DNA from: a virus
Taxonomy: Duplodnaviria; Heunggongvirae; Uroviricota; Caudoviricetes
Length of the DNA stretch: 64,000 nt
Virus record (IMG/VR): IMGVR_UViG_3300046507_000426
Reading direction: 5' to 3' (one strand)
This document shows positions 1-64,000 of this stretch, piece after piece. The translations under genes were made by a program, and so were the position numbers. Below the pieces are notes generated by a model. That model was not told where the DNA came from. It did no database searches and saw nothing but the letters and a program-made list of their open reading frames with translations. Numbering within the stretch: position 1 is the stretch's first letter; every line of letters begins with the position of its first letter.

Positions 1-1
1 T

Positions 2-1636
2 AGATCCCTGCATGAAAAACTTTCAGATCACATCAGTGTTGGAGATTTTGGAGCGAAGGGGAATGGCACCGCTGATGATACAAATGCTTTCAAAGCAGCA
101 GTTGCTTATGTACAAAACATAGTCACTACACAAAACTCTGGATATCCTACTCCTTCAATCATGATCCCGTCGGGTATTTACAAGCTCACGGACACGATCA
201 ACATCTTTCCTTGGACACGTTTCATGTCAGAAGGAAGCGTGACCTTGGACTTCTCAGGTCTTGTTGATACTTCAAAGAACGGTATCGTTTGCAGAAATGA
301 ACAGACTACGATTCCTCTTGGTAACATGAAGTTTGGTACGAAGAGTTCGTTCCTGAATGGAACACGTGGAACTATCTGTATTCAAGGTCCGGGCAAAGCT
401 ACATCGACGGGTTGGGGCATCGTAGTAGGCAACACTACAACCTCGTCTAGTCCTATCCGTGACACTGGCGGAGAAGGCGTTATCGTTACTGGCTGGAGAG
501 GTGCGTTAAAGTATGATCCGATCAATACCTACCTGATCACATGGAAGGATTGCCGCTTCGAACAGAATCAAAATGAAAGCGTTTACGTAAGCTTGGCTTC
601 CGGCTCGGTTATGAACAGTGGTGAGCGTATGACGTTCATCAACTGTACATTCGCAGCGGCTTCTAATGCTCTGTACCACAACTGCGACGGCTTTAACTAC
701 GAATTCATCGGGTGCTCGTTTGACTATCACACAGTCCCGTTCCTGTTCGGTCCTCAAGGTCGCTACACAAGCCTTAAAGTTACTAACGCTCACATCGAAG
801 CCTTTGACGGTGCAGTTGTCGACGCTTCCGGTTCAGGCCAATATGTGGAAGTAATCTTTAGCGCTGTGGAAATCTTGCCTACGGCATACGTTAACACGTC
901 AACCGTAGTATGCTCACCAAGCCGTACGTTGTTCAAAGGTAATTCTGCCAATACAATGCGTCTCGCTATTAATGGCATGAATCTTCTTTACACGATTCGT
1001 CCTTACTTGGCTGATACGCCTATCATTGATGACAACGTTCAACTCGTAGGGCTTAATGGCGTTATGTTCCGTTCATGGTACGGGGTTCTTTCACGCTCGA
1101 AGTCACTTGGTCGAGACTACGGCTTCACAGCGAATACCTTAGGTACAAGCGCTGACGCACTTACATATTGGGTTAGAGATACTGGGACTGGCGTTATCGT
1201 AAGCGTTGATGTGCGTGACATTCAGACCTCTACACTAGGTCAATCATTACACTTACATGGCACAGATGCAAGCCTGTCAACCATTACGTTCCACACGGTT
1301 GATACGTTTGTGTGTACTCCGGGACAGATCTTCTATCCTAACTGCGACGTGTACGCTGATGGAACTACAGGTAACCTTGGCGTTCGTGTGTTTGTACGTT
1401 TCTATGACTACTCAGGCGCTCTCGTTACACCTACGTCAGACTTTGGAACTACATATCTACTTTCTGACTTATACGCTGACGCATCGGTTCCTACCTTCTC
1501 TTCAGGCAGAACAAGAGCTGTGGCTATCAATGGCGGTATTGTGATTGCCCCGCCTTTCGCAGCTACATGCAGAGTCTACTTGACGGTTTCTCAATTCTTG
1601 GGCGACGTTTATATCAAGAACGTACGAGCTACCTAA
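2..1636 (+). CDS. Tail fibre / tailspike protein with pectate-lyase-like right-handed beta-helix domain (5' partial, continues upstream of window)
   Basis: Frame of the 161 ORF stays open back to position 2; N-terminal part reads ...GDFGAKGNGTADDTNAFKAAVAYV..., the classic pectate_lyase_3/tailspike motif; Gly/Thr/Asn-rich beta-helix-like body; only plus-strand gene in the left arm. Confidence 0.7.
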   Translation, partial: RSLHEKLSDHISVGDFGAKGNGTADDTNAFKAAVAYVQNIVTTQNSGYPTPSIMIPSGIYKLTDTINIFPWTRFMSEGSVTLDFSGLVDTSKNGIVCRNEQTTIPLGNMKFGTKSSFLNGTRGTICIQGPGKATSTGWGIVVGNTTTSSSPIRDTGGEGVIVTGWRGALKYDPINTYLITWKDCRFEQNQNESVYVSLASGSVMNSGERMTFINCTFAAASNALYHNCDGFNYEFIGCSFDYHTVPFLFGPQGRYTSLKVTNAHIEAFDGAVVDASGSGQYVEVIFSAVEILPTAYVNTSTVVCSPSRTLFKGNSANTMRLAINGMNLLYTIRPYLADTPIIDDNVQLVGLNGVMFRSWYGVLSRSKSLGRDYGFTANTLGTSADALTYWVRDTGTGVIVSVDVRDIQTSTLGQSLHLHGTDASLSTITFHTVDTFVCTPGQIFYPNCDVYADGTTGNLGVRVFVRFYDYSGALVTPTSDFGTTYLLSDLYADASVPTFSSGRTRAVAINGGIVIAPPFAATCRVYLTVSQFLGDVYIKNVRAT

Positions 1637-1649
1637 CTTCAACAAGCTA

Positions 1650-1680
1650 AAAAAAGCCAGGCGATAAACCTGGCTTTTTC
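1650..1680. terminator. Bidirectional rho-independent terminator between convergent genes
   Basis: aaaaaaGCCAGGcgataaaCCTGGCttttt; A-tract, GC hairpin, T-tract, between plus-strand tail fibre and minus-strand gene. Confidence 0.65.
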
Positions 1681-1684
1681 ATTA

Positions 1685-2239
1685 CTACCCTTTGTCTCTG
1701 ATACGATCAATCTTCGGCTTTAACTCGGAGCCAAGCCTCACAATTTCAGCAATGTCTGAAGCTATACTGAAGAAGGGATTTGCTTGCTTTTGTAATTCAA
1801 CAAGCTGCGCCTGAGCAGTGCTTTGGACGTCGACCTCGACCGGCTTTGTAACCTGCTGCACCGATGTAGAGTTTTGGACAACTCTAGGTTGAGGCTGTAC
1901 CGTCTGTCTAGATGGCTCAATTCGGTAGGATACAGGCGGCACTGCTTTAGGAGACTCAGCTTTAACCGGTGCTTTATCCTCATTCTCTCCTTGTTCAAGG
2001 TCATCCAGAATCTGTCTTGCCTTGTTGGCAGTTGTCGTTTCAAAAGTAAGCTCCCCATCAAACTCAGGATTGCTGAGAGTAACCTTCACCCTATCTTCGT
2101 AATACTGAAACAGAACATCAAACTCGATTTTCAGAGTTGTAGTCTCTGCGTCCTCATCCAGCACTTCATCTTTCTTCCTGTACTTATCAGGATCATCAAC
2201 ATTATCATGCCAATGACGATTGTTGTACAACATCTTCAA
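1685..2239 (-). CDS. Hypothetical protein (184 aa), acidic
   Basis: Long minus-strand ORF with no overlaps, stop TAG; no recognisable motif. Confidence 0.45.
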   Translation of the reverse strand: MKMLYNNRHWHDNVDDPDKYRKKDEVLDEDAETTTLKIEFDVLFQYYEDRVKVTLSNPEFDGELTFETTTANKARQILDDLEQGENEDKAPVKAESPKAVPPVSYRIEPSRQTVQPQPRVVQNSTSVQQVTKPVEVDVQSTAQAQLVELQKQANPFFSIASDIAEIVRLGSELKPKIDRIRDKG

Positions 2240-2287
2240 AACTCCAAAAAGCCCGACTAAGCGGGCTCATTACTAATTACTCAAGAA

Positions 2288-3031
2288 TTACACAACATCG
2301 TCGAAATCTCGGATTTCCCAGGCAGTTCGATATACTTCAGCGTAACGTGCTTCCAGGCCAGCTGTGAGTTCTTGCCTAAAAGTTTCAGACTTCGGATTAA
2401 GCGTGGCTGCATATTGAGCCAGCCACACGTTATCTTCGACACCCTCCCAGGTCTTGATATAGAACTCAGGCGTGCTAACATCCTGTGCTCCATAGATACC
2501 TTTCTTATACCCGTTTTTCCACCGAAGTTGATTCAGGCAAACTTTGCCGATGAACAGGGTATAAAACTGGGGAATGGTCAAACCAAGTTTCCAGATGTTT
2601 GCAATGAAGATATCAAGCACATCCGCAAAGTAAACAGGGTCACGTCCTTCCAGATCATACTTAAGAACAGCTTGAGTGAATGCTTTCAAGCCACGCTTGA
2701 CCCGATCCACATTCATCGCTCCTTCTACAAAGTCATACTCCTTTTCATCCTGGATTGCATAGTTAATCTGCTTGATGAAGTCTTCTTCGTAGCCATTAGC
2801 CATGATTTCACTAAACATGAAGTGGCCTACATCAACCCATTCAAGCTTGACCTGATCCCAGTCAATCACACGATCAGTAGCACGCCACCATTCCCAGTTC
2901 AAATGGTTGAAAGCCTCAGTAGCTTCGGTGAACATTGCATCACAATAGTTCCAGCCTTTCTCTTTCCATTCAGGACTGAGTTTGAGGTTGAGTTCGTTTT
3001 GTACTTCGAGGAATTTAGCTGCGATAGTCAT
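2288..3031 (-). CDS. Putative all-alpha NTP pyrophosphohydrolase (dimeric dUTPase/dCTPase-like, dUTPase_2 family)
   Basis: 247 aa; motif EATEAFNHLNWEWWR resembles the WKWW-type motif I recall for the T4 gp56 dCTPase / dimeric dUTPase family; assignment from memory, unverified. Confidence 0.35.
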   Translation of the reverse strand: MTIAAKFLEVQNELNLKLSPEWKEKGWNYCDAMFTEATEAFNHLNWEWWRATDRVIDWDQVKLEWVDVGHFMFSEIMANGYEEDFIKQINYAIQDEKEYDFVEGAMNVDRVKRGLKAFTQAVLKYDLEGRDPVYFADVLDIFIANIWKLGLTIPQFYTLFIGKVCLNQLRWKNGYKKGIYGAQDVSTPEFYIKTWEGVEDNVWLAQYAATLNPKSETFRQELTAGLEARYAEVYRTAWEIRDFDDVV

Positions 3032-3034
3032 TGT

Positions 3035-3667
3035 TTATTTACCGTCTTCAGAAATGTATTGAATTGATTCTTGGGGCATGCCTTCATCCCACACTACTTT
3101 TTTTACGTTGGTAAGAGTTGTTTCTGACAAGCTCTGGTTTTGCGGCAATCCGGCAGTAGGATAAGTTACGCAAGTTTTACCAACACAGGTTGTAGTAAAG
3201 CTAAGGTCAGGCTGTTTTATACCACCGATCAGAGGTCCAGTCGTATCGTAGACTACGCCTGGCTGATACGGAGGATAAAACGGTTGCGGATAAACCGGAT
3301 ACTGCGGTTGTACAGAGATTTTGCCGATTTCCGTCTGGATTTGACTTAGCTCTGAATCGATGTTACTGAGGAGCTGAAGCACGAAATTCTTTGTAGTAGC
3401 GTCGGTTACGATGCTGAGCAACGTTTTATACTCTGCAATCTTTTTCTTTAGCTCAGTAAGGCGTTGTTGAGCAGTAAGAGAAGGCGCAGAAGGAAACAAC
3501 GTAGAAGCTACGTTTACGTTTTGAAGAACATCGTTTATAGCGTTGGCGTTAGCTCCGATGCTCATTTTCGTTTTGTCTGCTTGACTCGTTATTACTCCGG
3601 GGAATTTCCCTTTCACAGTGCCGTCTTCTCCGATGCTTAGTCTTCGTTCATTCATTGTATTATCCAT
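3035..3667 (-). CDS. Hypothetical protein with coiled-coil segment and Pro/Tyr/Gln-rich stretch
   Basis: 210 aa ORF; PQYPVYPQPFYPPYQPGVVY low-complexity region. Confidence 0.45.
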   Translation of the reverse strand: MDNTMNERRLSIGEDGTVKGKFPGVITSQADKTKMSIGANANAINDVLQNVNVASTLFPSAPSLTAQQRLTELKKKIAEYKTLLSIVTDATTKNFVLQLLSNIDSELSQIQTEIGKISVQPQYPVYPQPFYPPYQPGVVYDTTGPLIGGIKQPDLSFTTTCVGKTCVTYPTAGLPQNQSLSETTLTNVKKVVWDEGMPQESIQYISEDGK

Positions 3668-3950
3668 ATTTCTTTTTCAGTTCTTCGTATTTCAAACGCT
3701 CTTGGTTTTCTCGAAACGCAGTTTGAGCCTGTTCGGAAGAAAGTCGAAACTGATATTCTTGATCCGTTTCTTCTCGTGTTTGATACAACCTGACATCGGC
3801 ATAATAATCCCCGATGCTGATATCTATTACCAGATTAGATCCGTATTTGGATCCAAGCTCTGAAAGATTTTTAATAACATCTTCCAGCTTGCCTTCCAAA
3901 TCATAGATACTAAGTTCTTCAAGTTTCGCTTGTACAATTTTCTTAGTCAT
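3660..3950 (-). CDS. Hypothetical protein (96 aa)
   Basis: ORF; 8-nt overlap with the downstream gene 3035..3667 and 4-nt start/stop overlap with the upstream gene 3947..4555, typical operon packing. Confidence 0.45.
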   Translation of the reverse strand: MTKKIVQAKLEELSIYDLEGKLEDVIKNLSELGSKYGSNLVIDISIGDYYADVRLYQTREETDQEYQFRLSSEQAQTAFRENQERLKYEELKKKYG

Positions 3951-4555
3951 CGCGTCACACTCTCACATTCACCGAGCAAACCTGCATAAGCTGCGAGGTC
4001 CACAAAGTCATCACGGTTATACTTACCATTTCGACTACGCACAATCTTCAATACAATCAAGAACATCCACGCATCAGCTTCGCTAAGATCATGCCCAGTA
4101 ATAGCATTGAACACCTTGGCAATCTGTGCTGCAGTCCGCTCACCGTCCTCCGCATCACGCAAAGCTGCACGTTGCTTCATAGCAGTAGATGCTTCTTCGA
4201 GGAAACCATGTGCTGATTCACGCTTAGGCTTGGGCTCACGATTCAATTCCCTTAAAAACGCCTGAGTTGCAATGTCAGGAACTTCAGAAGCAGGATATCC
4301 AAGCGGAGCATTGACGCCAGGAATAGGCGAAGGTATACCCTCGAACTTGAAAGAATCACTGCGAGGCTCACAGTCATTCACATTAATTTGATCATTACGA
4401 ATATTCAACTTCGTTTCCATTCTAGTCACTGCCTCTTCAATCTGTTTTTGTTGTTCTGGAGTAAGTACTGCTTCTGCATGGTCGATCTTATTCATACCCG
4501 GCAATCCGTTAGGGAACAGAAGCTTTGCCAATTGTTCTGCTGATAAGCTACTCAT
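3947..4555 (-). CDS. Hypothetical protein (202 aa)
   Basis: ORF with 4-nt start/stop overlap to downstream gene. Confidence 0.45.
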   Translation of the reverse strand: MSSLSAEQLAKLLFPNGLPGMNKIDHAEAVLTPEQQKQIEEAVTRMETKLNIRNDQINVNDCEPRSDSFKFEGIPSPIPGVNAPLGYPASEVPDIATQAFLRELNREPKPKRESAHGFLEEASTAMKQRAALRDAEDGERTAAQIAKVFNAITGHDLSEADAWMFLIVLKIVRSRNGKYNRDDFVDLAAYAGLLGECESVTR

Positions 4556-4620
4556 TTAAGTCCGCTACTAAAAAGATAAAAAGAGATTGTACTACATAGT
4601 CAATCTCTTGCAAACAACGA

Positions 4621-5484
4621 TCACTCGCCTTCGAGAATCGCTTTGATACCACTTATCGTTGTACGACAACCGGCTGAGTTAGGATGGCCACCACCACCGT
4701 ACTTCTTGGCAATTGCACTGACATCAACGCCTGAGCCCTGTTTTGAGCGTAGTGACAGAATCACTGTGTTGTCATTGAGTACAAACCAACATACACCGAC
4801 GTCAACGTTCAGCGTTTCATCAGAGTACATCGCATGGCCCATCTCTGACACAAGCTGACCCGTGTTCAGAAAACCACACTTGTAACCTTCCCAGTTTACA
4901 ACCTTGACATTACGTGGCACTTGAGCTTCGACCGCTGCCTGATCACGTTCAAGAAGGATTTCACCAGTATCCACAAGGTCTTGTAGAACATTCTCATTAG
5001 ACGCGTATTTGTTCCAAAGAGGCATGTTGCCTTTTAATGTTCCAAGGCCAGCATGAATAAGTTTGCTGTCATTCCCGAACTTGAACTTCCAAAGATCTCG
5101 ATCTTGAACATATTGCAATAGCATCGGAACCGAATCATCGGGATGAAAGTAGTTCCATGCAATTACAGCCCCGCTCCGTTCCATGTCAAACACGACTTCG
5201 ACCTTGGGATGATTACAGCCCTCCAGAGCCTCTCGTGCGGTCTGATGATGGTCGAGTACCACAACCTTGCCACAAGCCTCTCCAAGGGCCTCTAATTCAG
5301 TCCTAGAGGTACTGTAGTCCAGAAAGAATACTTCAGTTTCTGATCCACGTTCAAAATCAGGCAAAGGCTTACCGTACTGACAGGCTAAATAAATAGCCTT
5401 ATCCCCGAACTTTTTCCATGCTGCATATTTGCTGCCGGTACCATCCATGCAGTCTTTGTGATAGAGAATTACTGTGTTTGTCAT
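4621..5484 (-). CDS. DHH/DHHA1 family phosphoesterase (NrnA-like nanoRNase / pAp phosphatase-like)
   Basis: 287 aa; N-terminal DHH-like region (LYHKDCMDG...), C-terminal DHHA1 GGGH motif (KKYGGGGHPNSAG). Confidence 0.6.
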   Translation of the reverse strand: MTNTVILYHKDCMDGTGSKYAAWKKFGDKAIYLACQYGKPLPDFERGSETEVFFLDYSTSRTELEALGEACGKVVVLDHHQTAREALEGCNHPKVEVVFDMERSGAVIAWNYFHPDDSVPMLLQYVQDRDLWKFKFGNDSKLIHAGLGTLKGNMPLWNKYASNENVLQDLVDTGEILLERDQAAVEAQVPRNVKVVNWEGYKCGFLNTGQLVSEMGHAMYSDETLNVDVGVCWFVLNDNTVILSLRSKQGSGVDVSAIAKKYGGGGHPNSAGCRTTISGIKAILEGE

Positions 5485-6263
5485 ATCGAAACATGGTCCG
5501 AGTCTGAGGCGATAACTTCGCCGTTATAGGAAACTTCAATTTCTACTTCAACTTCGCCGTCACTGTGATCGATAGAAATGCGAATGTCGAGATTTCGCAA
5601 GGCTTCAGCCAGGATGTTTTTAACCATGTCAGCAGTTACCGGAGGGTTATGCTGATCCATTTGAATCGTTGTTTGATTCGGGCTTACTTGCCAGGTACCT
5701 CCAAGCCCCGGCGTCATCGTGACGTAAGGTGTATTGTTTATTGACATATGATCCGTTACCCATTGAGTAGCCGAAGTCTGGTTTAGGACATACTCATTTT
5801 GAAGTCGCTCTGCCTCTTGTCTTAGGGCTGGAACATCTCCCGGATCCCAGTTGAACTGGTAAGTACCGGTGTTAGCCATTCCTGAGTTAAATGTAATTGG
5901 AGGATCTTCTCTGCCTTGAGCCCTTCGTCTTTGTGCTTCCTGCTCTCTTAGGCGATCTGCCTGTCTTTGGTTCCACTGTGCCATATCTCTTTCTAACTCT
6001 CTTATGTATTCTCTAGCTATTCCTGAGATAGCCCCTTGATTCAAGTAGAACGTATCAAGAGACACCTGAACTACTCTATGGGACCTTTCCCCATAAGGAG
6101 GCTGAACTACGATTTCTATCTCTTCCGCAAACACTGAGGCATGAGAAGGCCTGCGGATTACCGAGCTGAGAGTCCAGCCGTATTGAACACACAGTTCATA
6201 AGATCTAGCCTGTACCTCTGCTAGTAGTTGATCAATTGCAATATTTGGGTTTGATATAGCCAT
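5481..6263 (-). CDS. Hypothetical protein (start moved to internal ATG)
   Basis: Track ORF begins at a TTG at 6326; first ATG (MAISNPN...) is at 6263, which puts the TTGGTATAAG promoter (6289-6298) upstream instead of inside the ORF. Confidence 0.45.
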   Translation of the reverse strand: MAISNPNIAIDQLLAEVQARSYELCVQYGWTLSSVIRRPSHASVFAEEIEIVVQPPYGERSHRVVQVSLDTFYLNQGAISGIAREYIRELERDMAQWNQRQADRLREQEAQRRRAQGREDPPITFNSGMANTGTYQFNWDPGDVPALRQEAERLQNEYVLNQTSATQWVTDHMSINNTPYVTMTPGLGGTWQVSPNQTTIQMDQHNPPVTADMVKNILAEALRNLDIRISIDHSDGEVEVEIEVSYNGEVIASDSDHVSI

Positions 6264-6288
6264 AAACGGCCTCTGTCTGTACGTCAGC

Positions 6289-6298
6289 CTTATACCAA
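6289..6298 (-). promoter_or_regulatory. Extended -10 promoter motif TTGGTATAAG (minus strand)
   Basis: One of 17 or more intergenic copies of plus-strand CTTATACCA(A), each upstream of a minus-strand gene. Confidence 0.5.
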
Positions 6299-6307
6299 CA
6301 ATGCCAG

Positions 6308-6626
6308 AAAAACTGGACAAACACAAAAACCCGCAAAGCCTTACCCAGCTTGGCTTTCAGAGCTTCGTGTCCAATTTGTCCAAAAAATAAAATGAAACTG
6401 GACAACCGCAAACCTATGTCCAGCTTGGGTTTCAGAGGATTTGTCCAATTGTCCAGAAAAAATTTTCAACCATACCTCACTTTCTAATTGAGTCACACAT
6501 CTTTTTACAAAACCCACAATACCTCTCTTATATATAAATATATTTTTTAAAAAGTTCAAATATTATATATATATAAGACCCCCGGATTCCTAGACACTGA
6601 GGGTAAACCCTATGTTTTTATTTTCT
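6308..6626. repeat. Copy A of 316+ bp near-identical direct repeat (copy B at 63685-64000) containing TGGACAA/TTGTCCA iterons and an AT-rich core
   Basis: Direct alignment of 6308-6626 with 63685-64000 gives about 96% identity; contains ttgtccaatttgtcc, tttgtccaattgtccag, and tatatataaatatattttttaaaaagttcaaatattatatatatataag. Confidence 0.85.
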
Positions 6627-6664
6627 AGTAAATTTATTGTGAAAAAGGAAGTGAGGTATGGTTG
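6467..6664. repeat. 14-bp perfect inverted repeat (CAACCATACCTCAC ... GTGAGGTATGGTTG) flanking a ~170 bp AT-rich core
   Basis: 6467-6480 caaccatacctcac and 6651-6664 gtgaggtatggttg are exact reverse complements; the AT-rich tract lies between them. Confidence 0.7.
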
Positions 6665-6830
6665 AGAAAAAAAACTGGACAATTGGACAAATCGTCTAGA
6701 ACTCAAGCCCGATAAGGCTTTGCGGCTGTCCAATAGTGCAAAGTGAAATTGGACAAATTGGACACGTAGCCAGCAAACCCAATACCAGTAAGGCTTTCAG
6801 AGATTTGGGATTTGTCCAGTTTTTTCAAAG
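6660..6830. repeat. Continuation of iteron array (paired TGGACAA repeats) downstream of repeat copy A
   Basis: actggacaattggacaaatcg, ggctgtccaatag, aaattggacaaattggacacg, atttgtccag; 12 or more copies of the 7-mer in about 550 bp. Confidence 0.6.
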
Positions 6831-6831
6831 C

Positions 6832-6863
6832 TAAAAAAAGCCGAGTCGAAACCCGGCCTTTTG
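6832..6863 (-). terminator. Rho-independent terminator (bidirectional-type)
   Basis: aaaaaaaGCCGAGtcgaaacCCGGCcttttg; a near-identical element recurs at 18571-18602. Confidence 0.5.
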
Positions 6864-6864
6864 A

Positions 6865-7104
6865 CTAGCGAACCATGACCTTCATGAGCAACGCTTCCAT
6901 TTCCTTCCTGGAAGAGTCTTGAAGTTCAAGTTGCTTTGAGAAGTTCTTTTGCAAACTTTCGGATGCTGCCTCGACAGACTTCTCAAGGTCTTTCATGCCA
7001 AGCTCAAGCAGCTCTAACTGCTGAGTCACCGTAAGAGCCTTCAGATACTCTTGAAACTCTTCTCTGCTCAATTTCTTGAGCGATTCGTAATCTTCTTCTC
7101 TCAC
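6865..7104 (-). CDS. Hypothetical coiled-coil protein (79 aa)
   Basis: ORF, charged/helical composition, stop TAG. Confidence 0.4.
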   Translation of the reverse strand: MREEDYESLKKLSREEFQEYLKALTVTQQLELLELGMKDLEKSVEAASESLQKNFSKQLELQDSSRKEMEALLMKVMVR

Positions 7105-7116
7105 GTTGACTCCTTG

Positions 7117-8739
7117 TTAGATACGTCCAGCTATAAATTCAGACATGAAACGCGGCGTCTGCGTATCGAAGCCCACAACATCAAGCATGTTCGGATCCTT
7201 GGGATCTGCGATGCTGAAGTCATTGACTGCCATACCGACTACGATCAGCTTTGCATCAGGCTTGTTCATGCCTTGGCGATACTTTTGCATGGCTTGGAAC
7301 GGATGCTGTCTACCAGCATACGTCTCGTTGTCCGTATAGATACAGAACGCATCCACGTTCCAACGGTGTGCAAGCGCATGTTCAGCAGGCAAAGCACAGT
7401 TCGTAGAACCGAAGTTCCAGTCATGCGCCTTGGTGGTAGCCGATTCAAGCGTATCGTGCTTCGTGATGTTCAGCGGCTTGAACGTCTTAGCGAAGCCCAA
7501 CACTTCAGTCCAAGGTTCCGTACGAGCCGAAACCATAGCCATCAGTGCAGCACCTTCACAACACGTCAACTGCGGAACACCCGGAATAGCCGAACCCATT
7601 GAACCTGACACGTCAAGCGCCAGAACAATATTCTTACCAGACGGTTCCACCGCGTCGAACGAAAGGTAGAACGCCGCTTCAAGCGTATCCTTGACGGTAT
7701 TATCCGGGGTCCAAACCAGCGAACCCTTATCGCCCTTGCCTTGAGAGTAGATCTTCTTAGCAACGATAATCGACATCGGATGCAGACGTTCCTTACGAAG
7801 CTGTTCCACATCCAGAAGCTTGGTCGTGACCAGCTTACTCGTTTCCGAGAAAGGCTTGATCAGTCCAACAGCCGTCAGCTTGTTCAGGTTACGAACCAAT
7901 GCATTCAGGCCCATATGCGGAACGAGTGCTTCCCAAATCTTCGGGTCATTCTTTTGCTCATTAGGGATCATTTCATGCGTCAGCTTGTGATCCTGAATCA
8001 GGTTGACAAGTGCGCTGCCGCTAGCAGTCTTGGCTTCTTCAACTGCAATCAGAAGCTCAGGAACCTGGTCACCCAGAGCAAGTGCTTCCGGACCCTTCAC
8101 GATGTACTTGTAAAGGTTTTGACGAACCGTGTCTTCACCAGGCTTCACATGCGACAGACGCATAACGTCCTTGTGCGACCAACCATCACGTTGCTTGTAC
8201 TTCACAACCTGATAGGCGAGATTCGTCACAGTCTTGTCCGCATACCACTTCTGTGCAACGTTCTTAAGCGAACGACCCCAACCTCTAAGTCCATTCGCAA
8301 ATGCAACGAAGTGCAGGAAGTGCGTGCCAGTACGAGCCACGAGGTTCACTTTGTCCTTGGCATACAGTTTCGTAGCCACGTCACCGTGAGTGAAGACCAA
8401 CGCCATAGCAAGCAACGCGTAGTCATTGTTCTTGGCACGACCAGCCTGGCTGATCTCAACGATACGGTCGACCACAACCTTACCATTCGTTTGGATCAAC
8501 TTGACGATATCGTCGACCTTGGCCTTGGTGATATCTTTCTCGGACTGATAGAACGTACCACCGCTCGTACCGATGATCAGGAAACGATCGAGCTTCTGCA
8601 GAGGCGTTACCTCAAACACAAAGCCGCCAGCGTTGTTCTTTACTTGAGCGACAGAAGCATTACCAGCCGGTTTGGTCTGAACCGTAGTCTTTGCTTGAGT
8701 GCGGGTGTTGGTATTGTTAGAGAGGGAATTGAAAGACAT
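7117..8739 (-). CDS. rsr: Ro60/Rsr orthologue (TROVE domain plus C-terminal vWA/MIDAS domain)
   Basis: 540 aa; the N-terminal region matches the TROVE domain as I remember it; C-terminal NIVLALDVSGSMGS (DxSGS MIDAS motif) is vWA-like; domain order and size match Ro60/Rsr. Confidence 0.75.
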   Translation of the reverse strand: MSFNSLSNNTNTRTQAKTTVQTKPAGNASVAQVKNNAGGFVFEVTPLQKLDRFLIIGTSGGTFYQSEKDITKAKVDDIVKLIQTNGKVVVDRIVEISQAGRAKNNDYALLAMALVFTHGDVATKLYAKDKVNLVARTGTHFLHFVAFANGLRGWGRSLKNVAQKWYADKTVTNLAYQVVKYKQRDGWSHKDVMRLSHVKPGEDTVRQNLYKYIVKGPEALALGDQVPELLIAVEEAKTASGSALVNLIQDHKLTHEMIPNEQKNDPKIWEALVPHMGLNALVRNLNKLTAVGLIKPFSETSKLVTTKLLDVEQLRKERLHPMSIIVAKKIYSQGKGDKGSLVWTPDNTVKDTLEAAFYLSFDAVEPSGKNIVLALDVSGSMGSAIPGVPQLTCCEGAALMAMVSARTEPWTEVLGFAKTFKPLNITKHDTLESATTKAHDWNFGSTNCALPAEHALAHRWNVDAFCIYTDNETYAGRQHPFQAMQKYRQGMNKPDAKLIVVGMAVNDFSIADPKDPNMLDVVGFDTQTPRFMSEFIAGRI

Positions 8740-8759
8740 GTTAAGGCTCCTTGAGGAAC

Positions 8760-9165
8760 AAAGTTTAACTGACTAAAAAAAGAAGGTCTGAAAGCCGAAG
8801 CTAACAGACCTTTGGACTTACCTCATGTGGTGTTAAGAAGAACCATGCTGCAGCTCTTCCCCGGGGTACGACGGGTACCCCCAGCTCGTGCTCCTGGAGC
8901 ACATCCCAGTCAGCGAAGCTGAACCGATATCTGACAGAGTTACTCTATCATCGTTTCATTGAAACAAAATACGTAAGTCTTGGTGTTGCGGGGTTATGAC
9001 CTAACCTCATTGCCCGTTCTGGGGCAGATCTCCTCATCGCCTCCGGGTAGTGCAGCGTAGGTCGTGTAGTGCGAAGCACGTAACGAACGTAGCGGAACGG
9101 ACCGGTGGCAGATTTAACCAGGAAGTTGCTCCCTGACTACCAACATACTACTTGGTTACATACGA
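8760..9165 (-). ncRNA. Structured non-coding region immediately upstream of rsr; candidate Y-RNA-like RNA(s)
   Basis: About 400 bp without ORFs; hairpins GGGGTAC-gacgg-GTACCCC (8869-8890) and GTGCTCC-tgg-AGCAC; a GGTCCG element on the minus strand near 9085; Y RNA genes usually sit next to rsr. Confidence 0.3.
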
Positions 9166-9169
9166 AAGG

Positions 9170-9616
9170 TCATTTTTTACTGCGTCTGTATCTTTTTACA
9201 CAATCTTTACATTGACTGTCTATCCCACTATGTCGGGTTCTGTTTTTCCAAAATTCAGAAATTGGTTTAAACGTTTTACACGAGAAACATTCTTGTTTAC
9301 CATCTACTATATTTTTTCGAGTACTCTCGTAGAATTCTTTTCTAGGTTTATTACATTTGAGATGTGAAAATGCAATGTTGTCTATATCCCAGAATAATTC
9401 AGAACCTACATCTAACCAATCTTTTTTATGCTCAATGCTAAGTTCATTTTCTGTTTCAATATCTTTTGAGCATTTAAAACATATATTTTCTCGGTGTCTG
9501 ACTAATAGAGAAAACATTACTTTTTTTTTGAGCTTATTTGTGGCGGTACCAAACGGCATACCTAACTGTTGTGATTTTTTAGAATTTGAATTAGTTGACA
9601 TGCTAAATACTAGCAA
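9170..9616 (-). CDS. HNH homing endonuclease
   Basis: 148 aa; Cys-rich with SIEHKKDWLD...NIAFSHLKCNKP HNH-type motifs; embedded in the non-coding RNA region. Confidence 0.6.
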   Translation of the reverse strand: MLVFSMSTNSNSKKSQQLGMPFGTATNKLKKKVMFSLLVRHRENICFKCSKDIETENELSIEHKKDWLDVGSELFWDIDNIAFSHLKCNKPRKEFYESTRKNIVDGKQECFSCKTFKPISEFWKNRTRHSGIDSQCKDCVKRYRRSKK

Positions 9617-9729
9617 TGTATAAAACTGAAGTGAGCAAATGAAATTGATCTGGAGGAAATCTTAAAAGGATAATCCAAATCTGAACGGCTCACAAACTTG
9701 AAGCTGAACAAAGAGTGTACTGCGCGTTT

Positions 9730-10430
9730 TACGCGTTATACCAGTTTAACTACAGCACAACCAAGAACACAGAATGCTCTTAATTGTGCCGTCAGGATTC
9801 GAACCTGAAATACGTCCTGATAATGGAGATAACACAATACTAGCGGTTCAGCATAAACGGAAGACGAACAAGAGGTGCAAGGGAGATGGTCTTTCGACCT
9901 AACAGTTTTCACCAATTGAAGTTTGTAGATAACCCTACGCTTTCGGTTCGTCGTGAAACTTGATACGAGCAAGGATTGTCAAGGAGATGCAGGCTTCACC
10001 CGCGATAGCTTTAGCTCAAGCAGAGTACAACGGTGTTAGACCTAGGTACTATTCCGTTTCCGGAAACTGCGTAGTACGCTTTATTCTAACTTTGGCTTAG
10101 TAGATAACCTTGAACATTCGGCTCGTGAAACTGATATGGGCAAAGGGTTGAAATGGAATTGGAGGCGGCTGTCTTTACCAATTTGACTAAACCCAACTTA
10201 ATGGGTTACAGGACTCGAACCTGTATATCGCTGCTTGGGGTTAACCCATTTCTACGGCCCATGAACTTTAATTCCAAAACAGTCAATACGACTGCTTCAG
10301 GATTAAAGCGGGAAGTGAACAAAAAGCATAACTAGGAGGTTCTTAGCAATAGATAACCTAGTTAAATACGGCTCACTAAATCTATTATACCACTAAAACG
10401 AAATTTATTGAAAGAGCAAGTTTATGAACT
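9730..10430 (-). ncRNA. Cluster of 2-3 paralogous non-coding RNA units with tRNA-like modules (acceptor-like stem plus canonical T-arm, D-arm-like hairpin); candidate Y-RNA-like (Yrl) RNAs
   Basis: Minus-strand T-arms TCAGG-TTCGAAT-CCTGA (plus 9794-9810) closed by ATTGTG/CACAAT, and ACAGG-TTCGAGT-CCTGT (plus 10219-10235) closed by ATGGGTT/AACCCAT, the latter followed by a D-arm-like GTC-AAATTGGTAAA-GAC; conserved box TAGATAACC...(T)TCGG(C/T)TCG/AC...GAAAC at three sites (about 9926, 10101, 10351); no ORFs over about 1.3 kb (9620-10930). Confidence 0.4.
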
Positions 10431-11039
10431 TGGATAAAATGCGAAGTGTTAGTCCGCGAGGCGGTAACCCAAATTCGTCGGCTCTATTAGTTTGAACTCA
10501 TTCTGCTACGAAGACGAAGCTTAAGTACATCCGGATACCCATCTGGGGAGGTGAACCTGGTCTCATCGACGACTCAGAATTTGCCTTTACCCAGCCACAA
10601 GCTGGGTAATGGTTTTGCTTTTCGCTGTGTGTGCGAGAAGCGTAGAGCACTGTTACAGATACTCTCTGTCCCGTTGTTTTCAACCAATAGATGGCCTTCC
10701 ACAATGACAGTTTAATACTTCAAACTTCTGCTTTGGCAGAGCTACGAAAACTCTGCTTTACTGCTAGTGTACCATGACGTACTCATGTTTACTACTATTC
10801 ACATCTCTGGTACCTGGACGGGGGGCCGCCACCGGTGACATCCTCATCTCGGCGAAGACATCTCGTGTCTCCGCTCCAGCTGTAAGCTGGGCGGGAGACA
10901 ACTTGAAGCTTGTTGCAAACTTCTAGTAACGTTGTCGTTACAAAATACTAAGTCATGTAAGCAATTCTGCAAGGTAACCCTGGTTGCTCATTCAGGGCAG
11001 GAGAACGGACCTTACTTCCGCATGCAACTTGTTCTTGTG

Positions 11040-11243
11040 TTACGTCAGAAGGGCTTGACGATCACGATCTGTGAGGTAACACCGAGGAAACTGTATTTCA
11101 GTGATCTCAGGGCTGTCCTTTGTAACCATGTACTTGCCTTGAGAATCTTCGATCAAGGCAAAACCTTCTTCGTACTCTGCAACGCTAATAACTTCGTTCA
11201 TCATGATCGCCTCTGTTGTTCCGAGATTTAACAGAAGGGACAC
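11040..11243 (-). CDS. Hypothetical small protein (67 aa)
   Basis: ORF on the dominant strand; weak. Confidence 0.3.
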   Translation of the reverse strand: MSLLLNLGTTEAIMMNEVISVAEYEEGFALIEDSQGKYMVTKDSPEITEIQFPRCYLTDRDRQALLT

Positions 11244-11286
11244 AGCGTTCAGAGGCTATGCCCCAAGTATACTACACAGCGATTAT

Positions 11287-11550
11287 TTACTCAACTTCGA
11301 GTTCACGTTGCAGAAGATCATCCGGCGTGACATTTGCCACATTAGCAATCTTCACGATTGTAGCAATGTTCGGACGATAGTTACCAGCGAGAGCACCGAG
11401 ACGTGCATATTGTTCAATACGCTTGAGCGTCGACACCGACAGCTTGGTTGCTGCGGCCATGTCAGCAAAACTGATGTTGCTTTCTTGACGAAGAGTGGTT
11501 GCGTTGCGAACGAAAGTACGGGCTGCTGCTTGAAGAGAAATAGTAGACAT
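11287..11550 (-). CDS. XRE-family helix-turn-helix transcriptional regulator
   Basis: 87 aa; ISFADMAAATKLSVSTLKRIE is a typical Cro/CI-type HTH. Confidence 0.6.
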   Translation of the reverse strand: MSTISLQAAARTFVRNATTLRQESNISFADMAAATKLSVSTLKRIEQYARLGALAGNYRPNIATIVKIANVANVTPDDLLQRELEVE

Positions 11551-11629
11551 CTTTGTAGAACCTAAACAAAAGCCGCTAATAGTAGAATGAGAGAGAAGTC
11601 AACGCGGCTATGACTTCCCTCACAATTTG

Positions 11630-11639
11630 CTTATACCAC
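11630..11639 (-). promoter_or_regulatory. TTGGTATAAG-type extended -10 promoter (variant GTGGTATAAG)
   Basis: Plus cttataccac upstream of minus-strand regulator gene. Confidence 0.45.
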
Positions 11640-11659
11640 AAACTACGTAAAAATTGAAA

Positions 11660-11968
11660 CTAGGTCCAGACTGGATCCTTCTGGTCGAACACATGAAAGA
11701 CTAATTCTCCATTTTCCATCTGGAAAGTAGATACATAGCTTCCAACTTCGCTGAAGTCAATTTTATGCCCTGTACCGAAAATGAAAATCTTTCGTTTTAC
11801 CGAAGGGTTATTTACGTTACAGAGCGCCCACAAACAAAGTTGTCCATTCTGCATTTGCGCATCCAGAAGTTGGGCATGCGCAGGGATATCAATTTCCTGT
11901 TCGTCAGTTATTTCCAATGGAAATTTCCAAACAGTGTAACCGTATTGCTTTTTAATTTCTTCACTCAT
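11660..11968 (-). CDS. Hypothetical protein (102 aa)
   Basis: ORF. Confidence 0.4.
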   Translation of the reverse strand: MSEEIKKQYGYTVWKFPLEITDEQEIDIPAHAQLLDAQMQNGQLCLWALCNVNNPSVKRKIFIFGTGHKIDFSEVGSYVSTFQMENGELVFHVFDQKDPVWT

Positions 11969-12267
11969 TCCGGCCTTCTATTCCATTTTTCGTATTTAAT
12001 TGCTACTGTATTCATTCCACAATTTTTGTCCAGGCATTTTACAAATCCATATCTAAATACCGTATTGTTTTGAACATACATATTAATAAGGTGGCCTTTA
12101 CCGCCGCAGAAGGGACAATCCTTTACAGGCTTCTGACTTTCTTTCTTAAGCCACTCTTCAGGAGATCTATTCTTGAAACGTTCAACGGCTTCATTGAAAA
12201 TCTCCTTCATATCCCTCAGTCTTTCACCGCTCTCAGTGGCACTTTCCAAAGGCTTAAGTTCAGTCAT
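11965..12267 (-). CDS. Zn-ribbon protein (Lar-like restriction-alleviation fold possible)
   Basis: 100 aa; CPFCGGKGH...C..NC Cys cluster. Confidence 0.35.
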   Translation of the reverse strand: MTELKPLESATESGERLRDMKEIFNEAVERFKNRSPEEWLKKESQKPVKDCPFCGGKGHLINMYVQNNTVFRYGFVKCLDKNCGMNTVAIKYEKWNRRPE

Positions 12268-12488
12268 AACAATGTAATCCTTCCCGTTACTGTTTTAGGG
12301 AACATCACTGCGCTTGACACAGGTAGAGGTACAGTGTCTCTTGATCGAATAACTTGACCATTGACACGTAATGCGCCTTGGTCAAGCAATCGTCTGAGTT
12401 CACTGTTTGAACATGGCCCCGGTTTACGCTCAGTGCTACGAAACTGACAAACCTCATTGAGATTCATAATGTATTCAAGGCCAGTCAT
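12264..12488 (-). CDS. S4-domain RNA-binding protein (Hsp15/RqcP-like)
   Basis: 74 aa; SELRRLLDQGALRVNGQVIRSRDTV matches the S4 domain alpha-L RNA-binding motif. Confidence 0.5.
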   Translation of the reverse strand: MTGLEYIMNLNEVCQFRSTERKPGPCSNSELRRLLDQGALRVNGQVIRSRDTVPLPVSSAVMFPKTVTGRITLL

Positions 12489-12489
12489 G

Positions 12490-12777
12490 TTAACTCTTTT
12501 TAAAGAACTTATCTGCGTAACTATCTGGAAGAGGCCGCGCTATACCTAGAGATTCATAGGTAGCATCATCCGGGACAGATAGCGTGGTGTAATGAAAACC
12601 ATCTCCATCGCAACCAATACCGTTTTCACTATCCATCAAATGCTTGCTATAGGCTTTTGCAAGTTTAGCAATAAGGAGGTAATTGAAAGTAAACTTAGGA
12701 TAGTAACTTCCATCGCCCCCATCATCAACAAGAACGTACAGGCTTTTAGACATGTTGTGCAAGATACTCGTCTGCAA
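12490..12777 (-). CDS. Hypothetical protein (95 aa)
   Basis: ORF. Confidence 0.4.
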   Translation of the reverse strand: MQTSILHNMSKSLYVLVDDGGDGSYYPKFTFNYLLIAKLAKAYSKHLMDSENGIGCDGDGFHYTTLSVPDDATYESLGIARPLPDSYADKFFKKS

Positions 12778-13174
12778 GTCTCTTCAACGTTTTACCGTCG
12801 TACTTACCTGCAAAGTTAAGTTTGAATACGGCCATAATGGCACCGAGCTTATCAATTCCCATATTCTCAATGAGAGTCTTGATTTCCAGCTCAGACAACT
12901 GCGTCGGCATAAACTTCTGCAGCATGTCACGTTCAAGAACCAGCGCGGCTTTCTTGAAGTCGTCCGTTTCCAGCTTGAGCATTTCTGCAAGACCTTCAAG
13001 GCCTTTCTTGATCACGGACAGGACTTCTTCGTCAGTCGGATCACGATTCTCTTTCTTCGTAGCGAGCTGCTTCGCTTCGCCGAGAATGGTGCCAAGCTTA
13101 GTCGAAGTGAAGGTGTCTTTAGCCTTCATTGCTTCGATACGTACTTCTTGCAGATGTTTATACAATGTAGTCAT
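12746..13174 (-). CDS. GatB/YqeY-domain protein
   Basis: 142 aa; the helical, Lys/Glu-rich composition and length fit the GatB_YqeY family. Confidence 0.55.
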   Translation of the reverse strand: MTTLYKHLQEVRIEAMKAKDTFTSTKLGTILGEAKQLATKKENRDPTDEEVLSVIKKGLEGLAEMLKLETDDFKKAALVLERDMLQKFMPTQLSELEIKTLIENMGIDKLGAIMAVFKLNFAGKYDGKTLKRLADEYLAQHV

Positions 13175-13175
13175 T

Positions 13176-13457
13176 TCAAAACCCGTAGCCCTTGAACTCT
13201 TTCTTCAGACGAAAAAATACAACGAAGATACCTTTGACGTCAACGCCGGTTTCTCCTTTGTTCCAGAGTTCATTTTTAATTACATGGAACGTTTGACCTT
13301 CGTACTCAGCAGTCATAAACGGAACGACATAGGGGTGTACCCCCATAGAGAGTTTCACCACGTCCACATCAGGACGGAAGATGTAGTACTCATATTGGTC
13401 GTCACTACCCAGATTCAGAGTAGGTTCAATTTTTTCGAAGCTATCACCATCATGCAT
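13176..13457 (-). CDS. Hypothetical protein (93 aa)
   Basis: ORF. Confidence 0.4.
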   Translation of the reverse strand: MHDGDSFEKIEPTLNLGSDDQYEYYIFRPDVDVVKLSMGVHPYVVPFMTAEYEGQTFHVIKNELWNKGETGVDVKGIFVVFFRLKKEFKGYGF

Positions 13458-13594
13458 TTTTAGATTCCTTTTTAAATGCGTTGTTTTGAAAGGCTTTCAT
13501 TCTATCTTTGTGAGCCTGTTTTTTCAAGCGTTTACTTACGCCACCCATACGTTCGAAGTCACTGCGGACTTGGGAAATGGTTTTAGCTATTGCT

Positions 13595-13852
13595 TCACTT
13601 ACGTTGTTTCTTTCTATTTTGTTCATCTACCCGTTCTCTAATTGATGCACCTATCCAAATTGGAAATTGCAACGTAAACCCAAGTATAAAATATGCTATG
13701 ACTAAAGGCCAGACTACTGAAGCTAATGCGCATACTCCAATGTCTGTTTCGTCCACATATCCTTCATAATCGTATCCGAAAAATCCCAATATAAGCACGA
13801 AGAATACAAATCCTATTACAGAGTACGTAATCCAGAAGACCATTTTTATCAC
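13595..13852 (-). CDS. Small membrane protein (2 TM)
   Basis: Hydrophobic helices VFWITYSVIGFVFFVLILGFF and ALASVVWPLVIAYFILGF. Confidence 0.35.
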   Translation of the reverse strand: MIKMVFWITYSVIGFVFFVLILGFFGYDYEGYVDETDIGVCALASVVWPLVIAYFILGFTLQFPIWIGASIRERVDEQNRKKQRK

Positions 13853-13892
13853 CTAAAGAAAAAGGGCCTATGAAAGCGCCCTTTGAACTACG

Positions 13893-14126
13893 TTAAAGTC
13901 CTAGCAAAGCTAGAAGTGCTGTGCCTGGAATTACCAACGGCCAGAAGACAGTAGCAGTTAGACACTGACCTATTTCCGTCAACTCAATTTCTCTCCAGGT
14001 TATTTCCCTATGGAATGACTCAGAGATTCCAGACCCAACCATAACGCCGCTTACGAATATGAAACCAACGACGTATATGATTAGAAGGATATGGCCCCAG
14101 CTCATTTCAGATCGTACCAAGCCCAC
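13893..14126 (-). CDS. Small membrane protein (2 TM), holin-like topology
   Basis: ILLIIYVVGFIFVSGVMVG and ATVFWPLVIPGTALLALLGL. Confidence 0.3.
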   Translation of the reverse strand: MGLVRSEMSWGHILLIIYVVGFIFVSGVMVGSGISESFHREITWREIELTEIGQCLTATVFWPLVIPGTALLALLGL

Positions 14127-15028
14127 TTGCCCTGATCCTTGGCATCAACCGATTGCCATGCTGGGCTCGTATTTGTGGTCTCTTGCAAGTCGTCGATGTT
14201 CTTCAGGAAGCATGCACGCAGCGCAGTCAAAGCCGACACGAAGCGTGCAGACTTGTATTCACGAGTCACGAACAACGACCGGATCGAAACCGTCGGCACA
14301 CCCGCCGCGTTCAGGTTACGATACGACAGACGCGCAGGTTGATATACCGCCTTCAGCTTGTCCTGGATCGCAGGTTGAATAGGCAAGAGCCTGTATGTGC
14401 TAGGCAACGCTGCAACTTCTGCCATCGGTTCACCGCCAACGATAACCACACCGTCGACCTGACCCGCGCTCAAAGCTTCGAGCGCAGCCTTGTTCGAAGG
14501 AAACTCCGTCACATTGTAACCAATACCCGACTGGGCTTTGATCACTTTCGCAGTGAGAACCGAACCACCGGCAGCGCCGACGCTACGACCATTCAGATCC
14601 GAAATCGTGTTGAAGTGAATGGTCTTGGCACCGAAGCCTAGAACACCACCTTCCTTCACGCCTTCAGCACGTGCGATCAGGTGAACCTGTTCCGAGTGAA
14701 GCGAGAACAGAGTCTTGACCTTGCTGAGATCTTCGGTCTTGCTACGCAGGATCAGCACGTCGGTCTGAACGAATGCGCCATTGACCTGATTGGCCACCAT
14801 CTTGTCGACGTTTTCGTTCGACCCCGACGACGGTACTTCCTTGATGTCAATACCGCTTCCGGTATCGACACCGCAACGCGCATTCAACTCCCTGAACATC
14901 GCGTGATACGTACCTGCAGGCCCGCCAGTTGCTACGGCGAGAGATTGAGCGTGAGCAGCGTGACACACGAGAAATGTGAGCAACGCTGTGAGAATGATCA
15001 AAGGGATACGGGGAACGCGGGACCAAAT
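14102..15028 (-). CDS. Secreted periplasmic substrate-binding-like protein (TAXI/PhnD-type solute-binding fold)
   Basis: Signal peptide MIWSRVPRIPLIILTALLTFLVCHAAHA from internal ATG; mature region resembles phosphonate/TRAP-TAXI solute-binding proteins; assignment from memory. Confidence 0.4.
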   Translation of the reverse strand: MWSRVPRIPLIILTALLTFLVCHAAHAQSLAVATGGPAGTYHAMFRELNARCGVDTGSGIDIKEVPSSGSNENVDKMVANQVNGAFVQTDVLILRSKTEDLSKVKTLFSLHSEQVHLIARAEGVKEGGVLGFGAKTIHFNTISDLNGRSVGAAGGSVLTAKVIKAQSGIGYNVTEFPSNKAALEALSAGQVDGVVIVGGEPMAEVAALPSTYRLLPIQPAIQDKLKAVYQPARLSYRNLNAAGVPTVSIRSLFVTREYKSARFVSALTALRACFLKNIDDLQETTNTSPAWQSVDAKDQGKWAWYDLK

Positions 15029-15834
15029 CATGACTTCTCCTGGGTATTGGAAAGAAAGAGGATGCAGAAAACTTCGGTGTAGCCGAACACACAAACTACG
15101 GCAAGCAGAATTGCCGCTGCGTCAAGCAGCAGATTTGTAATGTCCACTTAGTTCACCTTCAGGTCTTTGAGATTGTTATCGTCCGAGGACGGGGCCGCAG
15201 CCGGAGCCGAGGGCTGGGATACGCCTGTGGAGTCATCAGAGCCCACAGAAGCGGTCGACGTGGTGTGGTCAAAGGCGAAGTAGCCACCCACGCACACCAG
15301 GACCACCAAGAGGCTGGCAATCAGTCTATACACAGTTAGTGTACTCCGAAGAAAGTTCAAGTTTAATTACAGGCTCGTGAAGCCGAGAGCCGTGCATCGG
15401 ATCAATCCAGCAGTACTGCGGAGCAATATCGTGTTCACCATGCCAGATACGCCCTGACTGATGTTCCAATCTTTGACCACAATGACTACAGTAAACATCG
15501 ATAACAGGCACGTTTACCCTCGGTTGAGATGAGACAGTAGAATATCCGCTGAGGTTTCATCCTGAATCGTAACGAGGTAATCACCGTCAGGATCCAGAAT
15601 ATCCCAAGTACCAGTGCCGTCAGGTTGTTTCGTGTACATTAAAAACTCCAGGTATGGATTTCTTTACCGCACTGACCGCAGTTGAACCCATCGTAGCCTT
15701 CACTACAGCCACTCATATCTTTTCCACGATACAGCTCCCGGACTTCGTCGGGCAGATACTCGTTGATGGCTCCGCAGTGAGAGCACGTAACGCGCTTAGC
15801 TACGGAAGTGTCTTGGCCAACTACTTTAGGCATG

Positions 15835-16617
15835 TCAACCTACCTTTGCGACGACCGGACTATGTGCGTCGACAGTATCGAAGTTTGCGACCGGAGTAGG
15901 GTTATTGGAAATTGCCGTTCCCGGCGTAACCGAGAAGTTGACTTCTTCCAGCAGTGACGTTTCCAGTTGAGCCATTGCACTATTCATGCGGCGGCTTACT
16001 TCATCGATGGCAGTCTTCGACTTCAACTCTTCCATCAACTTGTCGGAGTCCATCTGCGCCATCTTGTTAAGAGCTGCCATTTCCACGGCCATCTCATTCA
16101 CAGCACGACACTTCTCGATTTCCAACAGATAAGCTTCCAACGCCCCCTTGGCGACTTTGTAGTCACTGGTCCACTTGGCCAACACTTTTTGAGCGTTGGT
16201 AACGGCCTGGTCGAACATTGCCGCATCGTTGGGCCATTGCTTCTTGAAGCCAACGACCTTGTCTGCGAAGTTTTTGACACTCGCAGAGAGATCGCCGATT
16301 CGCTGAAGGGCTTCCTTCAATCGGTCAGCCCGGTCATTTGCAACATTGACCATCGTCTCGATGGGGTTCGTCTTGGCTTCCTGGACGATCTCTTTGACCT
16401 TCCAGTTCGCAAGTTTCATCGAAATGACGGGCGCACCGTTAACAATCGCCAGACTCACGAGTCCAGCAATAGCGATGCCAATTAGTCCTTTGACTAAAAG
16501 CATGATAGCAGGTGCGAGGAATGCAATCGCTATAGCTCCGATTGCGATCTTAATGATCCCAGCGAACTTCTTGCGTTTCAAATCAGTGTCATTCATGGTC
16601 TCTCCTTGTGTAGGCAT
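15835..16617 (-). CDS. Membrane-anchored coiled-coil protein (260 aa)
   Basis: N-terminal TM helices (IKIAIGAIAIAFLAPAIMLLVKGLIGIAIAGLVSLAIV) followed by a long helical region. Confidence 0.45.
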   Translation of the reverse strand: MPTQGETMNDTDLKRKKFAGIIKIAIGAIAIAFLAPAIMLLVKGLIGIAIAGLVSLAIVNGAPVISMKLANWKVKEIVQEAKTNPIETMVNVANDRADRLKEALQRIGDLSASVKNFADKVVGFKKQWPNDAAMFDQAVTNAQKVLAKWTSDYKVAKGALEAYLLEIEKCRAVNEMAVEMAALNKMAQMDSDKLMEELKSKTAIDEVSRRMNSAMAQLETSLLEEVNFSVTPGTAISNNPTPVANFDTVDAHSPVVAKVG

Positions 16618-16641
16618 AAAAGTATTGTTACTACCAATACT

Positions 16642-16651
16642 CTTATACCAA
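16642..16651 (-). promoter_or_regulatory. TTGGTATAAG extended -10 promoter
   Basis: Plus cttataccaa upstream of 15835..16617. Confidence 0.45.
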
Positions 16652-16811
16652 AACAGCTTTCGTTACTTGAACTTCGATACAGCGCCAAGGGTGCAAAGAA
16701 GACTCGTAAAAGCTTCTGCAATCGCAAGTCCGGTATATTCGCTGTGAACTGCAATAACAAACAGGATTATGTTAATCACAGCCAATACTGCAAATAGGCG
16801 GTTAGCGAAAC

Positions 16812-17435
16812 TCATTCCTGTTCTCCATAAACAACTACGCGGATAGCCTCACGCAGTTTAGGCCATTCATTCCACGTAAAACCCAATTCCGGGTTTTGCT
16901 TCTTTAATTGCCCACCCTTGTTATAGGGCTGTGCGTAATGCAGGTGATCCCATACCGGTTTACGTGAACCTTTGATCGCTGGTTTATCATCGATCAGAAG
17001 GTCGCCGATAACCATCGTCTTGTCCTTCGTGATGATCGTGTTCTTGACCCAGAAAGGTCCGAAGTGAAGATTGGTCCACTGGACCTTTTCTGAATGGCAC
17101 ATCAAGTCTTCGTACTCGACTTCTGGCGAAGTACAGAAGAAAGGATTGATGAAGTCCAGGCAGTTTTCCTCAATGTCTTTCAGGGCTTCTTTCGCCCCCT
17201 CCATCACCGGCAGGAACGTGTAGAAACCTTTCTGACGGGCAATTGCCACAACGTCATCACGGTGTTCTTCCGGATACAGTTCTTCGACGTAGAACTTGGT
17301 CACATCTTCAGGTTTGACATATGGACGATCTGGATACTGCGCCTGATATAATGTCAGAAGACCCGGATACCACTTTGCTACAACCCCATCCATGTCGATG
17401 AGTAGGTCAAATTTTTCAATGAGAGCGTCAGCCAT
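16812..17435 (-). CDS. 5'(3')-deoxyribonucleotidase (HAD superfamily, NT5C-like; dmp-like)
   Basis: 207 aa; N-terminal LLIDMDGVVA carries the DxDG(V/T) HAD nucleophile motif; resembles NT5C-type deoxyribonucleotidases. Confidence 0.6.
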   Translation of the reverse strand: MADALIEKFDLLIDMDGVVAKWYPGLLTLYQAQYPDRPYVKPEDVTKFYVEELYPEEHRDDVVAIARQKGFYTFLPVMEGAKEALKDIEENCLDFINPFFCTSPEVEYEDLMCHSEKVQWTNLHFGPFWVKNTIITKDKTMVIGDLLIDDKPAIKGSRKPVWDHLHYAQPYNKGGQLKKQNPELGFTWNEWPKLREAIRVVVYGEQE

Positions 17436-17620
17436 TACGAATTCCAGTTTTTGGTGTGGTCAGCGAAAATGAAAGCATCGGATGTAAGGAAAATACAATC
17501 GATAATAAACCAGGTCCAGTTATGTGTCGAAAGGTCGTAGCCGACAAGCATCGCAAAAATAAGCATCGTTGCCAGGAAGATAAAGCGATTGCTGAAGAAG
17601 GCTTTTAGTTTTTGTTTCAT
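17435..17620 (-). CDS. Small membrane protein
   Basis: 61 aa, hydrophobic. Confidence 0.3.
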   Translation of the reverse strand: MKQKLKAFFSNRFIFLATMLIFAMLVGYDLSTHNWTWFIIDCIFLTSDAFIFADHTKNWNS

Positions 17621-17880
17621 TTCTTAATCCATCTATAGTAAATAATCAGCCAGGCCCACAGAATGTTGGCAGCGGCCATAAAAAGTCCACCTCGGAAGCT
17701 CCAGTACAATCCATGACTTGGAAAGAAGTAAACGTTCCAGAGTCCCCAGGTAAAGAAAAACAGTGTAGCAAGAAGGCTTACTGCACGAGAGTCCTTGGCA
17801 TTATACATCGCCTTGCAGTGCCCGAGGATAAAGAAAGAGCCTGCGAATTCCAGCAAGCCATTGATCATATCGCTATTCAA
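17617..17880 (-). CDS. Small membrane protein
   Basis: 87 aa, several hydrophobic helices. Confidence 0.3.
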   Translation of the reverse strand: MNSDMINGLLEFAGSFFILGHCKAMYNAKDSRAVSLLATLFFFTWGLWNVYFFPSHGLYWSFRGGLFMAAANILWAWLIIYYRWIKK

Positions 17881-17921
17881 ATTTTCTCCAAACTAAAAGA
17901 GAAGCCGAAGCTTCTCTCTTT

Positions 17922-18122
17922 TTACTTCCTATCCTGCCAAGCTTTGAAAGGGGCTTGACAGTGACAGTGCCTGCATTTGACAAAGTCTTTAATAGGGTTG
18001 TTAGTGTCCATGCAGACTTGCACTTGATCTGACTTACAGAGAGGACACGGTAAGGGTGAAATTTTTGGGCGTACTTTCAAATCTATTGCAACATTGATTT
18101 TGTCCCAATTTACTTCAGACAT
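17922..18122 (-). CDS. Small Zn-ribbon protein
   Basis: CPLC...C..CHC motifs. Confidence 0.3.
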   Translation of the reverse strand: MSEVNWDKINVAIDLKVRPKISPLPCPLCKSDQVQVCMDTNNPIKDFVKCRHCHCQAPFKAWQDRK

Positions 18123-18485
18123 TCAAGCCTCGACGATAATGCCGCCCCACGAATGATGATGATACAGTTCGTCAGGCATAATCCGTTTGTTGAAATGATG
18201 CGGCATCCAACCCGATTCGTCTGCCTTACGCCAGAAGAGACGCAAAGCAACGGCCCTCGGAATACCCGCCATACCAGTTTTGTACATCAAACTCCATGTG
18301 GAGAATGTACCGTCGACTATCTGAAATGCAATACGATAATCAACGTTGAACTGTTCGTAAAGTTCAGTTGCTACTTCGTCTTTCCACACGAAGACCCGGT
18401 CCTTTTCCTTCGAGATAGAAAACAAAGCGGCGATTACAACGCCAACTGCTACCCAGAGAATTACCCACAAAGCGATGGTCAACAT
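18123..18485 (-). CDS. Hypothetical membrane-anchored protein (120 aa)
   Basis: N-terminal TM helix. Confidence 0.35.
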   Translation of the reverse strand: MLTIALWVILWVAVGVVIAALFSISKEKDRVFVWKDEVATELYEQFNVDYRIAFQIVDGTFSTWSLMYKTGMAGIPRAVALRLFWRKADESGWMPHHFNKRIMPDELYHHHSWGGIIVEA

Positions 18486-18570
18486 GATTCTTATAAGTCC
18501 TTGACGTTAGTATAGAAAAAGTAAACTACTCTACTCCAAAACTCTTATACCAAAAATACTTCAGAAAAGT

Positions 18571-18602
18571 AAAAAAAGCCGAGTCGTAAAACCCGGCTTC
18601 TA
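18571..18602 (-). terminator. Rho-independent terminator
   Basis: Minus strand reads GAAGCCGGGttttacgaCTCGGCTTttttttt; paralogue of the 6832 terminator. Confidence 0.55.
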
Positions 18603-18748
18603 ATTACCACACTAGAAAAACGTCCACCGTATTCGTACAAAGCGCATCAGGTTCGAATAGACCATAGTTGGTCTTTTCCGCTTTTCTAATCTCCATCTCT
18701 GCAATCAGGTACTGATGGTCACTGCCACCTATCACGATTTCGGCGTCA

Positions 18749-19243
18749 TCACTTACCGTTTCCAGCATCTTTTTCAGATCCTTGACTTTCACCTTTAATC
18801 CCCATCTGGTTTTTCACAGCATCCACAACGCGTTTCTCAACATCCAACTGAGCCTTGGCTACAGCTTCCTTACCGAGAATGGTGTCGAGACTACCCTCAA
18901 GCACGGCTACAGACTTTGAAGCAATCCGTTGACCGGCATCGCTCTGTGCTGCGGCTACCACCGCTCCACCGGCTACGATAAACGCAGCTTCTTCCTTGGT
19001 TGGGGTGAAGGTGTAAAGCAAACTTGCAATCAACCAAGGAATGCCGAAGGTTAGGTACGTACGTTTAAGCCATTTATAAACATGCGCACTTTTCTCACCA
19101 TCCCTCACGTCAATACAAGTGACGATAGAGAGGAAAGTACCTATACCTAAAGCACCCATAAGGACACCCCAAACGGTACCAGCACCATCATGGATATTGA
19201 TGAAGCGGGTCAACCAATATAGTTCCCACATAGCGTGATTCAT
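18749..19243 (-). CDS. Membrane protein (164 aa)
   Basis: Multiple TM helices. Confidence 0.4.
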   Translation of the reverse strand: MNHAMWELYWLTRFINIHDGAGTVWGVLMGALGIGTFLSIVTCIDVRDGEKSAHVYKWLKRTYLTFGIPWLIASLLYTFTPTKEEAAFIVAGGAVVAAAQSDAGQRIASKSVAVLEGSLDTILGKEAVAKAQLDVEKRVVDAVKNQMGIKGESQGSEKDAGNGK

Positions 19244-19494
19244 TATGCCGTCTCCAGTTTCTTGCCAAGTTGGTAAAGGGTATTACGAGTCTGAAGCGAG
19301 GTTTCGTCATCAGCCAGGTTCTTCACAGCGGACGTGTAAATATGCGTACCATCCGGCCAACGCTTGTCGTTGTAGATGTCACCCTCTGCAACTAACACTT
19401 CAGATTGTGAGCCTGGAAAATACGGATAAACTTCCCAGTTCTCAAGGCGGGGGAACGTACCATCACGTGCAGTAGTCAATTCTTTTTTCTCCAA
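19243..19494 (-). CDS. Hypothetical protein (83 aa)
   Basis: ORF. Confidence 0.35.
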   Translation of the reverse strand: MEKKELTTARDGTFPRLENWEVYPYFPGSQSEVLVAEGDIYNDKRWPDGTHIYTSAVKNLADDETSLQTRNTLYQLGKKLETA

Positions 19495-19756
19495 TTAAAA
19501 CGGGGCCGTAGCCCCGTTGTTCAAACTTCGTCAAGATCCACCTGAGTACGTGCCAATTCACGTAGCCAATGAATTCGTCTATTCGAAACGCAGTAGTTAC
19601 AACCGCCGTGATTGCGGCAGGATCTGTCAAACCCTTTGGAACCTACCCAATCTGGATAAGGTCGACGATTGTCTTTGCGGTTCGGATAAAACTTGTTATC
19701 GAAACTCATGAGAAACTCCATAAATAGAATTACTTCATAGTGTTTCTCCTTTGAGG

Positions 19757-21154
19757 TCAGATTGCTGCGTTGCGACGTACATCGCTAAAAGACTGGTCAC
19801 GAATCAAAACACCATTCGCATATACAGGTTCCAACAGATCTACACGACCCATAGCATTTTCACGACGAATCGTGGTCAACACTCCGTCATTATCTTCGAC
19901 TAGTGCAAGATGTCCGCGCTTGCTGGTCTTGCCACCAGCGATCGGATCCTTGTACACGTCCAGCCATTTACCATCGACACAGACAGACGATGCCTTCATT
20001 GCAAACGAAAGCGTGTCACGGTCAAGCTTTTGATGCAACGCTCCGCCCATGCCGAATGCAACGTTCTCGGCGCTGAATCCAGCCAACTTAAGAGCAGCAA
20101 GAATTTTCTCGATGCTTTCAGGGTTTACACCATCACCTTGAATGACGCGGACCTTGTTCAGGACCTTAAAGCCTTTCGAGTTAACACTGTAACCGAACGC
20201 ATCGGCCAGTAGCCCGACCACCGTAGAAACGACAGATACAGGTTCACCAGAATCTGGACGAACCACAAGAGTACCAGGTTGGGCCAGGACAAAGTCACGA
20301 AGCTCTCCGCCCCAGATATTTTTAACAGCGTTAAAGATATCGTAGCTATCACTGACAACAGCGAATAGGCCTTGGCCGAATTTTTCGCACATATTTCTAT
20401 AAGCGTCAGCTTCGTGCGTACGCCCCCAACTAGTAATAGTGGAATGCTCAGCAGCGGGAATAGAATAACCCAATCCATTGTAGTCAGCTCCGTAAAATTG
20501 ATGTGCATATTCCAGGCCCAACATAGTGTCGGTACCCATGAAATTAATCAGGTGAGCTGCTCCCGCGATTGCCGACGTTTCGGTCGAGCTTGCCCCACGT
20601 GCGCCAAAGTCATGAAGCTTGAAGGGCATTTCGTCGAGCGGCTTATCGCACGTATCGACAAGGTACTTGAAGATGATCTCTTTACAGTGCCTCGAAATTG
20701 AAGCCACCGTAGTACCGAACCACGCTGCACGAAGGATCTGGGTTTCGAAGAACGAACCGATCCAAGGCATTTCTTCGTCAGTAGACATGACATCCACTAA
20801 TATATTCGACATCGGTACTTGCAAGCCTTCCGGGACTGCGCGGATCACCATCGGAGCATGACCACCATGCACTTTTACCAGGCGATCAAATTCTTTCTTA
20901 GCGAAGGGCTCCCCGTGAATAGAATTGACCTTCATTGCGTACTCGACATGCTCAGCGGTGATTGCGTTGAGCAAGTAATCCTTGATGTAACCTTGCAGAC
21001 CAAAGAACGTGGAGTTCTTGATTCCGAACCCGCTGTTGTCCTTGCGTGCTTCTACGTAAGAGTAAAGACCGGTAGTGCCTTTCGGGTATTGGAGAAAATG
21101 TGAATGCTTGTAAGAGTCAGCATTCAGGAGGGGATTGATTTTAAAGTTTGACAT
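19757..21154 (-). CDS. nadV: Nicotinamide phosphoribosyltransferase (NadV/NAMPT)
   Basis: 465 aa; N-terminal NPLLNADSYKHSHF matches the NAMPT signature; size typical. Confidence 0.85.
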   Translation of the reverse strand: MSNFKINPLLNADSYKHSHFLQYPKGTTGLYSYVEARKDNSGFGIKNSTFFGLQGYIKDYLLNAITAEHVEYAMKVNSIHGEPFAKKEFDRLVKVHGGHAPMVIRAVPEGLQVPMSNILVDVMSTDEEMPWIGSFFETQILRAAWFGTTVASISRHCKEIIFKYLVDTCDKPLDEMPFKLHDFGARGASSTETSAIAGAAHLINFMGTDTMLGLEYAHQFYGADYNGLGYSIPAAEHSTITSWGRTHEADAYRNMCEKFGQGLFAVVSDSYDIFNAVKNIWGGELRDFVLAQPGTLVVRPDSGEPVSVVSTVVGLLADAFGYSVNSKGFKVLNKVRVIQGDGVNPESIEKILAALKLAGFSAENVAFGMGGALHQKLDRDTLSFAMKASSVCVDGKWLDVYKDPIAGGKTSKRGHLALVEDNDGVLTTIRRENAMGRVDLLEPVYANGVLIRDQSFSDVRRNAAI

Positions 21155-21206
21155 GATTTTTTAACGCCTCGTTAAATTAAAGTTGCCTACTCTTTGTAGG
21201 ACTTGG

Positions 21207-22355
21207 TTAAATACCGACCAGCTTGCGAATAATGGAAAGATGATCTTCGTAGATCTTATCTGCCATCTTCAGGATTTCGTCGTACGTGAAGAACTTGGCA
21301 TCTGCTGCGTCGTCTCCAGCTTTGATCTTGGGGATTCCAGCTTTCTTATCCGCCCGGTCAAGATCAAAGAGAAAAGCATGGGTAAAAGTACGCCCACGCA
21401 GACTGCGATTAGGATGGTCAAAAACAACGCCTTCGCCCATAGAACCAAGCAACAGATTAGGAGGAAGATCAAGGCTAGTTTCTTCTTTGAGTTCACGAAG
21501 CGCCGCATCTTTAAGTCTCTCATTCTGTTCTACGAATCCGCCTGGCAATGCCCATAATCCTTCACCCGGCGCGGCTTTGCGCTTCACAAGGAGAATGTGT
21601 CCAGCCTTCTTCACTACTGCATCTACAGTAACAAACGTAGGTGCATACGGAGCTGCCTTCCAAGCTTCCTTATACTTCTTGACCATCTGATACTCACGAG
21701 ACAGACGGTAGTATTCCGGAGACTTGATGAAGTCTTTCAGAAAGTCGAAAGTGTACGTAGGAACAAGGCTTTTCAACAGATCGATGAATCCTGGCTTTTC
21801 GAAAATGATTTCCCGAATCGACGTAGCGTCAAATCCGAGTTTCACTTCATCTACCGGAACATAGTCATATTGCGGGAACAGATCGAGATAATACGAACTC
21901 TCGTCTTTCTTATTGCCGACAATCGCAACCTTGATAGGTTTACGTTTTTCAACAGGAGTTGAAGCATCGTGCAAAGGGGTGTAGTATGCGATTTTTTCCT
22001 GAACTTGCTTTGCCCAGTCATCGTCGGAATACATATTATCAACCAAAGCTTCGGTATTAAACCGACCTTCGTTGATAGTGCCGATCTCTTCCTGCGTAAG
22101 AGACATAGCAATCATCGTCGCACGTTCATCGTACGTGAAAGGATTCTTGATGGTGCGGGGGGCGTTTGCAGACCCAATCAATACAAGAACACGATCAGCG
22201 ATCAGCATTCCTTTATTGACGAGAATCTGGTGACCAACATGGTAGGGTTCAAAGCGACCCATTACTACTGCAAGATCATATTCTTTGGGTTTACGTTCCG
22301 TAGAAATGATTTCATACTGCTGCACGATTTCGTGCTTAAGGGACATAATTGACAT
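21207..22355 (-). CDS. nadM: Bifunctional NMN adenylyltransferase / Nudix hydrolase (NadM-Nudix)
   Basis: VVMGRFEPYHVGH carries the (H/T)xGH nucleotidyltransferase motif; C-terminal GGFVEQNERLKDAALRELKEETSL is the Nudix box; pairing with nadV as in KVP40-type phages. Confidence 0.8.
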   Translation of the reverse strand: MSIMSLKHEIVQQYEIISTERKPKEYDLAVVMGRFEPYHVGHQILVNKGMLIADRVLVLIGSANAPRTIKNPFTYDERATMIAMSLTQEEIGTINEGRFNTEALVDNMYSDDDWAKQVQEKIAYYTPLHDASTPVEKRKPIKVAIVGNKKDESSYYLDLFPQYDYVPVDEVKLGFDATSIREIIFEKPGFIDLLKSLVPTYTFDFLKDFIKSPEYYRLSREYQMVKKYKEAWKAAPYAPTFVTVDAVVKKAGHILLVKRKAAPGEGLWALPGGFVEQNERLKDAALRELKEETSLDLPPNLLLGSMGEGVVFDHPNRSLRGRTFTHAFLFDLDRADKKAGIPKIKAGDDAADAKFFTYDEILKMADKIYEDHLSIIRKLVGI

Positions 22356-22412
22356 TCGAGCCTCTCGAAGTTAAAGAAAAGCGGCAACTCTCTGTTACCG
22401 CACAAACCTATG

Positions 22413-22892
22413 TTACTCTTTCTTTCCGAATCCGTCAAACAGATTTTTGACATCATCCAAACTGACATGTTTGACTTCAGCAGTCCCTGTCGAATCCTCA
22501 AGACTCTTCAGCGTTACGTCGTTTTCAAGCATGATGTCCGTAAGTTCATACAGTGCCTGTTCCAGAGCGGCAATTGCACTGGTCTTTTTGGATTCGTACT
22601 TTTGCAGTTCGAAGCCTTTCCACATCACTTCGTTAAGTTCCAGTTCACGAGCTTCCATGAACGGTTTGGTTGCCTGGAAACGATTCCACTGCTTGAGGAC
22701 CATCTCTCTGGTTCTCTTAACGTCGACAAGCGTTTCGTTGATACCAGCACGGATATCATTGAGACTCTCTTCGAGGGAAAGATGCGCGGGAGCACCGAGA
22801 TGAACCAGTTTGCCATCTTCCGTACGTTCCAGGACCAATGCCAAAGCTTCGATCTGGATGAGGGTGTAACGACCGTTATCTGCTTGATACAT
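22413..22892 (-). CDS. Hypothetical protein (159 aa)
   Basis: ORF. Confidence 0.4.
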   Translation of the reverse strand: MYQADNGRYTLIQIEALALVLERTEDGKLVHLGAPAHLSLEESLNDIRAGINETLVDVKRTREMVLKQWNRFQATKPFMEARELELNEVMWKGFELQKYESKKTSAIAALEQALYELTDIMLENDVTLKSLEDSTGTAEVKHVSLDDVKNLFDGFGKKE

Positions 22893-22948
22893 TTAAGTCT
22901 CCTAGACTAAAAAGAAAGTGTCAAGGAAGTAATTTCCCCGACACTTTG

Positions 22949-22957
22949 CTTATACCA
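22949..22957 (-). promoter_or_regulatory. TTGGTATAAG-type promoter (variant ATGGTATAAG)
   Basis: Plus cttatacca in intergenic region. Confidence 0.4.
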
Positions 22958-22973
22958 TAATACCTAAATTTGT

Positions 22974-24371
22974 TTAACTCTTCTTGGTGATGTCTTGCTC
23001 ACCACGACGTACAGTCCAGTTATCTTCATCCCTGTCGTAGTACATAGGAATACCAAAGTCTTCCAACACTCTTGCCATTTTCTGGGCAACCGGGCGAAGC
23101 GTAGCATGTACCGTTTTGCTGGAACGCAGCTCAGCCACGTATACAGACTGCCTGATGTCATACTTCAACACGACCGGAACCACGTTACCCATAGGAAGAA
23201 TGTACTGAGCTTGAGCCCGGGCATTAACGTCAGTGCCATCTGGAACAAGCAGAGCGTAGGTTTCTTCGATTGCATTCAGAAGGATATACGCTTCCTTGCG
23301 TAGATCTTCCGTGAGGTTGTCGTAGTACCAGGGATGCACGCCGAATTCATCTGTCACCATAGGCATGCTGCAATAGCCATTACGATGACGTTGAATATCT
23401 CTGAACGATCCGAAGTCCAGAGTCGCCGAAACATAGACATCCTGCTTACTGAACAAAGAATGCTTATGCAGCTTGCTACGTTTTGTTCGATTGACAAAAC
23501 CGTCCGACAACCGCGCCAGGCCATGAGTCTCTTCATCCAGTTCGACCTCGATCAAAAGATCCTCTGAGCGGCACAACTTGCGACCTTTTTCCGGAACCCA
23601 GATTTGGGTGTAGAAATTATCCATCTCGCTTTCGAAGGCGTACTTCTCAGCCCCTTCGATTTCCGGCAAAGCGCCGTCGACGTTAATGCTGTCGATAAAC
23701 CCAGCGTGATCGAATCTGAACGAGTTGGGGTACTTGGTCCACAACATCCGATACGCTTCCACCGCAAGCTCTTTTACTTCTTTCAGCGGATGATGCATCA
23801 TCCAGGTGAGGTGCTCACCAGCGTTGCTAAATCGGAATGTCCAAGCCACATTGGTAGTAGCACCTGTAGGCAGAAAGCCACGGAGAATATCAAAAGCACG
23901 AGCAGCAATAGCTTTCTCGTAGACAGCCTCTTTGTCTCCTTCCTGGATGGGGAATCGTTCACGCAGGGCAACCTTCAAAGGTTCCATTGAAGACGTATAG
24001 AATGCCCGATAATGAGCGTAGAGATCCTCAATGGCCTTGAGTTCCGCTAACGTACGTCCGTTATTATAGAAATGAGCAGTACTGAAATCGATGTATCGAG
24101 AACTGCACTCCTGTCCGACGAAAAGAGGGTTGTCCTCGATTGCCTTTGCAGCCAGCATCGAGATACCCTCGAAGTAAAGGGTATCACCTCCGCAGTCCCC
24201 AATGGACGCGTGGCCATAGCCCAGGTAATACTGAGACATAAACTTCCCCGACCCAGTCTCCTTGATTTTCTCAAGGTGGGTCGTGACACTCTCTGCGCTG
24301 CGGGAGTACAACGCCTGTAGCATTGCGTTGTCTTCCGCATTATCGCAGGTATGAAGGATTATTTTGGTCAT
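22974..24371 (-). CDS. ThyX-like (flavin-dependent thymidylate synthase family) protein, enlarged/double-domain
   Basis: 465 aa; GYGHASIGDCGG...YFEGIS resembles the ThyX GH(F)SVLEH...GIS block, SSRY resembles SQRY, ARAFDILRGFLP resembles the RxxAR..LP block; RHR present only later (IQRHRNGYCS); from memory, non-canonical. Confidence 0.4.
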   Translation of the reverse strand: MTKIILHTCDNAEDNAMLQALYSRSAESVTTHLEKIKETGSGKFMSQYYLGYGHASIGDCGGDTLYFEGISMLAAKAIEDNPLFVGQECSSRYIDFSTAHFYNNGRTLAELKAIEDLYAHYRAFYTSSMEPLKVALRERFPIQEGDKEAVYEKAIAARAFDILRGFLPTGATTNVAWTFRFSNAGEHLTWMMHHPLKEVKELAVEAYRMLWTKYPNSFRFDHAGFIDSINVDGALPEIEGAEKYAFESEMDNFYTQIWVPEKGRKLCRSEDLLIEVELDEETHGLARLSDGFVNRTKRSKLHKHSLFSKQDVYVSATLDFGSFRDIQRHRNGYCSMPMVTDEFGVHPWYYDNLTEDLRKEAYILLNAIEETYALLVPDGTDVNARAQAQYILPMGNVVPVVLKYDIRQSVYVAELRSSKTVHATLRPVAQKMARVLEDFGIPMYYDRDEDNWTVRRGEQDITKKS

Positions 24372-24595
24372 TATGGTATGGCTGGTATTAAGGCACTGGT
24401 ATGCTTGTGCCGGGGTTTGGATTGGGCTATTGGACTACTCGTTACATGCCAAGCATCGCACTCTTCGCAATAATACGCTTTGAACTGGCTCTTTTCTGTC
24501 CCGTCTTTAGGCTTACTGTTTCTTAGTGAACGTGACATTCTAACAGCATTGTTCTTTGCGTCGATCGATGTCTCTTTCTTCAGTTTGCAGCTCAT
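24371..24595 (-). CDS. Small Zn-finger protein (74 aa)
   Basis: CEECDAWH motif. Confidence 0.35.
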   Translation of the reverse strand: MSCKLKKETSIDAKNNAVRMSRSLRNSKPKDGTEKSQFKAYYCEECDAWHVTSSPIAQSKPRHKHTSALIPAIP

Positions 24596-24672
24596 GGTTA
24601 CCTCTTTGACTTGTAAGTAGGAGTGAGAGTCGCCTCTGTTATAGGTATAGTGTCCAACTTATTTCCATTATT

Positions 24673-24681
24673 CTTATACCA
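24673..24681 (-). promoter_or_regulatory. TTGGTATAAG promoter
   Basis: Plus cttatacca. Confidence 0.45.
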
Positions 24682-24768
24682 AATAACATCTTGGACAATC
24701 AAAAAAAAGGTGCTCAGAAATCGAGCACCAAAAGGAGGGAACCACGAACAGCTACAACTCCAGCAAAA

Positions 24769-25014
24769 TCAGTTCAACGTGACCGAACTTCCGAAGGGGC
24801 ATTCTCCCTTAGGGCACGCCCGATATTCTGTGCTACGAACTTCGTGTCCGCATTGACCGCACACAGCGATAATCGGATTGGGATCCCGGAACGGAACACG
24901 TTCTTTCTTGGGAATCAGAGGAACGCCGAGACGATTGGCCTTCTGTGCGAACGTTTCTTCTTTACCCGCAATGCCGAGATCGGCGAACTTCAGCTCTTTA
25001 ACTTGCTTGTTCAT
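24769..25014 (-). CDS. Small Zn-ribbon protein (81 aa)
   Basis: CGQCGH...C..C. Confidence 0.35.
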   Translation of the reverse strand: MNKQVKELKFADLGIAGKEETFAQKANRLGVPLIPKKERVPFRDPNPIIAVCGQCGHEVRSTEYRACPKGECPFGSSVTLN

Positions 25015-25309
25015 TCCAACTCTTCCTTTAACTCGTTGTCAAGCTTACGCTTATACGTTCGTTTGTCTTTACGGTTCTTATGTTCTCCACCGCCCTTAGC
25101 TTTGGAGACAAGAACCTCGTTCAAACCTTCTCGTCGGGGAGGTCTAATTCGTTGTCGCTGAGACGCCATGCAAGAAAGAATCCTTTGCGTAATACGCGGG
25201 GCTCGGCTGTGTTGCACACGAGGCCATCGTCATCATTGTTACTACGAACAGGAAGATCGCTCTGAGTTTCATGATTGGTTTCCAAAAGAATACTCCTAGA
25301 AAAGACTTA

Positions 25310-25385
25310 GGTCCCGCCTGAGGAACTCGAATCCCCAACAGACGGAGTAGAAATCCGTTATTCTATCCAATTGAATTAAGGCGGG
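25310..25385 (-). tRNA. tRNA-Arg (anticodon TCT)
   Basis: Minus strand: acceptor CCCGCCT/AGGCGGG, D-stem ATTC/GAAT, anticodon arm ACGGA-TTTCTAC-TCCGT, T-arm GGGGA-TTCGAGT-TCCTC. Confidence 0.7.
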
Positions 25386-25389
25386 CCTA

Positions 25390-25584
25390 AAACTTCTCTG
25401 GTGGACCTGACGAGATTCTCACTCGCAGATACGACTCCGCGTATGCCAGATTACGTGAGTTCGGCTCACTATGGCTCAGGCCCATTGGGATATTGTTGGA
25501 GCGGGTTGCGAGCAATGATCTCGCCTCGTCGGTTTGGAAAACCGCTGCACATCCATCTATACCAAACCCGCATTGTAAAACTTG
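25390..25584 (-). ncRNA. Promoter-proximal structured leader / possible small RNA upstream of tRNA-Arg
   Basis: TTGGTATAG promoter-like motif (plus ctataccaa, about 25552-25560); hairpins GCGAG-atcattg-CTCGC; box GTTCGGCTCACTATGG shared with the 9.7-10.4 kb ncRNA units. Confidence 0.3.
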
Positions 25585-25995
25585 TTAGCGCATTGCGCCT
25601 GCGGCGAACGACTTGTACGTCGTAGCCATTACGTCGAACTGACCGGTCCAGGTCCATTCGTTCTGAACGTATTGCTTGAACAGCGTGTTGTCCAGAGTGA
25701 TCTTGTCGTCTTCCGACCATTCCAGCATCTGGATCGCTTCTTCGTATTCCTTCTCGTAGCTGCGAGGAGGAACGTTCTGAACCGAAATCTTCGTAAGCTC
25801 ATTGTGCGACGAGCCGTCGAAATTTGCGAGGGCGTTTTCCAGATCCTGCTTCAGCTTGATGCGATAGCCGGTCTTGGCTTCCGCATAATCCTTCAGGTGA
25901 ATTTCGAGATTTTCTTTAAGCTTTGCAATCAGCTTAACTCGGTCGACGCTAACCGAACGTTCACGGGAGGTCATCATATCGTTGTAATCCATCAA
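25585..25995 (-). CDS. Hypothetical protein (136 aa)
   Basis: ORF. Confidence 0.4.
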   Translation of the reverse strand: MMDYNDMMTSRERSVSVDRVKLIAKLKENLEIHLKDYAEAKTGYRIKLKQDLENALANFDGSSHNELTKISVQNVPPRSYEKEYEEAIQMLEWSEDDKITLDNTLFKQYVQNEWTWTGQFDVMATTYKSFAAGAMR

Positions 25996-26231
25996 TCTAC
26001 TGCGTTGTTGTTCCAGGTCCGTGCTTTGCCGGTGTTGATAATCTTTGGCGCTGCTTTCACGACCTCGGGCTCGGGTTTGACGTAAATCTTGAACTGCGCA
26101 CCGGCAGGAATATCTTCCGCCGAATTGAAAGTCACCACTTCATTACCGATTACGACTTGCAGCGGAAACTCGTGTTTCACTACTGGCAGAACGTGTTCGT
26201 CCATGATTACTCCTGTTGTTAATATTGGCAA
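25992..26231 (-). CDS. Hypothetical protein (79 aa)
   Basis: ORF. Confidence 0.35.
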   Translation of the reverse strand: MPILTTGVIMDEHVLPVVKHEFPLQVVIGNEVVTFNSAEDIPAGAQFKIYVKPEPEVVKAAPKIINTGKARTWNNNAVD

Positions 26232-26300
26232 GTCAGTACGGATTCGAACCGCAATCCCGAGAATTTGGAGTTCTGGATTTTACCGTTAAACTACTGACTT
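26226..26300 (-). tRNA. tRNA (anticodon loop CTCCAAA, probably CCA = Trp)
   Basis: Acceptor AAGTCAG/CTGACTT, T-arm TGCGG-TTCGAAT-CCGTA, CCA encoded; anticodon stem imperfect. Confidence 0.55.
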
Positions 26301-26478
26301 ATTATGTGGTAGGGCTACAGGGTACTGACCCCTATTCTACGGATTAAAAGTCCGTTGCTTCACCTTAAAGCTTTAACCCCACAAATGAAAGCTAGTATAC
26401 ATTGCTTTGAGAAGACCCACAAGGAGTCTTTCCAAAACAAGCTAGGCTCCTTGTGAGAGCCCAGCCGTTTACTTACGC

Positions 26479-27258
26479 TTAACGCGTTTGACGCAGCGAC
26501 GGAACTGCCGGTGCAACCGACTTTACCTGACCCGGCTCGTCGTCGAGACCACCCATCATCATGATCATCGGCAGCATGCCTGCCAGGCCACCCGCTTGAC
26601 CTTGAGCACCACCCAGACCGCCCGTCATCATCAGCAGCGGAAGCATGTCCTTCATGTTGCCGCCCTTCAGGCCACCCGACATCATCATCATTGGCAGGAT
26701 GCCTTGCAGATTCAGGCCCGTACCACCTTGACCCGTCTGGCCTTGCATCAGCATCAGCGGCAGAATCTTGTCGAGATTCACGCCGGAATCGTCGCCCATC
26801 ATCAGCAGCGGAAGCAGATTGCTTTGCAGACCCGAAGCGCCGTCTTGACCGAGCAGGCCCGTCAGGCTCTTGACGACCATGTAGCCGTTCGTGCCGAAGA
26901 TTTGCGTCTTGACCGCCGAGTAGTTCGTGATCTGACCATCCTTCTTCAGAATCTGCAACGAAGCCGCGTTCTTCTTCACGACCCAGCCGAGAATGTCGTT
27001 CGCACCGACGATGATGTCGCCGAGTTCGATTTCCGCGTTGGGCGTATTCACAGCGTATGCCGGAATGCTGAAGCCGAACACGTCGAGCGGATTGAGCGAA
27101 ACGTTGTGAACCAGACTCGTACCTTCGCCCGACGATTCCAGCGTGTAGATACCGTCCAGGCCCTGGATACCGAGCTTACCGCTGGACAGGTCCCACACGA
27201 GGGTTTCGACTTTGCGGATCAGCTTCTTGATACCTTGACCGTTGAACAGGTTTTGCAT
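26479..27258 (-). CDS. Protein with C-terminal Met/Gly-rich tandem repeats (LP(L/M)(L/M)MMxGGL)
   Basis: 259 aa; repeats LLPLLMMGDDSG, ILPLMLMQGQTGQGG, ILPMMMMSGGLKGG, MLPLLMMTGGLGG, MLPMIMMMGGLDD. Confidence 0.5.
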   Translation of the reverse strand: MQNLFNGQGIKKLIRKVETLVWDLSSGKLGIQGLDGIYTLESSGEGTSLVHNVSLNPLDVFGFSIPAYAVNTPNAEIELGDIIVGANDILGWVVKKNAASLQILKKDGQITNYSAVKTQIFGTNGYMVVKSLTGLLGQDGASGLQSNLLPLLMMGDDSGVNLDKILPLMLMQGQTGQGGTGLNLQGILPMMMMSGGLKGGNMKDMLPLLMMTGGLGGAQGQAGGLAGMLPMIMMMGGLDDEPGQVKSVAPAVPSLRQTR

Positions 27259-27639
27259 TTTGTTATTCCTTGAAACAGGTTGGTTGATTCTTCGAAAAGG
27301 GAAAAGTTAACAACAGTACTACGGGTGCAGGAGCCTCTTGGATCAAGTCCGTACAATTAGGCCCCTGCCTCAAACCATGTCATCTAGTGATCTAAGTCTG
27401 AGTTCCACACTTTTAGTCAAGTCGAGCTTACCCCAAGTGTAGTGATGGGTGAACCGGCAACGCTACGGCAGTGAACGCCTAATAGATGATTCCTAGTAGT
27501 TACAGGCTTACCGTGTAATCAGACTCCCGCCCGAATACACACGACCGCACCTGTAAGACAGCCATAAGCGTAGCGGAGCCGGCAAACCTTGCAGTTCACA
27601 GACCCCGACCCTGAGTTGCGCAGGGTTCTACCTAGCGGC

Positions 27640-28053
27640 TTACTTCGATTCCGGCTTCTTGTCCCAGCCTTCCGGCAGCTTGGACTCGTCGATTTTCAGC
27701 AGATCCTTGTTTTCGACACTGCGTTCGTACACCATGCCGACAAGAATACCGAGCGGAACGAAGTTGTTCGTTGCCAGGCCGTACGCTTTGGCTTTATTGA
27801 TTTCAGAAATACGACTTTTGGAAGATGCTTCCTGACGACGAGCCGCCTGAATCATTTTGACGCGATCTTCGATGGCACAATTGGCCTCGTTCAGAAGCTT
27901 CATCACTTCCTGTGCAGCCGATTGTGCAGCTTCCTTCTTCTGCTTCGTTTGCAGCTCTTCGAGAGCGTCTTTCAGGTCGATGCTCAGACCGCCGAAGTCT
28001 TCGACTTCCTTGCTGAATTGCGAATCCGCCAAACGAATGATAGCGTTGCTCAT
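27640..28053 (-). CDS. Hypothetical protein (137 aa)
   Basis: ORF. Confidence 0.4.
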   Translation of the reverse strand: MSNAIIRLADSQFSKEVEDFGGLSIDLKDALEELQTKQKKEAAQSAAQEVMKLLNEANCAIEDRVKMIQAARRQEASSKSRISEINKAKAYGLATNNFVPLGILVGMVYERSVENKDLLKIDESKLPEGWDKKPESK

Positions 28054-28075
28054 GTTGCTGGTTTCCTTTTTTTGA

Positions 28076-28600
28076 CTACTTGGTTGTGTTTAACTGCTCA
28101 TGCACTTCTCGATGACAATTTGAACAAAGCAAATCACATTTATCTAATTCTCTCTTCAAAATATCATCTAATTTTCTATACCATTGTTTGGCAATTCCAA
28201 AATCTTTCTCTTTAGGATCTCTGTGGTGAAACTCTAAGGCAGCATGAGATTTATTGTATCCACACAGTTGGCATTTACCGCCTTTATATTCAACTGCCGA
28301 ACTTTTAGTATTTACTCTTATTTCCTTTAAGTGATTTGAAATACAACTTTTACACGAAGTTCTATATCGTTCTGTATTTTTTATTTTTTGAAATTCCGTA
28401 ATAGGAAATTCAAGTTTGCAAGTAGAGCATCTTCTCCAATCAGGTTTCCCTTCAACTTTTAAATATGAAAAAGTCGATGTTTTAAGATCGTGTTTATAAA
28501 GATGGTATCTGATACTAGATTGGCTAACTCCAAAATGGGCCGCGATTTTTCTAGTTGACCATCCTTCTTTAGTCATCTGTTCAAGTTCTTGTTTTGTCAT
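28076..28600 (-). CDS. HNH homing endonuclease (HTH plus Zn-ribbon plus HNH)
   Basis: LEFHHRDPKEKDF...CDLLCSNCHREVH; paralogue of 38183..38728. Confidence 0.7.
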   Translation of the reverse strand: MTKQELEQMTKEGWSTRKIAAHFGVSQSSIRYHLYKHDLKTSTFSYLKVEGKPDWRRCSTCKLEFPITEFQKIKNTERYRTSCKSCISNHLKEIRVNTKSSAVEYKGGKCQLCGYNKSHAALEFHHRDPKEKDFGIAKQWYRKLDDILKRELDKCDLLCSNCHREVHEQLNTTK

Positions 28601-28968
28601 TATTAACTCATTAAGCTTTTTAATTATTTTAGCTTACTGAGTTAGACATTTCAAGCGTTGAGTTCCTCTAAATGCTTCGCTAGTGTTAATTCACCTGTCT
28701 CTCGACCTTTCGATCAAGTACTCACATTTCATTCCGTTATCCAGAATGGAAGGTCCACAGTAGCCCTTCAATAGGAAACCCGTACTGGACTACGGGGGTT
28801 CTGCGTTTTATTTTCGGTGGTCCAAACACCTAGTCGGGTAACGTTCCGACGCGTTTATCCTAAACCCCGGCACGACGTGCAGGATTAGGGGATGCCTTCG
28901 TATCAGAGTAGGCTACTGTAAAACACACCTTCTCGCAAAGTGTGAACTCAACGCAGACGGTTGAGGTG

Positions 28969-29247
28969 TTACTTACCCTTCACGGCAGAAGCGCCGCTAG
29001 CAGGCTTTGCTGCAGAAACATGACCGACCGGCACGATAACCGGGGTCTTGGCTACGGGAGCCTTTGCGACGGGTGCCTCGTGAGCAACCGGAGCAGTGTG
29101 GGCTTCAACAACTGCGGTGTGAACCGAAGGTGCCGAGTGAGCTGAAACGGAAACATGACCAGCAGAAGCGTGGCCACCGGAAACGCCATAAGCCATAGCG
29201 GACGTTGCGATAACCATTGCAGCAGCAGCGAGCATCAGTTTTTTCAT
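28969..29247 (-). CDS. Secreted His/Ala/Val-rich small protein
   Basis: Signal peptide MKKLMLAAAAMVIATSAMA; mature part HASAGHVSVSAHSAPSVHTAVVEAHTAPVAHEAPVAKAPVAK repeats. Confidence 0.45.
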   Translation of the reverse strand: MKKLMLAAAAMVIATSAMAYGVSGGHASAGHVSVSAHSAPSVHTAVVEAHTAPVAHEAPVAKAPVAKTPVIVPVGHVSAAKPASGASAVKGK

Positions 29248-29331
29248 TCTTACTTCTTCTTGTTAAATTTGAAAAGGGAAAAAAGGAAGAACCATAATAA
29301 ACTATAGTGCTTCCTAATTAACTTATACCAA

Positions 29332-29340
29332 GTCGTACGT
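29332..29340 (-). promoter_or_regulatory. TTGGTATAAG promoter
   Basis: Plus cttatacca upstream of 28969..29247. Confidence 0.45.
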
Positions 29341-29359
29341 ACGTAATTGAATTACAGGC

Positions 29360-29728
29360 TTACAAACAGCGGTCAATGACTCGGGCGATCTTCTTGAAGC
29401 TGAGTTGGTCAGTGTCGTTCAACGTAGAAAGCTTAGTTTCTTTCCCACGATACGTGACTTTGACATCGGTCGGTACATCAGCCGAGTCCAAAACAGAAGG
29501 ATTGAGTCCAGCCCATTCAGCTACCGCCAGGGGAAGCAAGCCACTAGCGCCCATATATTCGTCTGGCCAGGGTTCTTTCGCCGCAACTTCAGGATGTTCC
29601 TGAGCATGGATGTTGCATAGAACGCCGAGGCAACAGAAACCTTCGTCGTCACGCAACGCACCCGTAGTCTGTTTGTAATCACCGCCGCGCAGTGCCTTGA
29701 TCCATTTGTTCTTGATACGCTTTTTCAT
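29360..29728 (-). CDS. Paralogue 6 of tandem six-gene family (conserved termini, variable core)
   Basis: MKKRIKNKWIKALRSGDYKQ...FCCLGVLCNIH...LSFKKIARVIDRCL. Confidence 0.55.
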   Translation of the reverse strand: MKKRIKNKWIKALRGGDYKQTTGALRDDEGFCCLGVLCNIHAQEHPEVAAKEPWPDEYMGASGLLPLAVAEWAGLNPSVLDSADVPTDVKVTYRGKETKLSTLNDTDQLSFKKIARVIDRCL

Positions 29729-30081
29729 AGTTGTGCTTCGATGAGATCAGCTAGTTGGTTGAAAGAAAATTGCTTGATGTCGTTAAGAACAGAAATATGA
29801 GTTCTCCATTCTTTTGGATAAGCCAGCGAAGCTGGTTGACGCATGTACGGGTTGTTTTCTTCCAAACCCGCCCACTCTTTTACATGATCAGGTAATTCTC
29901 CCGCGATGCTTTCAAACGATTGCTCGCAGTTTAGTTCCTTGTCATGCAAATCACAGAGAACACCAAGACAGCAAAACTTGGGATCTATACCTTCATAAAC
30001 AGTTTTGAGTCTGGTTAAACCCTGTTTGTATTCACCGCTCCGAAGAGCGGCTACCCATTTGGCTTTGACTTCGTTGTTCAC
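29725..30081 (-). CDS. Paralogue 5 of tandem family
   Basis: MNNEVKAKWVAALRSGEYKQ...FCCLGVLCDLH...FSFNQLADLIEAQL. Confidence 0.55.
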   Translation of the reverse strand: MNNEVKAKWVAALRSGEYKQGLTRLKTVYEGIDPKFCCLGVLCDLHDKELNCEQSFESIAGELPDHVKEWAGLEENNPYMRQPASLAYPKEWRTHISVLNDIKQFSFNQLADLIEAQL

Positions 30082-30434
30082 AGTGCGTATTGAATGATGT
30101 CAGCGATTTGAGAAAATGGCAGACCCGAGTCGTTTAGATCTACAAGCGAAACAGAGTCAGTAGTCGGAGTCTCTACGCCAGTGTATCCGAGGTCACTTCC
30201 AAGCTCAGACCATTCTCTAACTTCAATAGGAGGAACGGAATAACCATTGAGCATATGCTTTTCCGGACCTCTTTCTTCTCTGTCAACCCATTCAACTCCG
30301 GTTTCTTTGCCATACAGGTCACAAAGAACGCCTAGGCAACAGAACCCACTAGGACCATTCAGAAATGCATGGCCTTGTTTATACTCTCCGCTGCGAAGCG
30401 CAGCTACCCACTTGGCTTTGATTTCTTGGTTCAT
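30078..30434 (-). CDS. Paralogue 4 of tandem family
   Basis: MNQEIKAKWVAALRSGEYKQ...FCCLGVLCDLY...LPFSQIADIIQYAL. Confidence 0.55.
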   Translation of the reverse strand: MNQEIKAKWVAALRSGEYKQGHAFLNGPSGFCCLGVLCDLYGKETGVEWVDREERGPEKHMLNGYSVPPIEVREWSELGSDLGYTGVETPTTDSVSLVDLNDSGLPFSQIADIIQYAL

Positions 30435-30790
30435 AGTGCGAATTGAATCACGTCAGCGATTTGGTTAAAAGTGAATCCGGAATCGTTAAGAACTGTGAGT
30501 TCCTCAGTTATTCCATCGCGGTTTTTAATATCATTGAGGTATCCGGTTCTGGAGGGAAAACCGGACCAGTCCTGGACTTGGGTAGGAGGAGTACCGATTC
30601 TGTCCAGAAAGATAAACTCTGGCTTGTTATCCTTTTCAGGAACCCATTCAGTTTCAGTATCCTTGGCGTAAATATCGCAGAGGACTCCGAGACAGCAGAA
30701 TCCCTCGTCATTACGCAAGCAATTTTTGGTTTGAGCATACTCACCGCTGCGAAGCGCAGCTACCCACTTGGCTTTGATTTCTTGGTTCAT
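30431..30790 (-). CDS. Paralogue 3 of tandem family
   Basis: MNQEIKAKWVAALRSGEYAQ...FCCLGVLCDIY...FTFNQIADVIQFAL. Confidence 0.55.
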   Translation of the reverse strand: MNQEIKAKWVAALRSGEYAQTKNCLRNDEGFCCLGVLCDIYAKDTETEWVPEKDNKPEFIFLDRIGTPPTQVQDWSGFPSRTGYLNDIKNRDGITEELTVLNDSGFTFNQIADVIQFAL

Positions 30791-31143
30791 TAGAAGAAGT
30801 ACTCGATAACGTCAGCGATTTGAGAAAAGGTGAATTCACCGGAGTCGTTCAGGCTTACCAAGCCTTCCCCATCCCCTTCTCTGGTAAGCAAACCAGGAAC
30901 GAGAGAAGTTTCTGCGAATTCAGCCCAATTAAGAGTTACTTGAGGGGGATACCCCCCACAGCGTTCAACCTCTTGAATCCCAGAGCCAGCATGTTCCCAT
31001 TGCGGACCTCCTTCCTTTGCGTGAACATCGGAAAGGACTCCGAGGCAACAGAACCCATCGTCTCTTTTCAAGTAGCCGACGCTCTGTTTGTACTCACCGC
31101 TGCGAAGCGCAGCTACCCACTTTGCTTTGATTTCTTGGTTCAT
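30790..31143 (-). CDS. Paralogue 2 of tandem family
   Basis: MNQEIKAKWVAALRSGEYKQ...FCCLGVLSDVH...FTFSQIADVIEYFF. Confidence 0.55.
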   Translation of the reverse strand: MNQEIKAKWVAALRSGEYKQSVGYLKRDDGFCCLGVLSDVHAKEGGPQWEHAGSGIQEVERCGGYPPQVTLNWAEFAETSLVPGLLTREGDGEGLVSLNDSGEFTFSQIADVIEYFF

Positions 31144-31556
31144 AGCGTGAATTGAATAACGTCAGCAATCTGGTTGAAGGTAAGCCCACCGTCGTTGAGT
31201 TCGGCCAAAGAATACCCCAAGTAGCCAGGGGTATCTTCAAAGGACTTTGTAAATCCCTGGTAAATTCCAGTATTGGGATTTTCCTTGTCGAGATCGGCCC
31301 ATTTCATAACACTAGCAGGAGGTACAACTTCTGACCCTTCAAATGTACCAATGGAAGTATACTTTTGCAAAACCCTGCTATCTTCCTCCTTAGCGGTTCT
31401 CGGCACCCATTCACCTTCTCCAGTTTTCTTCATGTAAAGATCACAGAGAACGCCAAGACAACACATGCCGCCGTCACCGTTCAAGACATGTTTGGCTTGT
31501 TTGTATTCGCCGCTACGCAGAGCAGAGATCCATTCCTGTTTGATTTCGTTGTTCAT
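31140..31556 (-). CDS. Paralogue 1 of tandem family (start at internal ATG MNNEIKQEW)
   Basis: MNNEIKQEWISALRSGEYKQ...MCCLGVLCDLY...LTFNQIADVIQFTL; longer variable core. Confidence 0.5.
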   Translation of the reverse strand: MNNEIKQEWISALRSGEYKQAKHVLNGDGGMCCLGVLCDLYMKKTGEGEWVPRTAKEEDSRVLQKYTSIGTFEGSEVVPPASVMKWADLDKENPNTGIYQGFTKSFEDTPGYLGYSLAELNDGGLTFNQIADVIQFTL

Positions 31557-31720
31557 TTCGTTACTCCGAGTTTTGCTGTTAGTAGAACGCAGGTGAATCC
31601 AACTACGACACACATGACGTAGCCTGCGAATTTAAGGGTATTACGGCGACGCATTTTGACCAACCAAAAAAGAGAGATGCAGAATTAAAGGCTACTTCTT
31701 ATACAACTCTCTTATACCAA

Positions 31721-31729
31721 AAATGAAGG
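31721..31729 (-). promoter_or_regulatory. TTGGTATAAG promoter
   Basis: Plus cttataccaa upstream of the paralogue array. Confidence 0.45.
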
Positions 31730-31735
31730 TTTAAA

Positions 31736-32266
31736 TTAGCCTCCAGAAGACCAGCCTTCCCGTTCCATCATGGCCATAGCTTCGCCTTCAAAGGCGTCTT
31801 TTAGCAATGCCGGGTCGGCTTCTCTTAGCGCCAGCATCATTGCCAGATTTGCAATGTCTACGGGATCCCCTTTGGGGACATGGCTGACAAGAAGATTCGC
31901 TAATCGTTTTGTACTGCATTGTTCTGGATCATCCCAACCGCTTCTACCCTTCTCACGAGACTTTGCAAGCTTCGCTTTCATCATGGCTGCGAACTTGTCT
32001 ACTGCGAAATCGTCAGGATGAGGCTCCGATACTTTGGAACCTTCCCACACATAGACTAGCTCTTCGAGTTCTTTCAAGGCCGCGTTTCTGTTCTTGTGTT
32101 GACTGCGTTCTGTAATGCATTCGGTCACAATACCGCTAGGGATGTGCGTGATTCTCACACCATTAGCCATTCCTACTCTTTGACCACCTACGGCACCGCC
32201 ATAACAGTCGATGCGTAGGTCTTTAGGGTTAATCGAAACCAAAGGTGTCTGACGCTCTTCTTTCAT
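31736..32266 (-). CDS. Peptide-chain-release-factor GGQ-domain protein (ArfB/PrfH-like peptidyl-tRNA hydrolase domain) with novel acidic C-terminus
   Basis: 176 aa; [46 protein letters not shown] closely resembles RF1/RF2 domain 3 (SGAGGQHVN..VRITHIPTGIVVQCQ.ERSQHKN); lacks codon-recognition domains. Confidence 0.7.
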
Positions 32267-32334
32267 TCTCTTCTTCTCTTAGCCGTTTAACTTCATCAGC
32301 CAAAGCAATGGCTGCCTTAGCTGACGTGCTGATG

Positions 32335-32538
32335 TTACCGTTCTTCTTGCATTCTTCTGCAAATTTCAAGGCTTCGCTCAAATCCATTTTGAAACTCCTC
32401 GTTAAAAGCTTCTGTATAACGATACGCATCGCAACCGAATGTGCTGTTGTAGTCGTCACCTTTGTGAAGTTCTCCTCCTAAGGCTGTTTTCTTAAGGGGG
32501 ATCTTTGCCCTGCAACCATCACATTGATTCATGCTCAT
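32335..32538 (-). CDS. Small Cys-containing protein (67 aa)
   Basis: CDGC...C motifs; overlaps alternative ORF 32229..32459. Confidence 0.3.
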   Translation of the reverse strand: MSMNQCDGCRAKIPLKKTALGGELHKGDDYNSTFGCDAYRYTEAFNEEFQNGFERSLEICRRMQEER

Positions 32539-32609
32539 ACAAAAAGAAAGGTTTAGAGTTAAGGAACTGGAACCAGCCTAAGCCAGTTCCAGTACGTTTA
32601 CTTCAGTTG

Positions 32610-32816
32610 TTACAGACGGGGATGATCCGGACCCTTCCTGATCTTGAAGGGCATCAGTGCCGTTGCTTTGCCGATGTTTCCATCGTTATCGGCGATTGCC
32701 TTGTTCAGATCGAAGCCTGCTTCCTTGTTCAACTGATCACGAACCTTCTTCAGTTCTTCTTTGACTTCATGCGAGTGTTCGCCGTTCGTGCCACGGATGA
32801 TCCAAACTTTCTTCAT
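32610..32816 (-). CDS. Hypothetical protein (68 aa)
   Basis: ORF. Confidence 0.35.
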   Translation of the reverse strand: MKKVWIIRGTNGEHSHEVKEELKKVRDQLNKEAGFDLNKAIADNDGNIGKATALMPFKIRKGPDHPRL

Positions 32817-32942
32817 TTACAACTCCGGTTTGATATTTGTTTAACGATGAGCCACGAAGCGCCTTCGCCCAGACTCCATCCAAGCACGGTACCGCCGATG
32901 GCGAATGCCAGGATTAGAGCAATACCGTGCATGGGTTTCATG

Positions 32943-33365
32943 TTACTTACCCCGACCGCCAGCCATCTTGTACGTCAGGGTAATACGTTCGTTGCCCTTG
33001 CCGGTGACGACAGTGCGGTTACGCTTGCCGTTGCACGAATTGTACGGGAAGTTTGCCGCCGTACGCTTGCTGTCGTTCATCCAGCTTGCACGGCTTTGCT
33101 TGTTCTCGTAGTTACGGCGAGCCGCGCCGTTAGCTGCGTCACGAGCAGTCTTGCCGACACGGGGACGGCTGTGCGTTTCCGGAGTGACGAGCATTTCCTT
33201 CCAGAAAATCTTCGTTTCGCCGGTCTTCGGGTTAACTTCGGTGCGCTTGTGACCATCGATGAACGTCTGGATCTCAGCTTTGTTCGCACCGGCCTTGTTG
33301 AAAGGCTTCTTGCCTTGGGTGTTGGTCTTGGTTTGGCGATTGTCTGCCATTTGAATACTCTCCAT
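32943..33365 (-). CDS. Basic Lys/Arg-rich protein (possible nucleic-acid binding)
   Basis: 140 aa, highly basic. Confidence 0.4.
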   Translation of the reverse strand: MESIQMADNRQTKTNTQGKKPFNKAGANKAEIQTFIDGHKRTEVNPKTGETKIFWKEMLVTPETHSRPRVGKTARDAANGAARRNYENKQSRASWMNDSKRTAANFPYNSCNGKRNRTVVTGKGNERITLTYKMAGGRGK

Positions 33366-33653
33366 TTATATGCGAAAACTTCAGCGAGTTTGGGAAGGGA
33401 AAAACAAAGTACTACAATTGCTGCGACACTACTCGACGTTGCTTTCGGTAGTGTACCAGTACTGGTGCTGCTGACTGATTGTCCAGAATCACTCTGCTGC
33501 GATGTTCTGCACAGGTTTTCGGAATTTGTTCCTCATCGATCGAAACGACTGGATTCGTATCAATGCGGAAAAGGTCACGGATGACTTTAGGAAGAAACAC
33601 GGTTTCACCTGAAGAAGAACGGAACAACTAAATTATAGGTGTTCCGTAATGTA

Positions 33654-33662
33654 CTTATACCA
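33654..33662 (-). promoter_or_regulatory. TTGGTATAAG promoter
   Basis: Plus cttatacca. Confidence 0.45.
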
Positions 33663-33863
33663 AGTCGTTAAGAGAAACTTGAAACTACTTACTGCGAGGA
33701 AACGGCCACGGTTCAGGATCAGGCTTCTTACTTTCGTCAGAACCCACGACCATATCCTTGAGTTCCTTAAGACCTTCATTTACGTCTTCTCTGCCCGCAT
33801 CATCGAGACCAATGTATCGTTCAACACATTTTGCAGCTACGAAAGCAAGTAAGCCTAACATGA

Positions 33864-34709
33864 TCAGTTACCCATTTTCGGAAGCTGGATAAGAGCCGAA
33901 CTGCCACTGCCGAGTTGATACGTCGGAAGTTGACCGTTCCACTTTTCGATCCACATTTGTTGCAGAATCTCCGGGTTCTTGGCCAGTGCCTGACCACGAA
34001 TAGCCGTAGCTTGTGCTTCGTTTGCAGCGATCTTCAGGTCGGCATCCGAATTGGCAATACGCTTTGCAGCATCTGCCTGGGTTTTCTGCAGCTGGTTCTG
34101 CGACGTGATAGCGTCCATCTTTGCCTGTTGCTGAGCATTGATGGAATCCTGAATCGCAGGAGGCCAACGGAATGCGCCTACGTTCGAGAGCAGTTCAACC
34201 GACAACCCGCTAGGTGCTGCACGCTTGGCGAGTTCAGCGTTAACAGCAACCATGAAGGCCGGAATGTCATTGCTGATCTGCTCGAAGGTAAGCTTACCCG
34301 CGATTTCGTTAAGACTGTCACGGATAAGGTTACGCAAAGGACCGTCGGTAATACCGTTCAGATCCTTGTGGTACTTCTGGAACACAAGCGGAGCACTGTC
34401 TGCAGCGATGTGATACGCAACACCGAAGTCAGCATTGATGGCAACGCCACCCTTTGCCTGGAACGTGATCGACTCGTCGGCCGGATGACCTTCTTCCGGA
34501 GCCTTGCTGTACACGTAGTTTTCCGTGAACGTCGGATACTCGTACACAGTCGTGTTCCAGCCGGTGAAGTACGAACCCGGGCCGAGAACCTTGTTCTGGA
34601 CGCCACGGTCACTGCCGTAGTTATCCACCTGAACACCGACGAAGCCTGCGCCAACCTTGGTACAGGCACCGAGCATGAATACAACGACGATAAGAAGAAG
34701 TTTCTTCAT
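33864..34709 (-). CDS. SPFH/band-7 (prohibitin/HflKC-like) lipoprotein
   Basis: Start at internal ATG gives MKKLLLIVVVFMLGAC lipobox; the body (about 280 aa, Gln/Ala-rich helical C-terminal region) resembles band-7/SPFH proteins. Confidence 0.6.
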   Translation of the reverse strand: MKKLLLIVVVFMLGACTKVGAGFVGVQVDNYGSDRGVQNKVLGPGSYFTGWNTTVYEYPTFTENYVYSKAPEEGHPADESITFQAKGGVAINADFGVAYHIAADSAPLVFQKYHKDLNGITDGPLRNLIRDSLNEIAGKLTFEQISNDIPAFMVAVNAELAKRAAPSGLSVELLSNVGAFRWPPAIQDSINAQQQAKMDAITSQNQLQKTQADAAKRIANSDADLKIAANEAQATAIRGQALAKNPEILQQMWIEKWNGQLPTYQLGSGSSALIQLPKMGN

Positions 34710-34906
34710 TGTGTTTTTTGTTTCTTTGGTTTGAGGAAGAAATACCAACCGCCAAAGGCGATTAGCGGGATGGTCAACCACAGCAGCGGCACGAAGTAAA
34801 TCAGGTCGCCTCCATTATTAACCAACTGCTGTGTTACGGGCAACAGCAGGAACAACAGATAGAGCGTTGCCAAAATCCCGTAGGCAACTGCTGCGATTTT
34901 CTTCAT
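34706..34906 (-). CDS. Small 2-TM membrane protein (possible NfeD-like partner of SPFH protein)
   Basis: 66 aa; two hydrophobic helices; 4-nt overlap with SPFH gene. Confidence 0.4.
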   Translation of the reverse strand: MKKIAAVAYGILATLYLLFLLLPVTQQLVNNGGDLIYFVPLLWLTIPLIAFGGWYFFLKPKKQKTQ

Positions 34907-34912
34907 GGTTTG

Positions 34913-35395
34913 TTATTTGAAAAATGCCAGCGTCTTTGCTGCTGCAATGACACGCGTTTCGCCAACTGCAGCGACTGCTGCCTTTGCAGCTTCGACTGTC
35001 TTGAAACGAGCGTAGATAGTCGACGGAATTGCGTCCGTACATTTGCTGGACTGGTACTTGATTGTACCATTGCGCTGCGGAATTACAACCACCGAAGTTT
35101 CATGAGGTTCCGGAACCATCATGCCAGGCTGTATACGCATTTCCAGAATGGTCTGGATTGCATTCGCAAAGTCCATTGCCTGGGTTTTGTTACCAAACAG
35201 AGGACGACGCGAAAACGCAGGAGCGCCAGTGTTTGCGGAGGTTTTGAACGAACCGTCGAAGTCTTGATAGATCCGATGATACGTATCCCCCGCCGCTGCC
35301 TTCTTAAAGCCAGGAGCCCGAGCTTCAGCGGCGATCTGCAGTTTCACAGCAGCGAGTTCAGCTTCCAGTTGCTTTAGTCTTTCAATCGGATCCAT
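34913..35395 (-). CDS. Hypothetical protein (160 aa)
   Basis: ORF. Confidence 0.4.
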   Translation of the reverse strand: MDPIERLKQLEAELAAVKLQIAAEARAPGFKKAAAGDTYHRIYQDFDGSFKTSANTGAPAFSRRPLFGNKTQAMDFANAIQTILEMRIQPGMMVPEPHETSVVVIPQRNGTIKYQSSKCTDAIPSTIYARFKTVEAAKAAVAAVGETRVIAAAKTLAFFK

Positions 35396-35775
35396 TATTT
35401 GTACGCCTCGATCAGGTTATCGATACGTTGAAGGAAGAGCTTTTTGTGAGAGAGATACCCTCCCCACGCTTCATTGTGGAAAACCGGGCCGAACAGATCA
35501 CCAGCTTCGTTTTCTGAAACACCCAGAAATTCAGCCAGGGCTTCGAAGTTGTCTTTGGACCTATAGGTAATTTTCCACAGTCCGTGCTCGTCTTCGACGA
35601 GATACAGGCCTTTACCAACGAACACGTCGGTTGTGATCCAGGCCGCAGGGCACATCACAGAGTCTGTGTATGTAGCCCCATTCGTCGTAACAAACTTGTC
35701 CAAGTCGATGTTCTTGCCCGGAATGTTCTTGACCAGACGGCGAATAGCCTTCAACTTTTTCAGTACTTTACTCAT
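35395..35775 (-). CDS. Hypothetical protein (126 aa)
   Basis: ORF. Confidence 0.4.
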   Translation of the reverse strand: MSKVLKKLKAIRRLVKNIPGKNIDLDKFVTTNGATYTDSVMCPAAWITTDVFVGKGLYLVEDEHGLWKITYRSKDNFEALAEFLGVSENEAGDLFGPVFHNEAWGGYLSHKKLFLQRIDNLIEAYK

Positions 35776-35824
35776 TGTATTCTCCCGAGAGAAAGCCGGG
35801 ACTAAGCCCGGCCTTCGTTACAGA

Positions 35825-37888
35825 TTACTTAACGTCTTTGAACTCGACGTCAGCAACGACGTGAGCATCCTTGTGCATGCCCAGCAACGTCATGTCGTTT
35901 TTGCCACCACGTTCGAACACCGCCTTCTGGAATTCCAGACCCTTGTTGAGGATCAGTTGGAAGTCCTTGATGTCCGTCGGACGCTTGCCTTTCAGTGCCA
36001 GAGCCGAAGCGTTGCGAGTAGCCGTCTTGATCTGACGACCATTGATCTCGTAGGTTTCGGCAAGGTAAAGAATTTCCGTCGCGGTGAGTTGCACCGAATT
36101 CATATTGAGGTTGTTCTCCCAAATTTGAACACGGTCACCAGTAGTCAGCGCAGGGAAGTTAATCGCCATGCTGATACGGGAGTAGAACGCCTTGTCGATG
36201 TTGCTTGCACGGTTCGACGTCAGGAACAGAACGCCTTGATAGTATTCCAGCAGACGCAGGAAAACACCGACCATAGCATTCCGTTGGATATTGCTATCCG
36301 TACGGGCTTCCATGAAGATGTCGCATTCGTCAAGCAGGAGCACTGCATTCCACGTCGCGGCGATATCCAGAACCTGACGCAGATTGTCTTCCAGCTCGCT
36401 GGCACTCGTCCCGAGTTCGCCAACGCCAACCATGTACAGCGGACGCTTCAGATGCTCTGCCGTAACTTCAGCAGTAAGCGTCTTGCCAGTACCCGGTTCA
36501 CCGGCCAGCAGGAAAATCGTGCCACCACCCTTGCCATCGATGATGTCGACCTTCTTGCCTTCCAGCTGGGTTTCCACCAGCGACACGATCATTTCCTTCT
36601 GATCTTCGTCCATCACCAGCTTGCCGTAAGCATCCGTACGGAACTGAATCGGAGTGATGTTGTCGACCAGCATTTCACCCCAGACCTTCGACAGGAACGA
36701 GAAGCCATAAACATACGGCGAGAACGTCAGATACACGTCATCGCTCAGCTTCACCGTTTCAGCCTTGGCCGTGTAGCCGTACGAGTCACGATCCTGAGTT
36801 CCGCCAAAGAACTTGCGGTAGTTCGGATCCATGATACGCATTGCCTGGAAGTCGATCATGACACGACCCGTCGAACGGAAAGCCGTGTTGCTCCAGTAGC
36901 CGCGACGAACCAGATCGCCCTTGTACTGCATGTACGACGACGAAGCCGTAACTTCGACACCGCGCTTGCCACGAGCGAGGAGACGGGCTTTGAGTTCAGC
37001 ATCCGATTCCAACGGCGTGATGCCCAGTTCCTTCAGGCTCTTCTTGCCGTCGTAACCACCGAAGTAGTACTGATGCGTGAATTGCTGAATTTCCTGACCG
37101 TTACGTGCGTACATATGCCCAGCTGCAGCGATGTACGGGCCGCTCATGCTCATCTGCTGACTTGCAGCGTGAGTCGTAACACAAACCAGGGCGAAGTCGT
37201 CTTCGACAACCAGCTTGATGCCAGGCTGAGCCAGGAGAACGGCGAGTTCGTCATACGTGAACTCGTTGTTGACCGACAGATTGCTGATATTGCCGAGAGT
37301 GTTTGCGTAGAACGCATTCACTTCTTCGAGGATACGGGTCATCTGCGAACGAACACGTTCGATGAAGTCCTGATCGTCGTTGTAGTCGTCCAGGTTGTTC
37401 AGGTACGATTCGATGTTCGAACGGTTCTTGAAGATTTCCAGACCGCCAACCATACCCGCGCCACGAGCAACGTTGAACTGTGCCGGGTTGTTGATGTAGT
37501 TGAACTCGTTCGTGGACGTGTTCATACGGCTGCCGATGACACGACCATAGTTGTTCATGTCCGCACGAATGTCATACGGAACATAAACCTTGATCTGTCC
37601 AGTACGGCCCGGAATCACTTCTGCAATCGGACGGGAAGCGACAGGCATTTCGTCGCTGCTGATCGAGATCGCCGCGATTTCTGCGATCGGATCCGTCTTG
37701 CCAAGACCGGCGTTTTCGAGAGCAGCCTTGACCACTTCTGCGATCATTGCAGCTTGTGCAGCCGCCGCAGCGACTTCCGGAGCGACAGCGGGTACATCAG
37801 CCTTGGCAACTTCGCCAATAGCAGCGCCTGCATTCGATTCCGCGATTTGTTCTTGAATGTCACTCACGTTGATTTCCTTCGTTTCCAT
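35825..37888 (-). CDS. AAA+ ATPase (start at internal ATG METKEIN)
   Basis: Walker A GEPGTGKT, Walker B LLLDECD, sensor region; about 687 aa with long N-terminal domain. Confidence 0.65.
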   Translation of the reverse strand: METKEINVSDIQEQIAESNAGAAIGEVAKADVPAVAPEVAAAAAQAAMIAEVVKAALENAGLGKTDPIAEIAAISISSDEMPVASRPIAEVIPGRTGQIKVYVPYDIRADMNNYGRVIGSRMNTSTNEFNYINNPAQFNVARGAGMVGGLEIFKNRSNIESYLNNLDDYNDDQDFIERVRSQMTRILEEVNAFYANTLGNISNLSVNNEFTYDELAVLLAQPGIKLVVEDDFALVCVTTHAASQQMSMSGPYIAAAGHMYARNGQEIQQFTHQYYFGGYDGKKSLKELGITPLESDAELKARLLARGKRGVEVTASSSYMQYKGDLVRRGYWSNTAFRSTGRVMIDFQAMRIMDPNYRKFFGGTQDRDSYGYTAKAETVKLSDDVYLTFSPYVYGFSFLSKVWGEMLVDNITPIQFRTDAYGKLVMDEDQKEMIVSLVETQLEGKKVDIIDGKGGGTIFLLAGEPGTGKTLTAEVTAEHLKRPLYMVGVGELGTSASELEDNLRQVLDIAATWNAVLLLDECDIFMEARTDSNIQRNAMVGVFLRLLEYYQGVLFLTSNRASNIDKAFYSRISMAINFPALTTGDRVQIWENNLNMNSVQLTATEILYLAETYEINGRQIKTATRNASALALKGKRPTDIKDFQLILNKGLEFQKAVFERGGKNDMTLLGMHKDAHVVADVEFKDVK

Positions 37889-37920
37889 ATCGATTAGGCT
37901 ACAAAAAGTGCTGCAAAGAA

Positions 37921-37946
37921 AAACCCCTCTAGACTTCAGAGGGGTG
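37921..37946 (-). terminator. Rho-independent terminator after tRNA pair
   Basis: Minus strand CCACCCCTCtgaagtctaGAGGGGttt. Confidence 0.5.
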
Positions 37947-37972
37947 GTTATAAAGCTTCTCAATAAACTTCT

Positions 37973-38056
37973 TGGGCGCGGTGGGATTCCAACCCACGAT
38001 GGGATTTCTCCGACGGCTTATGAGGCCGTTACCTGCCAGCGCACGGTGTCACGCCC
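37973..38056 (-). tRNA. tRNA with anticodon CAT and extended variable region (Met/Ile2-type anticodon, atypical structure)
   Basis: Acceptor GGGCGTG/CGCGCCC, anticodon arm ACGGC-CTCATAA-GCCGT, T-arm GTGGG-TTGGAAT-CCCAC (non-canonical T-loop), 15-nt variable region. Confidence 0.45.
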
Positions 38057-38072
38057 AAGAAGTTTACTAAGC

Positions 38073-38142
38073 TAACAAAAGGGGGATACGAGCCCCCAGC
38101 CTCACAAGAGTATGTGCGCTCTACCAATTGAGCTATTTTGTT
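38073..38142 (-). ncRNA. tRNA-like RNA with canonical acceptor, D- and T-arms but a 6-nt anticodon loop
   Basis: Acceptor AACAAAA/TTTTGTT, D-arm GCTC-AATTGGTA-GAGC, T-arm GGGGG-CTCGTAT-CCCCC, anticodon region CACA-TACTCT-TGTG. Confidence 0.35.
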
Positions 38143-38170
38143 TATAAAAGAAATGTTCTTTCACAATTCT

Positions 38171-38179
38171 CTTATACCA
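38171..38179 (-). promoter_or_regulatory. TTGGTATAAG promoter upstream of tRNA pair
   Basis: Plus cttataccaa. Confidence 0.45.
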
Positions 38180-38182
38180 AAC

Positions 38183-38728
38183 TCAATCTAGTTTAATGAG
38201 TCCTGCATGAACCTCACGGTGACAATTGGAACACAGTAAAGCACATTTATCTAATTCTGTAAATAAATCTTTGTCATTTAAAGTAGCGTCTCGTCCGTAT
38301 CTAGAAATAAGAAAGTCTTTTTCTTTAGGATCTAAATGATGAAATTCTAAAGCGCCTTCATATTTGTCGTATCCGCAACACTGGCATTTATTACCTTTAT
38401 AATCTAAGGCCTGTTTTTTAATACTATTTTTAGCTGCATAGTTTTGTTGCTTTACACACGCTTTGCAATAAGAGCCGGGTTTTTCTTTACCAGATATAAC
38501 AACTTTTCTAAATTCAAAAACAGATTTTTCTAATTTGCAAGAGCGGCAAATTTTAGTTTTTAATTGTTCATACGAAACGTATGAATCGTACTTTTGGGCA
38601 AGCTGGGTTTTAATACCCAGTTTTTTCATGTAGTACTTTACTTTATGAATTGAACAGCCAAGATGTTCACTCATTTCTTTGGCTGTCAATCCCATATCTA
38701 TCAAGGGTTGAAGTATGTCAGAGTTCAT
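38183..38728 (-). CDS. HNH homing endonuclease (HTH plus Zn-ribbon plus HNH)
   Basis: LEFHHLDPKEKDF...CALLCSNCHREVH; paralogue of 28076..28600. Confidence 0.7.
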   Translation of the reverse strand: MNSDILQPLIDMGLTAKEMSEHLGCSIHKVKYYMKKLGIKTQLAQKYDSYVSYEQLKTKICRSCKLEKSVFEFRKVVISGKEKPGSYCKACVKQQNYAAKNSIKKQALDYKGNKCQCCGYDKYEGALEFHHLDPKEKDFLISRYGRDATLNDKDLFTELDKCALLCSNCHREVHAGLIKLD

Positions 38729-38774
38729 ATTTCTATTTTACTCTAAACATACATCTAAAGAAAAGTTGTAAAGA

Positions 38775-39002
38775 TTAATTTATCAACGCCTCACCATCCT
38801 TGATCGTCAACGTACCTTTAACAACGAGACACGCCTTGGTACTAGAGTGGTCGGGCCTCTCCTTGGTCGAGAAGCCAATGCCACTTCCGATTGTAATATG
38901 ATTAACATTGTATGTCTGACCTTTAGATTGGCAGACCCACGGCGGTATTGAGGTATCAGTGTTATGCGCCTTATTGTAGAAGATAAGAATCCTATCGTTC
39001 AT
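38775..39002 (-). CDS. Hypothetical protein (75 aa)
   Basis: ORF. Confidence 0.35.
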   Translation of the reverse strand: MNDRILIFYNKAHNTDTSIPPWVCQSKGQTYNVNHITIGSGIGFSTKERPDHSSTKACLVVKGTLTIKDGEALIN

Positions 39003-39326
39003 TTAGGGTCTCCACAAAGGCAAATTACTAAAGAGCTTACGATCTTCCTGATTAATAGACACGGTCGTGATCGACGTCCAACCCATGTCATCGTCAGGCT
39101 CGTGGAACGTGCTGTGAACGATGCCTGCAGCCTTAAGTTTTTTGTGAAGCTCAAGCAAGGCTTCTTCGTTTGGCACCTGCAAGAGGACCAGCGAAGGGAT
39201 TTCACAATCTAATGCCGCACCGTTTTTCGGATCGGCTTGGCCAGCGTGAAATGCGGAATGCGCAGTCTGAACGATCTGATCTGCGAGGGGAATATCTTTG
39301 CGAATGATTGAATAAATGTAAGACAT
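39003..39326 (-). CDS. Putative PTH2-family peptidyl-tRNA hydrolase (divergent)
   Basis: 107 aa; IIRKDIPLADQIVQTAHSAFHAG resembles the PTH2 vvRtDL...aAQ.aHAa block. Confidence 0.4.
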   Translation of the reverse strand: MSYIYSIIRKDIPLADQIVQTAHSAFHAGQADPKNGAALDCEIPSLVLLQVPNEEALLELHKKLKAAGIVHSTFHEPDDDMGWTSITTVSINQEDRKLFSNLPLWRP

Positions 39327-39440
39327 GATTAATTTCCTTAAGTAAAAGTGTAGGTACTACGGTGCTTTTAGGTAAGGTTGTCTTACGGAGGCTTCGTAAC
39401 CTAGAGCTTATCGAGCTTCATGGTAATTCCTTTAAATGTT

Positions 39441-39516
39441 TGGTAGGAACATCGGGGCTCGAACCCGAGACCTTCAGATTTAGAATCCGCTGCTCTGCCA
39501 ACTGAGCTATATTCCC
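39441..39516 (-). tRNA. tRNA with anticodon CTA (putative amber suppressor)
   Basis: Acceptor GGGAATA/TGTTCCT, D-arm GCTC-AGTTGGCA-GAGC, A26, anticodon arm GCGGA-TTCTAAA-TCTGA (U33, anticodon C34-U35-A36, A37), T-arm TCGGG-TTCGAGC-CCCGA, A73-CCA. Confidence 0.5.
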
Positions 39517-39792
39517 AATACTGCTAGTTTAATAAAACACAGTTAGCGTGTCAAGATCCAGATAAACGCTACGAACGCAAATGCGCATCCTACTGTTGCG
39601 AAAGCTTCAGGCCAGCTCATCGATCGTATGCTCCAAAACCAGTTGGGTGCTTCGCCTTTTCACAAGTAACAGTAGCTTCACCTCTGTCCCCGAATTGTAT
39701 TTCTTTAACAGAGAGGCTCATTCCTTGTGTATTCACGTAATTCTTAATAGCCTGTTTTACTTCTTCTGTTGTAAGTTGAACTTTGACTTCCA

Positions 39793-40410
39793 TTACTCAA
39801 CTCCGTCATGAAGGGGGTCAATCTGATCTACTGCCTGTTTATATGAAGCACGATCGGCATATCTCCAAACTGGATGCAGGGCTTCAGTGCCTCGGGGAAC
39901 CAGTTCATATACATCGTACCCAACTGGATTAACCGAGCCCCGTGCAAGGGCTATAGCCACGTCCAAAGAGGTAACCGGTAGGTGTGGTTCTCGGACTGGA
40001 CCACCGTAGTATACTCGTGAGGTTTTAACCAGGACGTATTCTTTTGGAAATTGGATTTCCGGCTCGACAATTTTACGCTGAAATACAAGGGAGCCTACAA
40101 GCGCATGCACTGCGCCTTTGCCATCAAATTCATAGCCCCAAAATTCACCTCTGTTGTCGCCTTCAAGCGAAGCGAAACAGATCCTGCCTTCAACCTTGTT
40201 CTTCGTCAGTACTTCCAGTAACTTTTCGTCTGTTAAAAAGTCCATGTGTTCGGAGTGATCGGGGTTGAAGTAAAGCTTACCCTTGTAAGTTACTTCAAAT
40301 CCGTTGCTCCAGAATTCTCCCTTATAGCTTTGGGCCTTAACTAACTCTTCCGCAATCTTTGCAGAAACTTCGACAGTATTCTCAAGCAGGGCGATGCTCC
40401 AGCTCATGAT
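39793..40410 (-). CDS. Hypothetical protein
   Basis: ORF, start at internal ATG MSWSIAL. Confidence 0.4.
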   Translation of the reverse strand: MMSWSIALLENTVEVSAKIAEELVKAQSYKGEFWSNGFEVTYKGKLYFNPDHSEHMDFLTDEKLLEVLTKNKVEGRICFASLEGDNRGEFWGYEFDGKGAVHALVGSLVFQRKIVEPEIQFPKEYVLVKTSRVYYGGPVREPHLPVTSLDVAIALARGSVNPVGYDVYELVPRGTEALHPVWRYADRASYKQAVDQIDPLHDGVE

Positions 40411-40448
40411 TTCTCCAAATAAAAAGCCCAGCCTAAGCTGGGCGTTGT

Positions 40449-40850
40449 TCAGTCCCACGGCAAGAGATTCTTGCGGGGAATTTGTACTTCGTAATCAGGG
40501 TTCTTGCGGTACTTGTCGAGTTCCAACTTGGCATCCATACGGTACTGGACCTGGGTGTGCCCTCGGACAAATTTGCAAGTGTCCTTTCCGTAGAGACGAC
40601 GCCAGGCGTAGCCGTGATCCCCGAACCAGAAAGCCATTTGCTGACCGAAAGCTTTGTTAGTTCCGTAGCGGAACCACTGCCCGTTAACCTTTGCGTAACC
40701 CTTGTACCAACCGGGGATTTTTCCACGGTAGAAGTTCTTGGGATCGGTCAGACGTTCAGCGTCTTCTGCATCCGGGCCTTTGAGAGGCTCAGTCGCATCG
40801 ATAACGTATTTAGGAACGTAACCCTTTTGACGGCGATAAGTGCGTGACAT
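40449..40850 (-). CDS. Hypothetical protein (133 aa), Trp/Tyr-rich
   Basis: ORF. Confidence 0.4.
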   Translation of the reverse strand: MSRTYRRQKGYVPKYVIDATEPLKGPDAEDAERLTDPKNFYRGKIPGWYKGYAKVNGQWFRYGTNKAFGQQMAFWFGDHGYAWRRLYGKDTCKFVRGHTQVQYRMDAKLELDKYRKNPDYEVQIPRKNLLPWD

Positions 40851-40907
40851 AGTAGTTTCCTCTATATGGTCTACTATGCCAATTGTGAAAGTATGCGTCG
40901 TTAAACA

Positions 40908-41123
40908 TTAAACCAATGCTCCGTAAAGAATTTCAGGAATATCCGCCAGCGGAGTATCGGCCTGAAACTTCTCAAGTTTGTAATCGTCGAATTGAACGTT
41001 GAGTTGATCTTCTACAGCCATTACGATTTCTACGACGTCAAGACTATCGATGAAACCACTATTGGCTTTGTATTCAGGATAAACACGATCCACAACAAGC
41101 TTGATTTGATATAGGGTTGTCAT
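40908..41123 (-). CDS. Acyl-carrier-protein-like small acidic protein
   Basis: DSLDVVEIVMAVEDQL resembles the ACP DSL phosphopantetheine-attachment motif; start trimmed to avoid tRNA-Pro. Confidence 0.35.
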   Translation of the reverse strand: MTTLYQIKLVVDRVYPEYKANSGFIDSLDVVEIVMAVEDQLNVQFDDYKLEKFQADTPLADIPEILYGALV

Positions 41124-41134
41124 AGTGAAAAGAG

Positions 41135-41212
41135 TGGTCCGAGTGGCAGGATTCAAACCTGCGATTTTCTGCTCCCAAAGCAGACGACTTAATCTGGCTA
41201 GCCTACACTCGG
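41135..41212 (-). tRNA. tRNA-Pro (TGG)
   Basis: Acceptor CCGAGTG/CACTCGG, anticodon arm TCTGC-TTTGGGA-GCAGA, T-loop TTTGAAT, CCA encoded. Confidence 0.7.
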
Positions 41213-41222
41213 GCTGTTGAGG

Positions 41223-41465
41223 TTACCCTTCAAACTCGTAAGTTTTAAGAGCTTCTAATTGTGAACGTTCCTGAAGAGTTAAACACTCGCTCTTAAACCA
41301 CTTGTGTCTACGAGGATTTCCACACCCGGAGCAGGAACACATCTGCGGATGTTGTACTACTGCACCGAGTTGCCTGGGTGTCAACGGTTCTTTACGCCAA
41401 CCGTATGCTTTGCGTGTTTCTTTTAACCTTTCGACGTGGTGTCTGCGTTCTGATCGATCAAACAT
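41223..41465 (-). CDS. Small basic Zn-binding protein (80 aa)
   Basis: CSCSGCGNPRRH motif. Confidence 0.4.
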   Translation of the reverse strand: MFDRSERRHHVERLKETRKAYGWRKEPLTPRQLGAVVQHPQMCSCSGCGNPRRHKWFKSECLTLQERSQLEALKTYEFEG

Positions 41466-41601
41466 TCTCTGTTCCTTCTTTCACATTCGTCTGTATGTAA
41501 AATCCAGCAACTACACTTGTACAACCTGTCTCCAACCATTTCTTTAAGCTGCGCTCTACACCAGGCTGCTTCTTCTTCTAGGTGGTTCATATTGCTTTGT
41601 T

Positions 41602-41679
41602 TGGTCCCTGCTCCTGGCGACGATCCAGGCACCTCTCGATTATCGGTCGAGTGCTCTACCAGACATGAGCTAAGCAGGG
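41602..41679 (-). tRNA. tRNA-Ile (GAT)
   Basis: Acceptor CCCTGCT/AGCAGGG, anticodon arm CTCGA-CCGATAA-TCGAG, T-arm CCTGG-ATCGTCG-CCAGG (unusual T-loop). Confidence 0.6.
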
Positions 41680-41684
41680 TATTA

Positions 41685-41906
41685 CTAAGATTTAGGCAAT
41701 TCTTCAATTGCTGCTGTAAACTTTTCAATAAACTGCGGATTGTGTTTGCTAACTTCTAGCAAAAGCATGTGTACACACTCTTTCCAACTCGCATTGTCTT
41801 TCTCTAACTTCTCGATAAGGTCAGCGGCTTCGTGAGCCATCGGCCAACCGTTCTCTTTTTTATAACTACGAAATACTCGGACAATTTCTTTACTATCTGT
41901 TGCCAT
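41685..41906 (-). CDS. Hypothetical protein (about 74 aa)
   Basis: ORF trimmed to internal ATG (MATDSKEIV) to avoid tRNA-Val. Confidence 0.35.
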   Translation of the reverse strand: MATDSKEIVRVFRSYKKENGWPMAHEAADLIEKLEKDNASWKECVHMLLLEVSKHNPQFIEKFTAAIEELPKS

Positions 41907-41923
41907 GATTACCTCGTTTTGTT

Positions 41924-41999
41924 TGGTAGGAACTGACGGGATCGAACCGCCGACATTCTGAATGTAAATCAGACGCTCTACCATCTGAGCTAAGTTCCC
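41924..41999 (-). tRNA. tRNA-Val (TAC)
   Basis: Acceptor GGGAACT, D-arm GCTC-AGATGGTA-GAGC, anticodon arm TCTGA-TTTACAT-TCAGA, T-loop TTCGATC. Confidence 0.7.
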
Positions 42000-42005
42000 G
42001 TTGTT

Positions 42006-42081
42006 GGTTGCGGAGGGGGGATTTGAACCCACCGACCTTCAGGTTATGAGCCTGCTGAGCTACCGGGCTGCTCTACTCCGC
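42006..42081 (-). tRNA. tRNA-Met (CAT)
   Basis: Acceptor GCGGAGT, anticodon loop CTCATAA, T-arm GTGGG-TTCAAAT-CCCCC. Confidence 0.65.
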
Positions 42082-42092
42082 TACTGTTAACC

Positions 42093-42168
42093 TGGTCCCC
42101 GAGAAAGGACTCGAACCTCTGACGCGCAAGTCTTCAGCCTGCCGCTCTACCAACTGAGCTACTCGGGG
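42093..42168 (-). tRNA. tRNA-Phe (GAA)
   Basis: Acceptor CCCCGAG/CTCGGGG, D-arm GCTC-AGTTGGTA-GAGC, anticodon arm GCAGG-CTGAAGA-CTTGC, T-loop TTCGAGT. Confidence 0.7.
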
Positions 42169-42175
42169 GAATTAC

Positions 42176-42250
42176 TGGTGCCCGCACCAAGAATCGAACT
42201 CGGAATCTTCGCATTACAAGTGCGCTGCAGTACCATTATGCTATACGGGC
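42176..42250 (-). tRNA. tRNA-Thr (TGT)
   Basis: Acceptor GCCCGTA/TGCGGGC, anticodon loop CTTGTAA, T-arm CCGAG-TTCGATT-CTTGG. Confidence 0.65.
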
Positions 42251-42255
42251 GTGTG

Positions 42256-42580
42256 GACAAAAGTTTAGCGACATTGTCCAGGTCGTAACGGCCATACCCC
42301 CCCGCAGATCTAATCCCTGAACGGAATGTCTGTTTAACTTCTGGCAGTGAGCTTTAACGCTCAGCGTCTAGAATTGGGATGCCGAGAATTTACGTCACTC
42401 GGGCCTGACGTTTCCCATGTACGAGGGAGCGATCCGTATGGGGTACTGCGCAACCTAACGGAGGAGGTTCTTTGTAGTAGCCCTGGTGCGCTAAACACTG
42501 GTCTCGGCTTTACGCTGTTCCAAGCGTGGCTACCTAATTCTGGCTGCTTTCTTTATCAGGTAGCAGCAGACCTGTAGTAA
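42256..42580 (-). ncRNA. About 325-nt structured non-coding region between tRNA-Thr and tRNA-Cys (unassigned RNA candidate)
   Basis: No credible ORF; multiple hairpins (GAGCGTTAAAGCTC, CGCTTGGAACAGCG, CCGAGaatttacgtcaCTCGG, G7 run); does not fold as tRNA. Confidence 0.3.
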
Positions 42581-42581
42581 C

Positions 42582-42655
42582 TGGAGTCGAGGAATGGATT
42601 TTAACCACTCTGGGGAAGGTTGCAGCTTCCAGCCTAGTCACTCGGCCACCCCGAC
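42582..42655 (-). tRNA. tRNA-Cys (GCA)
   Basis: Acceptor GTCGGGG/CCTCGAC, D-stem GCC/GGC, anticodon arm GGAAG-CTGCAAC-CTTCC, T-arm AGTGG-TTAAAAT-CCATT (non-canonical T-loop), CCA encoded. Confidence 0.55.
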
Positions 42656-42664
42656 ACTGAAACT

Positions 42665-42883
42665 TTAAGCCTTCTTAACTTCTGCTTCTACGGCTTGAAC
42701 AACCGGTGCAGCTGCTGTCTCAACCGCCTGGACAATCGGTGCTGCAGTGGTTTCTGTTGCCTTGATGTCTGCTTCGACAGTCGGAGCTACTGCAGCTTCT
42801 ACTACCTTTGCCTTACCGAAGAATTCTTCCACTTTTTCTACTGCGGCTTTAATTTCGGTTTCAATTGTTTGTACGATGCTCAT
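42665..42883 (-). CDS. Small Ala/Val/Glu-rich repeat protein (72 aa)
   Basis: Repeats AAPIVQAVETAAAPVVQAVEAE. Confidence 0.35.
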   Translation of the reverse strand: MSIVQTIETEIKAAVEKVEEFFGKAKVVEAAVAPTVEADIKATETTAAPIVQAVETAAAPVVQAVEAEVKKA

Positions 42884-42892
42884 TTTAAATCC

Positions 42893-43303
42893 TTAAAGTA
42901 GCGGTAACCCACCGGTCACCGTATCTATCTTATCTTCAAAATCCGGACCTACTGCGATGCAAGTATTAGTAGGTATTCCGTGAAATTCTGTAAGACCAGA
43001 ATCTGTAATCAATGAAGTTATGATACCAGCTTCTTTTGCCTTTGCATAGAGTGCGAGTAGTTCTTCTTCGGAATTTACATATACACACACTTTTTTGAAG
43101 TTGCCCAGGAGCCAGTCATGCATACGGTTGTCGACTTTCAGTCGAAACTCTGCAGTGACTTCTCCGTTGATCCGGTCGTTTTCTTTAATGTAATGACCTT
43201 GATTCAAAATCGCTGCTAGACTTGCATGGGCACCTTGTGCCACAGCTTTTCCGGTGCGCATTTTGAGGTCTTTTCTAATTACAATAATTTGCTTGTGACT
43301 CAT
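42893..43303 (-). CDS. PTH2-family peptidyl-tRNA hydrolase
   Basis: 136 aa; IVIRKDLKMRTGKAVAQGAHASLAA matches the PTH2 signature strongly. Confidence 0.7.
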   Translation of the reverse strand: MSHKQIIVIRKDLKMRTGKAVAQGAHASLAAILNQGHYIKENDRINGEVTAEFRLKVDNRMHDWLLGNFKKVCVYVNSEEELLALYAKAKEAGIITSLITDSGLTEFHGIPTNTCIAVGPDFEDKIDTVTGGLPLL

Positions 43304-43319
43304 CTTGAGTCCTTTAAAC

Positions 43320-43403
43320 GGTGAGGTTGGTAGAATTCGAATCTACTCACCCGAGGGAACGATTTTACAGACCGCTGCAACTCTCCAACTTTGCCGCAAC
43401 CCC
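43320..43403 (-). tRNA. tRNA-Tyr (GTA), type II
   Basis: Acceptor GGGGTTG/CAACCTC, D-arm GCAA-AGTTGGAGAG-TTGC, anticodon arm GCGGT-CTGTAAA-ATCGT, long variable arm TCCCTCGGGTGA, T-arm GTAGA-TTCGAAT-TCTAC. Confidence 0.65.
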
Positions 43404-43457
43404 ATTTGTTTACATAGAGGTTCAAATCAATTATAATACTATAAAAGGATTTGAACT

Positions 43458-43997
43458 ATGTCTAATAAAAATCTCAAAGAACAAATTATAACACTTAAAC
43501 AACGAGGACTATCTTATAAAGATATCCAAAAACAACTCAACTGTTCCAAGGGAACGATATCGTATCACTTGGGAGAAGGTCAGAAAGAAAAAACGTATAA
43601 CAGAACAATTGAACTTCGTAAGCAAAATACTCTTCTTCAAAAGAAAGATCATTTTCTAGGAGCTAGAACTAAGAAAAATTTCCAAGAAAGAACAAGAGCG
43701 TTTCAGTGCATCGACAATGGTTCTAAAACCTCTGATAAAATCCAATCTAATTTTACCTGGCAAGAACTTTTAGAAAAGTTTAATGGTACTTGTTACTTAA
43801 CAGGAAGACCTGTAGACATTACTAAATCTGCAGAATATCAATTAGATCATATCGTTCCTAGATCTAAAGGAGGCCCCGACACCTTAGACAATTGCGAATT
43901 TGCGTGTAAGGATGCAAATTTTGCAAAGAGTAACCTATCCCTGGATGAATTTAAACAACTCTGTCTAGACGTTGTAAATCACTTCGGCCTTAAATAA
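43458..43997 (+). CDS. HNH homing endonuclease (plus strand, inside tRNA cluster)
   Basis: 179 aa; DHIVPRSKGGPDTLDNCEFACKDANFAKSN HNH motif; N-terminal HTH. Confidence 0.7.
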   Translation: MSNKNLKEQIITLKQRGLSYKDIQKQLNCSKGTISYHLGEGQKEKTYNRTIELRKQNTLLQKKDHFLGARTKKNFQERTRAFQCIDNGSKTSDKIQSNFTWQELLEKFNGTCYLTGRPVDITKSAEYQLDHIVPRSKGGPDTLDNCEFACKDANFAKSNLSLDEFKQLCLDVVNHFGLK

Positions 43998-44087
43998 TGG
44001 CGGTAACTGTAGAATTCGAATCTACGGACCCCGTGAAGGGTCGGTCGGTTAGCAACCGACTTCCTTAAGCCACTCAGCCAAGTTACC
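43998..44087 (-). tRNA. tRNA-Ser (GCT), type II
   Basis: Acceptor GGTAACT/AGTTACC, anticodon arm GTCGG-TTGCTAA-CCGAC, long variable arm, T-arm GTAGA-TTCGAAT-TCTAC, CCA encoded. Confidence 0.7.
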
Positions 44088-44095
44088 TATGTCAA

Positions 44096-44170
44096 TGGAG
44101 TCGCATGCGGTACTCGAAACCGCGTTAACAGGATGAAAACCTGTGGTCCTAACCTCTAGACGAATGCGAC
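44096..44170 (-). tRNA. tRNA-Glu (TTC)
   Basis: Acceptor GTCGCAT/ATGCGAC, anticodon arm ACAGG-TTTTCAT-CCTGT, T-arm GCGGT-TTCGAGT-ACCGC. Confidence 0.7.
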
Positions 44171-44180
44171 AAAATATCAG

Positions 44181-44274
44181 TGCGGAAGATTACGGGGTCG
44201 AACCGTAAAGGCTATTTCTAGCTCGCTTGTTTTCAAGACAAGTTCCGTCGCCAGCTATCGGATTGATCTTCCGC
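44181..44274 (-). tRNA. Type II tRNA with anticodon TGA (Ser-type) and an apparent 9-bp acceptor stem
   Basis: GCGGAAGAT pairs perfectly with ATCTTCCGC; anticodon arm CTTGT-CTTGAAA-ACAAG; long variable arm; T-arm TACGG-TTCGACC-CCGTA; no encoded CCA. Confidence 0.5.
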
Positions 44275-44287
44275 AATGATATCTAAT

Positions 44288-44361
44288 TGGTAGGGCCATC
44301 AAGGCTCAAACCTGAAATAACGGAATCAAAATCCGTGGTGTTATCAATTACACTATAGCCC
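44288..44361 (-). tRNA. tRNA-Gln (TTG)
   Basis: Anticodon arm ACGGA-TTTTGAT-TCCGT; acceptor GGGCTAT/ATGGCCC; T-loop TTTGAGC. Confidence 0.6.
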
Positions 44362-44370
44362 AACTAAATT

Positions 44371-44455
44371 TGGTCCCTTCGGTCAGACTCGAACTGACAA
44401 GCCCTAAGGCGCTGCGTTCTAAGCGCAGTGCGTTTACCGATTTCACCACGAAGGG
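44371..44455 (-). tRNA. tRNA-Leu (TAG), type II
   Basis: Acceptor CCCTTCG/CGAAGGG, anticodon arm CTGCG-CTTAGAA-CGCAG, long variable arm, T-loop TTCGAGT, CCA encoded. Confidence 0.7.
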
Positions 44456-44456
44456 G

Positions 44457-44534
44457 TGGTGGAAGATACCGGGGTCCAACCGGTCACCTCTGCATTGCAA
44501 GTGCAGCGCTCTCGCTACCATGAGCTAATCCCCC
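44457..44534 (-). tRNA. tRNA-Ala (TGC)
   Basis: Anticodon arm CTGCA-CTTGCAA-TGCAG; acceptor GGGGGAT/ATCTTCC with two G-U pairs; T-arm ACCGG-TTGGACC-CCGGT. Confidence 0.6.
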
Positions 44535-44551
44535 GAATCCTATCGATGCTA

Positions 44552-44626
44552 TGCTCCGAAACCTGGACTTGAACCAGGGACCCACGCATTAACAGTGCGT
44601 TGCTCTACCAACTGAGCTATTCCGGA
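44552..44626 (-). tRNA. tRNA-Asn (GTT)
   Basis: Acceptor TCCGGAA/TTTCGGA, D-arm GCTC-AGTTGGTA-GAGC, anticodon arm ACGCA-CTGTTAA-TGCGT, T-arm CCTGG-TTCAAGT-CCAGG. Confidence 0.7.
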
Positions 44627-44688
44627 ACAAAGCACCGACAGGTAAAAATGATTTTAATACGGAAACACTATATGTGTCAACAATTTTA

Positions 44689-44949
44689 TCACATAGGCTT
44701 ACACGGCCTATGCAACGCTCCCATAATGACCTCCAGATCTTCAGGCCGGGCATCTAGGTTAAAGCCCTCGGAGCGGCCATACACATAGAGTTTCCCGTGT
44801 TCGTCAGCACCGAGATACCCTGCTCCAGTAACATGTCTACTTCCAAGCTCCCCGCCTACCATATCAGCTGCATCGCTATGGTAGATACTCGCGGGAAATA
44901 CTACAGCAGAGTGTTCATTGATGATAATGTATTTCATGGTATCTGGCAT
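44689..44949 (-). CDS. Hypothetical protein (86 aa)
   Basis: ORF. Confidence 0.35.
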   Translation of the reverse strand: MPDTMKYIIINEHSAVVFPASIYHSDAADMVGGELGSRHVTGAGYLGADEHGKLYVYGRSEGFNLDARPEDLEVIMGALHRPCKPM

Positions 44950-44961
44950 TTTAACCCCGAA

Positions 44962-45330
44962 TCATTTGAAAGTCACATAGGGTGGACTATACGAAGCGTA
45001 CTTCCCATTATGTGTAAGTCCATTTTTAGTGATCTTGTGATCGAACCTGTCTTTGAGCGTTTCACTATACCGTTCTCTAGCCTCTTTAAGAGTAGCCGGT
45101 TTGCGTCCACCAATACTAATTTTCCTGTCTGAACGATAGTGCCAAAGAGCGAGGATACCCCACTCTTTGACGTTCGTTCTTTTAGGAGCTTTAAATCTCT
45201 GCCCTACATTGACTGTAGCTTTTCTGCAATGCGGACAGAAATGAGTACCGGCAAAACAAACCCTACAATCGAAGCAAGCGTATTTTTGCCCGTTGGCGTA
45301 ACTTGATCTTCGTTTGTAGAGGAACATCAA
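44962..45330 (-). CDS. Zn-finger protein (122 aa)
   Basis: CFDCRVCFAGTHFCPHC motif. Confidence 0.4.
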   Translation of the reverse strand: MMFLYKRRSSYANGQKYACFDCRVCFAGTHFCPHCRKATVNVGQRFKAPKRTNVKEWGILALWHYRSDRKISIGGRKPATLKEARERYSETLKDRFDHKITKNGLTHNGKYASYSPPYVTFK

Positions 45331-45581
45331 TGCACCGTCTTGCCAAACGAAGTGTCAACCTCGAAGGTTTGACCTTCACCTTCGACCTTCTGGTTATCAA
45401 TGTTATTTAGAAGCTTCTCATAAGCCTCCGGATCTTCTGCTGCAAGTTGGTCCAGATCAACAGGTTCTGCTTCACTAAAGAAAGAGCCGTCAGCAATCGC
45501 AGCTTTAATCTCTGCAATAATCTCTTCTTTCTCTTCTTCCGTAATGCCGTCAAAGGCACCTTCTGCAATTACGACTTTCAT
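45327..45581 (-). CDS. Small acidic protein (84 aa)
   Basis: ORF. Confidence 0.35.
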   Translation of the reverse strand: MKVVIAEGAFDGITEEEKEEIIAEIKAAIADGSFFSEAEPVDLDQLAAEDPEAYEKLLNNIDNQKVEGEGQTFEVDTSFGKTVH

Positions 45582-45985
45582 ACTGCATCCTTGTTAAAAA
45601 GTACGTCGGTATTGAGGAGACTCAGTTTTGCAAAGTAAATCAGCTCATGATACCACTCATCTACTGGGGTATTATCGTGGATCATTTGAAGACTGTCCAA
45701 GAAAAACACTTCATCGTCGATTACATTTTCCTCAAACAATTCCTGTAGCCGTGCGTCACATGCAATTACACTGCTTGAGGTTTGTTCTTCGATTGACGGA
45801 TCGTACAACTCGTCAGGGATCAAACAGCCAACTGCGCACATAAGGCCGTTATTACCACGATACATGCACTTCGTCATCTGCTTACCCGTATGCGGATTTT
45901 CTCCGTCAGGGGCAACGCTTTTCTCATACTGCTTCAACAGATGCAACGAAACCTTGTTAAACACGTCTTGTTTGCTAAGTGCCAT
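45578..45985 (-). CDS. Hypothetical protein (135 aa)
   Basis: ORF. Confidence 0.4.
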   Translation of the reverse strand: MALSKQDVFNKVSLHLLKQYEKSVAPDGENPHTGKQMTKCMYRGNNGLMCAVGCLIPDELYDPSIEEQTSSSVIACDARLQELFEENVIDDEVFFLDSLQMIHDNTPVDEWYHELIYFAKLSLLNTDVLFNKDAV

Positions 45986-46011
45986 TTTGCAACCTAAAGA
46001 AGAAATGGAAA

Positions 46012-46096
46012 TGGTCCGACTGACCAGACTCGAACTGGTACGCCAAAAGGCGACGGATTTTAAGTCCGTTGCGGCTACCGATTACGCCACAGTCGG
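46012..46096 (-). tRNA. tRNA-Leu (TAA), type II
   Basis: Acceptor CCGACTG/CAGTCGG, anticodon arm ACGGA-CTTAAAA-TCCGT, long variable arm CGCCTTTTGGCG, T-loop TTCGAGT, CCA encoded. Confidence 0.7.
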
Positions 46097-46138
46097 GTAT
46101 GGGTTAAAGAGCAAGGAGAAATTTTTCTCCGTACTTCT

Positions 46139-46147
46139 CTTATACCA
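46139..46147 (-). promoter_or_regulatory. TTGGTATAAG promoter upstream of tRNA-Leu
   Basis: Plus cttataccaa. Confidence 0.45.
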
Positions 46148-46152
46148 AAGAA

Positions 46153-46554
46153 TCAGCTTTTTACGATTCCGATATTTCGAACGCCGTCAAACACCAGAAT
46201 ATGTTTAAACAACATTTCGATCGTTACCCCAGCCATCAGGGGATAGGGGCGTCCAAGCTCAAGAATGGCTGCGAGTCTCTCTGGACTCATTACGATCAAA
46301 TCCCTGCCCGGATTGAACTTTGTAGTCATCAGTTCGTAATCCAGTTCAGCCTGAGTCTTTTTGGGTTTCTCTTCCTCGATCTTACCAAGACTACCCTCGT
46401 TGATAATCTGCTCAAGAGGACGATTGAATCGGTCCATCTCATGATCAACGATGATCTGTTGCATAGCCCAAAGTGCTTCGGTGTCTTTATTTGAAGCCTG
46501 GGACGAACGGAAGAGCTGCGATACAAATCGCATCAGATTCGTGATTAGTTTCAT
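46153..46554 (-). CDS. Hypothetical protein (133 aa)
   Basis: ORF. Confidence 0.4.
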   Translation of the reverse strand: MKLITNLMRFVSQLFRSSQASNKDTEALWAMQQIIVDHEMDRFNRPLEQIINEGSLGKIEEEKPKKTQAELDYELMTTKFNPGRDLIVMSPERLAAILELGRPYPLMAGVTIEMLFKHILVFDGVRNIGIVKS

Positions 46555-47017
46555 GCTTTGCGTTATCAGTTAAGCAGTTAGCAGCGGCCACGCTGAATTT
46601 CTTGTCTAGCTTGTCACTTGGATTCGTAAATTTCTTCCACTTGAACAAAGCTTTAACAAGGCCTGTTTTCCACTCAATAGCACGGACCATTTTAGTCCCG
46701 GCACTATTGTAGTAGTTCAATCCAACCATCAAGGCCCCGATCATCATAAGGATGTTCTCAGCCTCAGCGGTGTTCACATTCTGGTACGAAACGTAACGTT
46801 CCATTCCCGTATAAATCGTTGCCTTTTCATGATCGGGGATATGCTTCTCTATAATCCTGCACGTTTCTTTAAGAGCCGGAATTATACCTCCAAGCTCTGC
46901 AGGATTCAAGACGCAGGAATGAACGAGACTTACTTTCTCAGAGCCTACTTCTCTACTGACAATGGCAAGACCTATATTTTTCCAGCCTGGGTCAATGCCG
47001 ATTCCATATTCGGTCAT
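46487..47017 (-). CDS. RuvC-like Holliday junction resolvase
   Basis: MTEYGIGIDPGWKNIGLAIV; the GIDPG motif is characteristic of the RuvC family; 176 aa. Confidence 0.6.
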   Translation of the reverse strand: MTEYGIGIDPGWKNIGLAIVSREVGSEKVSLVHSCVLNPAELGGIIPALKETCRIIEKHIPDHEKATIYTGMERYVSYQNVNTAEAENILMMIGALMVGLNYYNSAGTKMVRAIEWKTGLVKALFKWKKFTNPSDKLDKKFSVAAANCLTDNAKHETNHESDAICIAALPFVPGFK

Positions 47018-47301
47018 ACTTTAAACGGAAACTGTCCAGCAATCTGAATACGATTTACGTGCTTCTTTGCTTCTTGCTCCATCGCATAGCTGATGAAGTT
47101 CACAATAGCATTCGGACCATAAAGAGCATGCATCGTTTCAATAGCCAGATTCTGGTAGAGATCGTTAGCCTCTTTCATCCTGCCTGCCGCAGTTTCTTCA
47201 GCGGCTTGTGCGGCAATACCCTTTACCAAACTCCAATCGGGATCTGCCAGCTGAACTAGCATCGGACCTTCTACTTCAACGTTTGTATTCTCAGCCTTCA
47301 T
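47014..47301 (-). CDS. Hypothetical protein (95 aa)
   Basis: ORF. Confidence 0.35.
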   Translation of the reverse strand: MKAENTNVEVEGPMLVQLADPDWSLVKGIAAQAAEETAAGRMKEANDLYQNLAIETMHALYGPNAIVNFISYAMEQEAKKHVNRIQIAGQFPFKV

Positions 47302-47533
47302 CTTTCATAATCTCATTCATTACCCGGATAACATCCGAGGCGATTCTCTCAATAATACCCTTACCATACAAAGCTTCAATCGCATAGCACACTAAAGCTG
47401 ACTGCATGTTCTCCAGATCCTTTGCAGTCGTTTTCGTAAACGCTGCTTCTCCGGAAACAAGGCTCATGTACTCACGAGCCACTTCCCGAAGTTCTGTAAG
47501 ATCCGGATTTTCAATCTGTTCCGGAGTTTTCAT
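47291..47533 (-). CDS. Hypothetical protein (80 aa)
   Basis: ORF. Confidence 0.35.
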   Translation of the reverse strand: MKTPEQIENPDLTELREVAREYMSLVSGEAAFTKTTAKDLENMQSALVCYAIEALYGKGIIERIASDVIRVMNEIMKDEG

Positions 47534-48643
47534 TTATAGTTCGATATCGTCGAACGAATTCTCATTCAACGTGTTAACAATGCCTTTGACGTAAGAAGTC
47601 TTTTCGGTCTCTTGCGGTGCAGGTTGCATTTCACCTTCATTCAGCCATTTGCTCATCCACGGAAGCGGACGGGTTTTCGGTGCAGGATTAGGGTACTGCA
47701 TATGAACAGCACGCATACGCTTATCGGCCAGGTGATCGATTTCAAGATCCAACATGTGTTGGTTCAATCCGATCAGCGAACCTTCCTGGAAAAGGAACTT
47801 GTTAAAAGTCTTTTCTTCAGATACTACTTCCATAAAGATGTGCATGGACTCTTCCAGGCATTCTTTACGAATTACAAAGAACTCTTCGTCGTCTTCTGGC
47901 AACGTTCTAAGTAAAGCCGTAGTGAACGCTACATGCAATAGTTCATCGTTTGCAATCAACTTTATAAGACTGGAGTTACCAATCATACGACCAGTTTGAC
48001 CAAACGAGAAACTACACGCAAATGAAACAAAGAATCGAATGCCTTCCAAAGCATTGATCGACTGTAGTGCCAACCAGAGCTTCTTCTTCAACTGGTGAAG
48101 CGTCGTCATATTAAGACGATACTTTGCAGTTTCCATAAGTAGATCATCGTAGTAACGACTGATGCTTTCGCCAGCCTTTACGATAAGATCCATATGCTTA
48201 ATGCTTTCCGTTACTTCCGTCGGATCATTATACACGTTCTTAAGAATATGTTCATACGTCATATTATGAACTTCTTCGAAATACGTGATGATATTGATAC
48301 AACGCTTAATCATAGGATCCGAAGCCAGAGGCAGCAAAGCTTCTGCAAGGCCTAGACTTTGAATCGTGTCCAGCATCATCTGACGTTTAAGATTAGACGT
48401 AAAGATGAATTGATCGTTAGTGCTGAGAACATCATAAAAATCGATCTTGTCTCGGGTCAGAATAACTTCTGTTCGTTCCCATTTAGACTCGTCCATCTTC
48501 TGAGCCTGTTTTTCAAAGATCGGATACTTCACAATGTCAGAACGGGAAATATCCACCGTCCCCGATTCATCGAGAAATAGCTTGGTGTCAAGCGGAGATT
48601 TATCTCGAATCTTAAATACGTGTAGCGGTGTTGCTTGGGTCAT
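47534..48643 (-). CDS. nrdB: Ribonucleotide reductase class Ia beta subunit (NrdB)
   Basis: 369 aa; SFACSFSFGQ...ELLHVAFTTAL ferritin-like diiron/tyrosyl-radical region; directly downstream of nrdA. Confidence 0.8.
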   Translation of the reverse strand: MTQATPLHVFKIRDKSPLDTKLFLDESGTVDISRSDIVKYPIFEKQAQKMDESKWERTEVILTRDKIDFYDVLSTNDQFIFTSNLKRQMMLDTIQSLGLAEALLPLASDPMIKRCINIITYFEEVHNMTYEHILKNVYNDPTEVTESIKHMDLIVKAGESISRYYDDLLMETAKYRLNMTTLHQLKKKLWLALQSINALEGIRFFVSFACSFSFGQTGRMIGNSSLIKLIANDELLHVAFTTALLRTLPEDDEEFFVIRKECLEESMHIFMEVVSEEKTFNKFLFQEGSLIGLNQHMLDLEIDHLADKRMRAVHMQYPNPAPKTRPLPWMSKWLNEGEMQPAPQETEKTSYVKGIVNTLNENSFDDIEL

Positions 48644-48661
48644 TGCTCAACTTCTAGTGGT

Positions 48662-48688
48662 AAAAAAAGCCGGGGTTCCCCCCGGCTC
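48662..48688 (-). terminator. Rho-independent terminator
   Basis: Minus strand GAGCCGGGGGGaaCCCCGGCttttttt. Confidence 0.6.
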
Positions 48689-48691
48689 TCG

Positions 48692-48907
48692 TTAATCTTC
48701 TACTCGGTCTTCGTCTGTGACTTTAACTTCGTCAGTTCCGAAGAGATCAAAGAACGCCAACGTATACGCCGACGCCTTCTCATATCCCTTGTCGCGGTAA
48801 TAGTCTCCGAATTCATGAAGAACTTCACCATCCATTTCGACAGTCACTTTCGTGTACATGTCGCTGCACTCCTTATCGAAGTGTCTAACCAGAACTAGAT
48901 TGTACAT
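48692..48907 (-). CDS. Hypothetical protein (71 aa)
   Basis: ORF. Confidence 0.35.
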   Translation of the reverse strand: MYNLVLVRHFDKECSDMYTKVTVEMDGEVLHEFGDYYRDKGYEKASAYTLAFFDLFGTDEVKVTDEDRVED

Positions 48908-48915
48908 CTTTCACC

Positions 48916-51210
48916 TCAAATGTGGCAAGCGCCACCTTCACAACCTGCTGCGCTTGTATCTTCTACGAAGCCCAGAATGTCCGATTCGCCTGGCTTTTTA
49001 GTATTTTGGTAATAACCGTTTTTATGGCCCAGACTGTAAGCGTACATAATGTCTTTACCAAGAGTTTCTGTATCAAGCTTTTCATCTTTAAAGAACTTCG
49101 GGTTATACGAAAAATTAATGGACATACCTTGGTCCATGTGCTTTTGAAGTACTGCTGTCACTTCCAGATAACCACGGGGGCTTTTCGATTCCCACAGCCA
49201 ATCGTAAGCATACATCAATTCATCAACTTCGGGTACTGCAATCGGAGGTGCTGCATCTTTCGACGGCTTGACAATCACCGGACCCATAGCTTTTTCAAAG
49301 CCATTGGTTTCGTTTGACAGCTGCGAACTCGTTTCGCTAGGCATCCCTGCCATCAGCGTGCTGTTACGAATACCATACTTCAACAGGTCTGCTCTAAGCT
49401 CGTCCCACGGCATCCTGGTCTTGTGCGGCAGGATTTTATCCAGCCCAGCTGCACGAGTCATATGTGGGAACCAACCATCCGAATACTTCGTTTCTTTCCA
49501 CAGCGGACAAGGGCCTTTTTCCTTTGCCAAATCAACAGAAGCTTTGATCAGGTAATACGACCAGGCTTCAGCAAACTCATCGATAAGACCAAGCGAGATA
49601 CGGTCATACGGCAGACCCTTCTTCGCCAGGAAGTGAGCGAAGCCGATGATACCGATGCCTATAGGTCTACGAGCCATTGTAGACTGCCTTGCTGCCTCTA
49701 CTGGATAGTCCTGGTAGTCGAGTACTGCATCTGCAATTCGGACGGCCATACGGCACGGTTCTTCAAAATCCGAAGGCTTGTTAATCTTGCCCCAGTTAAT
49801 AGCACCAAGGGTACAGATACTAATTTCTGACGGGAATCCTGCTTTAATATCGTCAAGCGGAGTCGTAGGCAGAGTGATCTCTACGCACAAATTCGTCATG
49901 TAGATAGGTACCTTGAACGATGAACGTTCATTGACCGTATCTACGTTACTGAAATACATACGACCTGTGTTACTACGTTGTGTAACAAAGTCGTTGAATA
50001 GCTTTTGTGCTGACATCGTACGACGACGGATGCTAAGGTCAGCCTCATACTTCTCATACAGATATTCAAACTTCGCCTGATCGCTGAAGAAAGCTTCATA
50101 GAGGCCAGGTGTTTCATAAGGACTGAACAGCGAGATATCCTTATTGTCTTTAACACGTTTATAAATAAACCTGTTGAACTGAACACAATAATCTGCTTGA
50201 CGATTCGTCTGCTCTACCGGAAGGGTCGAGTCTTTAAGCAAAATCAGTTCTGGAGCTTCGTAGTGCCAGATCGGAAAGTTGAACGTTACTGCACCATCTC
50301 GCATACCGCCTTGCGAACAGCTTTTCGTGCCCGCAGTCAGATCCTTGATAAATCCAATCACTCCGGTGTGAATCGCTTCTCCCCCTTTAATCGGCGCGCC
50401 AAGTCCACGATTACGACCGACGTTTACACCAAGACCTGCCTTGTTCGAAACATACTTCAGAATTGCATGATGTGAAGCACCGATACTATCAATCGTGTCA
50501 TCGACGTCAATCAGAACGCACGACGAGAACTGCTTCAGAATCGTACGAACGCCCGACATAATTGGGCTTGGTTGACTGATATCAAACAAGCTCAGATTGT
50601 CATACGCTTTCTTGATTTCCTGCATACGGTTCTTTTCATTGCGGAACAGAACTGCAGGGACAAGAATAAACGGAATCTGAAAACTTTCGTAAATCTGTTT
50701 CGTTACACGGTTCTTGCTCAGATATTTGATACGCATCTGCTCTGCACCAGCCAAACGGAAAAGTTCGTCACGACTGTGATTAATCATCGCATCAAGCTGT
50801 TCCCATTCTTCTGCCGTATACATTGCAGGAATGTCGGGATCATAGCGCCCAATGGCTACGTTCTTGCTCACGATGTCAAACAGTTTCGGGGATTTGAATT
50901 CTCCGTATGCTTCCTTCCGTACGATGTAAGAAAGAGCTTTACCGCCAACCTTGTCATAGTGATACTTGCCTGCTGACATAAGGCTTTTACAGGCTGAAAC
51001 AAATTGTTCGTTAATCTCTTTGGTAGGAATTCCATCATATAGATGCTGAGAAATTTCCATTTCCAACTCTGAGGGAGATACGCCCTCTACGCCTTCACAT
51101 GCAAATTCTGCAAACTTGTGCAGCTTGTCTAGGTTCTGGGCTTCTTTACTACCATCATTCTTGGTTACAAACTTCATATGCTTTACTTCAATTTCGGTGT
51201 TATCTAGGTT
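48916..51210 (-). CDS. nrdA: Ribonucleotide reductase class Ia alpha subunit (NrdA) with ATP-cone
   Basis: ATP-cone VTKNDGSKEAQNLDKLHKF resembles V(I/T)KRDGS.E.FD..KI; long catalytic body with C-terminal Cys pair; start set to internal ATG because the GTG-initiated extension to 51396 would run through a terminator hairpin. Confidence 0.8.
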   Translation of the reverse strand, partial: NLDNTEIEVKHMKFVTKNDGSKEAQNLDKLHKFAEFACEGVEGVSPSELEMEISQHLYDGIPTKEINEQFVSACKSLMSAGKYHYDKVGGKALSYIVRKEAYGEFKSPKLFDIVSKNVAIGRYDPDIPAMYTAEEWEQLDAMINHSRDELFRLAGAEQMRIKYLSKNRVTKQIYESFQIPFILVPAVLFRNEKNRMQEIKKAYDNLSLFDISQPSPIMSGVRTILKQFSSCVLIDVDDTIDSIGASHHAILKYVSNKAGLGVNVGRNRGLGAPIKGGEAIHTGVIGFIKDLTAGTKSCSQGGMRDGAVTFNFPIWHYEAPELILLKDSTLPVEQTNRQADYCVQFNRFIYKRVKDNKDISLFSPYETPGLYEAFFSDQAKFEYLYEKYEADLSIRRRTMSAQKLFNDFVTQRSNTGRMYFSNVDTVNERSSFKVPIYMTNLCVEITLPTTPLDDIKAGFPSEISICTLGAINWGKINKPSDFEEPCRMAVRIADAVLDYQDYPVEAARQSTMARRPIGIGIIGFAHFLAKKGLPYDRISLGLIDEFAEAWSYYLIKASVDLAKEKGPCPLWKETKYSDGWFPHMTRAAGLDKILPHKTRMPWDELRADLLKYGIRNSTLMAGMPSETSSQLSNETNGFEKAMGPVIVKPSKDAAPPIAVPEVDELMYAYDWLWESKSPRGYLEVTAVLQKHMDQGMSINFSYNPKFFKDEKLDTETLGKDIMYAYSLGHKNGYYQNTKKPGESDILGFVEDTSAAGCEGGACHI

Positions 51211-51372
51211 CATTATTGTATCATTGCTGAAGTGGGCCGTAATTTCAGACCCTGAATTCTTGGAGGGAATTCTTAGTATAACGGTTTCTGGGAAACTGTT
51301 AGCAATGATATCGTCGGTATTTTTTACGTTAGCAGAAAGCGTCGCTGCTATATATGCTTTCTTTATCCGACT

Positions 51373-51398
51373 AAAAAAAGAAGGTGCGCTTGGCACCC
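51373..51398 (-). terminator. Rho-independent terminator
   Basis: Minus strand AGGGTGCcaagcGCACCttcttttttt. Confidence 0.55.
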
Positions 51399-51405
51399 TC
51401 TTCTC

Positions 51406-51756
51406 TTACTGTACGGCCTTAATCAGCTCATTTGACAGGCGATCCGCGAGTGCCTTGTCTTGTGCTTCAGTCGGATCATCCTGATTGACAGGTTCACCGG
51501 TTGTGATGTACAGCCAACGACCATTCTTGAGGGTTCCGATCTGCGAAGCCTCTGTAATTTCCGGACATACTTCCCAACCGGGTTCGAGTCTGGAATGAAA
51601 CCGACAGTCAGTCTCTCCATAACTCGAACATGCACAATACTTCGTGCGAATTGCTACCGGATAAACGATAGCTTCACCAGCAGCATTAGCCGCAGTGAGT
51701 TGTTCAATGAGATCCAGTTCAGTTTGACGGATCTCTCCCAAATTACGTTCAGACAC
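51406..51756 (-). CDS. Hypothetical Cys-containing protein (116 aa)
   Basis: ORF. Confidence 0.4.
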   Translation of the reverse strand: MSERNLGEIRQTELDLIEQLTAANAAGEAIVYPVAIRTKYCACSSYGETDCRFHSRLEPGWEVCPEITEASQIGTLKNGRWLYITTGEPVNQDDPTEAQDKALADRLSNELIKAVQ

Positions 51757-52069
51757 TAATTTCTCCTTGATTTGTTACGTTGGTCACTTCGCAACACGTA
51801 GGGGTATTCCGGGCGAGCTTTTAGTTCAAGAGCCCGAATTATACACCAGGGAGTTGCTCCCTGGCTTTCGGTTTAACAATCTAAAACGAACAGATACTTG
51901 CGAAGCTAGCCGAAAACATCTCGGCCTGGTTACGGAATAACCTCGTTGGGCGTGGCCCGGAACCCAGCGTAAAGTTCTGTTTCAGAACTTGGAGCTGGGA
52001 GAGTATATGGGTAAAGTTACTCTACCCTCTCACTTACGACGTAAATGAAGCATACGTTATTCCAATTCA

Positions 52070-52078
52070 CTTATACCA
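52070..52078 (-). promoter_or_regulatory. TTGGTATAAG-type promoter (variant GTGGTATAAG)
   Basis: Plus cttatacca(c). Confidence 0.4.
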
Positions 52079-52098
52079 CTAAAGCCTTGTTTCTTTAA

Positions 52099-54522
52099 TT
52101 ACAAACGCGGATCCAGCGTCTTTTCTTCATTCAGTTGCGAGATCATTTTCACAACCAGTTCAGTCAGAGCAGGGCCATTGTCTGCTGTCAGCATTGCCAG
52201 TGCAAGATCGTGTTCCTTGATAGAAACCTTCAGCTTACCGCCGACACGTTTTTGACGACACAGGGCTTCATAACGGTTCTTGTAATCATAGCCATACACA
52301 AGAGTCAGGTAATTTTCATTCCGAACCTTCATATACGGTGCAACATCTGCCGTACCGTCAAGAGGCTTGATTACAAGGCCTTCCATCTTTTCATCAACGG
52401 TTTTACAGTTGAAGAAAGTCTTTGCATTTTCCAAAACCTCTTTATCGTTTTCAAGGTCGATGATTACGATGTCGTCCTGGTTAACCAAGTCAAAGGAATC
52501 TGCAATCTGGAATTTGTCACCAAACACCTTACCGTCAACCTTCAGAATAGAGAACGCACTGTATTCCGGACGGCTTTCCTGAGCATAAATATCAAGGGTT
52601 TCGCCGAATATCTTCAGATCAACCTGACGAGCTTCGACGTCGATTTTTGCCTTGAATCCCAACTTGGCAAATTCCTCATCGTTAGCCAATGCATCCAGTT
52701 CGTAATGTACCAAACCTTCATACGCACGGAACTGTTCGTCAACCAGACTTTTACCAAGGGTCGTCCACGGCAGAAGTTCACCGTCAAGAATCAGTTCTTC
52801 TTGCCAGAAGTCAATACTTTCCCCTTCGTACTTAGCAAGCAATTCCTGAATCATAACGGTGAGGTCTTCTGTCATGCGAATCTTAAAGCCATTACGAGAA
52901 ACCAGGAAACACTCTTCCGGTTTACCGCGATACAGATATGCCTGACAACGTGAACCCATGTACTTCGGTTGAAGCATGACCCGCTTCGTTCCACGACTTT
53001 TGAAATACTCAAGTCCAGCTTCAAGACTTTCGATTTCAGTGTTAGTCGACGGAGCAGGGGCCATCGTTCCTGAAATGTACTGAACTCGGTTTGCGATAGT
53101 ACGCTTCAGAAATCTCATATCTTCCGGCGACAGTTTGTAGTCGTAGATATTGAACGACTTCTGCGGAGGTGCTATCGGAGTCGTCAAGAAGTTCTGAAGA
53201 CCCTTGTGAACTGTTACCTTTTCAGCTGCCTGAACCGAATCAAACCAGTAACGATTTCCTTTATAACAGAAAGCAGTAAGCTTGCCGCCATAAACAGCCC
53301 CAGTATCGAGAAACACCTTGTTACGATGTTCCAGTTTGGCTGCATTGTGAGCAACGTGCCCAAACACATGCAAAGGAAAATTCCCAACAGCTTCCTTGAA
53401 AATAAACTCATAAGCCTTCCGGTAGTCTTCTTTTCGATCACCGTACAGATTGCGCTGAGCCTTAAGTGCTGCAGAATTCATCTTACCCAAATACTTCTGC
53501 TCGCACGGAGCATGGGTTACGTAAACTGTACGGACTTGGTTGCCGTGAATCTTCAAGAACGGAACAGAACAGCGATCGAACAAGTCCACAAGCTCTGCTG
53601 CCAACGTTTCGTCTTTCAACAGAACGTCAAGCGAACTCATGTACTTCGATTCCATCTCCAGATCAGGATTTTTGATTTCACCCTTGATACGCTTCACCGC
53701 ATACGACTCGTGATTGCCGTGGAGAATAATGCCACCGTCGGTGTGAAACTTCCTGGCGAAGGCAATTGCTTTGGCAGTATCATTGCCTTTGTCAATGTAA
53801 TCACCGACAAGAACATTGATGCTATTTGCACCGACCTTAGCTACAAGCTGTTCAGCAGCTTCCGTGTGTTCATGTACATCTCCGATGATATTCACCTGCA
53901 TGTCTCGACCAAGATAGAGCTGAGTAGCTGCGTATTTGCCCAAATCTTCGATTTCAACTTCCAGATCTATCCACTTTTTGGCGTCTCGTTCACGGATACG
54001 AATACAATCATCGTGATCTTTACGACCGAGATTCGGAAGGACGCTTTGTTTGAATCGCTTGGCGCTCGATTCTACAACCCGTTTTTCTTCCTCATTCGAT
54101 TCCGACCAGTACTGATAGTTCGGATATTCAAACGTAATCAATTCAGTACGATATTCGTTTTCTTCAGCGAGTTTACGAATTTCCTTTCGAAACGTATCAT
54201 TCATACCAGTAGTATCAACGATTACGAATTCACTGTTGATCGGGAACGCAATCGCCGCTTTAAACTTCGCCATCATCACGTTGAAAGCTGCTTCCGAAGC
54301 TTCCATCATGACCGGGGCGTAACGATGGAGACTCAAATCATCCAAGACGTTCATTCGTTCAGCATCAGAATTCAAGTTTACAACCTTCGAACCTGCAGCA
54401 AGTCCTGCTTTCATCAACTGAAAGTTCAACGCAAGTTCGAACTGTTTCGAGAATGTGGTTTTACCGCACATCGAAGGGCCAACCAAAATGAAGACTGTGT
54501 GGAGTTTAGTTTGAATTTTCAT
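52099..54522 (-). CDS. pnkp: Bacterial-type polynucleotide kinase-phosphatase with C-terminal ligase domain (Pnkp)
   Basis: 807 aa; N-terminal P-loop GPSMCGKTT (kinase); central metallophosphoesterase motifs IIGDVHEH...GDYIDKGND...LHGNHESY; C-terminal nucleotidyltransferase/ligase KVDG motif (SILKVDGKV). Confidence 0.75.
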   Translation of the reverse strand: MKIQTKLHTVFILVGPSMCGKTTFSKQFELALNFQLMKAGLAAGSKVVNLNSDAERMNVLDDLSLHRYAPVMMEASEAAFNVMMAKFKAAIAFPINSEFVIVDTTGMNDTFRKEIRKLAEENEYRTELITFEYPNYQYWSESNEEEKRVVESSAKRFKQSVLPNLGRKDHDDCIRIRERDAKKWIDLEVEIEDLGKYAATQLYLGRDMQVNIIGDVHEHTEAAEQLVAKVGANSINVLVGDYIDKGNDTAKAIAFARKFHTDGGIILHGNHESYAVKRIKGEIKNPDLEMESKYMSSLDVLLKDETLAAELVDLFDRCSVPFLKIHGNQVRTVYVTHAPCEQKYLGKMNSAALKAQRNLYGDRKEDYRKAYEFIFKEAVGNFPLHVFGHVAHNAAKLEHRNKVFLDTGAVYGGKLTAFCYKGNRYWFDSVQAAEKVTVHKGLQNFLTTPIAPPQKSFNIYDYKLSPEDMRFLKRTIANRVQYISGTMAPAPSTNTEIESLEAGLEYFKSRGTKRVMLQPKYMGSRCQAYLYRGKPEECFLVSRNGFKIRMTEDLTVMIQELLAKYEGESIDFWQEELILDGELLPWTTLGKSLVDEQFRAYEGLVHYELDALANDEEFAKLGFKAKIDVEARQVDLKIFGETLDIYAQESRPEYSAFSILKVDGKVFGDKFQIADSFDLVNQDDIVIIDLENDKEVLENAKTFFNCKTVDEKMEGLVIKPLDGTADVAPYMKVRNENYLTLVYGYDYKNRYEALCRQKRVGGKLKVSIKEHDLALAMLTADNGPALTELVVKMISQLNEEKTLDPRL

Positions 54523-54531
54523 TGTTGATCC

Positions 54532-55833
54532 TTACTTGTTTTTCGTTACGACAAGCATCGTCGAAGTATGAACGCCATTTACTGCATCGCCGATACCTTG
54601 GCCGATGGTCGAAATTGCATGGGACTTAGAGATTTTCCAGAGCCAATCGTAGAAGTCCTGTTCATTCATTTCCCACTTGTGATCATCGTGACGGAACTGA
54701 TCTTCTGTCATCAGATAATTCACATTGAAAGCCTTGTTCGGAACCGTGATAACCAACTTGTTAAAGTCAGTCTTCAGAACGGCATCAACAAGCTGTTTTG
54801 CATCTTTAAGAGGAATGTGCTCCAGAACTTCTGTGATGAGCACGTCTGCTCCGCTAAAGAGCAAGGAACACTCATCAATCGATTCGGGAGTTGCAGCATC
54901 TCGGAGAATAACGTTTTCGACTTCTCGTCCCTTGAGTTTTTCAAGCATGTTCTCGCGGAGTTCGTCATCCGCTTCAAACGCAAGGACTTGTTCATATTTC
55001 GAACTGAGCGGGAGCGTGTAATTGAGTTCACCGCACCCAATGTCAATGAGTGTCGCTCCTCCTCCCAGATGGGGGAAGATAGCTTCTTTACGCTGAGCAA
55101 GGGTGTCACCGTGCCAGAGGTCGATCGTGTCCGTATCAAGCAGCGATTTGTTCTTAAGAAATGTGTCACGATTTGAGAATACATTCCGTTTGAAGAGGTA
55201 ACGAATGAAGTACGGTGCATTGATACGATTTATCGCAGCAATATACTTCTCGACGATATCGCCCTTGAGATTGACGTAAATGCTTTTTGTCGAAACGCAG
55301 AACATCAGGAAAATTACCATTGCCGCATTGAGCATTTCGTGAACTGTAGGCCCCGAGATAGTGACCTTGTACGCACAGCCTGCGATATGTTCGGCTACAA
55401 AGCTGTACCCATTGTCCAACCCGAAGGAACCATTGAAGTGTTGATTCAGATGATTCAACATGCTGGCGCTGCGAATTTCGACCGTAGTTTCCAGGTACGC
55501 ACTCCAAGATTCCGAAGTGTCTTCTTCCTGATGTGTTTTAAACGCTGTTGCCAAACAGTTCGTAATCAGCGAAATCGGCAAGTAGGGAGACGCATAGCGG
55601 GTACGGTCAAGATATTCAAACTCTTGGCCAATGCCCTCCGCAAAAGAACAGTTCTGAGGACTGTCTTTAAACCAAAGCCGAAAGCTTTGATCATCGGCTC
55701 CGAACCATCCATACGCCATACCTTGACGGATCGATTTCTTGTAGGGCTCTGCACTTTCACGAATCGTTGCAGGGTTCTTGGAAATGATCCAGGAAAACTT
55801 GGGGTTCGAAGACCCGATAGTAAGTACGGCCAT
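54532..55833 (-). CDS. hen1: Hen1-like RNA 3'-terminal 2'-O-methyltransferase (bacterial Hen1, Pnkp partner)
   Basis: 433 aa; C-terminal Rossmann SAM-MTase motif I LIDIGCGELN plus acidic motifs; N-terminal domain of Hen1 size; immediately upstream of and co-directional with pnkp, 10-nt spacing. Confidence 0.65.
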   Translation of the reverse strand: MAVLTIGSSNPKFSWIISKNPATIRESAEPYKKSIRQGMAYGWFGADDQSFRLWFKDSPQNCSFAEGIGQEFEYLDRTRYASPYLPISLITNCLATAFKTHQEEDTSESWSAYLETTVEIRSASMLNHLNQHFNGSFGLDNGYSFVAEHIAGCAYKVTISGPTVHEMLNAAMVIFLMFCVSTKSIYVNLKGDIVEKYIAAINRINAPYFIRYLFKRNVFSNRDTFLKNKSLLDTDTIDLWHGDTLAQRKEAIFPHLGGGATLIDIGCGELNYTLPLSSKYEQVLAFEADDELRENMLEKLKGREVENVILRDAATPESIDECSLLFSGADVLITEVLEHIPLKDAKQLVDAVLKTDFNKLVITVPNKAFNVNYLMTEDQFRHDDHKWEMNEQDFYDWLWKISKSHAISTIGQGIGDAVNGVHTSTMLVVTKNK

Positions 55834-55901
55834 TATTTCACCTTTTGGTTGAGGAGCTAAAAGAGATAAAGATAGGATAGCGTTCCTACCACAATACTTT
55901 T

Positions 55902-55910
55902 CTTATACCA
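55902..55910 (-). promoter_or_regulatory. TTGGTATAAG promoter upstream of hen1-pnkp
   Basis: Plus cttatacca about 60 nt upstream of the hen1 ATG. Confidence 0.5.
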
Positions 55911-56090
55911 AGATTCAGAGATATTGATTAAGCGGACCAGCTGGGTCACGCATACGGGTAAACGTTGCCGAAGGTCCTTTGAACGAATCTTCAACATAGC
56001 CACAAGTTTTGCATTCAAACCAGATAGGCGTGTTTACAATCTTGGACTTTTTGTCCTCGCCGCATTCAGGGCAGTGTTCAAGAGCTTCAG

Positions 56091-56348
56091 TCATTTAAAT
56101 CCCGTTATGTAAGGTGAAGGAATGCCTTTTTCATAGTAGTCACGTGCTGCACCGGAGTAGTACTCGATCTTACCACACAGAGAACATTTCAGACGATGCA
56201 GGTCAAGATCATTCAGGGCACTTTCCGTACGGTTGTATTCCCACTCTCCGCACTCTTCTCCGGTCCAGCTATCTTCCCAGGTTACATACCGATCCGGTAG
56301 TCTGATTATGTGATCGCAAGTCATTTCAAAACTCCTGCAATAATCCAC
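56091..56348 (-). CDS. Small Zn-finger protein (85 aa)
   Basis: C..H...C..C motifs. Confidence 0.35.
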   Translation of the reverse strand: MDYCRSFEMTCDHIIRLPDRYVTWEDSWTGEECGEWEYNRTESALNDLDLHRLKCSLCGKIEYYSGAARDYYEKGIPSPYITGFK

Positions 56349-56527
56349 GAAATCATGGACAGAATAGAAGCAGGTACGAATGCGAACAGATTAGTAAGTC
56401 CAGAAAGAAAACCATGACCGTCATCGAAAGGCCAGAATAAAGCCCAGCTGAAACTAAGAATAGTTATCAACGTAGGAATCATCCACCATTGAAAATGAAT
56501 AGTGATAGTCATAACTGCTTTTCCCAT
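56321..56527 (-). CDS. Small membrane protein (68 aa)
   Basis: Two hydrophobic helices. Confidence 0.3.
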   Translation of the reverse strand: MGKAVMTITIHFQWWMIPTLITILSFSWALFWPFDDGHGFLSGLTNLFAFVPASILSMISWIIAGVLK

Positions 56528-57516
56528 TCTTCAAATACACGTTTAACATGAGCTTCGACTTGTTCTGAAGTCATCGACTCAATTCTCTTCAGAAACGCTT
56601 CCCGGTCGTTGCCTCGGTAGTCCGCCATAAATCCGCCAAGCTCTTTACCTTGTAACCCTGTCCAGAGGCCGACGAATTCACCGTTGAACTTCTTCTTGAC
56701 TTTTTCGACTCTGAAGTAATCAAACGTGGCGTGGATAAATTCCATTGCGACGTCTGGACGTTCTTTTGCGGCGATAAGAAATCCATGATCCCTCGGCATA
56801 CGTTCGGACGGAAGATTCTTGTCTTTCATCCATTCCAGAAAATCCATATACGTCTTGCGTTTCTTATCCCGTACACGGCCAACAGCGTTTCGATTCTCTA
56901 GTTGGTAATTCCACGTAGTGAAGAATTTGCTTTTACAGGTGAAAACAAAAATGTCTTCGAGGTTACGAAAACCAGCGTTGTACTCAAACATGCTGTAGCC
57001 CAGAAGATGAAGAGCCACAGCGAAGTCTTTCGTAATGCAAATTTCTTTGACAAGTTGAGTATCTACAATGTATTTATACCACAGACCATCGTGGCCGAAC
57101 TTAAGTCCAACGCCATGAGCAGTCTGGCCGATAAGATTGCCTAAATCGTTATAGGCAAAGTACTTCAAAGCGAAGTCGAAATCTTCGTCAGGCACGGTGA
57201 TGAAGTCGATTTGAAAAATAGCCCGTTTCATCAACAGGGCTGTGATTTCCAAACCGAACGATAAGACGTTACCGTTCTGATGATATTCAGGAGAAACTAA
57301 AGCCTTCTCCACAAACTCCCGAAGCTTATCCATCGGGATGCCTGAAATCAGAATGTCCAAATCTCCAAAGCTTTCCTTTTCTTCATATGCAGGAATAACT
57401 GCAACCTTAGCATCGGGAAAAGCCTGTTTCAAAACATCAGAAGTCCCAGCAGCTACGTGTTCATAGTACTTTTTTTCTAATCTGACTGTTTGAAGTTTGA
57501 GTGCATTACCGCCCAT
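56509..57516 (-). CDS. Putative Pol-beta-superfamily nucleotidyltransferase
   Basis: 335 aa; N-terminal MGGNALKL... with the acidic motif ESFGDLDILISG resembles the NTase active-site hG(G/S)...DhD pattern; helical C-terminal domain; function speculative. Confidence 0.3.
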   Translation of the reverse strand: MGGNALKLQTVRLEKKYYEHVAAGTSDVLKQAFPDAKVAVIPAYEEKESFGDLDILISGIPMDKLREFVEKALVSPEYHQNGNVLSFGLEITALLMKRAIFQIDFITVPDEDFDFALKYFAYNDLGNLIGQTAHGVGLKFGHDGLWYKYIVDTQLVKEICITKDFAVALHLLGYSMFEYNAGFRNLEDIFVFTCKSKFFTTWNYQLENRNAVGRVRDKKRKTYMDFLEWMKDKNLPSERMPRDHGFLIAAKERPDVAMEFIHATFDYFRVEKVKKKFNGEFVGLWTGLQGKELGGFMADYRGNDREAFLKRIESMTSEQVEAHVKRVFEEWEKQL

Positions 57517-57523
57517 GACTACC

Positions 57524-57757
57524 TCACTTGATAACTTTTAAAAGTAACAATACGATTCCGTACATAACGGCGATACCTGCGATAATAGGCAAAGCCACCA
57601 CCCATGCTACTGAAATTATCAATGCAATTGCGATTGGGAAAATCAGAGCTTCTCTATCTTCAAACATAGGCCATTTCAACTTGTGAATCTTTACAATTCC
57701 GGCAGTCAATCCTAGCCAAATGAAAAAAGCTATGGTGAAATATAGGGGTTCATTCAC
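57524..57757 (-). CDS. Small membrane protein (77 aa)
   Basis: Hydrophobic. Confidence 0.3.
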   Translation of the reverse strand: MNEPLYFTIAFFIWLGLTAGIVKIHKLKWPMFEDREALIFPIAIALIISVAWVVALPIIAGIAVMYGIVLLLLKVIK

Positions 57758-57758
57758 T

Positions 57759-58502
57759 TTAATTCTCCGCTAGAGTTTTCTTCGCTTTCTCAAGCACGTC
57801 AATTACTTTGTCAATGTCAAACTTATCTTCAGTCCGAACTCCAGATTCCATGTCGATCCAGAAGAACCCTTCTGTTTCGTCACGATGCATCTGAAGCAAA
57901 TTGAACAAAGTCTGTTCTACGTTTTCCGGATTGATTCCGCCTGCGTAGCCAACCGCCAACCTACTCGCAAACGGTTCAGGTGCGTCTGGCCAACCGCCAG
58001 TTTCAAGATAAGAAGTACCGCGTCCACCAGAAGCATCAAGCAGGATTTTGATATCGTTAGGAACTTCATCTTCGAACATCCCATTTAGTAACACGTCTGT
58101 CGACGAGTTGTATTGTAGAATAACGTCACAGCTCTCACCTCGCTCTTTAGCGAATGTGAAAATTTGGCTCTTGTTTTCTTCAGTAAGCTTATTGAACTGA
58201 ATTGCATTAAAGCCCATCGTTACTTCGTTTTCAAAGTAATCGTATGAGGCTAAAAATGTGTCTACTGATTTGCCGCACAGGTGTGCAGAAATCGAATAGA
58301 AATTACCACGGTGATACGTTGCTCCATAAAACTGCTCTCTCCATTGAGCAGTCGGATAACGCGGTTGGCCTTCTCGTGATTTTGAAAACAGAATACCCCA
58401 TTCTACAGATAGGACATCAGAATACTCTCGACCGATTTCATCGAGAATTTCTGGATTAACTTCATCGTCTGCACCGGTAATTGTTACGCCAACCTCAATC
58501 AT
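57759..58502 (-). CDS. TIM-barrel protein resembling phosphoribosylanthranilate isomerase (TrpF-like)
   Basis: ILLDASGGRGTSYLETGGW...LAVGYAGGINPENV...IDMESGVRT resembles TrpF blocks; from memory. Confidence 0.3.
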   Translation of the reverse strand: MIEVGVTITGADDEVNPEILDEIGREYSDVLSVEWGILFSKSREGQPRYPTAQWREQFYGATYHRGNFYSISAHLCGKSVDTFLASYDYFENEVTMGFNAIQFNKLTEENKSQIFTFAKERGESCDVILQYNSSTDVLLNGMFEDEVPNDIKILLDASGGRGTSYLETGGWPDAPEPFASRLAVGYAGGINPENVEQTLFNLLQMHRDETEGFFWIDMESGVRTEDKFDIDKVIDVLEKAKKTLAEN

Positions 58503-58505
58503 TTC

Positions 58506-59009
58506 TTATTCCTTTTCTGGGATTGATGATACTGCTAGTTGATCTACCGCTTCGTTCCAGGTATTGCCTGAATGACCCTTTACCCACTTCCACTTCAAAT
58601 TACTAAACTGATTAACTGTGGAGTCAAGTCGTTCCCACAAGTCTCTATTTTTAACTGGCTTTTTATTTGAACCAATCCAGCCTTTTGCTTTCCAACCTTT
58701 GATCCACTCAGTAATGCCTTGTAAAACGTATTTCGAATCAGTTACTACTGTGATGTCTAAATCCGGTTTATGATTTAGATTGTATAGACCGCTTATTACT
58801 GCCATAAGCTCCATACGATTATTAGTAGTATCTTCTTCTCCCCCACTACCCCGTGCTGTTTCTGAATACAACTTAAGAGTCTTTGAAGGATTTAACGGAT
58901 CCATAATAGCAGGTGCAATACCTTCAACTACTCTGATCCAACCCCACCCGCCAGGTCCAGGATTACCTGAACAAGCCCCATCCGTATAAATAGTTACTTG
59001 TTCAGTCAT
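58506..59009 (-). CDS. rnhA: Ribonuclease HI
   Basis: 167 aa; VTIYTDGACSGNPGPGGWG followed by a typical RNase H fold. Confidence 0.8.
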   Translation of the reverse strand: MTEQVTIYTDGACSGNPGPGGWGWIRVVEGIAPAIMDPLNPSKTLKLYSETARGSGGEEDTTNNRMELMAVISGLYNLNHKPDLDITVVTDSKYVLQGITEWIKGWKAKGWIGSNKKPVKNRDLWERLDSTVNQFSNLKWKWVKGHSGNTWNEAVDQLAVSSIPEKE

Positions 59010-59010
59010 A

Positions 59011-60714
59011 TTACGCTCTCATCTTCATCAACATATCATTCACAGCTTGCTGCGTAATGCCAGGCTTCACTTCTTTTACCTGACCCCAGTTAAAACCAAT
59101 TTCACCTTCCACGCCAATCGGAAGGTCCAGCCAATCGAAATGCTCTACGGGCCATTCGTTCATGTAATAGAACGCTGTCTCGATCACTTCTGCTGCACGT
59201 TCAATCGGTACTTCGAATTCTACCGAATCATACACGGTACAGATACTCTTACAACGTGGATCGATCTTTTGAATCGCCTGGTCCAAATGTGCAAACGTTA
59301 CAAGACCAAGCGTAGACGTTGCACTTTGAATACGAACGTTTTGTGCATTGCGCAGCGATGCGTTATATGCTGCGGTACGCTTGAACGCAGGCTGAGCAAC
59401 ATACTCGTGCTTGTACTGACCAAACGGAGTCCATACTTTCTGGTTCAACAGTGCCATCTGATGCGATTCTTCAATGTAGTCTTTAACGCCGGGATAAGCG
59501 TTGAAGTACATATTGACCAGTCGCTCTGCCTCACTCTTTTCTAACTGCAACTGCATTGCAATACCATTCACTGACGAGCCATATAAAATTGAAAAAGTTA
59601 AAACTTTTGCAACTTGTCGCATACGCTTGTACTCTTTCTTCAGAGGATGCGAATCATCTTCCAGGATATGGATATAGTCTTCGTACGGCACACCCATCAT
59701 CGCACTTGCCGAAAATGAATGGAAATCCAAACCTTCAGCAATTGCACGAAGCATATTCTTGTCTTTACAGATAGCTCCTAAGATTTTTACTTCTGCTGAC
59801 GAGAAATCAAAAGCGATGAACACATTACCGTTAGCAACAGTGTAGCACTCTCGGACATTATAACCATGCTTTGGACGGGGAAGCTGAGTTAAATTGGGTG
59901 AATCTGCGGTTATTCTAAAACTGCTAGTGCCAAACATGTTGTAACTAGGATGAATACGTCCATCCGTACGAACGAAATCTTCTACATACGTTTTAATAAA
60001 AGTATTATGGACGCTATTGATATCTTTTCGTTTAGCCATATCAGCTAAAAACTGTTTTTCAGGATCCGGGGCTGTATATTGATTAGCTAACGGATTCAAT
60101 CCAGCCAACGTCAAAAGCGCAGCACCATCAGTTGCGTCATCGCCAGACTTAGTCTTGAACGGTGCTTCAAGTCCTAGTTCACCATAAAGATACTGAGACA
60201 CTTCAACGCCAGAGTCTAGATTGATTCGCTTACCAATTGCACTGAAAATCTTCTCATCAAACTCTGCTACTTCCTGGACCATCTGCTGCGAGATTGCCCG
60301 GTTCCTAGCTATATCATAAAGCATCCCATTAATTTCGAGATTAATAATGAACTCATGACAAAGCATTTCCGTCTCTAGAACGGACTTGATAATACCAGGT
60401 GCTGTTATTTTCTTAGGTTGCCCATTTTTCTGAGGCATCAATAACTCTTGTGGCTTTACTAAAGCAGGCCACAATGCAGTAAGAACTTCTGAAGTTACTA
60501 TATTATCAATTCCTGCATACAACATCAAATCAGAATAGTTAAAGTCTTCATATGTACGGTAGATTTTCTTCTCTTCAGAAATCTCAACTACCGTCGGTTC
60601 TTTCTTCTTTCGAGCCTTTTTACTAGCCGGGGCTTCTACAGCTTTTTCGACAACCTTGTCTCCTAGTACTTCTGCGATAGGTTTTTTGGATTTAGGTACA
60701 ATACGTTTAATCAT
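59011..60714 (-). CDS. Family A DNA polymerase, polymerase domain (C-terminal part of split PolA)
   Basis: 567 aa; motif A-like FDFSSAEVKI, motif B RMRQVAKVLTFSILYGSS, motif C VYDSVEFEV. Confidence 0.75.
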   Translation of the reverse strand: MIKRIVPKSKKPIAEVLGDKVVEKAVEAPASKKARKKKEPTVVEISEEKKIYRTYEDFNYSDLMLYAGIDNIVTSEVLTALWPALVKPQELLMPQKNGQPKKITAPGIIKSVLETEMLCHEFIINLEINGMLYDIARNRAISQQMVQEVAEFDEKIFSAIGKRINLDSGVEVSQYLYGELGLEAPFKTKSGDDATDGAALLTLAGLNPLANQYTAPDPEKQFLADMAKRKDINSVHNTFIKTYVEDFVRTDGRIHPSYNMFGTSSFRITADSPNLTQLPRPKHGYNVRECYTVANGNVFIAFDFSSAEVKILGAICKDKNMLRAIAEGLDFHSFSASAMMGVPYEDYIHILEDDSHPLKKEYKRMRQVAKVLTFSILYGSSVNGIAMQLQLEKSEAERLVNMYFNAYPGVKDYIEESHQMALLNQKVWTPFGQYKHEYVAQPAFKRTAAYNASLRNAQNVRIQSATSTLGLVTFAHLDQAIQKIDPRCKSICTVYDSVEFEVPIERAAEVIETAFYYMNEWPVEHFDWLDLPIGVEGEIGFNWGQVKEVKPGITQQAVNDMLMKMRA

Positions 60715-61345
60715 ATTTCTTACGATAATTAATTGTGGATAAGGCTTTTTCTAAAGGCCAGTTATTTTTCAAACGAGTATGTAGAGTTGTAACTGAAATG
60801 CCTAATTTTTCAGCCCACTGTAATTGTGTCATGGTTTCGTTTTTGAAAGTGATAATTTTCGTAGAACGTCTGTTATTACTTTGTTCTTTATTATCGGACC
60901 ATTTACAATTAGCTTTACAATAATTCCCATTTACATCTATACGATCTATGGAAAGTCCCTCTGGCCTTTCTCCCATATCTTTTAGAAATGCTTCAAATGA
61001 TTTCCACCGTTCATCTACGGATATACCCCTTCCACCGTAGTTTGGATAATTATCTTGAGCCTCATCCGTACAGCGAGCCCACATACTTATCCAAGTTTTA
61101 TACGTCTTGGTTTTACTTAGTCCATGCGTCTGACTTCTGATAACAGTTAATTCTTTAGCCAAACAGCCACAAGAGTTACTATCTCCACCTCTAAGTGAAG
61201 CTCCTGATATAGATTTAATATTTCCACAACTGCATTTACAAATCCAAAAAGGCCGTTTAGAAACTCGTTCGACGTCTATACCTGTAACGGTTAACCTACC
61301 AAAGACTTTACTTGTTAAGTCGATGTATCTACTTTTCATCTTCAA
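60707..61345 (-). CDS. Free-standing homing endonuclease (HNH-type) splitting the DNA polymerase gene
   Basis: 212 aa; Cys-rich N-terminus, W...RC...YPNYGGRGISVDERW block common in phage homing endonucleases; sits exactly between the exo-domain and pol-domain ORFs. Confidence 0.45.
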   Translation of the reverse strand: MKMKSRYIDLTSKVFGRLTVTGIDVERVSKRPFWICKCSCGNIKSISGASLRGGDSNSCGCLAKELTVIRSQTHGLSKTKTYKTWISMWARCTDEAQDNYPNYGGRGISVDERWKSFEAFLKDMGERPEGLSIDRIDVNGNYCKANCKWSDNKEQSNNRRSTKIITFKNETMTQLQWAEKLGISVTTLHTRLKNNWPLEKALSTINYRKKYD

Positions 61346-62582
61346 CCTCGACTTCTCCTAATTCTTCCAAATCTTTTGTTTTGGTAAGTTTCGGAAGTAA
61401 GTCTTCATAGCCACCAAGCCCAGTCCAAGGCACAATATCCCATACAGCAGTCTTGAGCGAGTAAGTGTTTTGCGCTCCCGAATCTAGGCTATGTAGAAGA
61501 AGAAGAGTATCAAACGCAACATTCTTAACTCGGACTTTCGTTGTAAACCAAATATATAGTATGTCGAACTTCGCATTGTGCAAAACTTTAGGTCTGTCAC
61601 CTTCTAAAAATGGCTTCACCAATTCCCACGCTTCATCTCCGCTATAGAATGTATTTTCTCTATGCCACAGCGGTACAACTAAAGCTTTAACCAACTTATC
61701 AGCCGGATCTCTATATCCGAACTGAATACACAACAACTTTGCGTCAGGCGCTAGTCCATCGAACCCCGTAGTCTCAGTATCTACACTGACAATCGAATTC
61801 TCAGGAAGAGCCCAGAGGATGTCCATGTACTCTTTTACGTCCTCAATAGACTCTGCAACACGAATTCTGTTCTGCTTGTAAAACTCAATTGCTTCCAGTA
61901 GCGGAGCTGGCTTTAGATCACCCCTAGCCATCGCTGCTGCCTTCTTGAAGTCACGGAGGATCACTCCATATAACTCCTGTCCCCAGAAGGCTCCTGAAGC
62001 GTTTTGACGAATCATTGTCAATGCTCTGGGATGAATCGTAATCACGACATTGTCAACGTACTCACCCCTATTACCCGTATTACTGTGTTTCTTGTAACCC
62101 AACGCTTTAGTCACTGCAGTTGCCAGACTAATGATCACCTTAGGTTTACAGGATTCAATCTCCTGCCAAAGGTAAGGTCTACACTTCATCAGCGTTGTTG
62201 CTGTCGGAGCTTTACCATTTGGAAAATCTGCTTCTGTCGGAGGACACTTCAACAGATCTACCATGCGATATGTCAGGTTCCCGAACCCAGCTGCCTTACA
62301 CAGATGGAAGATGATGTCCTGCATCAGCTTTTCTTGCTGACCTTCAAACTTGTCCCACTTACCGTCCGGTGCTGCATGATCCTGGATGATAAGAATGTCT
62401 ACTTCTTTCTTGGCTAAAAAGACAGATTCGTATTGCTTGCACTTCAGCTTACAGACCTTCTCACAATACGTCGGGCTGATCTTACTGAAATCCTCTTTAA
62501 CATGAATAACTGCCTCTACTGTACTTGTAATCTTTGGTTTTGCATACAAGTCGTTTAGCGCCATGTCGGCGAGTTTTACCAC
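61329..62582 (-). CDS. N-terminal part of split family A DNA polymerase: UDG-like domain plus 3'-5' exonuclease domain
   Basis: 417 aa; Exo I SVDTETTG, Exo II/III HNAKFD; N-terminal about 250 aa with HP motif (VVITIHPRAL) reminiscent of family 4/5 UDG-like domains. Confidence 0.65.
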   Translation of the reverse strand: MVKLADMALNDLYAKPKITSTVEAVIHVKEDFSKISPTYCEKVCKLKCKQYESVFLAKKEVDILIIQDHAAPDGKWDKFEGQQEKLMQDIIFHLCKAAGFGNLTYRMVDLLKCPPTEADFPNGKAPTATTLMKCRPYLWQEIESCKPKVIISLATAVTKALGYKKHSNTGNRGEYVDNVVITIHPRALTMIRQNASGAFWGQELYGVILRDFKKAAAMARGDLKPAPLLEAIEFYKQNRIRVAESIEDVKEYMDILWALPENSIVSVDTETTGFDGLAPDAKLLCIQFGYRDPADKLVKALVVPLWHRENTFYSGDEAWELVKPFLEGDRPKVLHNAKFDILYIWFTTKVRVKNVAFDTLLLLHSLDSGAQNTYSLKTAVWDIVPWTGLGGYEDLLPKLTKTKDLEELGEVEVEDEK

Positions 62583-62638
62583 TGTGTTACCTCACTAAAA
62601 ACAATATTGTACCACCAAGCTATTTGCCCGGCAGTACG

Positions 62639-62647
62639 CTTATACCG
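62639..62647 (-). promoter_or_regulatory. TTGGTATAAG-type promoter (variant CGGTATAAG)
   Basis: Plus cttataccg. Confidence 0.35.
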
Positions 62648-62664
62648 CAATTGTTGCTACTAAT

Positions 62665-63504
62665 TTAGGCAACGTTGGCTTGATCGTGGAAGAGCCTGAA
62701 ACTACCATCGCTTACCGTCAACGACGTAAGCTTCGGAATGTTCGTGAGCCTCACGATCGCACTACGTTCTACTTCCCTGCTACCGCGATGCTTCTCCGGG
62801 ATACGATTCCAGGTTCCGTCATCGATCAGCATGATCTTCTTAACTTTACGGGTGAACGTGCCTTGACGGAACGACTCTGGGTACTCTGCAAAGTTGATGC
62901 CTTTCTCACGTAACATTTCAATTTTCTCAGCAGTGTTCTTCTTGTGAAGTTCACCATGAAAAAAGACACTGTGTGCAGCCATGCTTACGCTATTCTTTCT
63001 GGCGTCCCACTGCCTCCAGATAAAATAATCGTATGCCAGGTCCCAACGAGGATACTGATATACCCGAGCATCGAAGACTGGGCGTTCAGCAAACTTGTTT
63101 GGTAGAAAGCCCTGCAGGTACGAGTTAAAAATAACCGAACACTTTGCTGCATACACACTCAACCACTTCTGAACGCTACCATCAAACTCAAGAGGTTTCT
63201 CAGTATCGAGATTGAACCAGAAGAGGCTGATCTCATCGCTTTGATGATATGCGAGATCAGGATTCAAATCTCGAATCAGATCGTCGACCGTGCATTGGAA
63301 TGTCTGTGCCAGATCCTTGTCGTAAGGCTTGCTAAGGTTCTTTGTGAACGTGTGAAAAGCGTTGCCGTCGAAACGGATGACCGTGGGAAGACCAGGCATC
63401 AGTTTTTCACTGAAGTAGTTCTTCTCATATTTCTTATGCATGTCACCTAGCGCCTTGAAGTCTAGGTGACGGATTTGTTCGATAGTTTGTACGTTGTCGT
63501 TCAT
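62665..63504 (-). CDS. Thg1-like protein (tRNA-His guanylyltransferase family 3'-5' polymerase; tRNA 5'-end repair)
   Basis: 279 aa; VIRFDGNAFHTFTK (Thg1 VVRIDGRAFHNFTK), QSDEIS (QSDEYS), FDARVYQYP (FDGRVVLYP), YFIWRQWDARKNS (YLSWRQVDCHINN). Confidence 0.7.
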   Translation of the reverse strand: MNDNVQTIEQIRHLDFKALGDMHKKYEKNYFSEKLMPGLPTVIRFDGNAFHTFTKNLSKPYDKDLAQTFQCTVDDLIRDLNPDLAYHQSDEISLFWFNLDTEKPLEFDGSVQKWLSVYAAKCSVIFNSYLQGFLPNKFAERPVFDARVYQYPRWDLAYDYFIWRQWDARKNSVSMAAHSVFFHGELHKKNTAEKIEMLREKGINFAEYPESFRQGTFTRKVKKIMLIDDGTWNRIPEKHRGSREVERSAIVRLTNIPKLTSLTVSDGSFRLFHDQANVA

Positions 63505-63513
63505 TTCAATTGA

Positions 63514-63552
63514 CCAAAAAAAACCGGATGAAGATTGGGGATCAGCTTCCGG
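63514..63552 (-). terminator. Rho-independent terminator immediately upstream of the Thg1-like gene start
   Basis: Minus strand CCGGAAGCTGATCCCCAATCTTCATCCGGtttttttt. Confidence 0.6.
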
Positions 63553-63650
63553 TAAAAGACCAACTTGTCAAGGCCCTACGAAATCGTAAGCCCAATTCAA
63601 GGTAAGGGGAACTCTGCTGAAGGCGAAATCAACAGTTCTCTCCATACTTT
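63553..63650 (-). ncRNA. Short promoter-to-terminator transcription unit (about 100 nt): candidate small RNA or 25-codon micro-ORF
   Basis: TTGGTATAAG promoter at 63652-63660 and terminator at 63514-63552 bracket about 100 nt; contains ATG...TGA ORF MERTVDFAFSRVPLTLNWAYDFVGP. Confidence 0.3.
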
Positions 63651-63651
63651 A

Positions 63652-63660
63652 CTTATACCA
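63652..63660 (-). promoter_or_regulatory. TTGGTATAAG promoter
   Basis: Plus cttatacca. Confidence 0.45.
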
Positions 63661-63684
63661 AAAGAGGACCTGAATGATGACTTT

Positions 63685-64000
63685 AAAAAAACTGGACAAA
63701 CCCAAAAACCCGCAAAGCCTTACCCAGCTTGGCTTTCAGAGCTTCGTGTCCAATTTGTCCAAAAAATAAAATGAAACTGGACAGCCGCAAAGCCTTATCC
63801 AGCTTGGGTTTCAGAGGATTTGTCCAATTGTCCAGAAAAAATTTTCAACCATACCTCACTTTCTAATTGAGTAACACATCTTTTTACAAAACCCACAATA
63901 CCTCTCTTATATATAAATATATTTTTTAAAAAGTTCAAATATTATATATATATAAGACCCCCGGATTCTTAGACTCTAGGTGTAAACCCTATGTTTTTAT
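63685..64000. repeat. Copy B of the 316+ bp direct repeat (iterons plus AT-rich core), truncated by window end
   Basis: About 96% identical to 6308-6626 by direct alignment. Confidence 0.85.

Follow-up and report, generated by a model that had tools for sequence, protein, structure and literature searches.

A divergent Hen1-Pnkp gene pair as a probable RNA repair cassette in a tRNA-rich phage

Two neighbouring genes in an uncultured tailed phage (IMG/VR record IMGVR_UViG_3300046507_000426) raise the question of whether the virus encodes its own Pnkp-Hen1 RNA repair machine and, if so, what such a machine would be for. Throughout, the window is the whole stretch of 64,000 nucleotides that was analysed. 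The original prediction had placed ORFs for proteins of 433 and 807 aa here, and their positions proved exact; both are on the minus strand. It had also described them as co-oriented neighbours with 10-nt spacing; the orientation holds, but the spacer is 9 nt.

52099..54522, minus strand: pnkp, the ORF for the 807-aa kinase-phosphatase-ligase, stop codon included
54523..54531, minus strand: 9-nt spacer GGATCAACA, from the hen1 stop codon to the pnkp ATG
54532..55833, minus strand: hen1, the ORF for the 433-aa Hen1 protein, stop codon included
55838..55845, minus strand: Shine-Dalgarno-like AAAGGTGA ahead of the hen1 start codon, read from the sequence

Adjacent, co-oriented hen1 and pnkp genes are what defines a Pnkp-Hen1 cassette, and this is the arrangement seen here. 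The ribosome-binding site of pnkp, TAAGGA, shares bases with the hen1 stop codon. Several relatives have a 4-nt overlap of the genes themselves, a pattern that suggests translational coupling of the pair.

The 807-aa protein had been read as a tripartite Pnkp. Pfam, domain HMMs, profile searches against the PDB, an AlphaFold (AF2) model with a pLDDT of 94.4 and Foldseek all bear this out: one polypeptide combines a 5'-kinase at its N-terminus, a binuclear metallophosphoesterase in the middle and a ligase at its C-terminus, as in the canonical bacterial Pnkp architecture.

53944..54522, minus strand: 5'-OH polynucleotide kinase domain, aa 1-193, with P-loop and DxxR
53212..53904, minus strand: 2',3'-phosphatase / cyclic phosphodiesterase domain, aa 207-437, with a binuclear metallophosphoesterase fold
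52102..53115, minus strand: ATP-dependent RNA ligase (adenylyltransferase) domain, aa 470-807, of the Pnkp/Rnl type

With the Pnkp model, Foldseek ranked Rnl first (TM-scores, here and below target-normalised for this protein, of 0.71-0.75) and also matched Pnkp-C (0.68). Structures of Clostridium thermocellum (Cth) Pnk were the top kinases, with a profile score of 44 bits and a TM-score of 0.77 for 4gp7. Pfam AAA_33 scored 25.7 bits, slightly below its gathering score of 27. The active site has both expected elements, a GxxxxGK(S/T) P-loop (G15-PSMCGK21-T22-T23, corresponding to Cth 15-GSSGSGKST-23) and a DxxR (D53-xx-R56, corresponding to Cth 38-DFCR-41), and none of K21, T22, D53 and R56 varies among 96 homologues.

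The phosphatase domain matched Pfam Metallophos at 37.6 bits (gathering score 21.5), and its best structural match was the CthPnkp phosphatase 4j6o (profile, 63.8 bits; fold TM-score, 0.69). Eight residues (D215, H217, D241, N270, H271, H337, H389 and D406) are invariant in the 96 homologues and follow the motif order of CthPnkp D187, H189, D233, N263, H264, H323, H376 and D392. Eight of the nine CthPnkp phosphatase residues therefore have present and invariant counterparts; the ninth, Arg237, is replaced by Lys245, which occupies the same motif position four residues past a metal-binding Asp and is Lys in 95/96 homologues. In CthPnkp, Arg237 contacts the phosphate, and R237K raises the Km (PMC3675462).

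The ligase domain matched Pfam PF16542 PNKP_ligase over aa 479-778 at 77.4 bits, well over the gathering score of 28.2, and carries the KxMGSR motif I lysine of that family: motif I is K520-Y-M-G-S-R, invariant in 96/96 homologues and aligned to KHMGSR of Cth Pnkp and KYMGS of Rnl. Also invariant are D580/E582, F657, E714-G-x-V-x-K719 and K732-x-R734. The prediction of a KxDG ligase was right about the ligase but not about KxDG, as the sole literal copy, K661-V-D-G, is unconserved (K in 32/96 homologues). For Rnl (4xru_B), the single-sequence and profile scores of this domain were 127.8 and 236.7 bits; for the CthPnkp ligase, they were 42.9 and 134.8 bits. The catalytic residues of the 807-aa protein correspond to residues proven essential in CthPnkp; they are all invariant in the 96 Pnkp homologues, as are those of the partner protein in 82 Hen1 homologues, at 32-98% identity.

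The 433-aa protein, with its C-terminal SAM-methyltransferase, had been taken for the partner Hen1, an assignment on which Pfam Hen1_N, the PDB profile matches and Foldseek agree.

55132..55833, minus strand: Hen1 N-terminal domain, aa 1-234 (Pfam Hen1_N)
54538..55098, minus strand: Hen1 C-terminal methyltransferase, aa 246-432, a predicted SAM-dependent 3'-terminal ribose 2'-O-methyltransferase

Hen1_N (PF22032), with a gathering score of 27, matched aa 4-234 at 175.7 bits. The protein has the bacterial Hen1 architecture, in which this domain is followed by a Hen1-type 2'-O-methyltransferase with SAM, EVxEH and RHxDH motifs. The SAM motif, D264-I-G266-C-G268 (D264xGxG), is invariant among homologues, and E335, E338, H339 and H385, invariant in all 82, lie within the EVxEH and RHxDH motifs, which the alignment places in Cth, Ava and Cgi Hen1 as well. 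From the CthHen1 literature, we take these four residues to be metal ligands. The best eight PDB profile matches of the methyltransferase domain were all Hen1, HEN1 or HENMT1, which places the domain with Hen1-type RNA 2'-O-methyltransferases and not with DNA or protein methyltransferases. Full-length, the protein matched 4xrp_C, the Hen1 of the Pnkp1-Rnl-Hen1 complex, scoring 96 bits in the single-sequence search and 236.4 bits in the profile search; with the AF2 model (pLDDT 92.9), Foldseek ranked Hen1 of 4xrp/4xru first at TM-scores of 0.77-0.81. The PDB search did not find the canonical Hen1-N chain (4e6n/4drf), even with the profile. In characterised systems, the Hen1 N-domain binds and activates the Pnkp ligase (PMC3675462, PMC4411300).

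This pairing bears on whether RNA is the substrate at all. Genes for DNA replication and nucleotide metabolism surround the cassette (Pol A, RNase H and ribonucleotide reductase), and CthPnk can phosphorylate the ends of DNA as well in vitro; processing of nucleic-acid ends outside tRNA repair is therefore conceivable. Specifically, the 807-aa protein could mainly heal and seal DNA ends or process nucleotides in replication or recombination, with Hen1 modifying the 3' end of a different RNA, for instance a small regulatory RNA, like eukaryotic HEN1. We consider this very improbable. It draws on the neighbouring genes, on the crystallisation of CthPnk with DNA oligonucleotide acceptors and on a weaker Pfam DNA_ligase_A_M match (23.5 bits, under the gathering score), but the best matches of the ligase domain are RNA-repair ligases, and the strict linkage of its gene to hen1, which encodes an N-domain devoted to activating the ligase, favours one joint RNA pathway.

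How close is the pair to characterised machines? Its genes share with CthPnkp/Hen1 an adjacent, co-oriented layout, the order of kinase, metallophosphoesterase and ligase, a Hen1 made of an N-terminal ligase-binding domain and a C-terminal 2'-O-methyltransferase of the Mn-dependent type, and the P-loop, DxxR, metal ligands, KxMGSR and EVxEH/RHxDH motifs. It differs from canonical bacterial Pnkp/Hen1 in being phage-encoded, in having Lys for Arg237 and in its great divergence: the top NCBIfam match of Pnkp, TIGR04075, scored 124.6 bits against an equivalog cut-off of 750 bits, and that of Hen1, TIGR04074, 62.7 bits against 340, with the methyltransferase half alone aligned. Bacterial and viral Pnkp members of the same clade scored 137-189 bits with TIGR04075. 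Because these scores lie so far under the cut-offs, functional equivalence is an extrapolation across deep divergence; they count, with the Lys for Arg237 and the slightly sub-threshold AAA_33 match, among the points against the repair reading we prefer.

The closest solved relatives of the phage ligase (26-28% identity) and of full-length Hen1 belong to the Capnocytophaga gingivalis Pnkp1-Rnl-Hen1 heterohexamer (4xrp/4xru; PMC4411300). In that complex, the ligase is a protein of its own and the healing enzyme is a T4-Pnkp-like Pnkp1, ~30% identical to T4 Pnkp; the bacteria of that study have hen1 a long way from the rnl-pnkp1 operon (PMC4411300). The phage ligase is instead fused to a CthPnkp-like kinase and metallophosphoesterase, the latter best matching 4j6o, which rules out membership in the three-protein system. 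The phage ligase and Hen1 are thus nearer to Capnocytophaga Rnl and Hen1, and the kinase and phosphatase resemble C. thermocellum Pnkp. Of the label 'bacterial-type' Pnkp-Hen1, the cassette identity stands, with family HMMs, PDB searches, Foldseek, invariant catalytic residues and gene pairing in agreement; a canonical equivalog it is not.

The original prediction had put both genes under one promoter, and promoter-like motifs do flank the pair.

55902..55911, minus strand: TTGGTATAAG, a promoter-like motif of the extended -10 type (TGnTATAAg), located 68 nt ahead of the hen1 ATG
52070..52079, minus strand: next promoter-like motif GTGGTATAAG, 20 nt past the pnkp stop codon

At up to one mismatch, the TTGGTATAAG motif has 16 matches in the window against 3.07 expected, a number equalled in 0/100 shuffles. 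The copies (11 exact, 5 with one mismatch) are all on the minus, coding strand, and nearly all are intergenic, upstream of ORFs and tRNA genes. Upstream of hen1, TGGTATAAG is kept amid diverging flanks in eight loci of related phages (L003-L007, L010, L012 and L015), and the motif is conserved across phages at 39-81% Hen1 protein identity. A conserved, over-represented motif thus stands ahead of both genes, and we infer promoter function; the downstream copy delimits the two-gene unit on its 3' side.

The genes also travel together. They are kept as a pair in 17 viral and ~35 bacterial loci, with hen1 immediately upstream of a tripartite pnkp in 13/15 IMG/VR loci and ~35/39 bacterial loci, mostly Firmicutes, and they are the only two window genes common to all hen1-pnkp loci. 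In Listeria booriae the pair adjoins dnaA, rnpA, yidC and jag, and a Brevibacillus member of the same clade is linked to Ro60. Retention across a deep viral clade (39-98% Hen1 identity), in the same genomic position and with the conserved promoter-like motif, is hard to square with an inactive or decaying passenger from a bacterium. Neither ORF is interrupted, no catalytic residue varies among the homologues and the G+C content of the cassette is that of the genome, leaving the low canonical equivalog scores as the sole point in favour of decay; we regard that reading as effectively refuted by the conservation pattern, its probability being negligible.

Collectively, the cassette is quite probably a Hen1-Pnkp RNA 'repair with immunity' machine, translationally coupled and headed by one promoter-like element. 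We infer its enzymatic activities, complex formation, tRNA substrate and biological role as follows. The Pnkp kinase domain (K21, T22, D53, R56) would phosphorylate the 5'-OH, and the metallophosphoesterase (D215, H217, D241, N270, H271, H337, H389) would take off the cyclic phosphate. The Hen1 methyltransferase, using SAM and its presumed metal site (E335, E338, H339, H385), would methylate the 2'-OH of the 3'-terminal nucleotide, and the ligase domain, once adenylylated at K520 and switched on by the N-domain of Hen1, would seal the nick. As the 2'-O-methyl at the junction would remove the nucleophile needed by the nuclease, the repaired RNA should resist re-cleavage. Repair and re-cleavage resistance have been shown in vitro for homologous bacterial complexes (PMC4411300, PMC3675462).

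What might such a machine be for? The phage was said to carry 20 or more tRNAs, and ARAGORN found 20 in the window, all on the minus strand, to which Rfam added two (26310-26380 and 38073-38142).

25310..46096, minus strand: phage tRNA gene region with 20-23 tRNA genes, two clusters of them behind the promoter-like motif

We lean, by a little, towards counter-defence against host tRNA-cleaving immunity or toxins, which would complement the phage's >20 tRNAs. A point against it is that certain defence nucleases aimed at tRNA, such as the Toprim enzymes AriB and OLD, may produce ends for which healing is unnecessary. The same machine could alternatively serve the translation apparatus of the phage itself through RNA maintenance in general, with no counter-defence involved: repair of phage or host tRNAs and rRNA hurt by phage-induced host RNA degradation, competing phages or colicin-type ribotoxins, or processing of phage tRNA precursors. 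In keeping with this, the promoter-like motif is common to hen1-pnkp and the tRNA clusters (copies at 46139-46148 and 38171-38180), and this genome region is rich in RNA quality-control and translation genes (Thg1, Ro60 and an RF-1-domain protein in the window; PTH2 on L003, its 98%-identical twin contig). Both points favour the RNA repair reading as a whole, too. Same-clade bacterial members, moreover, are ordinary chromosomal genes, and the L. booriae setting and the Brevibacillus Ro60 linkage suggest a housekeeping or stress role. Yet junction methylation makes sense solely where cleavage keeps recurring at a specific site, bacterial tRNAs lack introns that would call for a Pnkp-Hen1 pathway, and the classic phage precedent in the literature, T4 Pnkp/Rnl1 against PrrC, is one of counter-defence. 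We therefore judge the maintenance role unlikely.

Counter-defence by T4 shares with the role we favour a phage that heals and seals nuclease-cut tRNA, using the same P-loop/DxxR kinase chemistry. The machinery differs, as had been predicted. In T4, Rnl1 is separate from the kinase-phosphatase (Pnkp, PseT), the phosphatase of which is of the DxDxT acid-phosphatase type, and there is no methyltransferase and hence no immunity to re-cleavage. The window phage has a metallophosphoesterase, a Pnkp/Rnl-type, putatively Hen1-dependent ligase and the additional methyltransferase; neither Pfam nor the PDB gave the 807-aa protein a match to a T4-Pnkp-type phosphatase or an Rnl1-family ligase.

Nearer viral parallels come from cultured large phages: Xanthomonas XacN1, the Vibrio phages RYC and vB_VpaM_sm033, and Stenotrophomonas CM1/RAS14 have adjacent Hen1 and Pnkp-type ligase genes at 29-33% identity to the window proteins. 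XacN1, a jumbo phage described in 2018, has 56 tRNAs, and its authors annotated PNKP and Hen1 as tRNA repair genes (PMC5852040). Since a Pnkp ligase module and Hen1 had already been annotated there, the novelty of our pair, a divergent member of a known enzyme type, was first overstated. The XacN1 genes are split into a small kinase ORF, Hen1 and a ligase-only ORF, whereas the window phage has a complete, fused tripartite Pnkp. A third layout, again unlike that of the window phage, occurs in RYC and IMG/VR locus L014, where a ligase-only ORF is followed by a ~710-aa Hen1 fusion. A domain search of the RYC fusion found nothing past the Hen1 domains; the C-terminal extension of the L014 fusion gave a weak kinase-profile match of 27 bits.

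Both reading frames of the cassette are intact and lie on the minus strand, exactly where the original prediction had placed them:

54532-55833, minus strand, hen1, intact ORF of 433 aa
52099-54522, minus strand, pnkp, intact ORF of 807 aa

The spacer between hen1 and pnkp, GGATCAACA, is 9 nt long, not 10 nt as first proposed, and the ribosome-binding site, TAAGGA, shares bases with the stop codon of the upstream ORF, hen1. Around the cassette, the G+C content (0.45) is inside the range across the window.

The pair had been predicted to encode a bacterial-type Pnkp and its methyltransferase partner Hen1, an identity supported by family HMMs, sequence and profile matches to the PDB, predicted folds, residue conservation, and gene pairing. 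Using Pfam, we found PNKP_ligase (77.4 bits, gathering score 28.2, aa 479-778) and Metallophos (37.6 bits, gathering score 21.5) on the 807-aa protein, with AAA_33 slightly below its gathering score (25.7 bits against 27), and Hen1_N on the 433-aa protein at 175.7 bits, over its gathering score. The top NCBIfam models were TIGR04075 (bacterial Pnkp) for the 807-aa protein and TIGR04074 (bacterial Hen1) for the 433-aa protein; both equivalog cut-offs were missed widely, at 124.6 bits against 750 for the former and 62.7 against 340 for the latter. Solved structures gave the following matches.

PDB relatives of the cassette domains (single-sequence search; profile search)
Ligase domain: Rnl, the separate ligase of the three-protein Capnocytophaga Pnkp1-Rnl-Hen1 system (4xru_B), closest solved relative; 127.8 bits; 236.7 bits
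Ligase domain: Clostridium thermocellum (Cth) Pnkp ligase; 42.9 bits; 134.8 bits
Phosphatase domain: CthPnkp phosphatase (4j6o), top among phosphatases; 26.9 bits; 63.8 bits
Kinase domain: CthPnk, the kinase domain of CthPnkp (4gp7, 4jst), top among kinases; none detected; ~44 bits
Full-length Hen1: Hen1 of 4xrp; 96 bits; 236.4 bits

AlphaFold2 models (pLDDT 94.4 for Pnkp and 92.9 for Hen1), compared with the PDB using Foldseek, gave the same ranking as the sequences. The Hen1 model matched the Hen1 of 4xrp/4xru with TM-scores of 0.77-0.81. With TM-scores normalised to the target, the Pnkp model matched Rnl (0.71-0.75) and Pnkp-C (0.68), and its kinase and phosphatase matched the corresponding CthPnkp folds (0.77 and 0.69). 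In the Hen1 profile search of the PDB, matches 2-8 after 4xrp were exclusively Hen1, plant HEN1, and animal HENMT1 methyltransferase domains, and generic methyltransferases appeared from 31 bits downward. We also considered the 433-aa protein as a DNA, protein, or rRNA methyltransferase; RrnaAD/KsgA/Erm models reached only 18-22 bits, under their cut-offs, and we reject these identities because of the Hen1_N score and the Hen1-only top PDB matches.

Alignments of 96 Pnkp and 82 Hen1 homologues, at 32-98% identity to the window proteins, show invariance at the positions expected for these enzymes. The kinase invariants, the P-loop (G15...G20-K21-T22) and D53-x-x-R56, correspond to 15-GSSGSGKST-23 and 38-DFCR-41 of CthPnk, in which Lys21, Ser22, Asp38, and Arg41 are essential. 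The phosphatase invariants (D215, H217, D241, N270, H271, H337, H389, and D406) have as counterparts, by motif order, CthPnkp D187, H189, D233, N263, H264, H323, H376, and D392, which are essential; Lys245, at the motif position of the phosphate-contacting CthPnkp Arg237, is present in 95 of 96 sequences. A KxDG ligase domain had been proposed; the ligase holds, but the literal motif does not. The true motif, K520-Y-M-G-S-R, is invariant (96/96) and aligns with KHMGSR in Cth and KYMGS in Rnl, and D580/E582, F657, E714-G-x-V-x-K719, and K732-x-R734 are invariant as well. The only possible KxDG, K661-V-D-G, was rejected as the ligase nucleophile and is a chance match, since its lysine occurs in just 32 of the 96 sequences. 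For Hen1, the invariants are the D264-x-G-x-G SAM motif, E335/E338/H339, and H385, the latter four residues falling in the EVxEH and RHxDH motifs common to Cth, Ava, and Capnocytophaga gingivalis (Cgi) Hen1. Such conservation contradicts the notion that the cassette is an inactive passenger, which we consider scarcely credible.

Compared with canonical Pnkp-Hen1, the window pair has all the architectural features, yet fails the curated equivalog thresholds. In its affinities the pair is a mosaic, with ligase and Hen1 closest to Pnkp1-Rnl-Hen1 and with kinase and phosphatase closest to CthPnkp. Its fused ligase and its phosphatase of the metallophosphoesterase type set it apart from Pnkp1-Rnl-Hen1; differences of a similar kind separate it from the T4 type, and the predicted distinction from the T4 Pnk/Rnl1 solution stands. 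As the enzyme system and its occasional occurrence in phages are already known, the window pair is a divergent addition to Pnkp-Hen1. In the searchable literature we found neither experiments on viral Hen1-Pnkp nor an experimental demonstration of a viral 'repair with immunity' strategy. Phage Hen1-Pnkp systems may already be listed in the 2016 comparative-genomics survey of Burroughs and Aravind. For XacN1, a jumbo phage rich in tRNAs, PNKP and Hen1 had already been noted from annotation alone (PMC5852040), and a putative Pnkp1-Rnl-Hen1 has been noted in Borg elements.

Among cultured phages there is no close relative. Megablast searches of 50,697 phage records, with the cassette and with window 1-25000 as queries, gave no nucleotide match; judged by Pol A, the cultured phages that come closest are Salmonella phage Arash (47.6%) and the Vibrio phages of the D69 group (43.6%). 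A twin contig (L003, 98% identical) has the gene order of the window: Thg1, Pol A exonuclease/UDG, Pol A, RNase H and, further along, Hen1, Pnkp, the large and small subunits of ribonucleotide reductase and, later, PTH2. More distant relatives are numerous, with 248 homologues from the Pnkp query and 220 from the Hen1 query in a large protein collection, many on 90-180 kb contigs and some on megabase-scale bacterial contigs. Within IMG/VR, 15 viral contigs (27-504 kb) carry a Hen1 relative. A tripartite Pnkp lies directly 3' of hen1 on the same strand in 13 of them, frequently with a 4-nt overlap; in another contig Pnkp is 5.9 kb downstream, and in the last the arrangement is split. One or more tRNA genes occur within 10 kb in nine of the 15. 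The only cultured phages with relatives (29-33% identity) are XacN1, the Vibrio phages RYC and sm033, and the Stenotrophomonas phages CM1 and RAS14, and in these the domains are rearranged.

Among GTDB species genomes, 39 loci encode tripartite proteins that are 27-36% identical, with hen1 directly upstream in about 35. These are mainly Firmicutes (Bacillus, Listeria, Enterococcus, Paenibacillus, Brevibacillus), plus a few metagenome-assembled genomes (MAGs); the Listeria booriae pair occupies an ordinary chromosomal locus adjoining dnaA, rnpA, yidC, and jag. Of the window genes, none but Hen1 and Pnkp is common to every viral and bacterial locus. A neighbour-joining tree, built without bootstrap support and without canonical Pnkp or Rnl outgroups and therefore read for this separation only, places the viral clade, including the window, apart from the Firmicutes clade. 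Because the eight bacterial and two viral members tested all scored only 137-189 bits on TIGR04075, the whole Hen1-Pnkp clade is distinct from the canonical family. It is sizeable, unnamed, and uncharacterised, spans Firmicutes and phages, and is missed by the curated TIGR04075/TIGR04074.

One contig labelled as a Candidatus Saccharibacteria MAG (L042; CAZXDL010000010.1, 28.6 kb) bears hen1-pnkp and homologues of window genes 14102-15094 and 15835-16617, and its Pnkp falls inside the viral clade of the tree; possibly, this is a phage contig that was binned with a bacterial MAG in error. In viral loci L010 and L012, homologues of these two window genes are likewise found a few kb 5' of hen1. 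In giant viruses, BFVD holds full-length structural matches to the tripartite Pnkp in Hokovirus HKV1 (A0A1V0SF21, 863 aa; Foldseek E-value 3e-54) and Terrestrivirus (A0A3G4ZLK8, 769 aa; 2e-40), both annotated as metallophosphoesterases only.

Upstream of hen1 lies a decamer that recurs across the window:

55902-55911, minus strand, decamer TTGGTATAAG, 68 nt 5' of the first ATG (hen1)
52070-52079, minus strand, next motif copy GTGGTATAAG, 3' of the stop codon of the 807-aa ORF

By its sequence, the motif upstream of hen1 looks like an extended -10 promoter and would serve as one. Allowing up to one mismatch, TTGGTATAAG has 16 matches in the window, on the coding strand in every case, against 3.07 expected, and not one of 100 shuffles gave as many. 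Nearly all copies are intergenic, 5' of ORFs or tRNA genes (e.g. 46139-46148 and 38171-38180); further minus-strand sites are at 6289-6298, 16642-16651, and 63652-63661. No -35 box was evident at the 16 window sites (minus strand), and a purine-rich A/G-A-A-G-T stretch often follows. The core TGGTATAAG is kept 5' of hen1, with diverged flanks, in related phage loci L003-L007, L010, L012, and L015 (39-98% Hen1 identity). TTGGTATAAG is a genome-wide promoter-like element that is also present in related IMG/VR contigs, and it probably represents the early or middle class of promoters in these phages. As the next copy comes only after the pnkp stop codon, hen1 and pnkp form one unit, and their close spacing and conserved pairing fit a stoichiometric Hen1-Pnkp complex.

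The cassette resides in a genome rich in tRNA and RNA-care genes:

38073-38142, 26307-26380, and 44182-44272, minus strand, extra tRNA-like genes missed by default ARAGORN (Rfam/relaxed ARAGORN)
62665-63504, minus strand, Thg1-family tRNA-His guanylyltransferase (91.4 bits)
7117-8739, minus strand, Ro60 orthologue, 540 aa (Pfam vWA_Ro60 194.9 bits, TROVE 127.2 bits)
L003:21401-21640 (98%-identical twin contig), PTH2 peptidyl-tRNA hydrolase

As predicted, the window carries 20 or more tRNAs: ARAGORN found 20, all on the minus strand, and Rfam two beyond its default. With relaxed ARAGORN, one Rfam extra is a tRNA-Lys(UUU) (Rfam 45.6 bits); the second (Rfam 49.5 bits) is an odd tRNA-like gene whose anticodon loop is shortened, and a tRNA-Ser(UGA) was seen at the relaxed threshold only. 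Thg1 and PTH2 are additional tRNA-care genes of the same phage. Ro60 is an RNA quality-control protein whose normal partners are Y RNAs; at gathering thresholds, Rfam found nothing but tRNAs in the window, and no Y RNA beside the Ro60 gene.

Phages are known to answer tRNA cleavage with replacement tRNAs or with T4-style healing and sealing. Such cleavage has recently been recognised as a common output of bacterial immunity (PrrC, PARIS AriB, Cas13a, Cas12a3, Schlafen, OLD). With moderate confidence, we take the likeliest role of the cassette to be counter-defence against tRNA-cleaving host immunity or toxins, because the phage invests in tRNA and RNA care (>20 tRNAs, Thg1, and Ro60 in the window, PTH2 in the twin), because the same promoter-like motif precedes tRNA clusters and the cassette, and because T4 is a precedent for phage healing and sealing of cleaved tRNA. 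General RNA maintenance seems an unlikely role for the pair, and action on DNA ends or some other task very unlikely. The counter-defence hypothesis is attractive and testable, if unproven.

The analysis demonstrates domain identity, residue conservation, fold, gene pairing, and a conserved upstream motif; all the enzymatic steps we infer by homology with reconstituted bacterial systems (PMC3675462; PMC4411300). The kinase domain of Pnkp would phosphorylate the 5'-OH end, the metallophosphoesterase would take off the 2',3'-cyclic phosphate, and the Hen1 methyltransferase would 2'-O-methylate the ribose at the 3' terminus. Sealing of the break would then fall to the ligase, with AMP attached to K520 and the Hen1 N-domain as its activator, and the methylated junction would resist a second cleavage. 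In the Rnl-Hen1 system, ligation was at least tenfold faster with SAM, and the repaired tRNA resisted colicin D (PMC4411300).

Tentatively, and as possible rather than probable, we propose a third, unnamed lineage of Hen1-coupled RNA repair acting as a viral 'repair with immunity' counter-defence. It may consist of a CthPnkp-like kinase and metallophosphatase fused to an Rnl-like ligase, with a Capnocytophaga-like Hen1, and appears to have been long inherited within a large clade of tRNA-rich phages. If true, cleaved host or phage tRNAs would be resealed and 2'-O-methylated at the cut site, leaving the tRNA pool permanently resistant to the host anticodon nuclease for the remainder of infection. 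A phage-borne Hen1-Pnkp would add another answer, chemical immunisation of repaired tRNA, and the clade is relevant to a topical problem, the survival of phages under tRNA-targeting immunity. The cassette is compact (two genes), is kept in many uncultured large phages, and has rearranged cultured counterparts in XacN1 and RYC; the idea is therefore directly testable in vitro and by heterologous expression.

Several further genes touch on RNA or on defence:

56509-57516, minus strand, 335-aa protein, three small ORFs upstream of hen1
39441-39516, minus strand, tRNA with anticodon CUA (amber-suppressor type; ARAGORN label 'Pyl')
31736-32266, minus strand, 176-aa protein with an RF-1 (peptidyl-tRNA hydrolase/release factor) domain (56.3 bits)
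19757-21154, minus strand, nicotinamide phosphoribosyltransferase
21207-22355, minus strand, NadR-like adenylyltransferase/Nudix protein

The 335-aa protein matches PHROG 24943 ('DNA polymerase'; 135.8 bits) and has a GDLD motif of the kind usual in Pol-beta-type nucleotidyltransferases; it may act enzymatically on the 3' ends of tRNA or other RNA. Pfam and PDB sequence searches gave no match, and its gene is kept near the cassette in L004-L008 and L011, among the closer phages only; we did not retain it as an extra repair component. In Brevibacillus migulae, a Ro60 homologue (L035:2278-3924) lies directly 5' of the hen1-pnkp pair, which suggests a functional link. The CUA tRNA and the RF-1-domain protein could serve phage stop-codon manipulation or ribosome rescue. 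The nicotinamide phosphoribosyltransferase and the NadR-like/Nudix protein form a phage NAD+ salvage pair that may counter NAD-depleting defences, and close to the Hen1 of XacN1 there is likewise a phosphoribosyltransferase gene, whose annotation is nicotinate phosphoribosyltransferase.

Follow-up and report, generated by a model that had tools for sequence, protein, structure and literature searches.

The window analysed here is a 64,000-nucleotide stretch of DNA from an uncultivated virus of the Caudoviricetes (IMG/VR record IMGVR_UViG_3300046507_000426) and covers part of the genome. The original prediction had read one of its genes as a Thg1-like 3'-5' polymerase (TLP) encoded next to the DNA polymerase. 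A 279-aa ORF was found to occupy exactly 62665-63504, and the neighbouring genes all lie on the same strand as this ORF. The features of the region are as follows:

63687..63986 (minus strand): repeat of 300 nt lying upstream of TLP; it includes a 47-aa ORF, an AT-rich stretch and two units that each consist of a hairpin plus a T-run
62665..63504 (minus strand): TLP gene, an uninterrupted ORF from ATG to stop, 279 aa plus stop
62609..62637 (minus strand): hairpin resembling a terminator, located after the TLP stop codon and before the next gene, a weak consensus match (one site found, 1.6 expected by chance; not significant)
61329..62582 (minus strand): next gene downstream of TLP; UDG-like and 3'-5' exonuclease ORF that forms the N-terminal portion of a split family A polymerase
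60707..61345 (minus strand): HNH homing endonuclease between the exonuclease and polymerase ORFs (phrog_374, E = 1e-67)
59011..60714 (minus strand): DNA polymerase family A, polymerase domain (PF00476, E = 1.1e-59)
58506..59009 (minus strand): RNase H
54532..55833 (minus strand): Hen1 RNA 2'-O-methyltransferase, the RNA-repair partner of Pnkp (PF22032 Hen1_N, E = 1.4e-51)
52099..54522 (minus strand): Pnkp with kinase, phosphatase and ligase domains (PNKP_ligase, Metallophos and AAA_33 matches)
42893..43303 (minus strand): peptidyl-tRNA hydrolase PTH2 (PF01981, 107.5 bits)
39003..39326 (minus strand): possible second PTH2-like protein (PF01981, 22.4 bits versus a cutoff of 23)
25310..46096 (minus strand): tRNA gene cluster of approximately 23 genes, candidate substrates

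The placement beside the DNA polymerase was correct, as the UDG/exonuclease ORF directly downstream of TLP is followed by the HNH ORF and then by the polymerase (PolA) ORF. The relative L006 lacks the HNH ORF at the exonuclease/polymerase position. The Pnkp-Hen1 pair that had been proposed for this phage was confirmed 7 kb downstream of the TLP gene, and a ribonucleotide reductase (RNR) gene lies beyond Pnkp. Two PTH2s had also been proposed. One of them is solid, but the second is borderline: BLASTP comparison with the other PTH2 gave only a 26-residue local match, and neither a PDB match nor confirmation by PHROG was obtained. The window additionally encodes an RF-1/GGQ-domain protein and a Ro60 homolog. 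Of the enzymes that had been proposed to serve 5'-end, 3'-end and anticodon-loop repair beside TLP, Pnkp, Hen1 and one PTH2 are present, but no dedicated 3'-end (CCA-adding) enzyme was detected in this part of the genome when approximately 50 ORFs were compared with Pfam and the enzyme of Vibrio phage D69 was used in tblastn. No T4-type RNA ligase was found in the window either.

A second copy of the 300-nt repeat lies at 6308-6607. The copy upstream of TLP is probably where the preceding transcription unit ends, and five assemblies have contigs that stop at a distance of 217-319 bp upstream of TLP. A scan for sigma-70 promoters upstream of the gene found none. When the surroundings of the Ro60 gene and the 300-nt repeat were searched for Y RNA, no Rfam match was obtained at an E value of 1 or below, save a spurious lncRNA match. 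TAG stop codons end 3 of 45 genes in the window; amber-codon recoding was considered in this connection.

The 279-aa ORF is almost certainly a member of the Thg1/TLP family. The Pfam search yielded PF04446 (Thg1) over residues 23-152 with 91.4 bits (cutoff, 29.2; E = 5.9e-26), and PHROG 4717, annotated as "tRNA-His guanylyltransferase," matched with an E value of 1.5e-66. According to phmmer, the closest sequence in the PDB is the Bacillus thuringiensis TLP (BtTLP; 4kgk, E = 1.4e-33), followed at a distance by a Methanosarcina TLP and the yeast, human and Candida Thg1 enzymes (E = 2e-10 to 2e-8). Pfam Thg1C matched the C-terminal domain weakly (E = 0.016), and no NCBIfam model matched. Judged by these sequence searches, the family match is far beyond chance. 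The annotated start codon is supported because the N-terminus is kept in close homologs. Among members of the family, pN was 0.12-0.20 and pS was 0.73-0.90 (saturated); pN is thus far below a saturated pS, and the gene is under purifying selection.

The active site of the family is intact in the phage protein. Residues were mapped by phmmer alignments to human THG1 (hTHG1) and BtTLP, with the roles published for the BtTLP, yeast and human enzymes (PMC3701042). The following domains and motifs were located:

63049..63438 (minus strand): palm/catalytic domain (residues 23-152, Pfam Thg1), which holds R44, D46, K59, S89, D90, E91, K113 and R147
63364..63375 (minus strand): R44-F-D46-G motif; D46 is the first metal-binding carboxylate (hTHG1 D29, BtTLP D30) and R44 corresponds to R27/R28
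63232..63240 (minus strand): S89-D90-E91 motif, equivalent to hTHG1 S75-D76-E77 and BtTLP S74-D75-E76
62980..63018 (minus strand): W-R164-Q-W-D-A-R-K-N171-S-V-S-M175 block, the TLP-type counterpart of the eukaryotic HINNLYN region
62668..63030 (minus strand): C-terminal domain (residues 159-279), which carries the subfamily motif IPEKHR...R, visible in homologs

The catalytic and accessory residues correspond across the characterised enzymes in this way:

Metal-binding carboxylates and third carboxylate: phage D46, D90, E91; BtTLP D30, D75, E76; hTHG1 D29, D76, E77
5'-end activation: phage K59, S89; BtTLP K43, S74; ScThg1 K44, S75/S76
Nucleotidyl transfer: phage R44, K113, R147; BtTLP R28, K99, R131; ScThg1 R27, K96, R133
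Salt bridge to the transfer-site arginines: phage E27; BtTLP E12; ScThg1 E13
Further conserved arginine: phage R164; BtTLP R147

Conservation was assessed in an alignment of 50 TLP sequences with 31-91% identity. The catalytic carboxylates D46, D90 and E91, whose absence would have spoken against the original prediction, are present in 50/50 homologs, and R44, S89, K113, R164 and N171 are likewise invariant. R147 is kept in 49/50 and M175 in 45/50, and position 59 is always K or R. The four sequence blocks on which the prediction had been based were recovered as R44-F-D46-G...FHTFTK, YHQ-S89-D90-E91-IS, FD-A-R147 and W-R164-Q-x-D-A-x-K-N171-S, with key residues invariant or nearly so.

A confident AlphaFold2 model built from the 50-sequence alignment (pLDDT, 89.2; pTM, 0.86) matches the polymerase-like palm fold of the solved Thg1/TLP structures. 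The predicted C-terminal domain has a pLDDT of approximately 76 or higher over residues 161-270, falling to approximately 63 over the last nine residues. When the model was compared with the PDB by Foldseek, the top 32 matches were all Thg1/TLP structures (E = 1e-11 to 1e-17; TM, 0.66-0.81), the best being BtTLP 4kgm (E = 1e-17; target-normalised TM, 0.80). The Thg1 palm domain has been evolutionarily unified with the GGDEF and Cas10 polymerase domains (PMC12657218), and Cas10 and cyclases do appear in the Foldseek results below the Thg1 structures. A palm-domain enzyme of another chemistry, such as a nucleotide cyclase or a synthase of signalling molecules of the GGDEF/Cas10/mCpol kind, or else an inactive relic, could therefore be envisaged. 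However, the matches to Cas10 and cyclases are no more than marginal, with E values of 5e-3 or worse and TM scores not above 0.3, the full TLP-specific set of activation and nucleotidyl-transfer residues is conserved, and strong purifying selection argues against a relic. Cyclase or Cas10-like chemistry was rejected on the Foldseek scores and the residue conservation, and we regard this reading as a whole as scarcely credible. The conserved residues and the predicted fold suggest instead that the phage TLP is probably catalytically competent and would act as a 3'-5' RNA polymerase.

Sequence comparison also indicates which branch of the family is represented. The phage TLP scored 119 bits against BtTLP, 37-43 bits against the archaeal and eukaryotic members and 37-40 bits against the yeast, human and Candida Thg1 enzymes. 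The phage segment DARKNSVSM resembles DASKNSISM of BtTLP, where eukaryotic Thg1 has HINNLYN; this anticodon-recognition motif is absent from the phage protein. Also absent is the asparagine of the activation step that eukaryotic enzymes have at ScThg1 position 161 (N161), the equivalent residue being M175 in the phage protein and M158 in BtTLP. By these sequence features, the protein is a bacterial-type TLP and does not conform to the eukaryotic Thg1 type.

The substrate preference of characterised TLPs bears directly on the function of such a protein. For BtTLP and the archaeal MaTLP, kcat/KM for templated repair of 5'-truncated tRNAs is 5- to 160-fold above that for G-1 addition, and repair by BtTLP and archaeal TLP extends to all four bases and to non-His tRNAs (PMC3061083). 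The original assignment of a bacterial-TLP-type preference for 5'-end repair is thus supported by the family evidence together with the preference known in vitro. On our analysis, templated repair of 5'-truncated tRNAs is the most likely function of the phage TLP and a reasonably probable one, and dedicated G-1 addition is less likely. The gene surroundings are consistent with repair: the Pnkp-Hen1 pair 7 kb away is kept in the relative L094, the TLP of Vibrio phage D69 lies near RNA-repair genes, and Xanthomonas jumbo phage XacN1 holds Thg1, a CCA-adding enzyme, PNKP, Hen1 and PTH in one genome (PMC5852040).

The likely repair mechanism, modelled on that of characterised TLPs, is as follows. 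The phage TLP would activate the 5'-monophosphate of the RNA with ATP or GTP, and would then add whichever NTP pairs with the acceptor-stem 3' strand opposite, with two metal ions held by D46 and D90. Repeated addition would restore the nucleotides missing from the tRNA 5' end. The enzyme would act beside Pnkp-Hen1, PTH2 and the GGQ-domain protein, and it is plausible that the Pnkp kinase converts 5'-OH ends to the 5'-phosphate that TLP needs. The expected outcome would be a phage and host tRNA pool that is kept usable during infection. It is possible that the G-1 of tRNA-His would also be restored opposite C73 if lost. We infer such tRNA substrates, and likewise a role in counter-defence or in quality control.

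The repair model has a gap where the source of the damage is concerned. Literature searches turned up anti-phage tRNases that target the anticodon loop or stem, the T-loop, the D-loop or the acceptor stem on its 3' strand; none of these is known to leave a short 5' truncation, and no defence nuclease trimming tRNA 5' ends was found. When the BtTLP paper appeared in 2010, bacteria had no demonstrated natural source of 5'-truncated tRNA; RNase P miscleavage, which has been proposed for bacteria, is another possible source of 5' damage (PMC3061083). For phages, no description of a natural source of tRNA 5' damage was found in the literature. Full-text literature searches likewise found no experimental study or activity assay of any phage TLP.

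The tRNA genes of the window were examined in relation to both repair and G-1 addition. Rfam and relaxed ARAGORN searches extended the cluster by Lys(UUU), Ser(UGA) and an unusual tRNA whose anticodon loop has 6 nt, but even these detected no tRNA-His or tRNA-Asp in the window, which is part of the genome. The acceptor stems of the approximately 23 tRNAs are intact except for 1:72 mismatches in one Met(CAU) and one Gln tRNA. Editing of the mitochondrial style, considered as a further candidate role, was rejected as unlikely in view of these acceptor stems.

The family name and the public annotations as "tRNA-His guanylyltransferase" imply that the main job of the enzyme would be tRNA-His maturation, namely addition of G-1 opposite C73 for charging by HisRS, with a phage tRNA-His encoded outside the window or a host tRNA-His as the substrate. 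The G-1 addition of BtTLP opposite C73 is as efficient as that of yeast Thg1 on its own substrate (kcat/KM of approximately 5500 M-1 s-1; PMC3061083), and the genome paper of phage CBB proposes a G-1 role for the tRNA-His of that phage. However, tRNA-His is missing from the window, and it was the rarest type near viral TLPs (2 of 165 tRNA genes within 10 kb on 80 viral contigs). Both of these tRNA-His genes encode G-1 opposite C73, and the tRNA-His of XacN1 does likewise. Because G-1/C73 is encoded in 3/3 phage tRNA-His examined, none of them needs post-transcriptional G-1 addition, and G-1 is genomically encoded in most bacteria as well (PMC3061083). The absence of HINNLYN and the preference of BtTLP for truncated tRNAs point in the same direction. 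Maturation of tRNA-His as the main function therefore appears unlikely, and 5'-end repair is preferred.

The position of the gene at the head of a polymerase block suggests another role. Wherever a family member has sufficient flanking DNA (L001, L006, L093 and L094), the gene order is kept as TLP, an optional 160-aa ORF, UDG/exonuclease, an optional HNH ORF and PolA, and in L006 a primase-helicase, a PD-(D/E)XK nuclease and HU are encoded upstream of TLP. This conserved place would be explained if TLP served the replication machinery, for example by extending or repairing RNA primers, or other nucleic acids of the phage, at their 5' ends. However, the adjacency is confined to this lineage. 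At 80 other viral TLP loci from IMG/VR, homologs of PolA, Pnkp or Hen1 were found within 10 kb in 0/80 by single-sequence tblastn, a search of limited sensitivity. By comparison with these loci, a TLP beside the DNA polymerase is a specific trait of this uncultivated lineage. Among cultured phages with a TLP, Vibrio phage D69 is nearest by polymerase. Its TLP and polymerase genes are approximately 40 kb apart, and a polynucleotide kinase, a CCA-adding enzyme, a phosphoesterase and two RNA ligases are encoded within approximately 6 kb of its TLP. The block in the present window also holds Pnkp-Hen1 and RNR, so it appears to be a general nucleic-acid metabolism region. To our knowledge, no TLP acts in DNA replication. 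We consider a replication role highly improbable, and repair of tRNA 5' ends is retained as the preferred function.

The proximity of repair genes also varies. Hen1 and a ligase-bearing Pnkp are present in L001 and L094, whereas L093 has a 455-aa kinase-phosphatase instead. Within 10 kb of the 80 viral TLP loci, a CCA-adding enzyme was found twice, an RNA ligase twice and Pnk once, again by single-sequence tblastn with its limited sensitivity. RNA-repair genes are thus rarely within 10 kb of viral TLPs, and the association of TLP with repair genes is not general. A general linkage of TLP to PolA or to Pnkp-Hen1 was rejected on the same 80 loci. Hen1 is the rarer element of the gene set, with homologs in only five phage records; TLP and Hen1 together were confirmed in XacN1, the one of these five phages that was checked genome-wide. 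In Vibrio phage RYC, which has Hen1, no TLP was found within 20 kb of that gene.

TLP itself is known from many phages. Homologs were found in 161 of 50,697 GenBank phage records, many of them annotated as tRNA-His guanylyltransferase, and on at least 591 IMG/VR contigs. An identical protein is already present in public metagenome data under the JGI name "tRNA(His) 5'-end guanylyltransferase," along with 16 further metagenome proteins of 62-90% identity. The more distant homologs of approximately 43% identity, which share the IPEKHR...R motif with the phage TLP, occur in unrelated bacterial-looking contexts (a 26.5-kb and a 1.2-Mb contig) and on a jumbo-phage-like contig of 485 kb. Judged by the polymerase, the nearest phages in culture are Salmonella phage Arash (48%) and Vibrio phages D69, D181 and D148 (44%). 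A megablast of positions 61000-64000 against the 50,697 phage records gave no match.

Bacterial-type TLPs repair truncated tRNA 5' ends in vitro, and their physiological role is still unproven. Phages in which TLP occurs together with PTH2, a large set of tRNAs and the rare Pnkp-Hen1 pair offer a good opportunity to seek the TLP substrate, and they may perhaps lead to a defence nuclease that attacks tRNA 5' ends. A further-reaching proposal takes one of two forms. Either TLP would be the 5'-end arm of a multi-enzyme tRNA damage response with Pnkp, Hen1, PTH2, the GGQ-domain protein and Ro60, countering an undescribed host nuclease that trims the 5' strand of the acceptor stem, or the lineage-conserved coupling to the polymerase would reflect 3'-5' polymerisation in phage replication. 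That one or the other holds is very doubtful, but if true, either would give a TLP of bacteria or phages its first physiological role. The gene raises no question beyond those that come from XacN1 and the jumbo phages.

Genes of this type have already been annotated in many phages, and the present gene is one divergent member from an uncultivated lineage. Thg1 was listed among the RNA-repair enzymes of jumbo phages by Iyer et al. 2021 (PMC7824862). The phage genes of PHROG 4717 belong to the same family and come from large tRNA-rich phages, including Ralstonia phage RsoM2USA (ORF183), Pseudomonas phage 201phi2-1 ("putative Thg1"), GAP32/CBB and Bacillus phages. However, no protein from any isolate is more than 42% identical to the phage TLP, and no cultured phage is close at the DNA level.

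Among characterised enzymes, BtTLP (4kgk/4kgm) is the best match in both sequence and structure, and the two proteins agree in their catalytic carboxylates, in the residues for activation and transfer and in the TLP-type methionine (M158 of BtTLP). The two differ in that identity is only approximately 30-38% in the Foldseek alignments to BtTLP chains, and in that the phage protein exceeds BtTLP by 34 aa, has an extension of 17 residues at the N-terminus and the C-terminal IPEKHR...R motif, and is encoded by a phage rather than by a bacterium. The eukaryotic Thg1 enzymes (yeast; human, 3otb) have the palm fold, an active site with two metals and the 3'-5' addition chemistry in common with the phage protein. 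They add a non-templated G-1 to tRNA-His by means of HINNLYN and N161, whereas the phage protein is without the motif and has methionine at that position. Dictyostelium DdiTLP3 is similar as a TLP that rebuilds the 5' ends of any tRNA, and its mitochondrial tRNA 5'-editing is the one case in which repair by a TLP has been demonstrated in vivo (PMC6471195). That editing needs genomically encoded mismatches in the first three acceptor-stem pairs, whereas the phage tRNAs are mostly intact.

The closest counterpart as a gene set was described in 2018 for XacN1, whose genome combines Thg1-like genes with PNKP and Hen1, a Band 7 protein, a peptidyl-tRNA hydrolase, suppressor tRNAs and many other tRNAs (PMC5852040). 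The end-healing and sealing enzymes Pnkp and Hen1 of the present window form, together with PTH2, a set like that of XacN1 and like that described by Iyer et al. 2021. XacN1 additionally has a CCA-adding enzyme and a tRNA-His, both of which are absent from this window, and its TLP is located in the terminal repeat near tRNA genes, whereas the TLP described here lies beside the DNA polymerase.

The following genes for RNA repair, tRNA and RNA-associated functions were identified in the window:
52099-55833 (-): complete Pnkp-Hen1 pair, the Pnkp having kinase, phosphatase and ligase
25310-46096 (-): tRNA cluster of about 23 genes, covering 18 amino acids
38073-38142 (-): tRNA-like gene (Rfam tRNA, 49.5 bits)
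39441-39516 (-): tRNA of the amber-suppressor type, anticodon CUA
31736-32266 (-): 176-aa protein with an RF-1/GGQ domain
7117-8739 (-): Ro60 homolog with TROVE (E = 1e-57) and vWA (E = 1e-36) domains

Hen1 homologs were present in only 5 of the 50,697 GenBank phage records searched, namely those of Vibrio phages RYC and sm033, Xanthomonas phage XacN1, and Stenotrophomonas phages CM1 and RAS14, and they were mostly labeled as "polynucleotide kinase," "methyltransferase," or "hypothetical."

Six tRNAs of the cluster begin with CC at +1/+2, and several are separated by just 1–8 nt, with the CCA encoded; genes for tRNA-His and tRNA-Asp were absent from the cluster. The tRNA-like gene has a perfect acceptor stem and an anticodon loop of 6 nt, and it was called by ARAGORN under relaxed settings only, with no amino acid assignable. 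The CUA tRNA shares 74% identity with a nearby tRNA-Val. Stop codon usage, which bears on possible recoding of the amber codon, was counted in 45 confident genes, 26 of which end in TAA, 16 in TGA, and just three in TAG. Around the Ro60 gene, no Y RNA family was matched at E ≤ 1 across 5400-9300.

The window also contains a direct repeat of 300 nt, the two copies of which (6308-6607 and 63687-63986; 96% identity) are spaced 57,379 bp apart. The gene for the Thg1-like protein (TLP) has one copy approximately 180 nt upstream, and the Ro60 gene has the other approximately 500 nt downstream. In minus-strand orientation, both copies contain a stretch rich in AT, an ORF of 47 aa, and two units of a hairpin plus a T-run, which bear the sequence CCAAGCTGGRTAAGGCTTTGCGG. 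This 23-mer recurs, inverted and with three mismatches, at 6703-6725. The element is the point at which contigs break in five assemblies. The related phage contig L007 has a reverse transcriptase gene (RVT_1; 3769-4578) approximately 2.3 kb upstream of its TLP gene.

Several endonuclease or endonuclease-like genes were found:
60707-61345 (-): HNH homing endonuclease (phrog_374, E = 1e-67)
28076-28600 and 38183-38728 (-): two paralogous ORFs, each HTH plus Cys-rich HNH-like
43458-43997 (+): HTH-HNH endonuclease inside the tRNA cluster

The HNH homing endonuclease is located between the exonuclease ORF and the polymerase ORF of the split family A polymerase. At the same site, relatives carry an ORF of 192–217 aa, except L006, which has no ORF there. 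The other three ORFs are probably mobile endonuclease genes.

The remaining genes of note were as follows:
29360-31613 (-): six tandem paralogous ORFs of 117–157 aa, with the common motif "KAKWVAALRSGEYKQ...CCLGVLCD...LNDSG"
14102-24371 (-): auxiliary metabolism block, comprising the next five entries
14102-15094 (-): NMT1-like protein
16812-17435 (-): NT5C-type nucleotidase
19757-21154 (-): NAMPT
21207-22355 (-): NMNAT-Nudix
22974-24371 (-): ThyX
33864-34781 and 35825-37963 (-): Band 7/SPFH protein and 712-aa AAA ATPase

The one tandem paralog tested (30431-30790) matched phrog_18067, which is annotated as of unknown function, and gave no match in Pfam. The Band 7/SPFH and AAA ATPase genes adjoin the tRNA region. 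A Band 7 protein is likewise encoded by XacN1, a jumbo phage with Thg1-like genes, PNKP, and Hen1 (PMC5852040), in which it lies among the tRNA genes.
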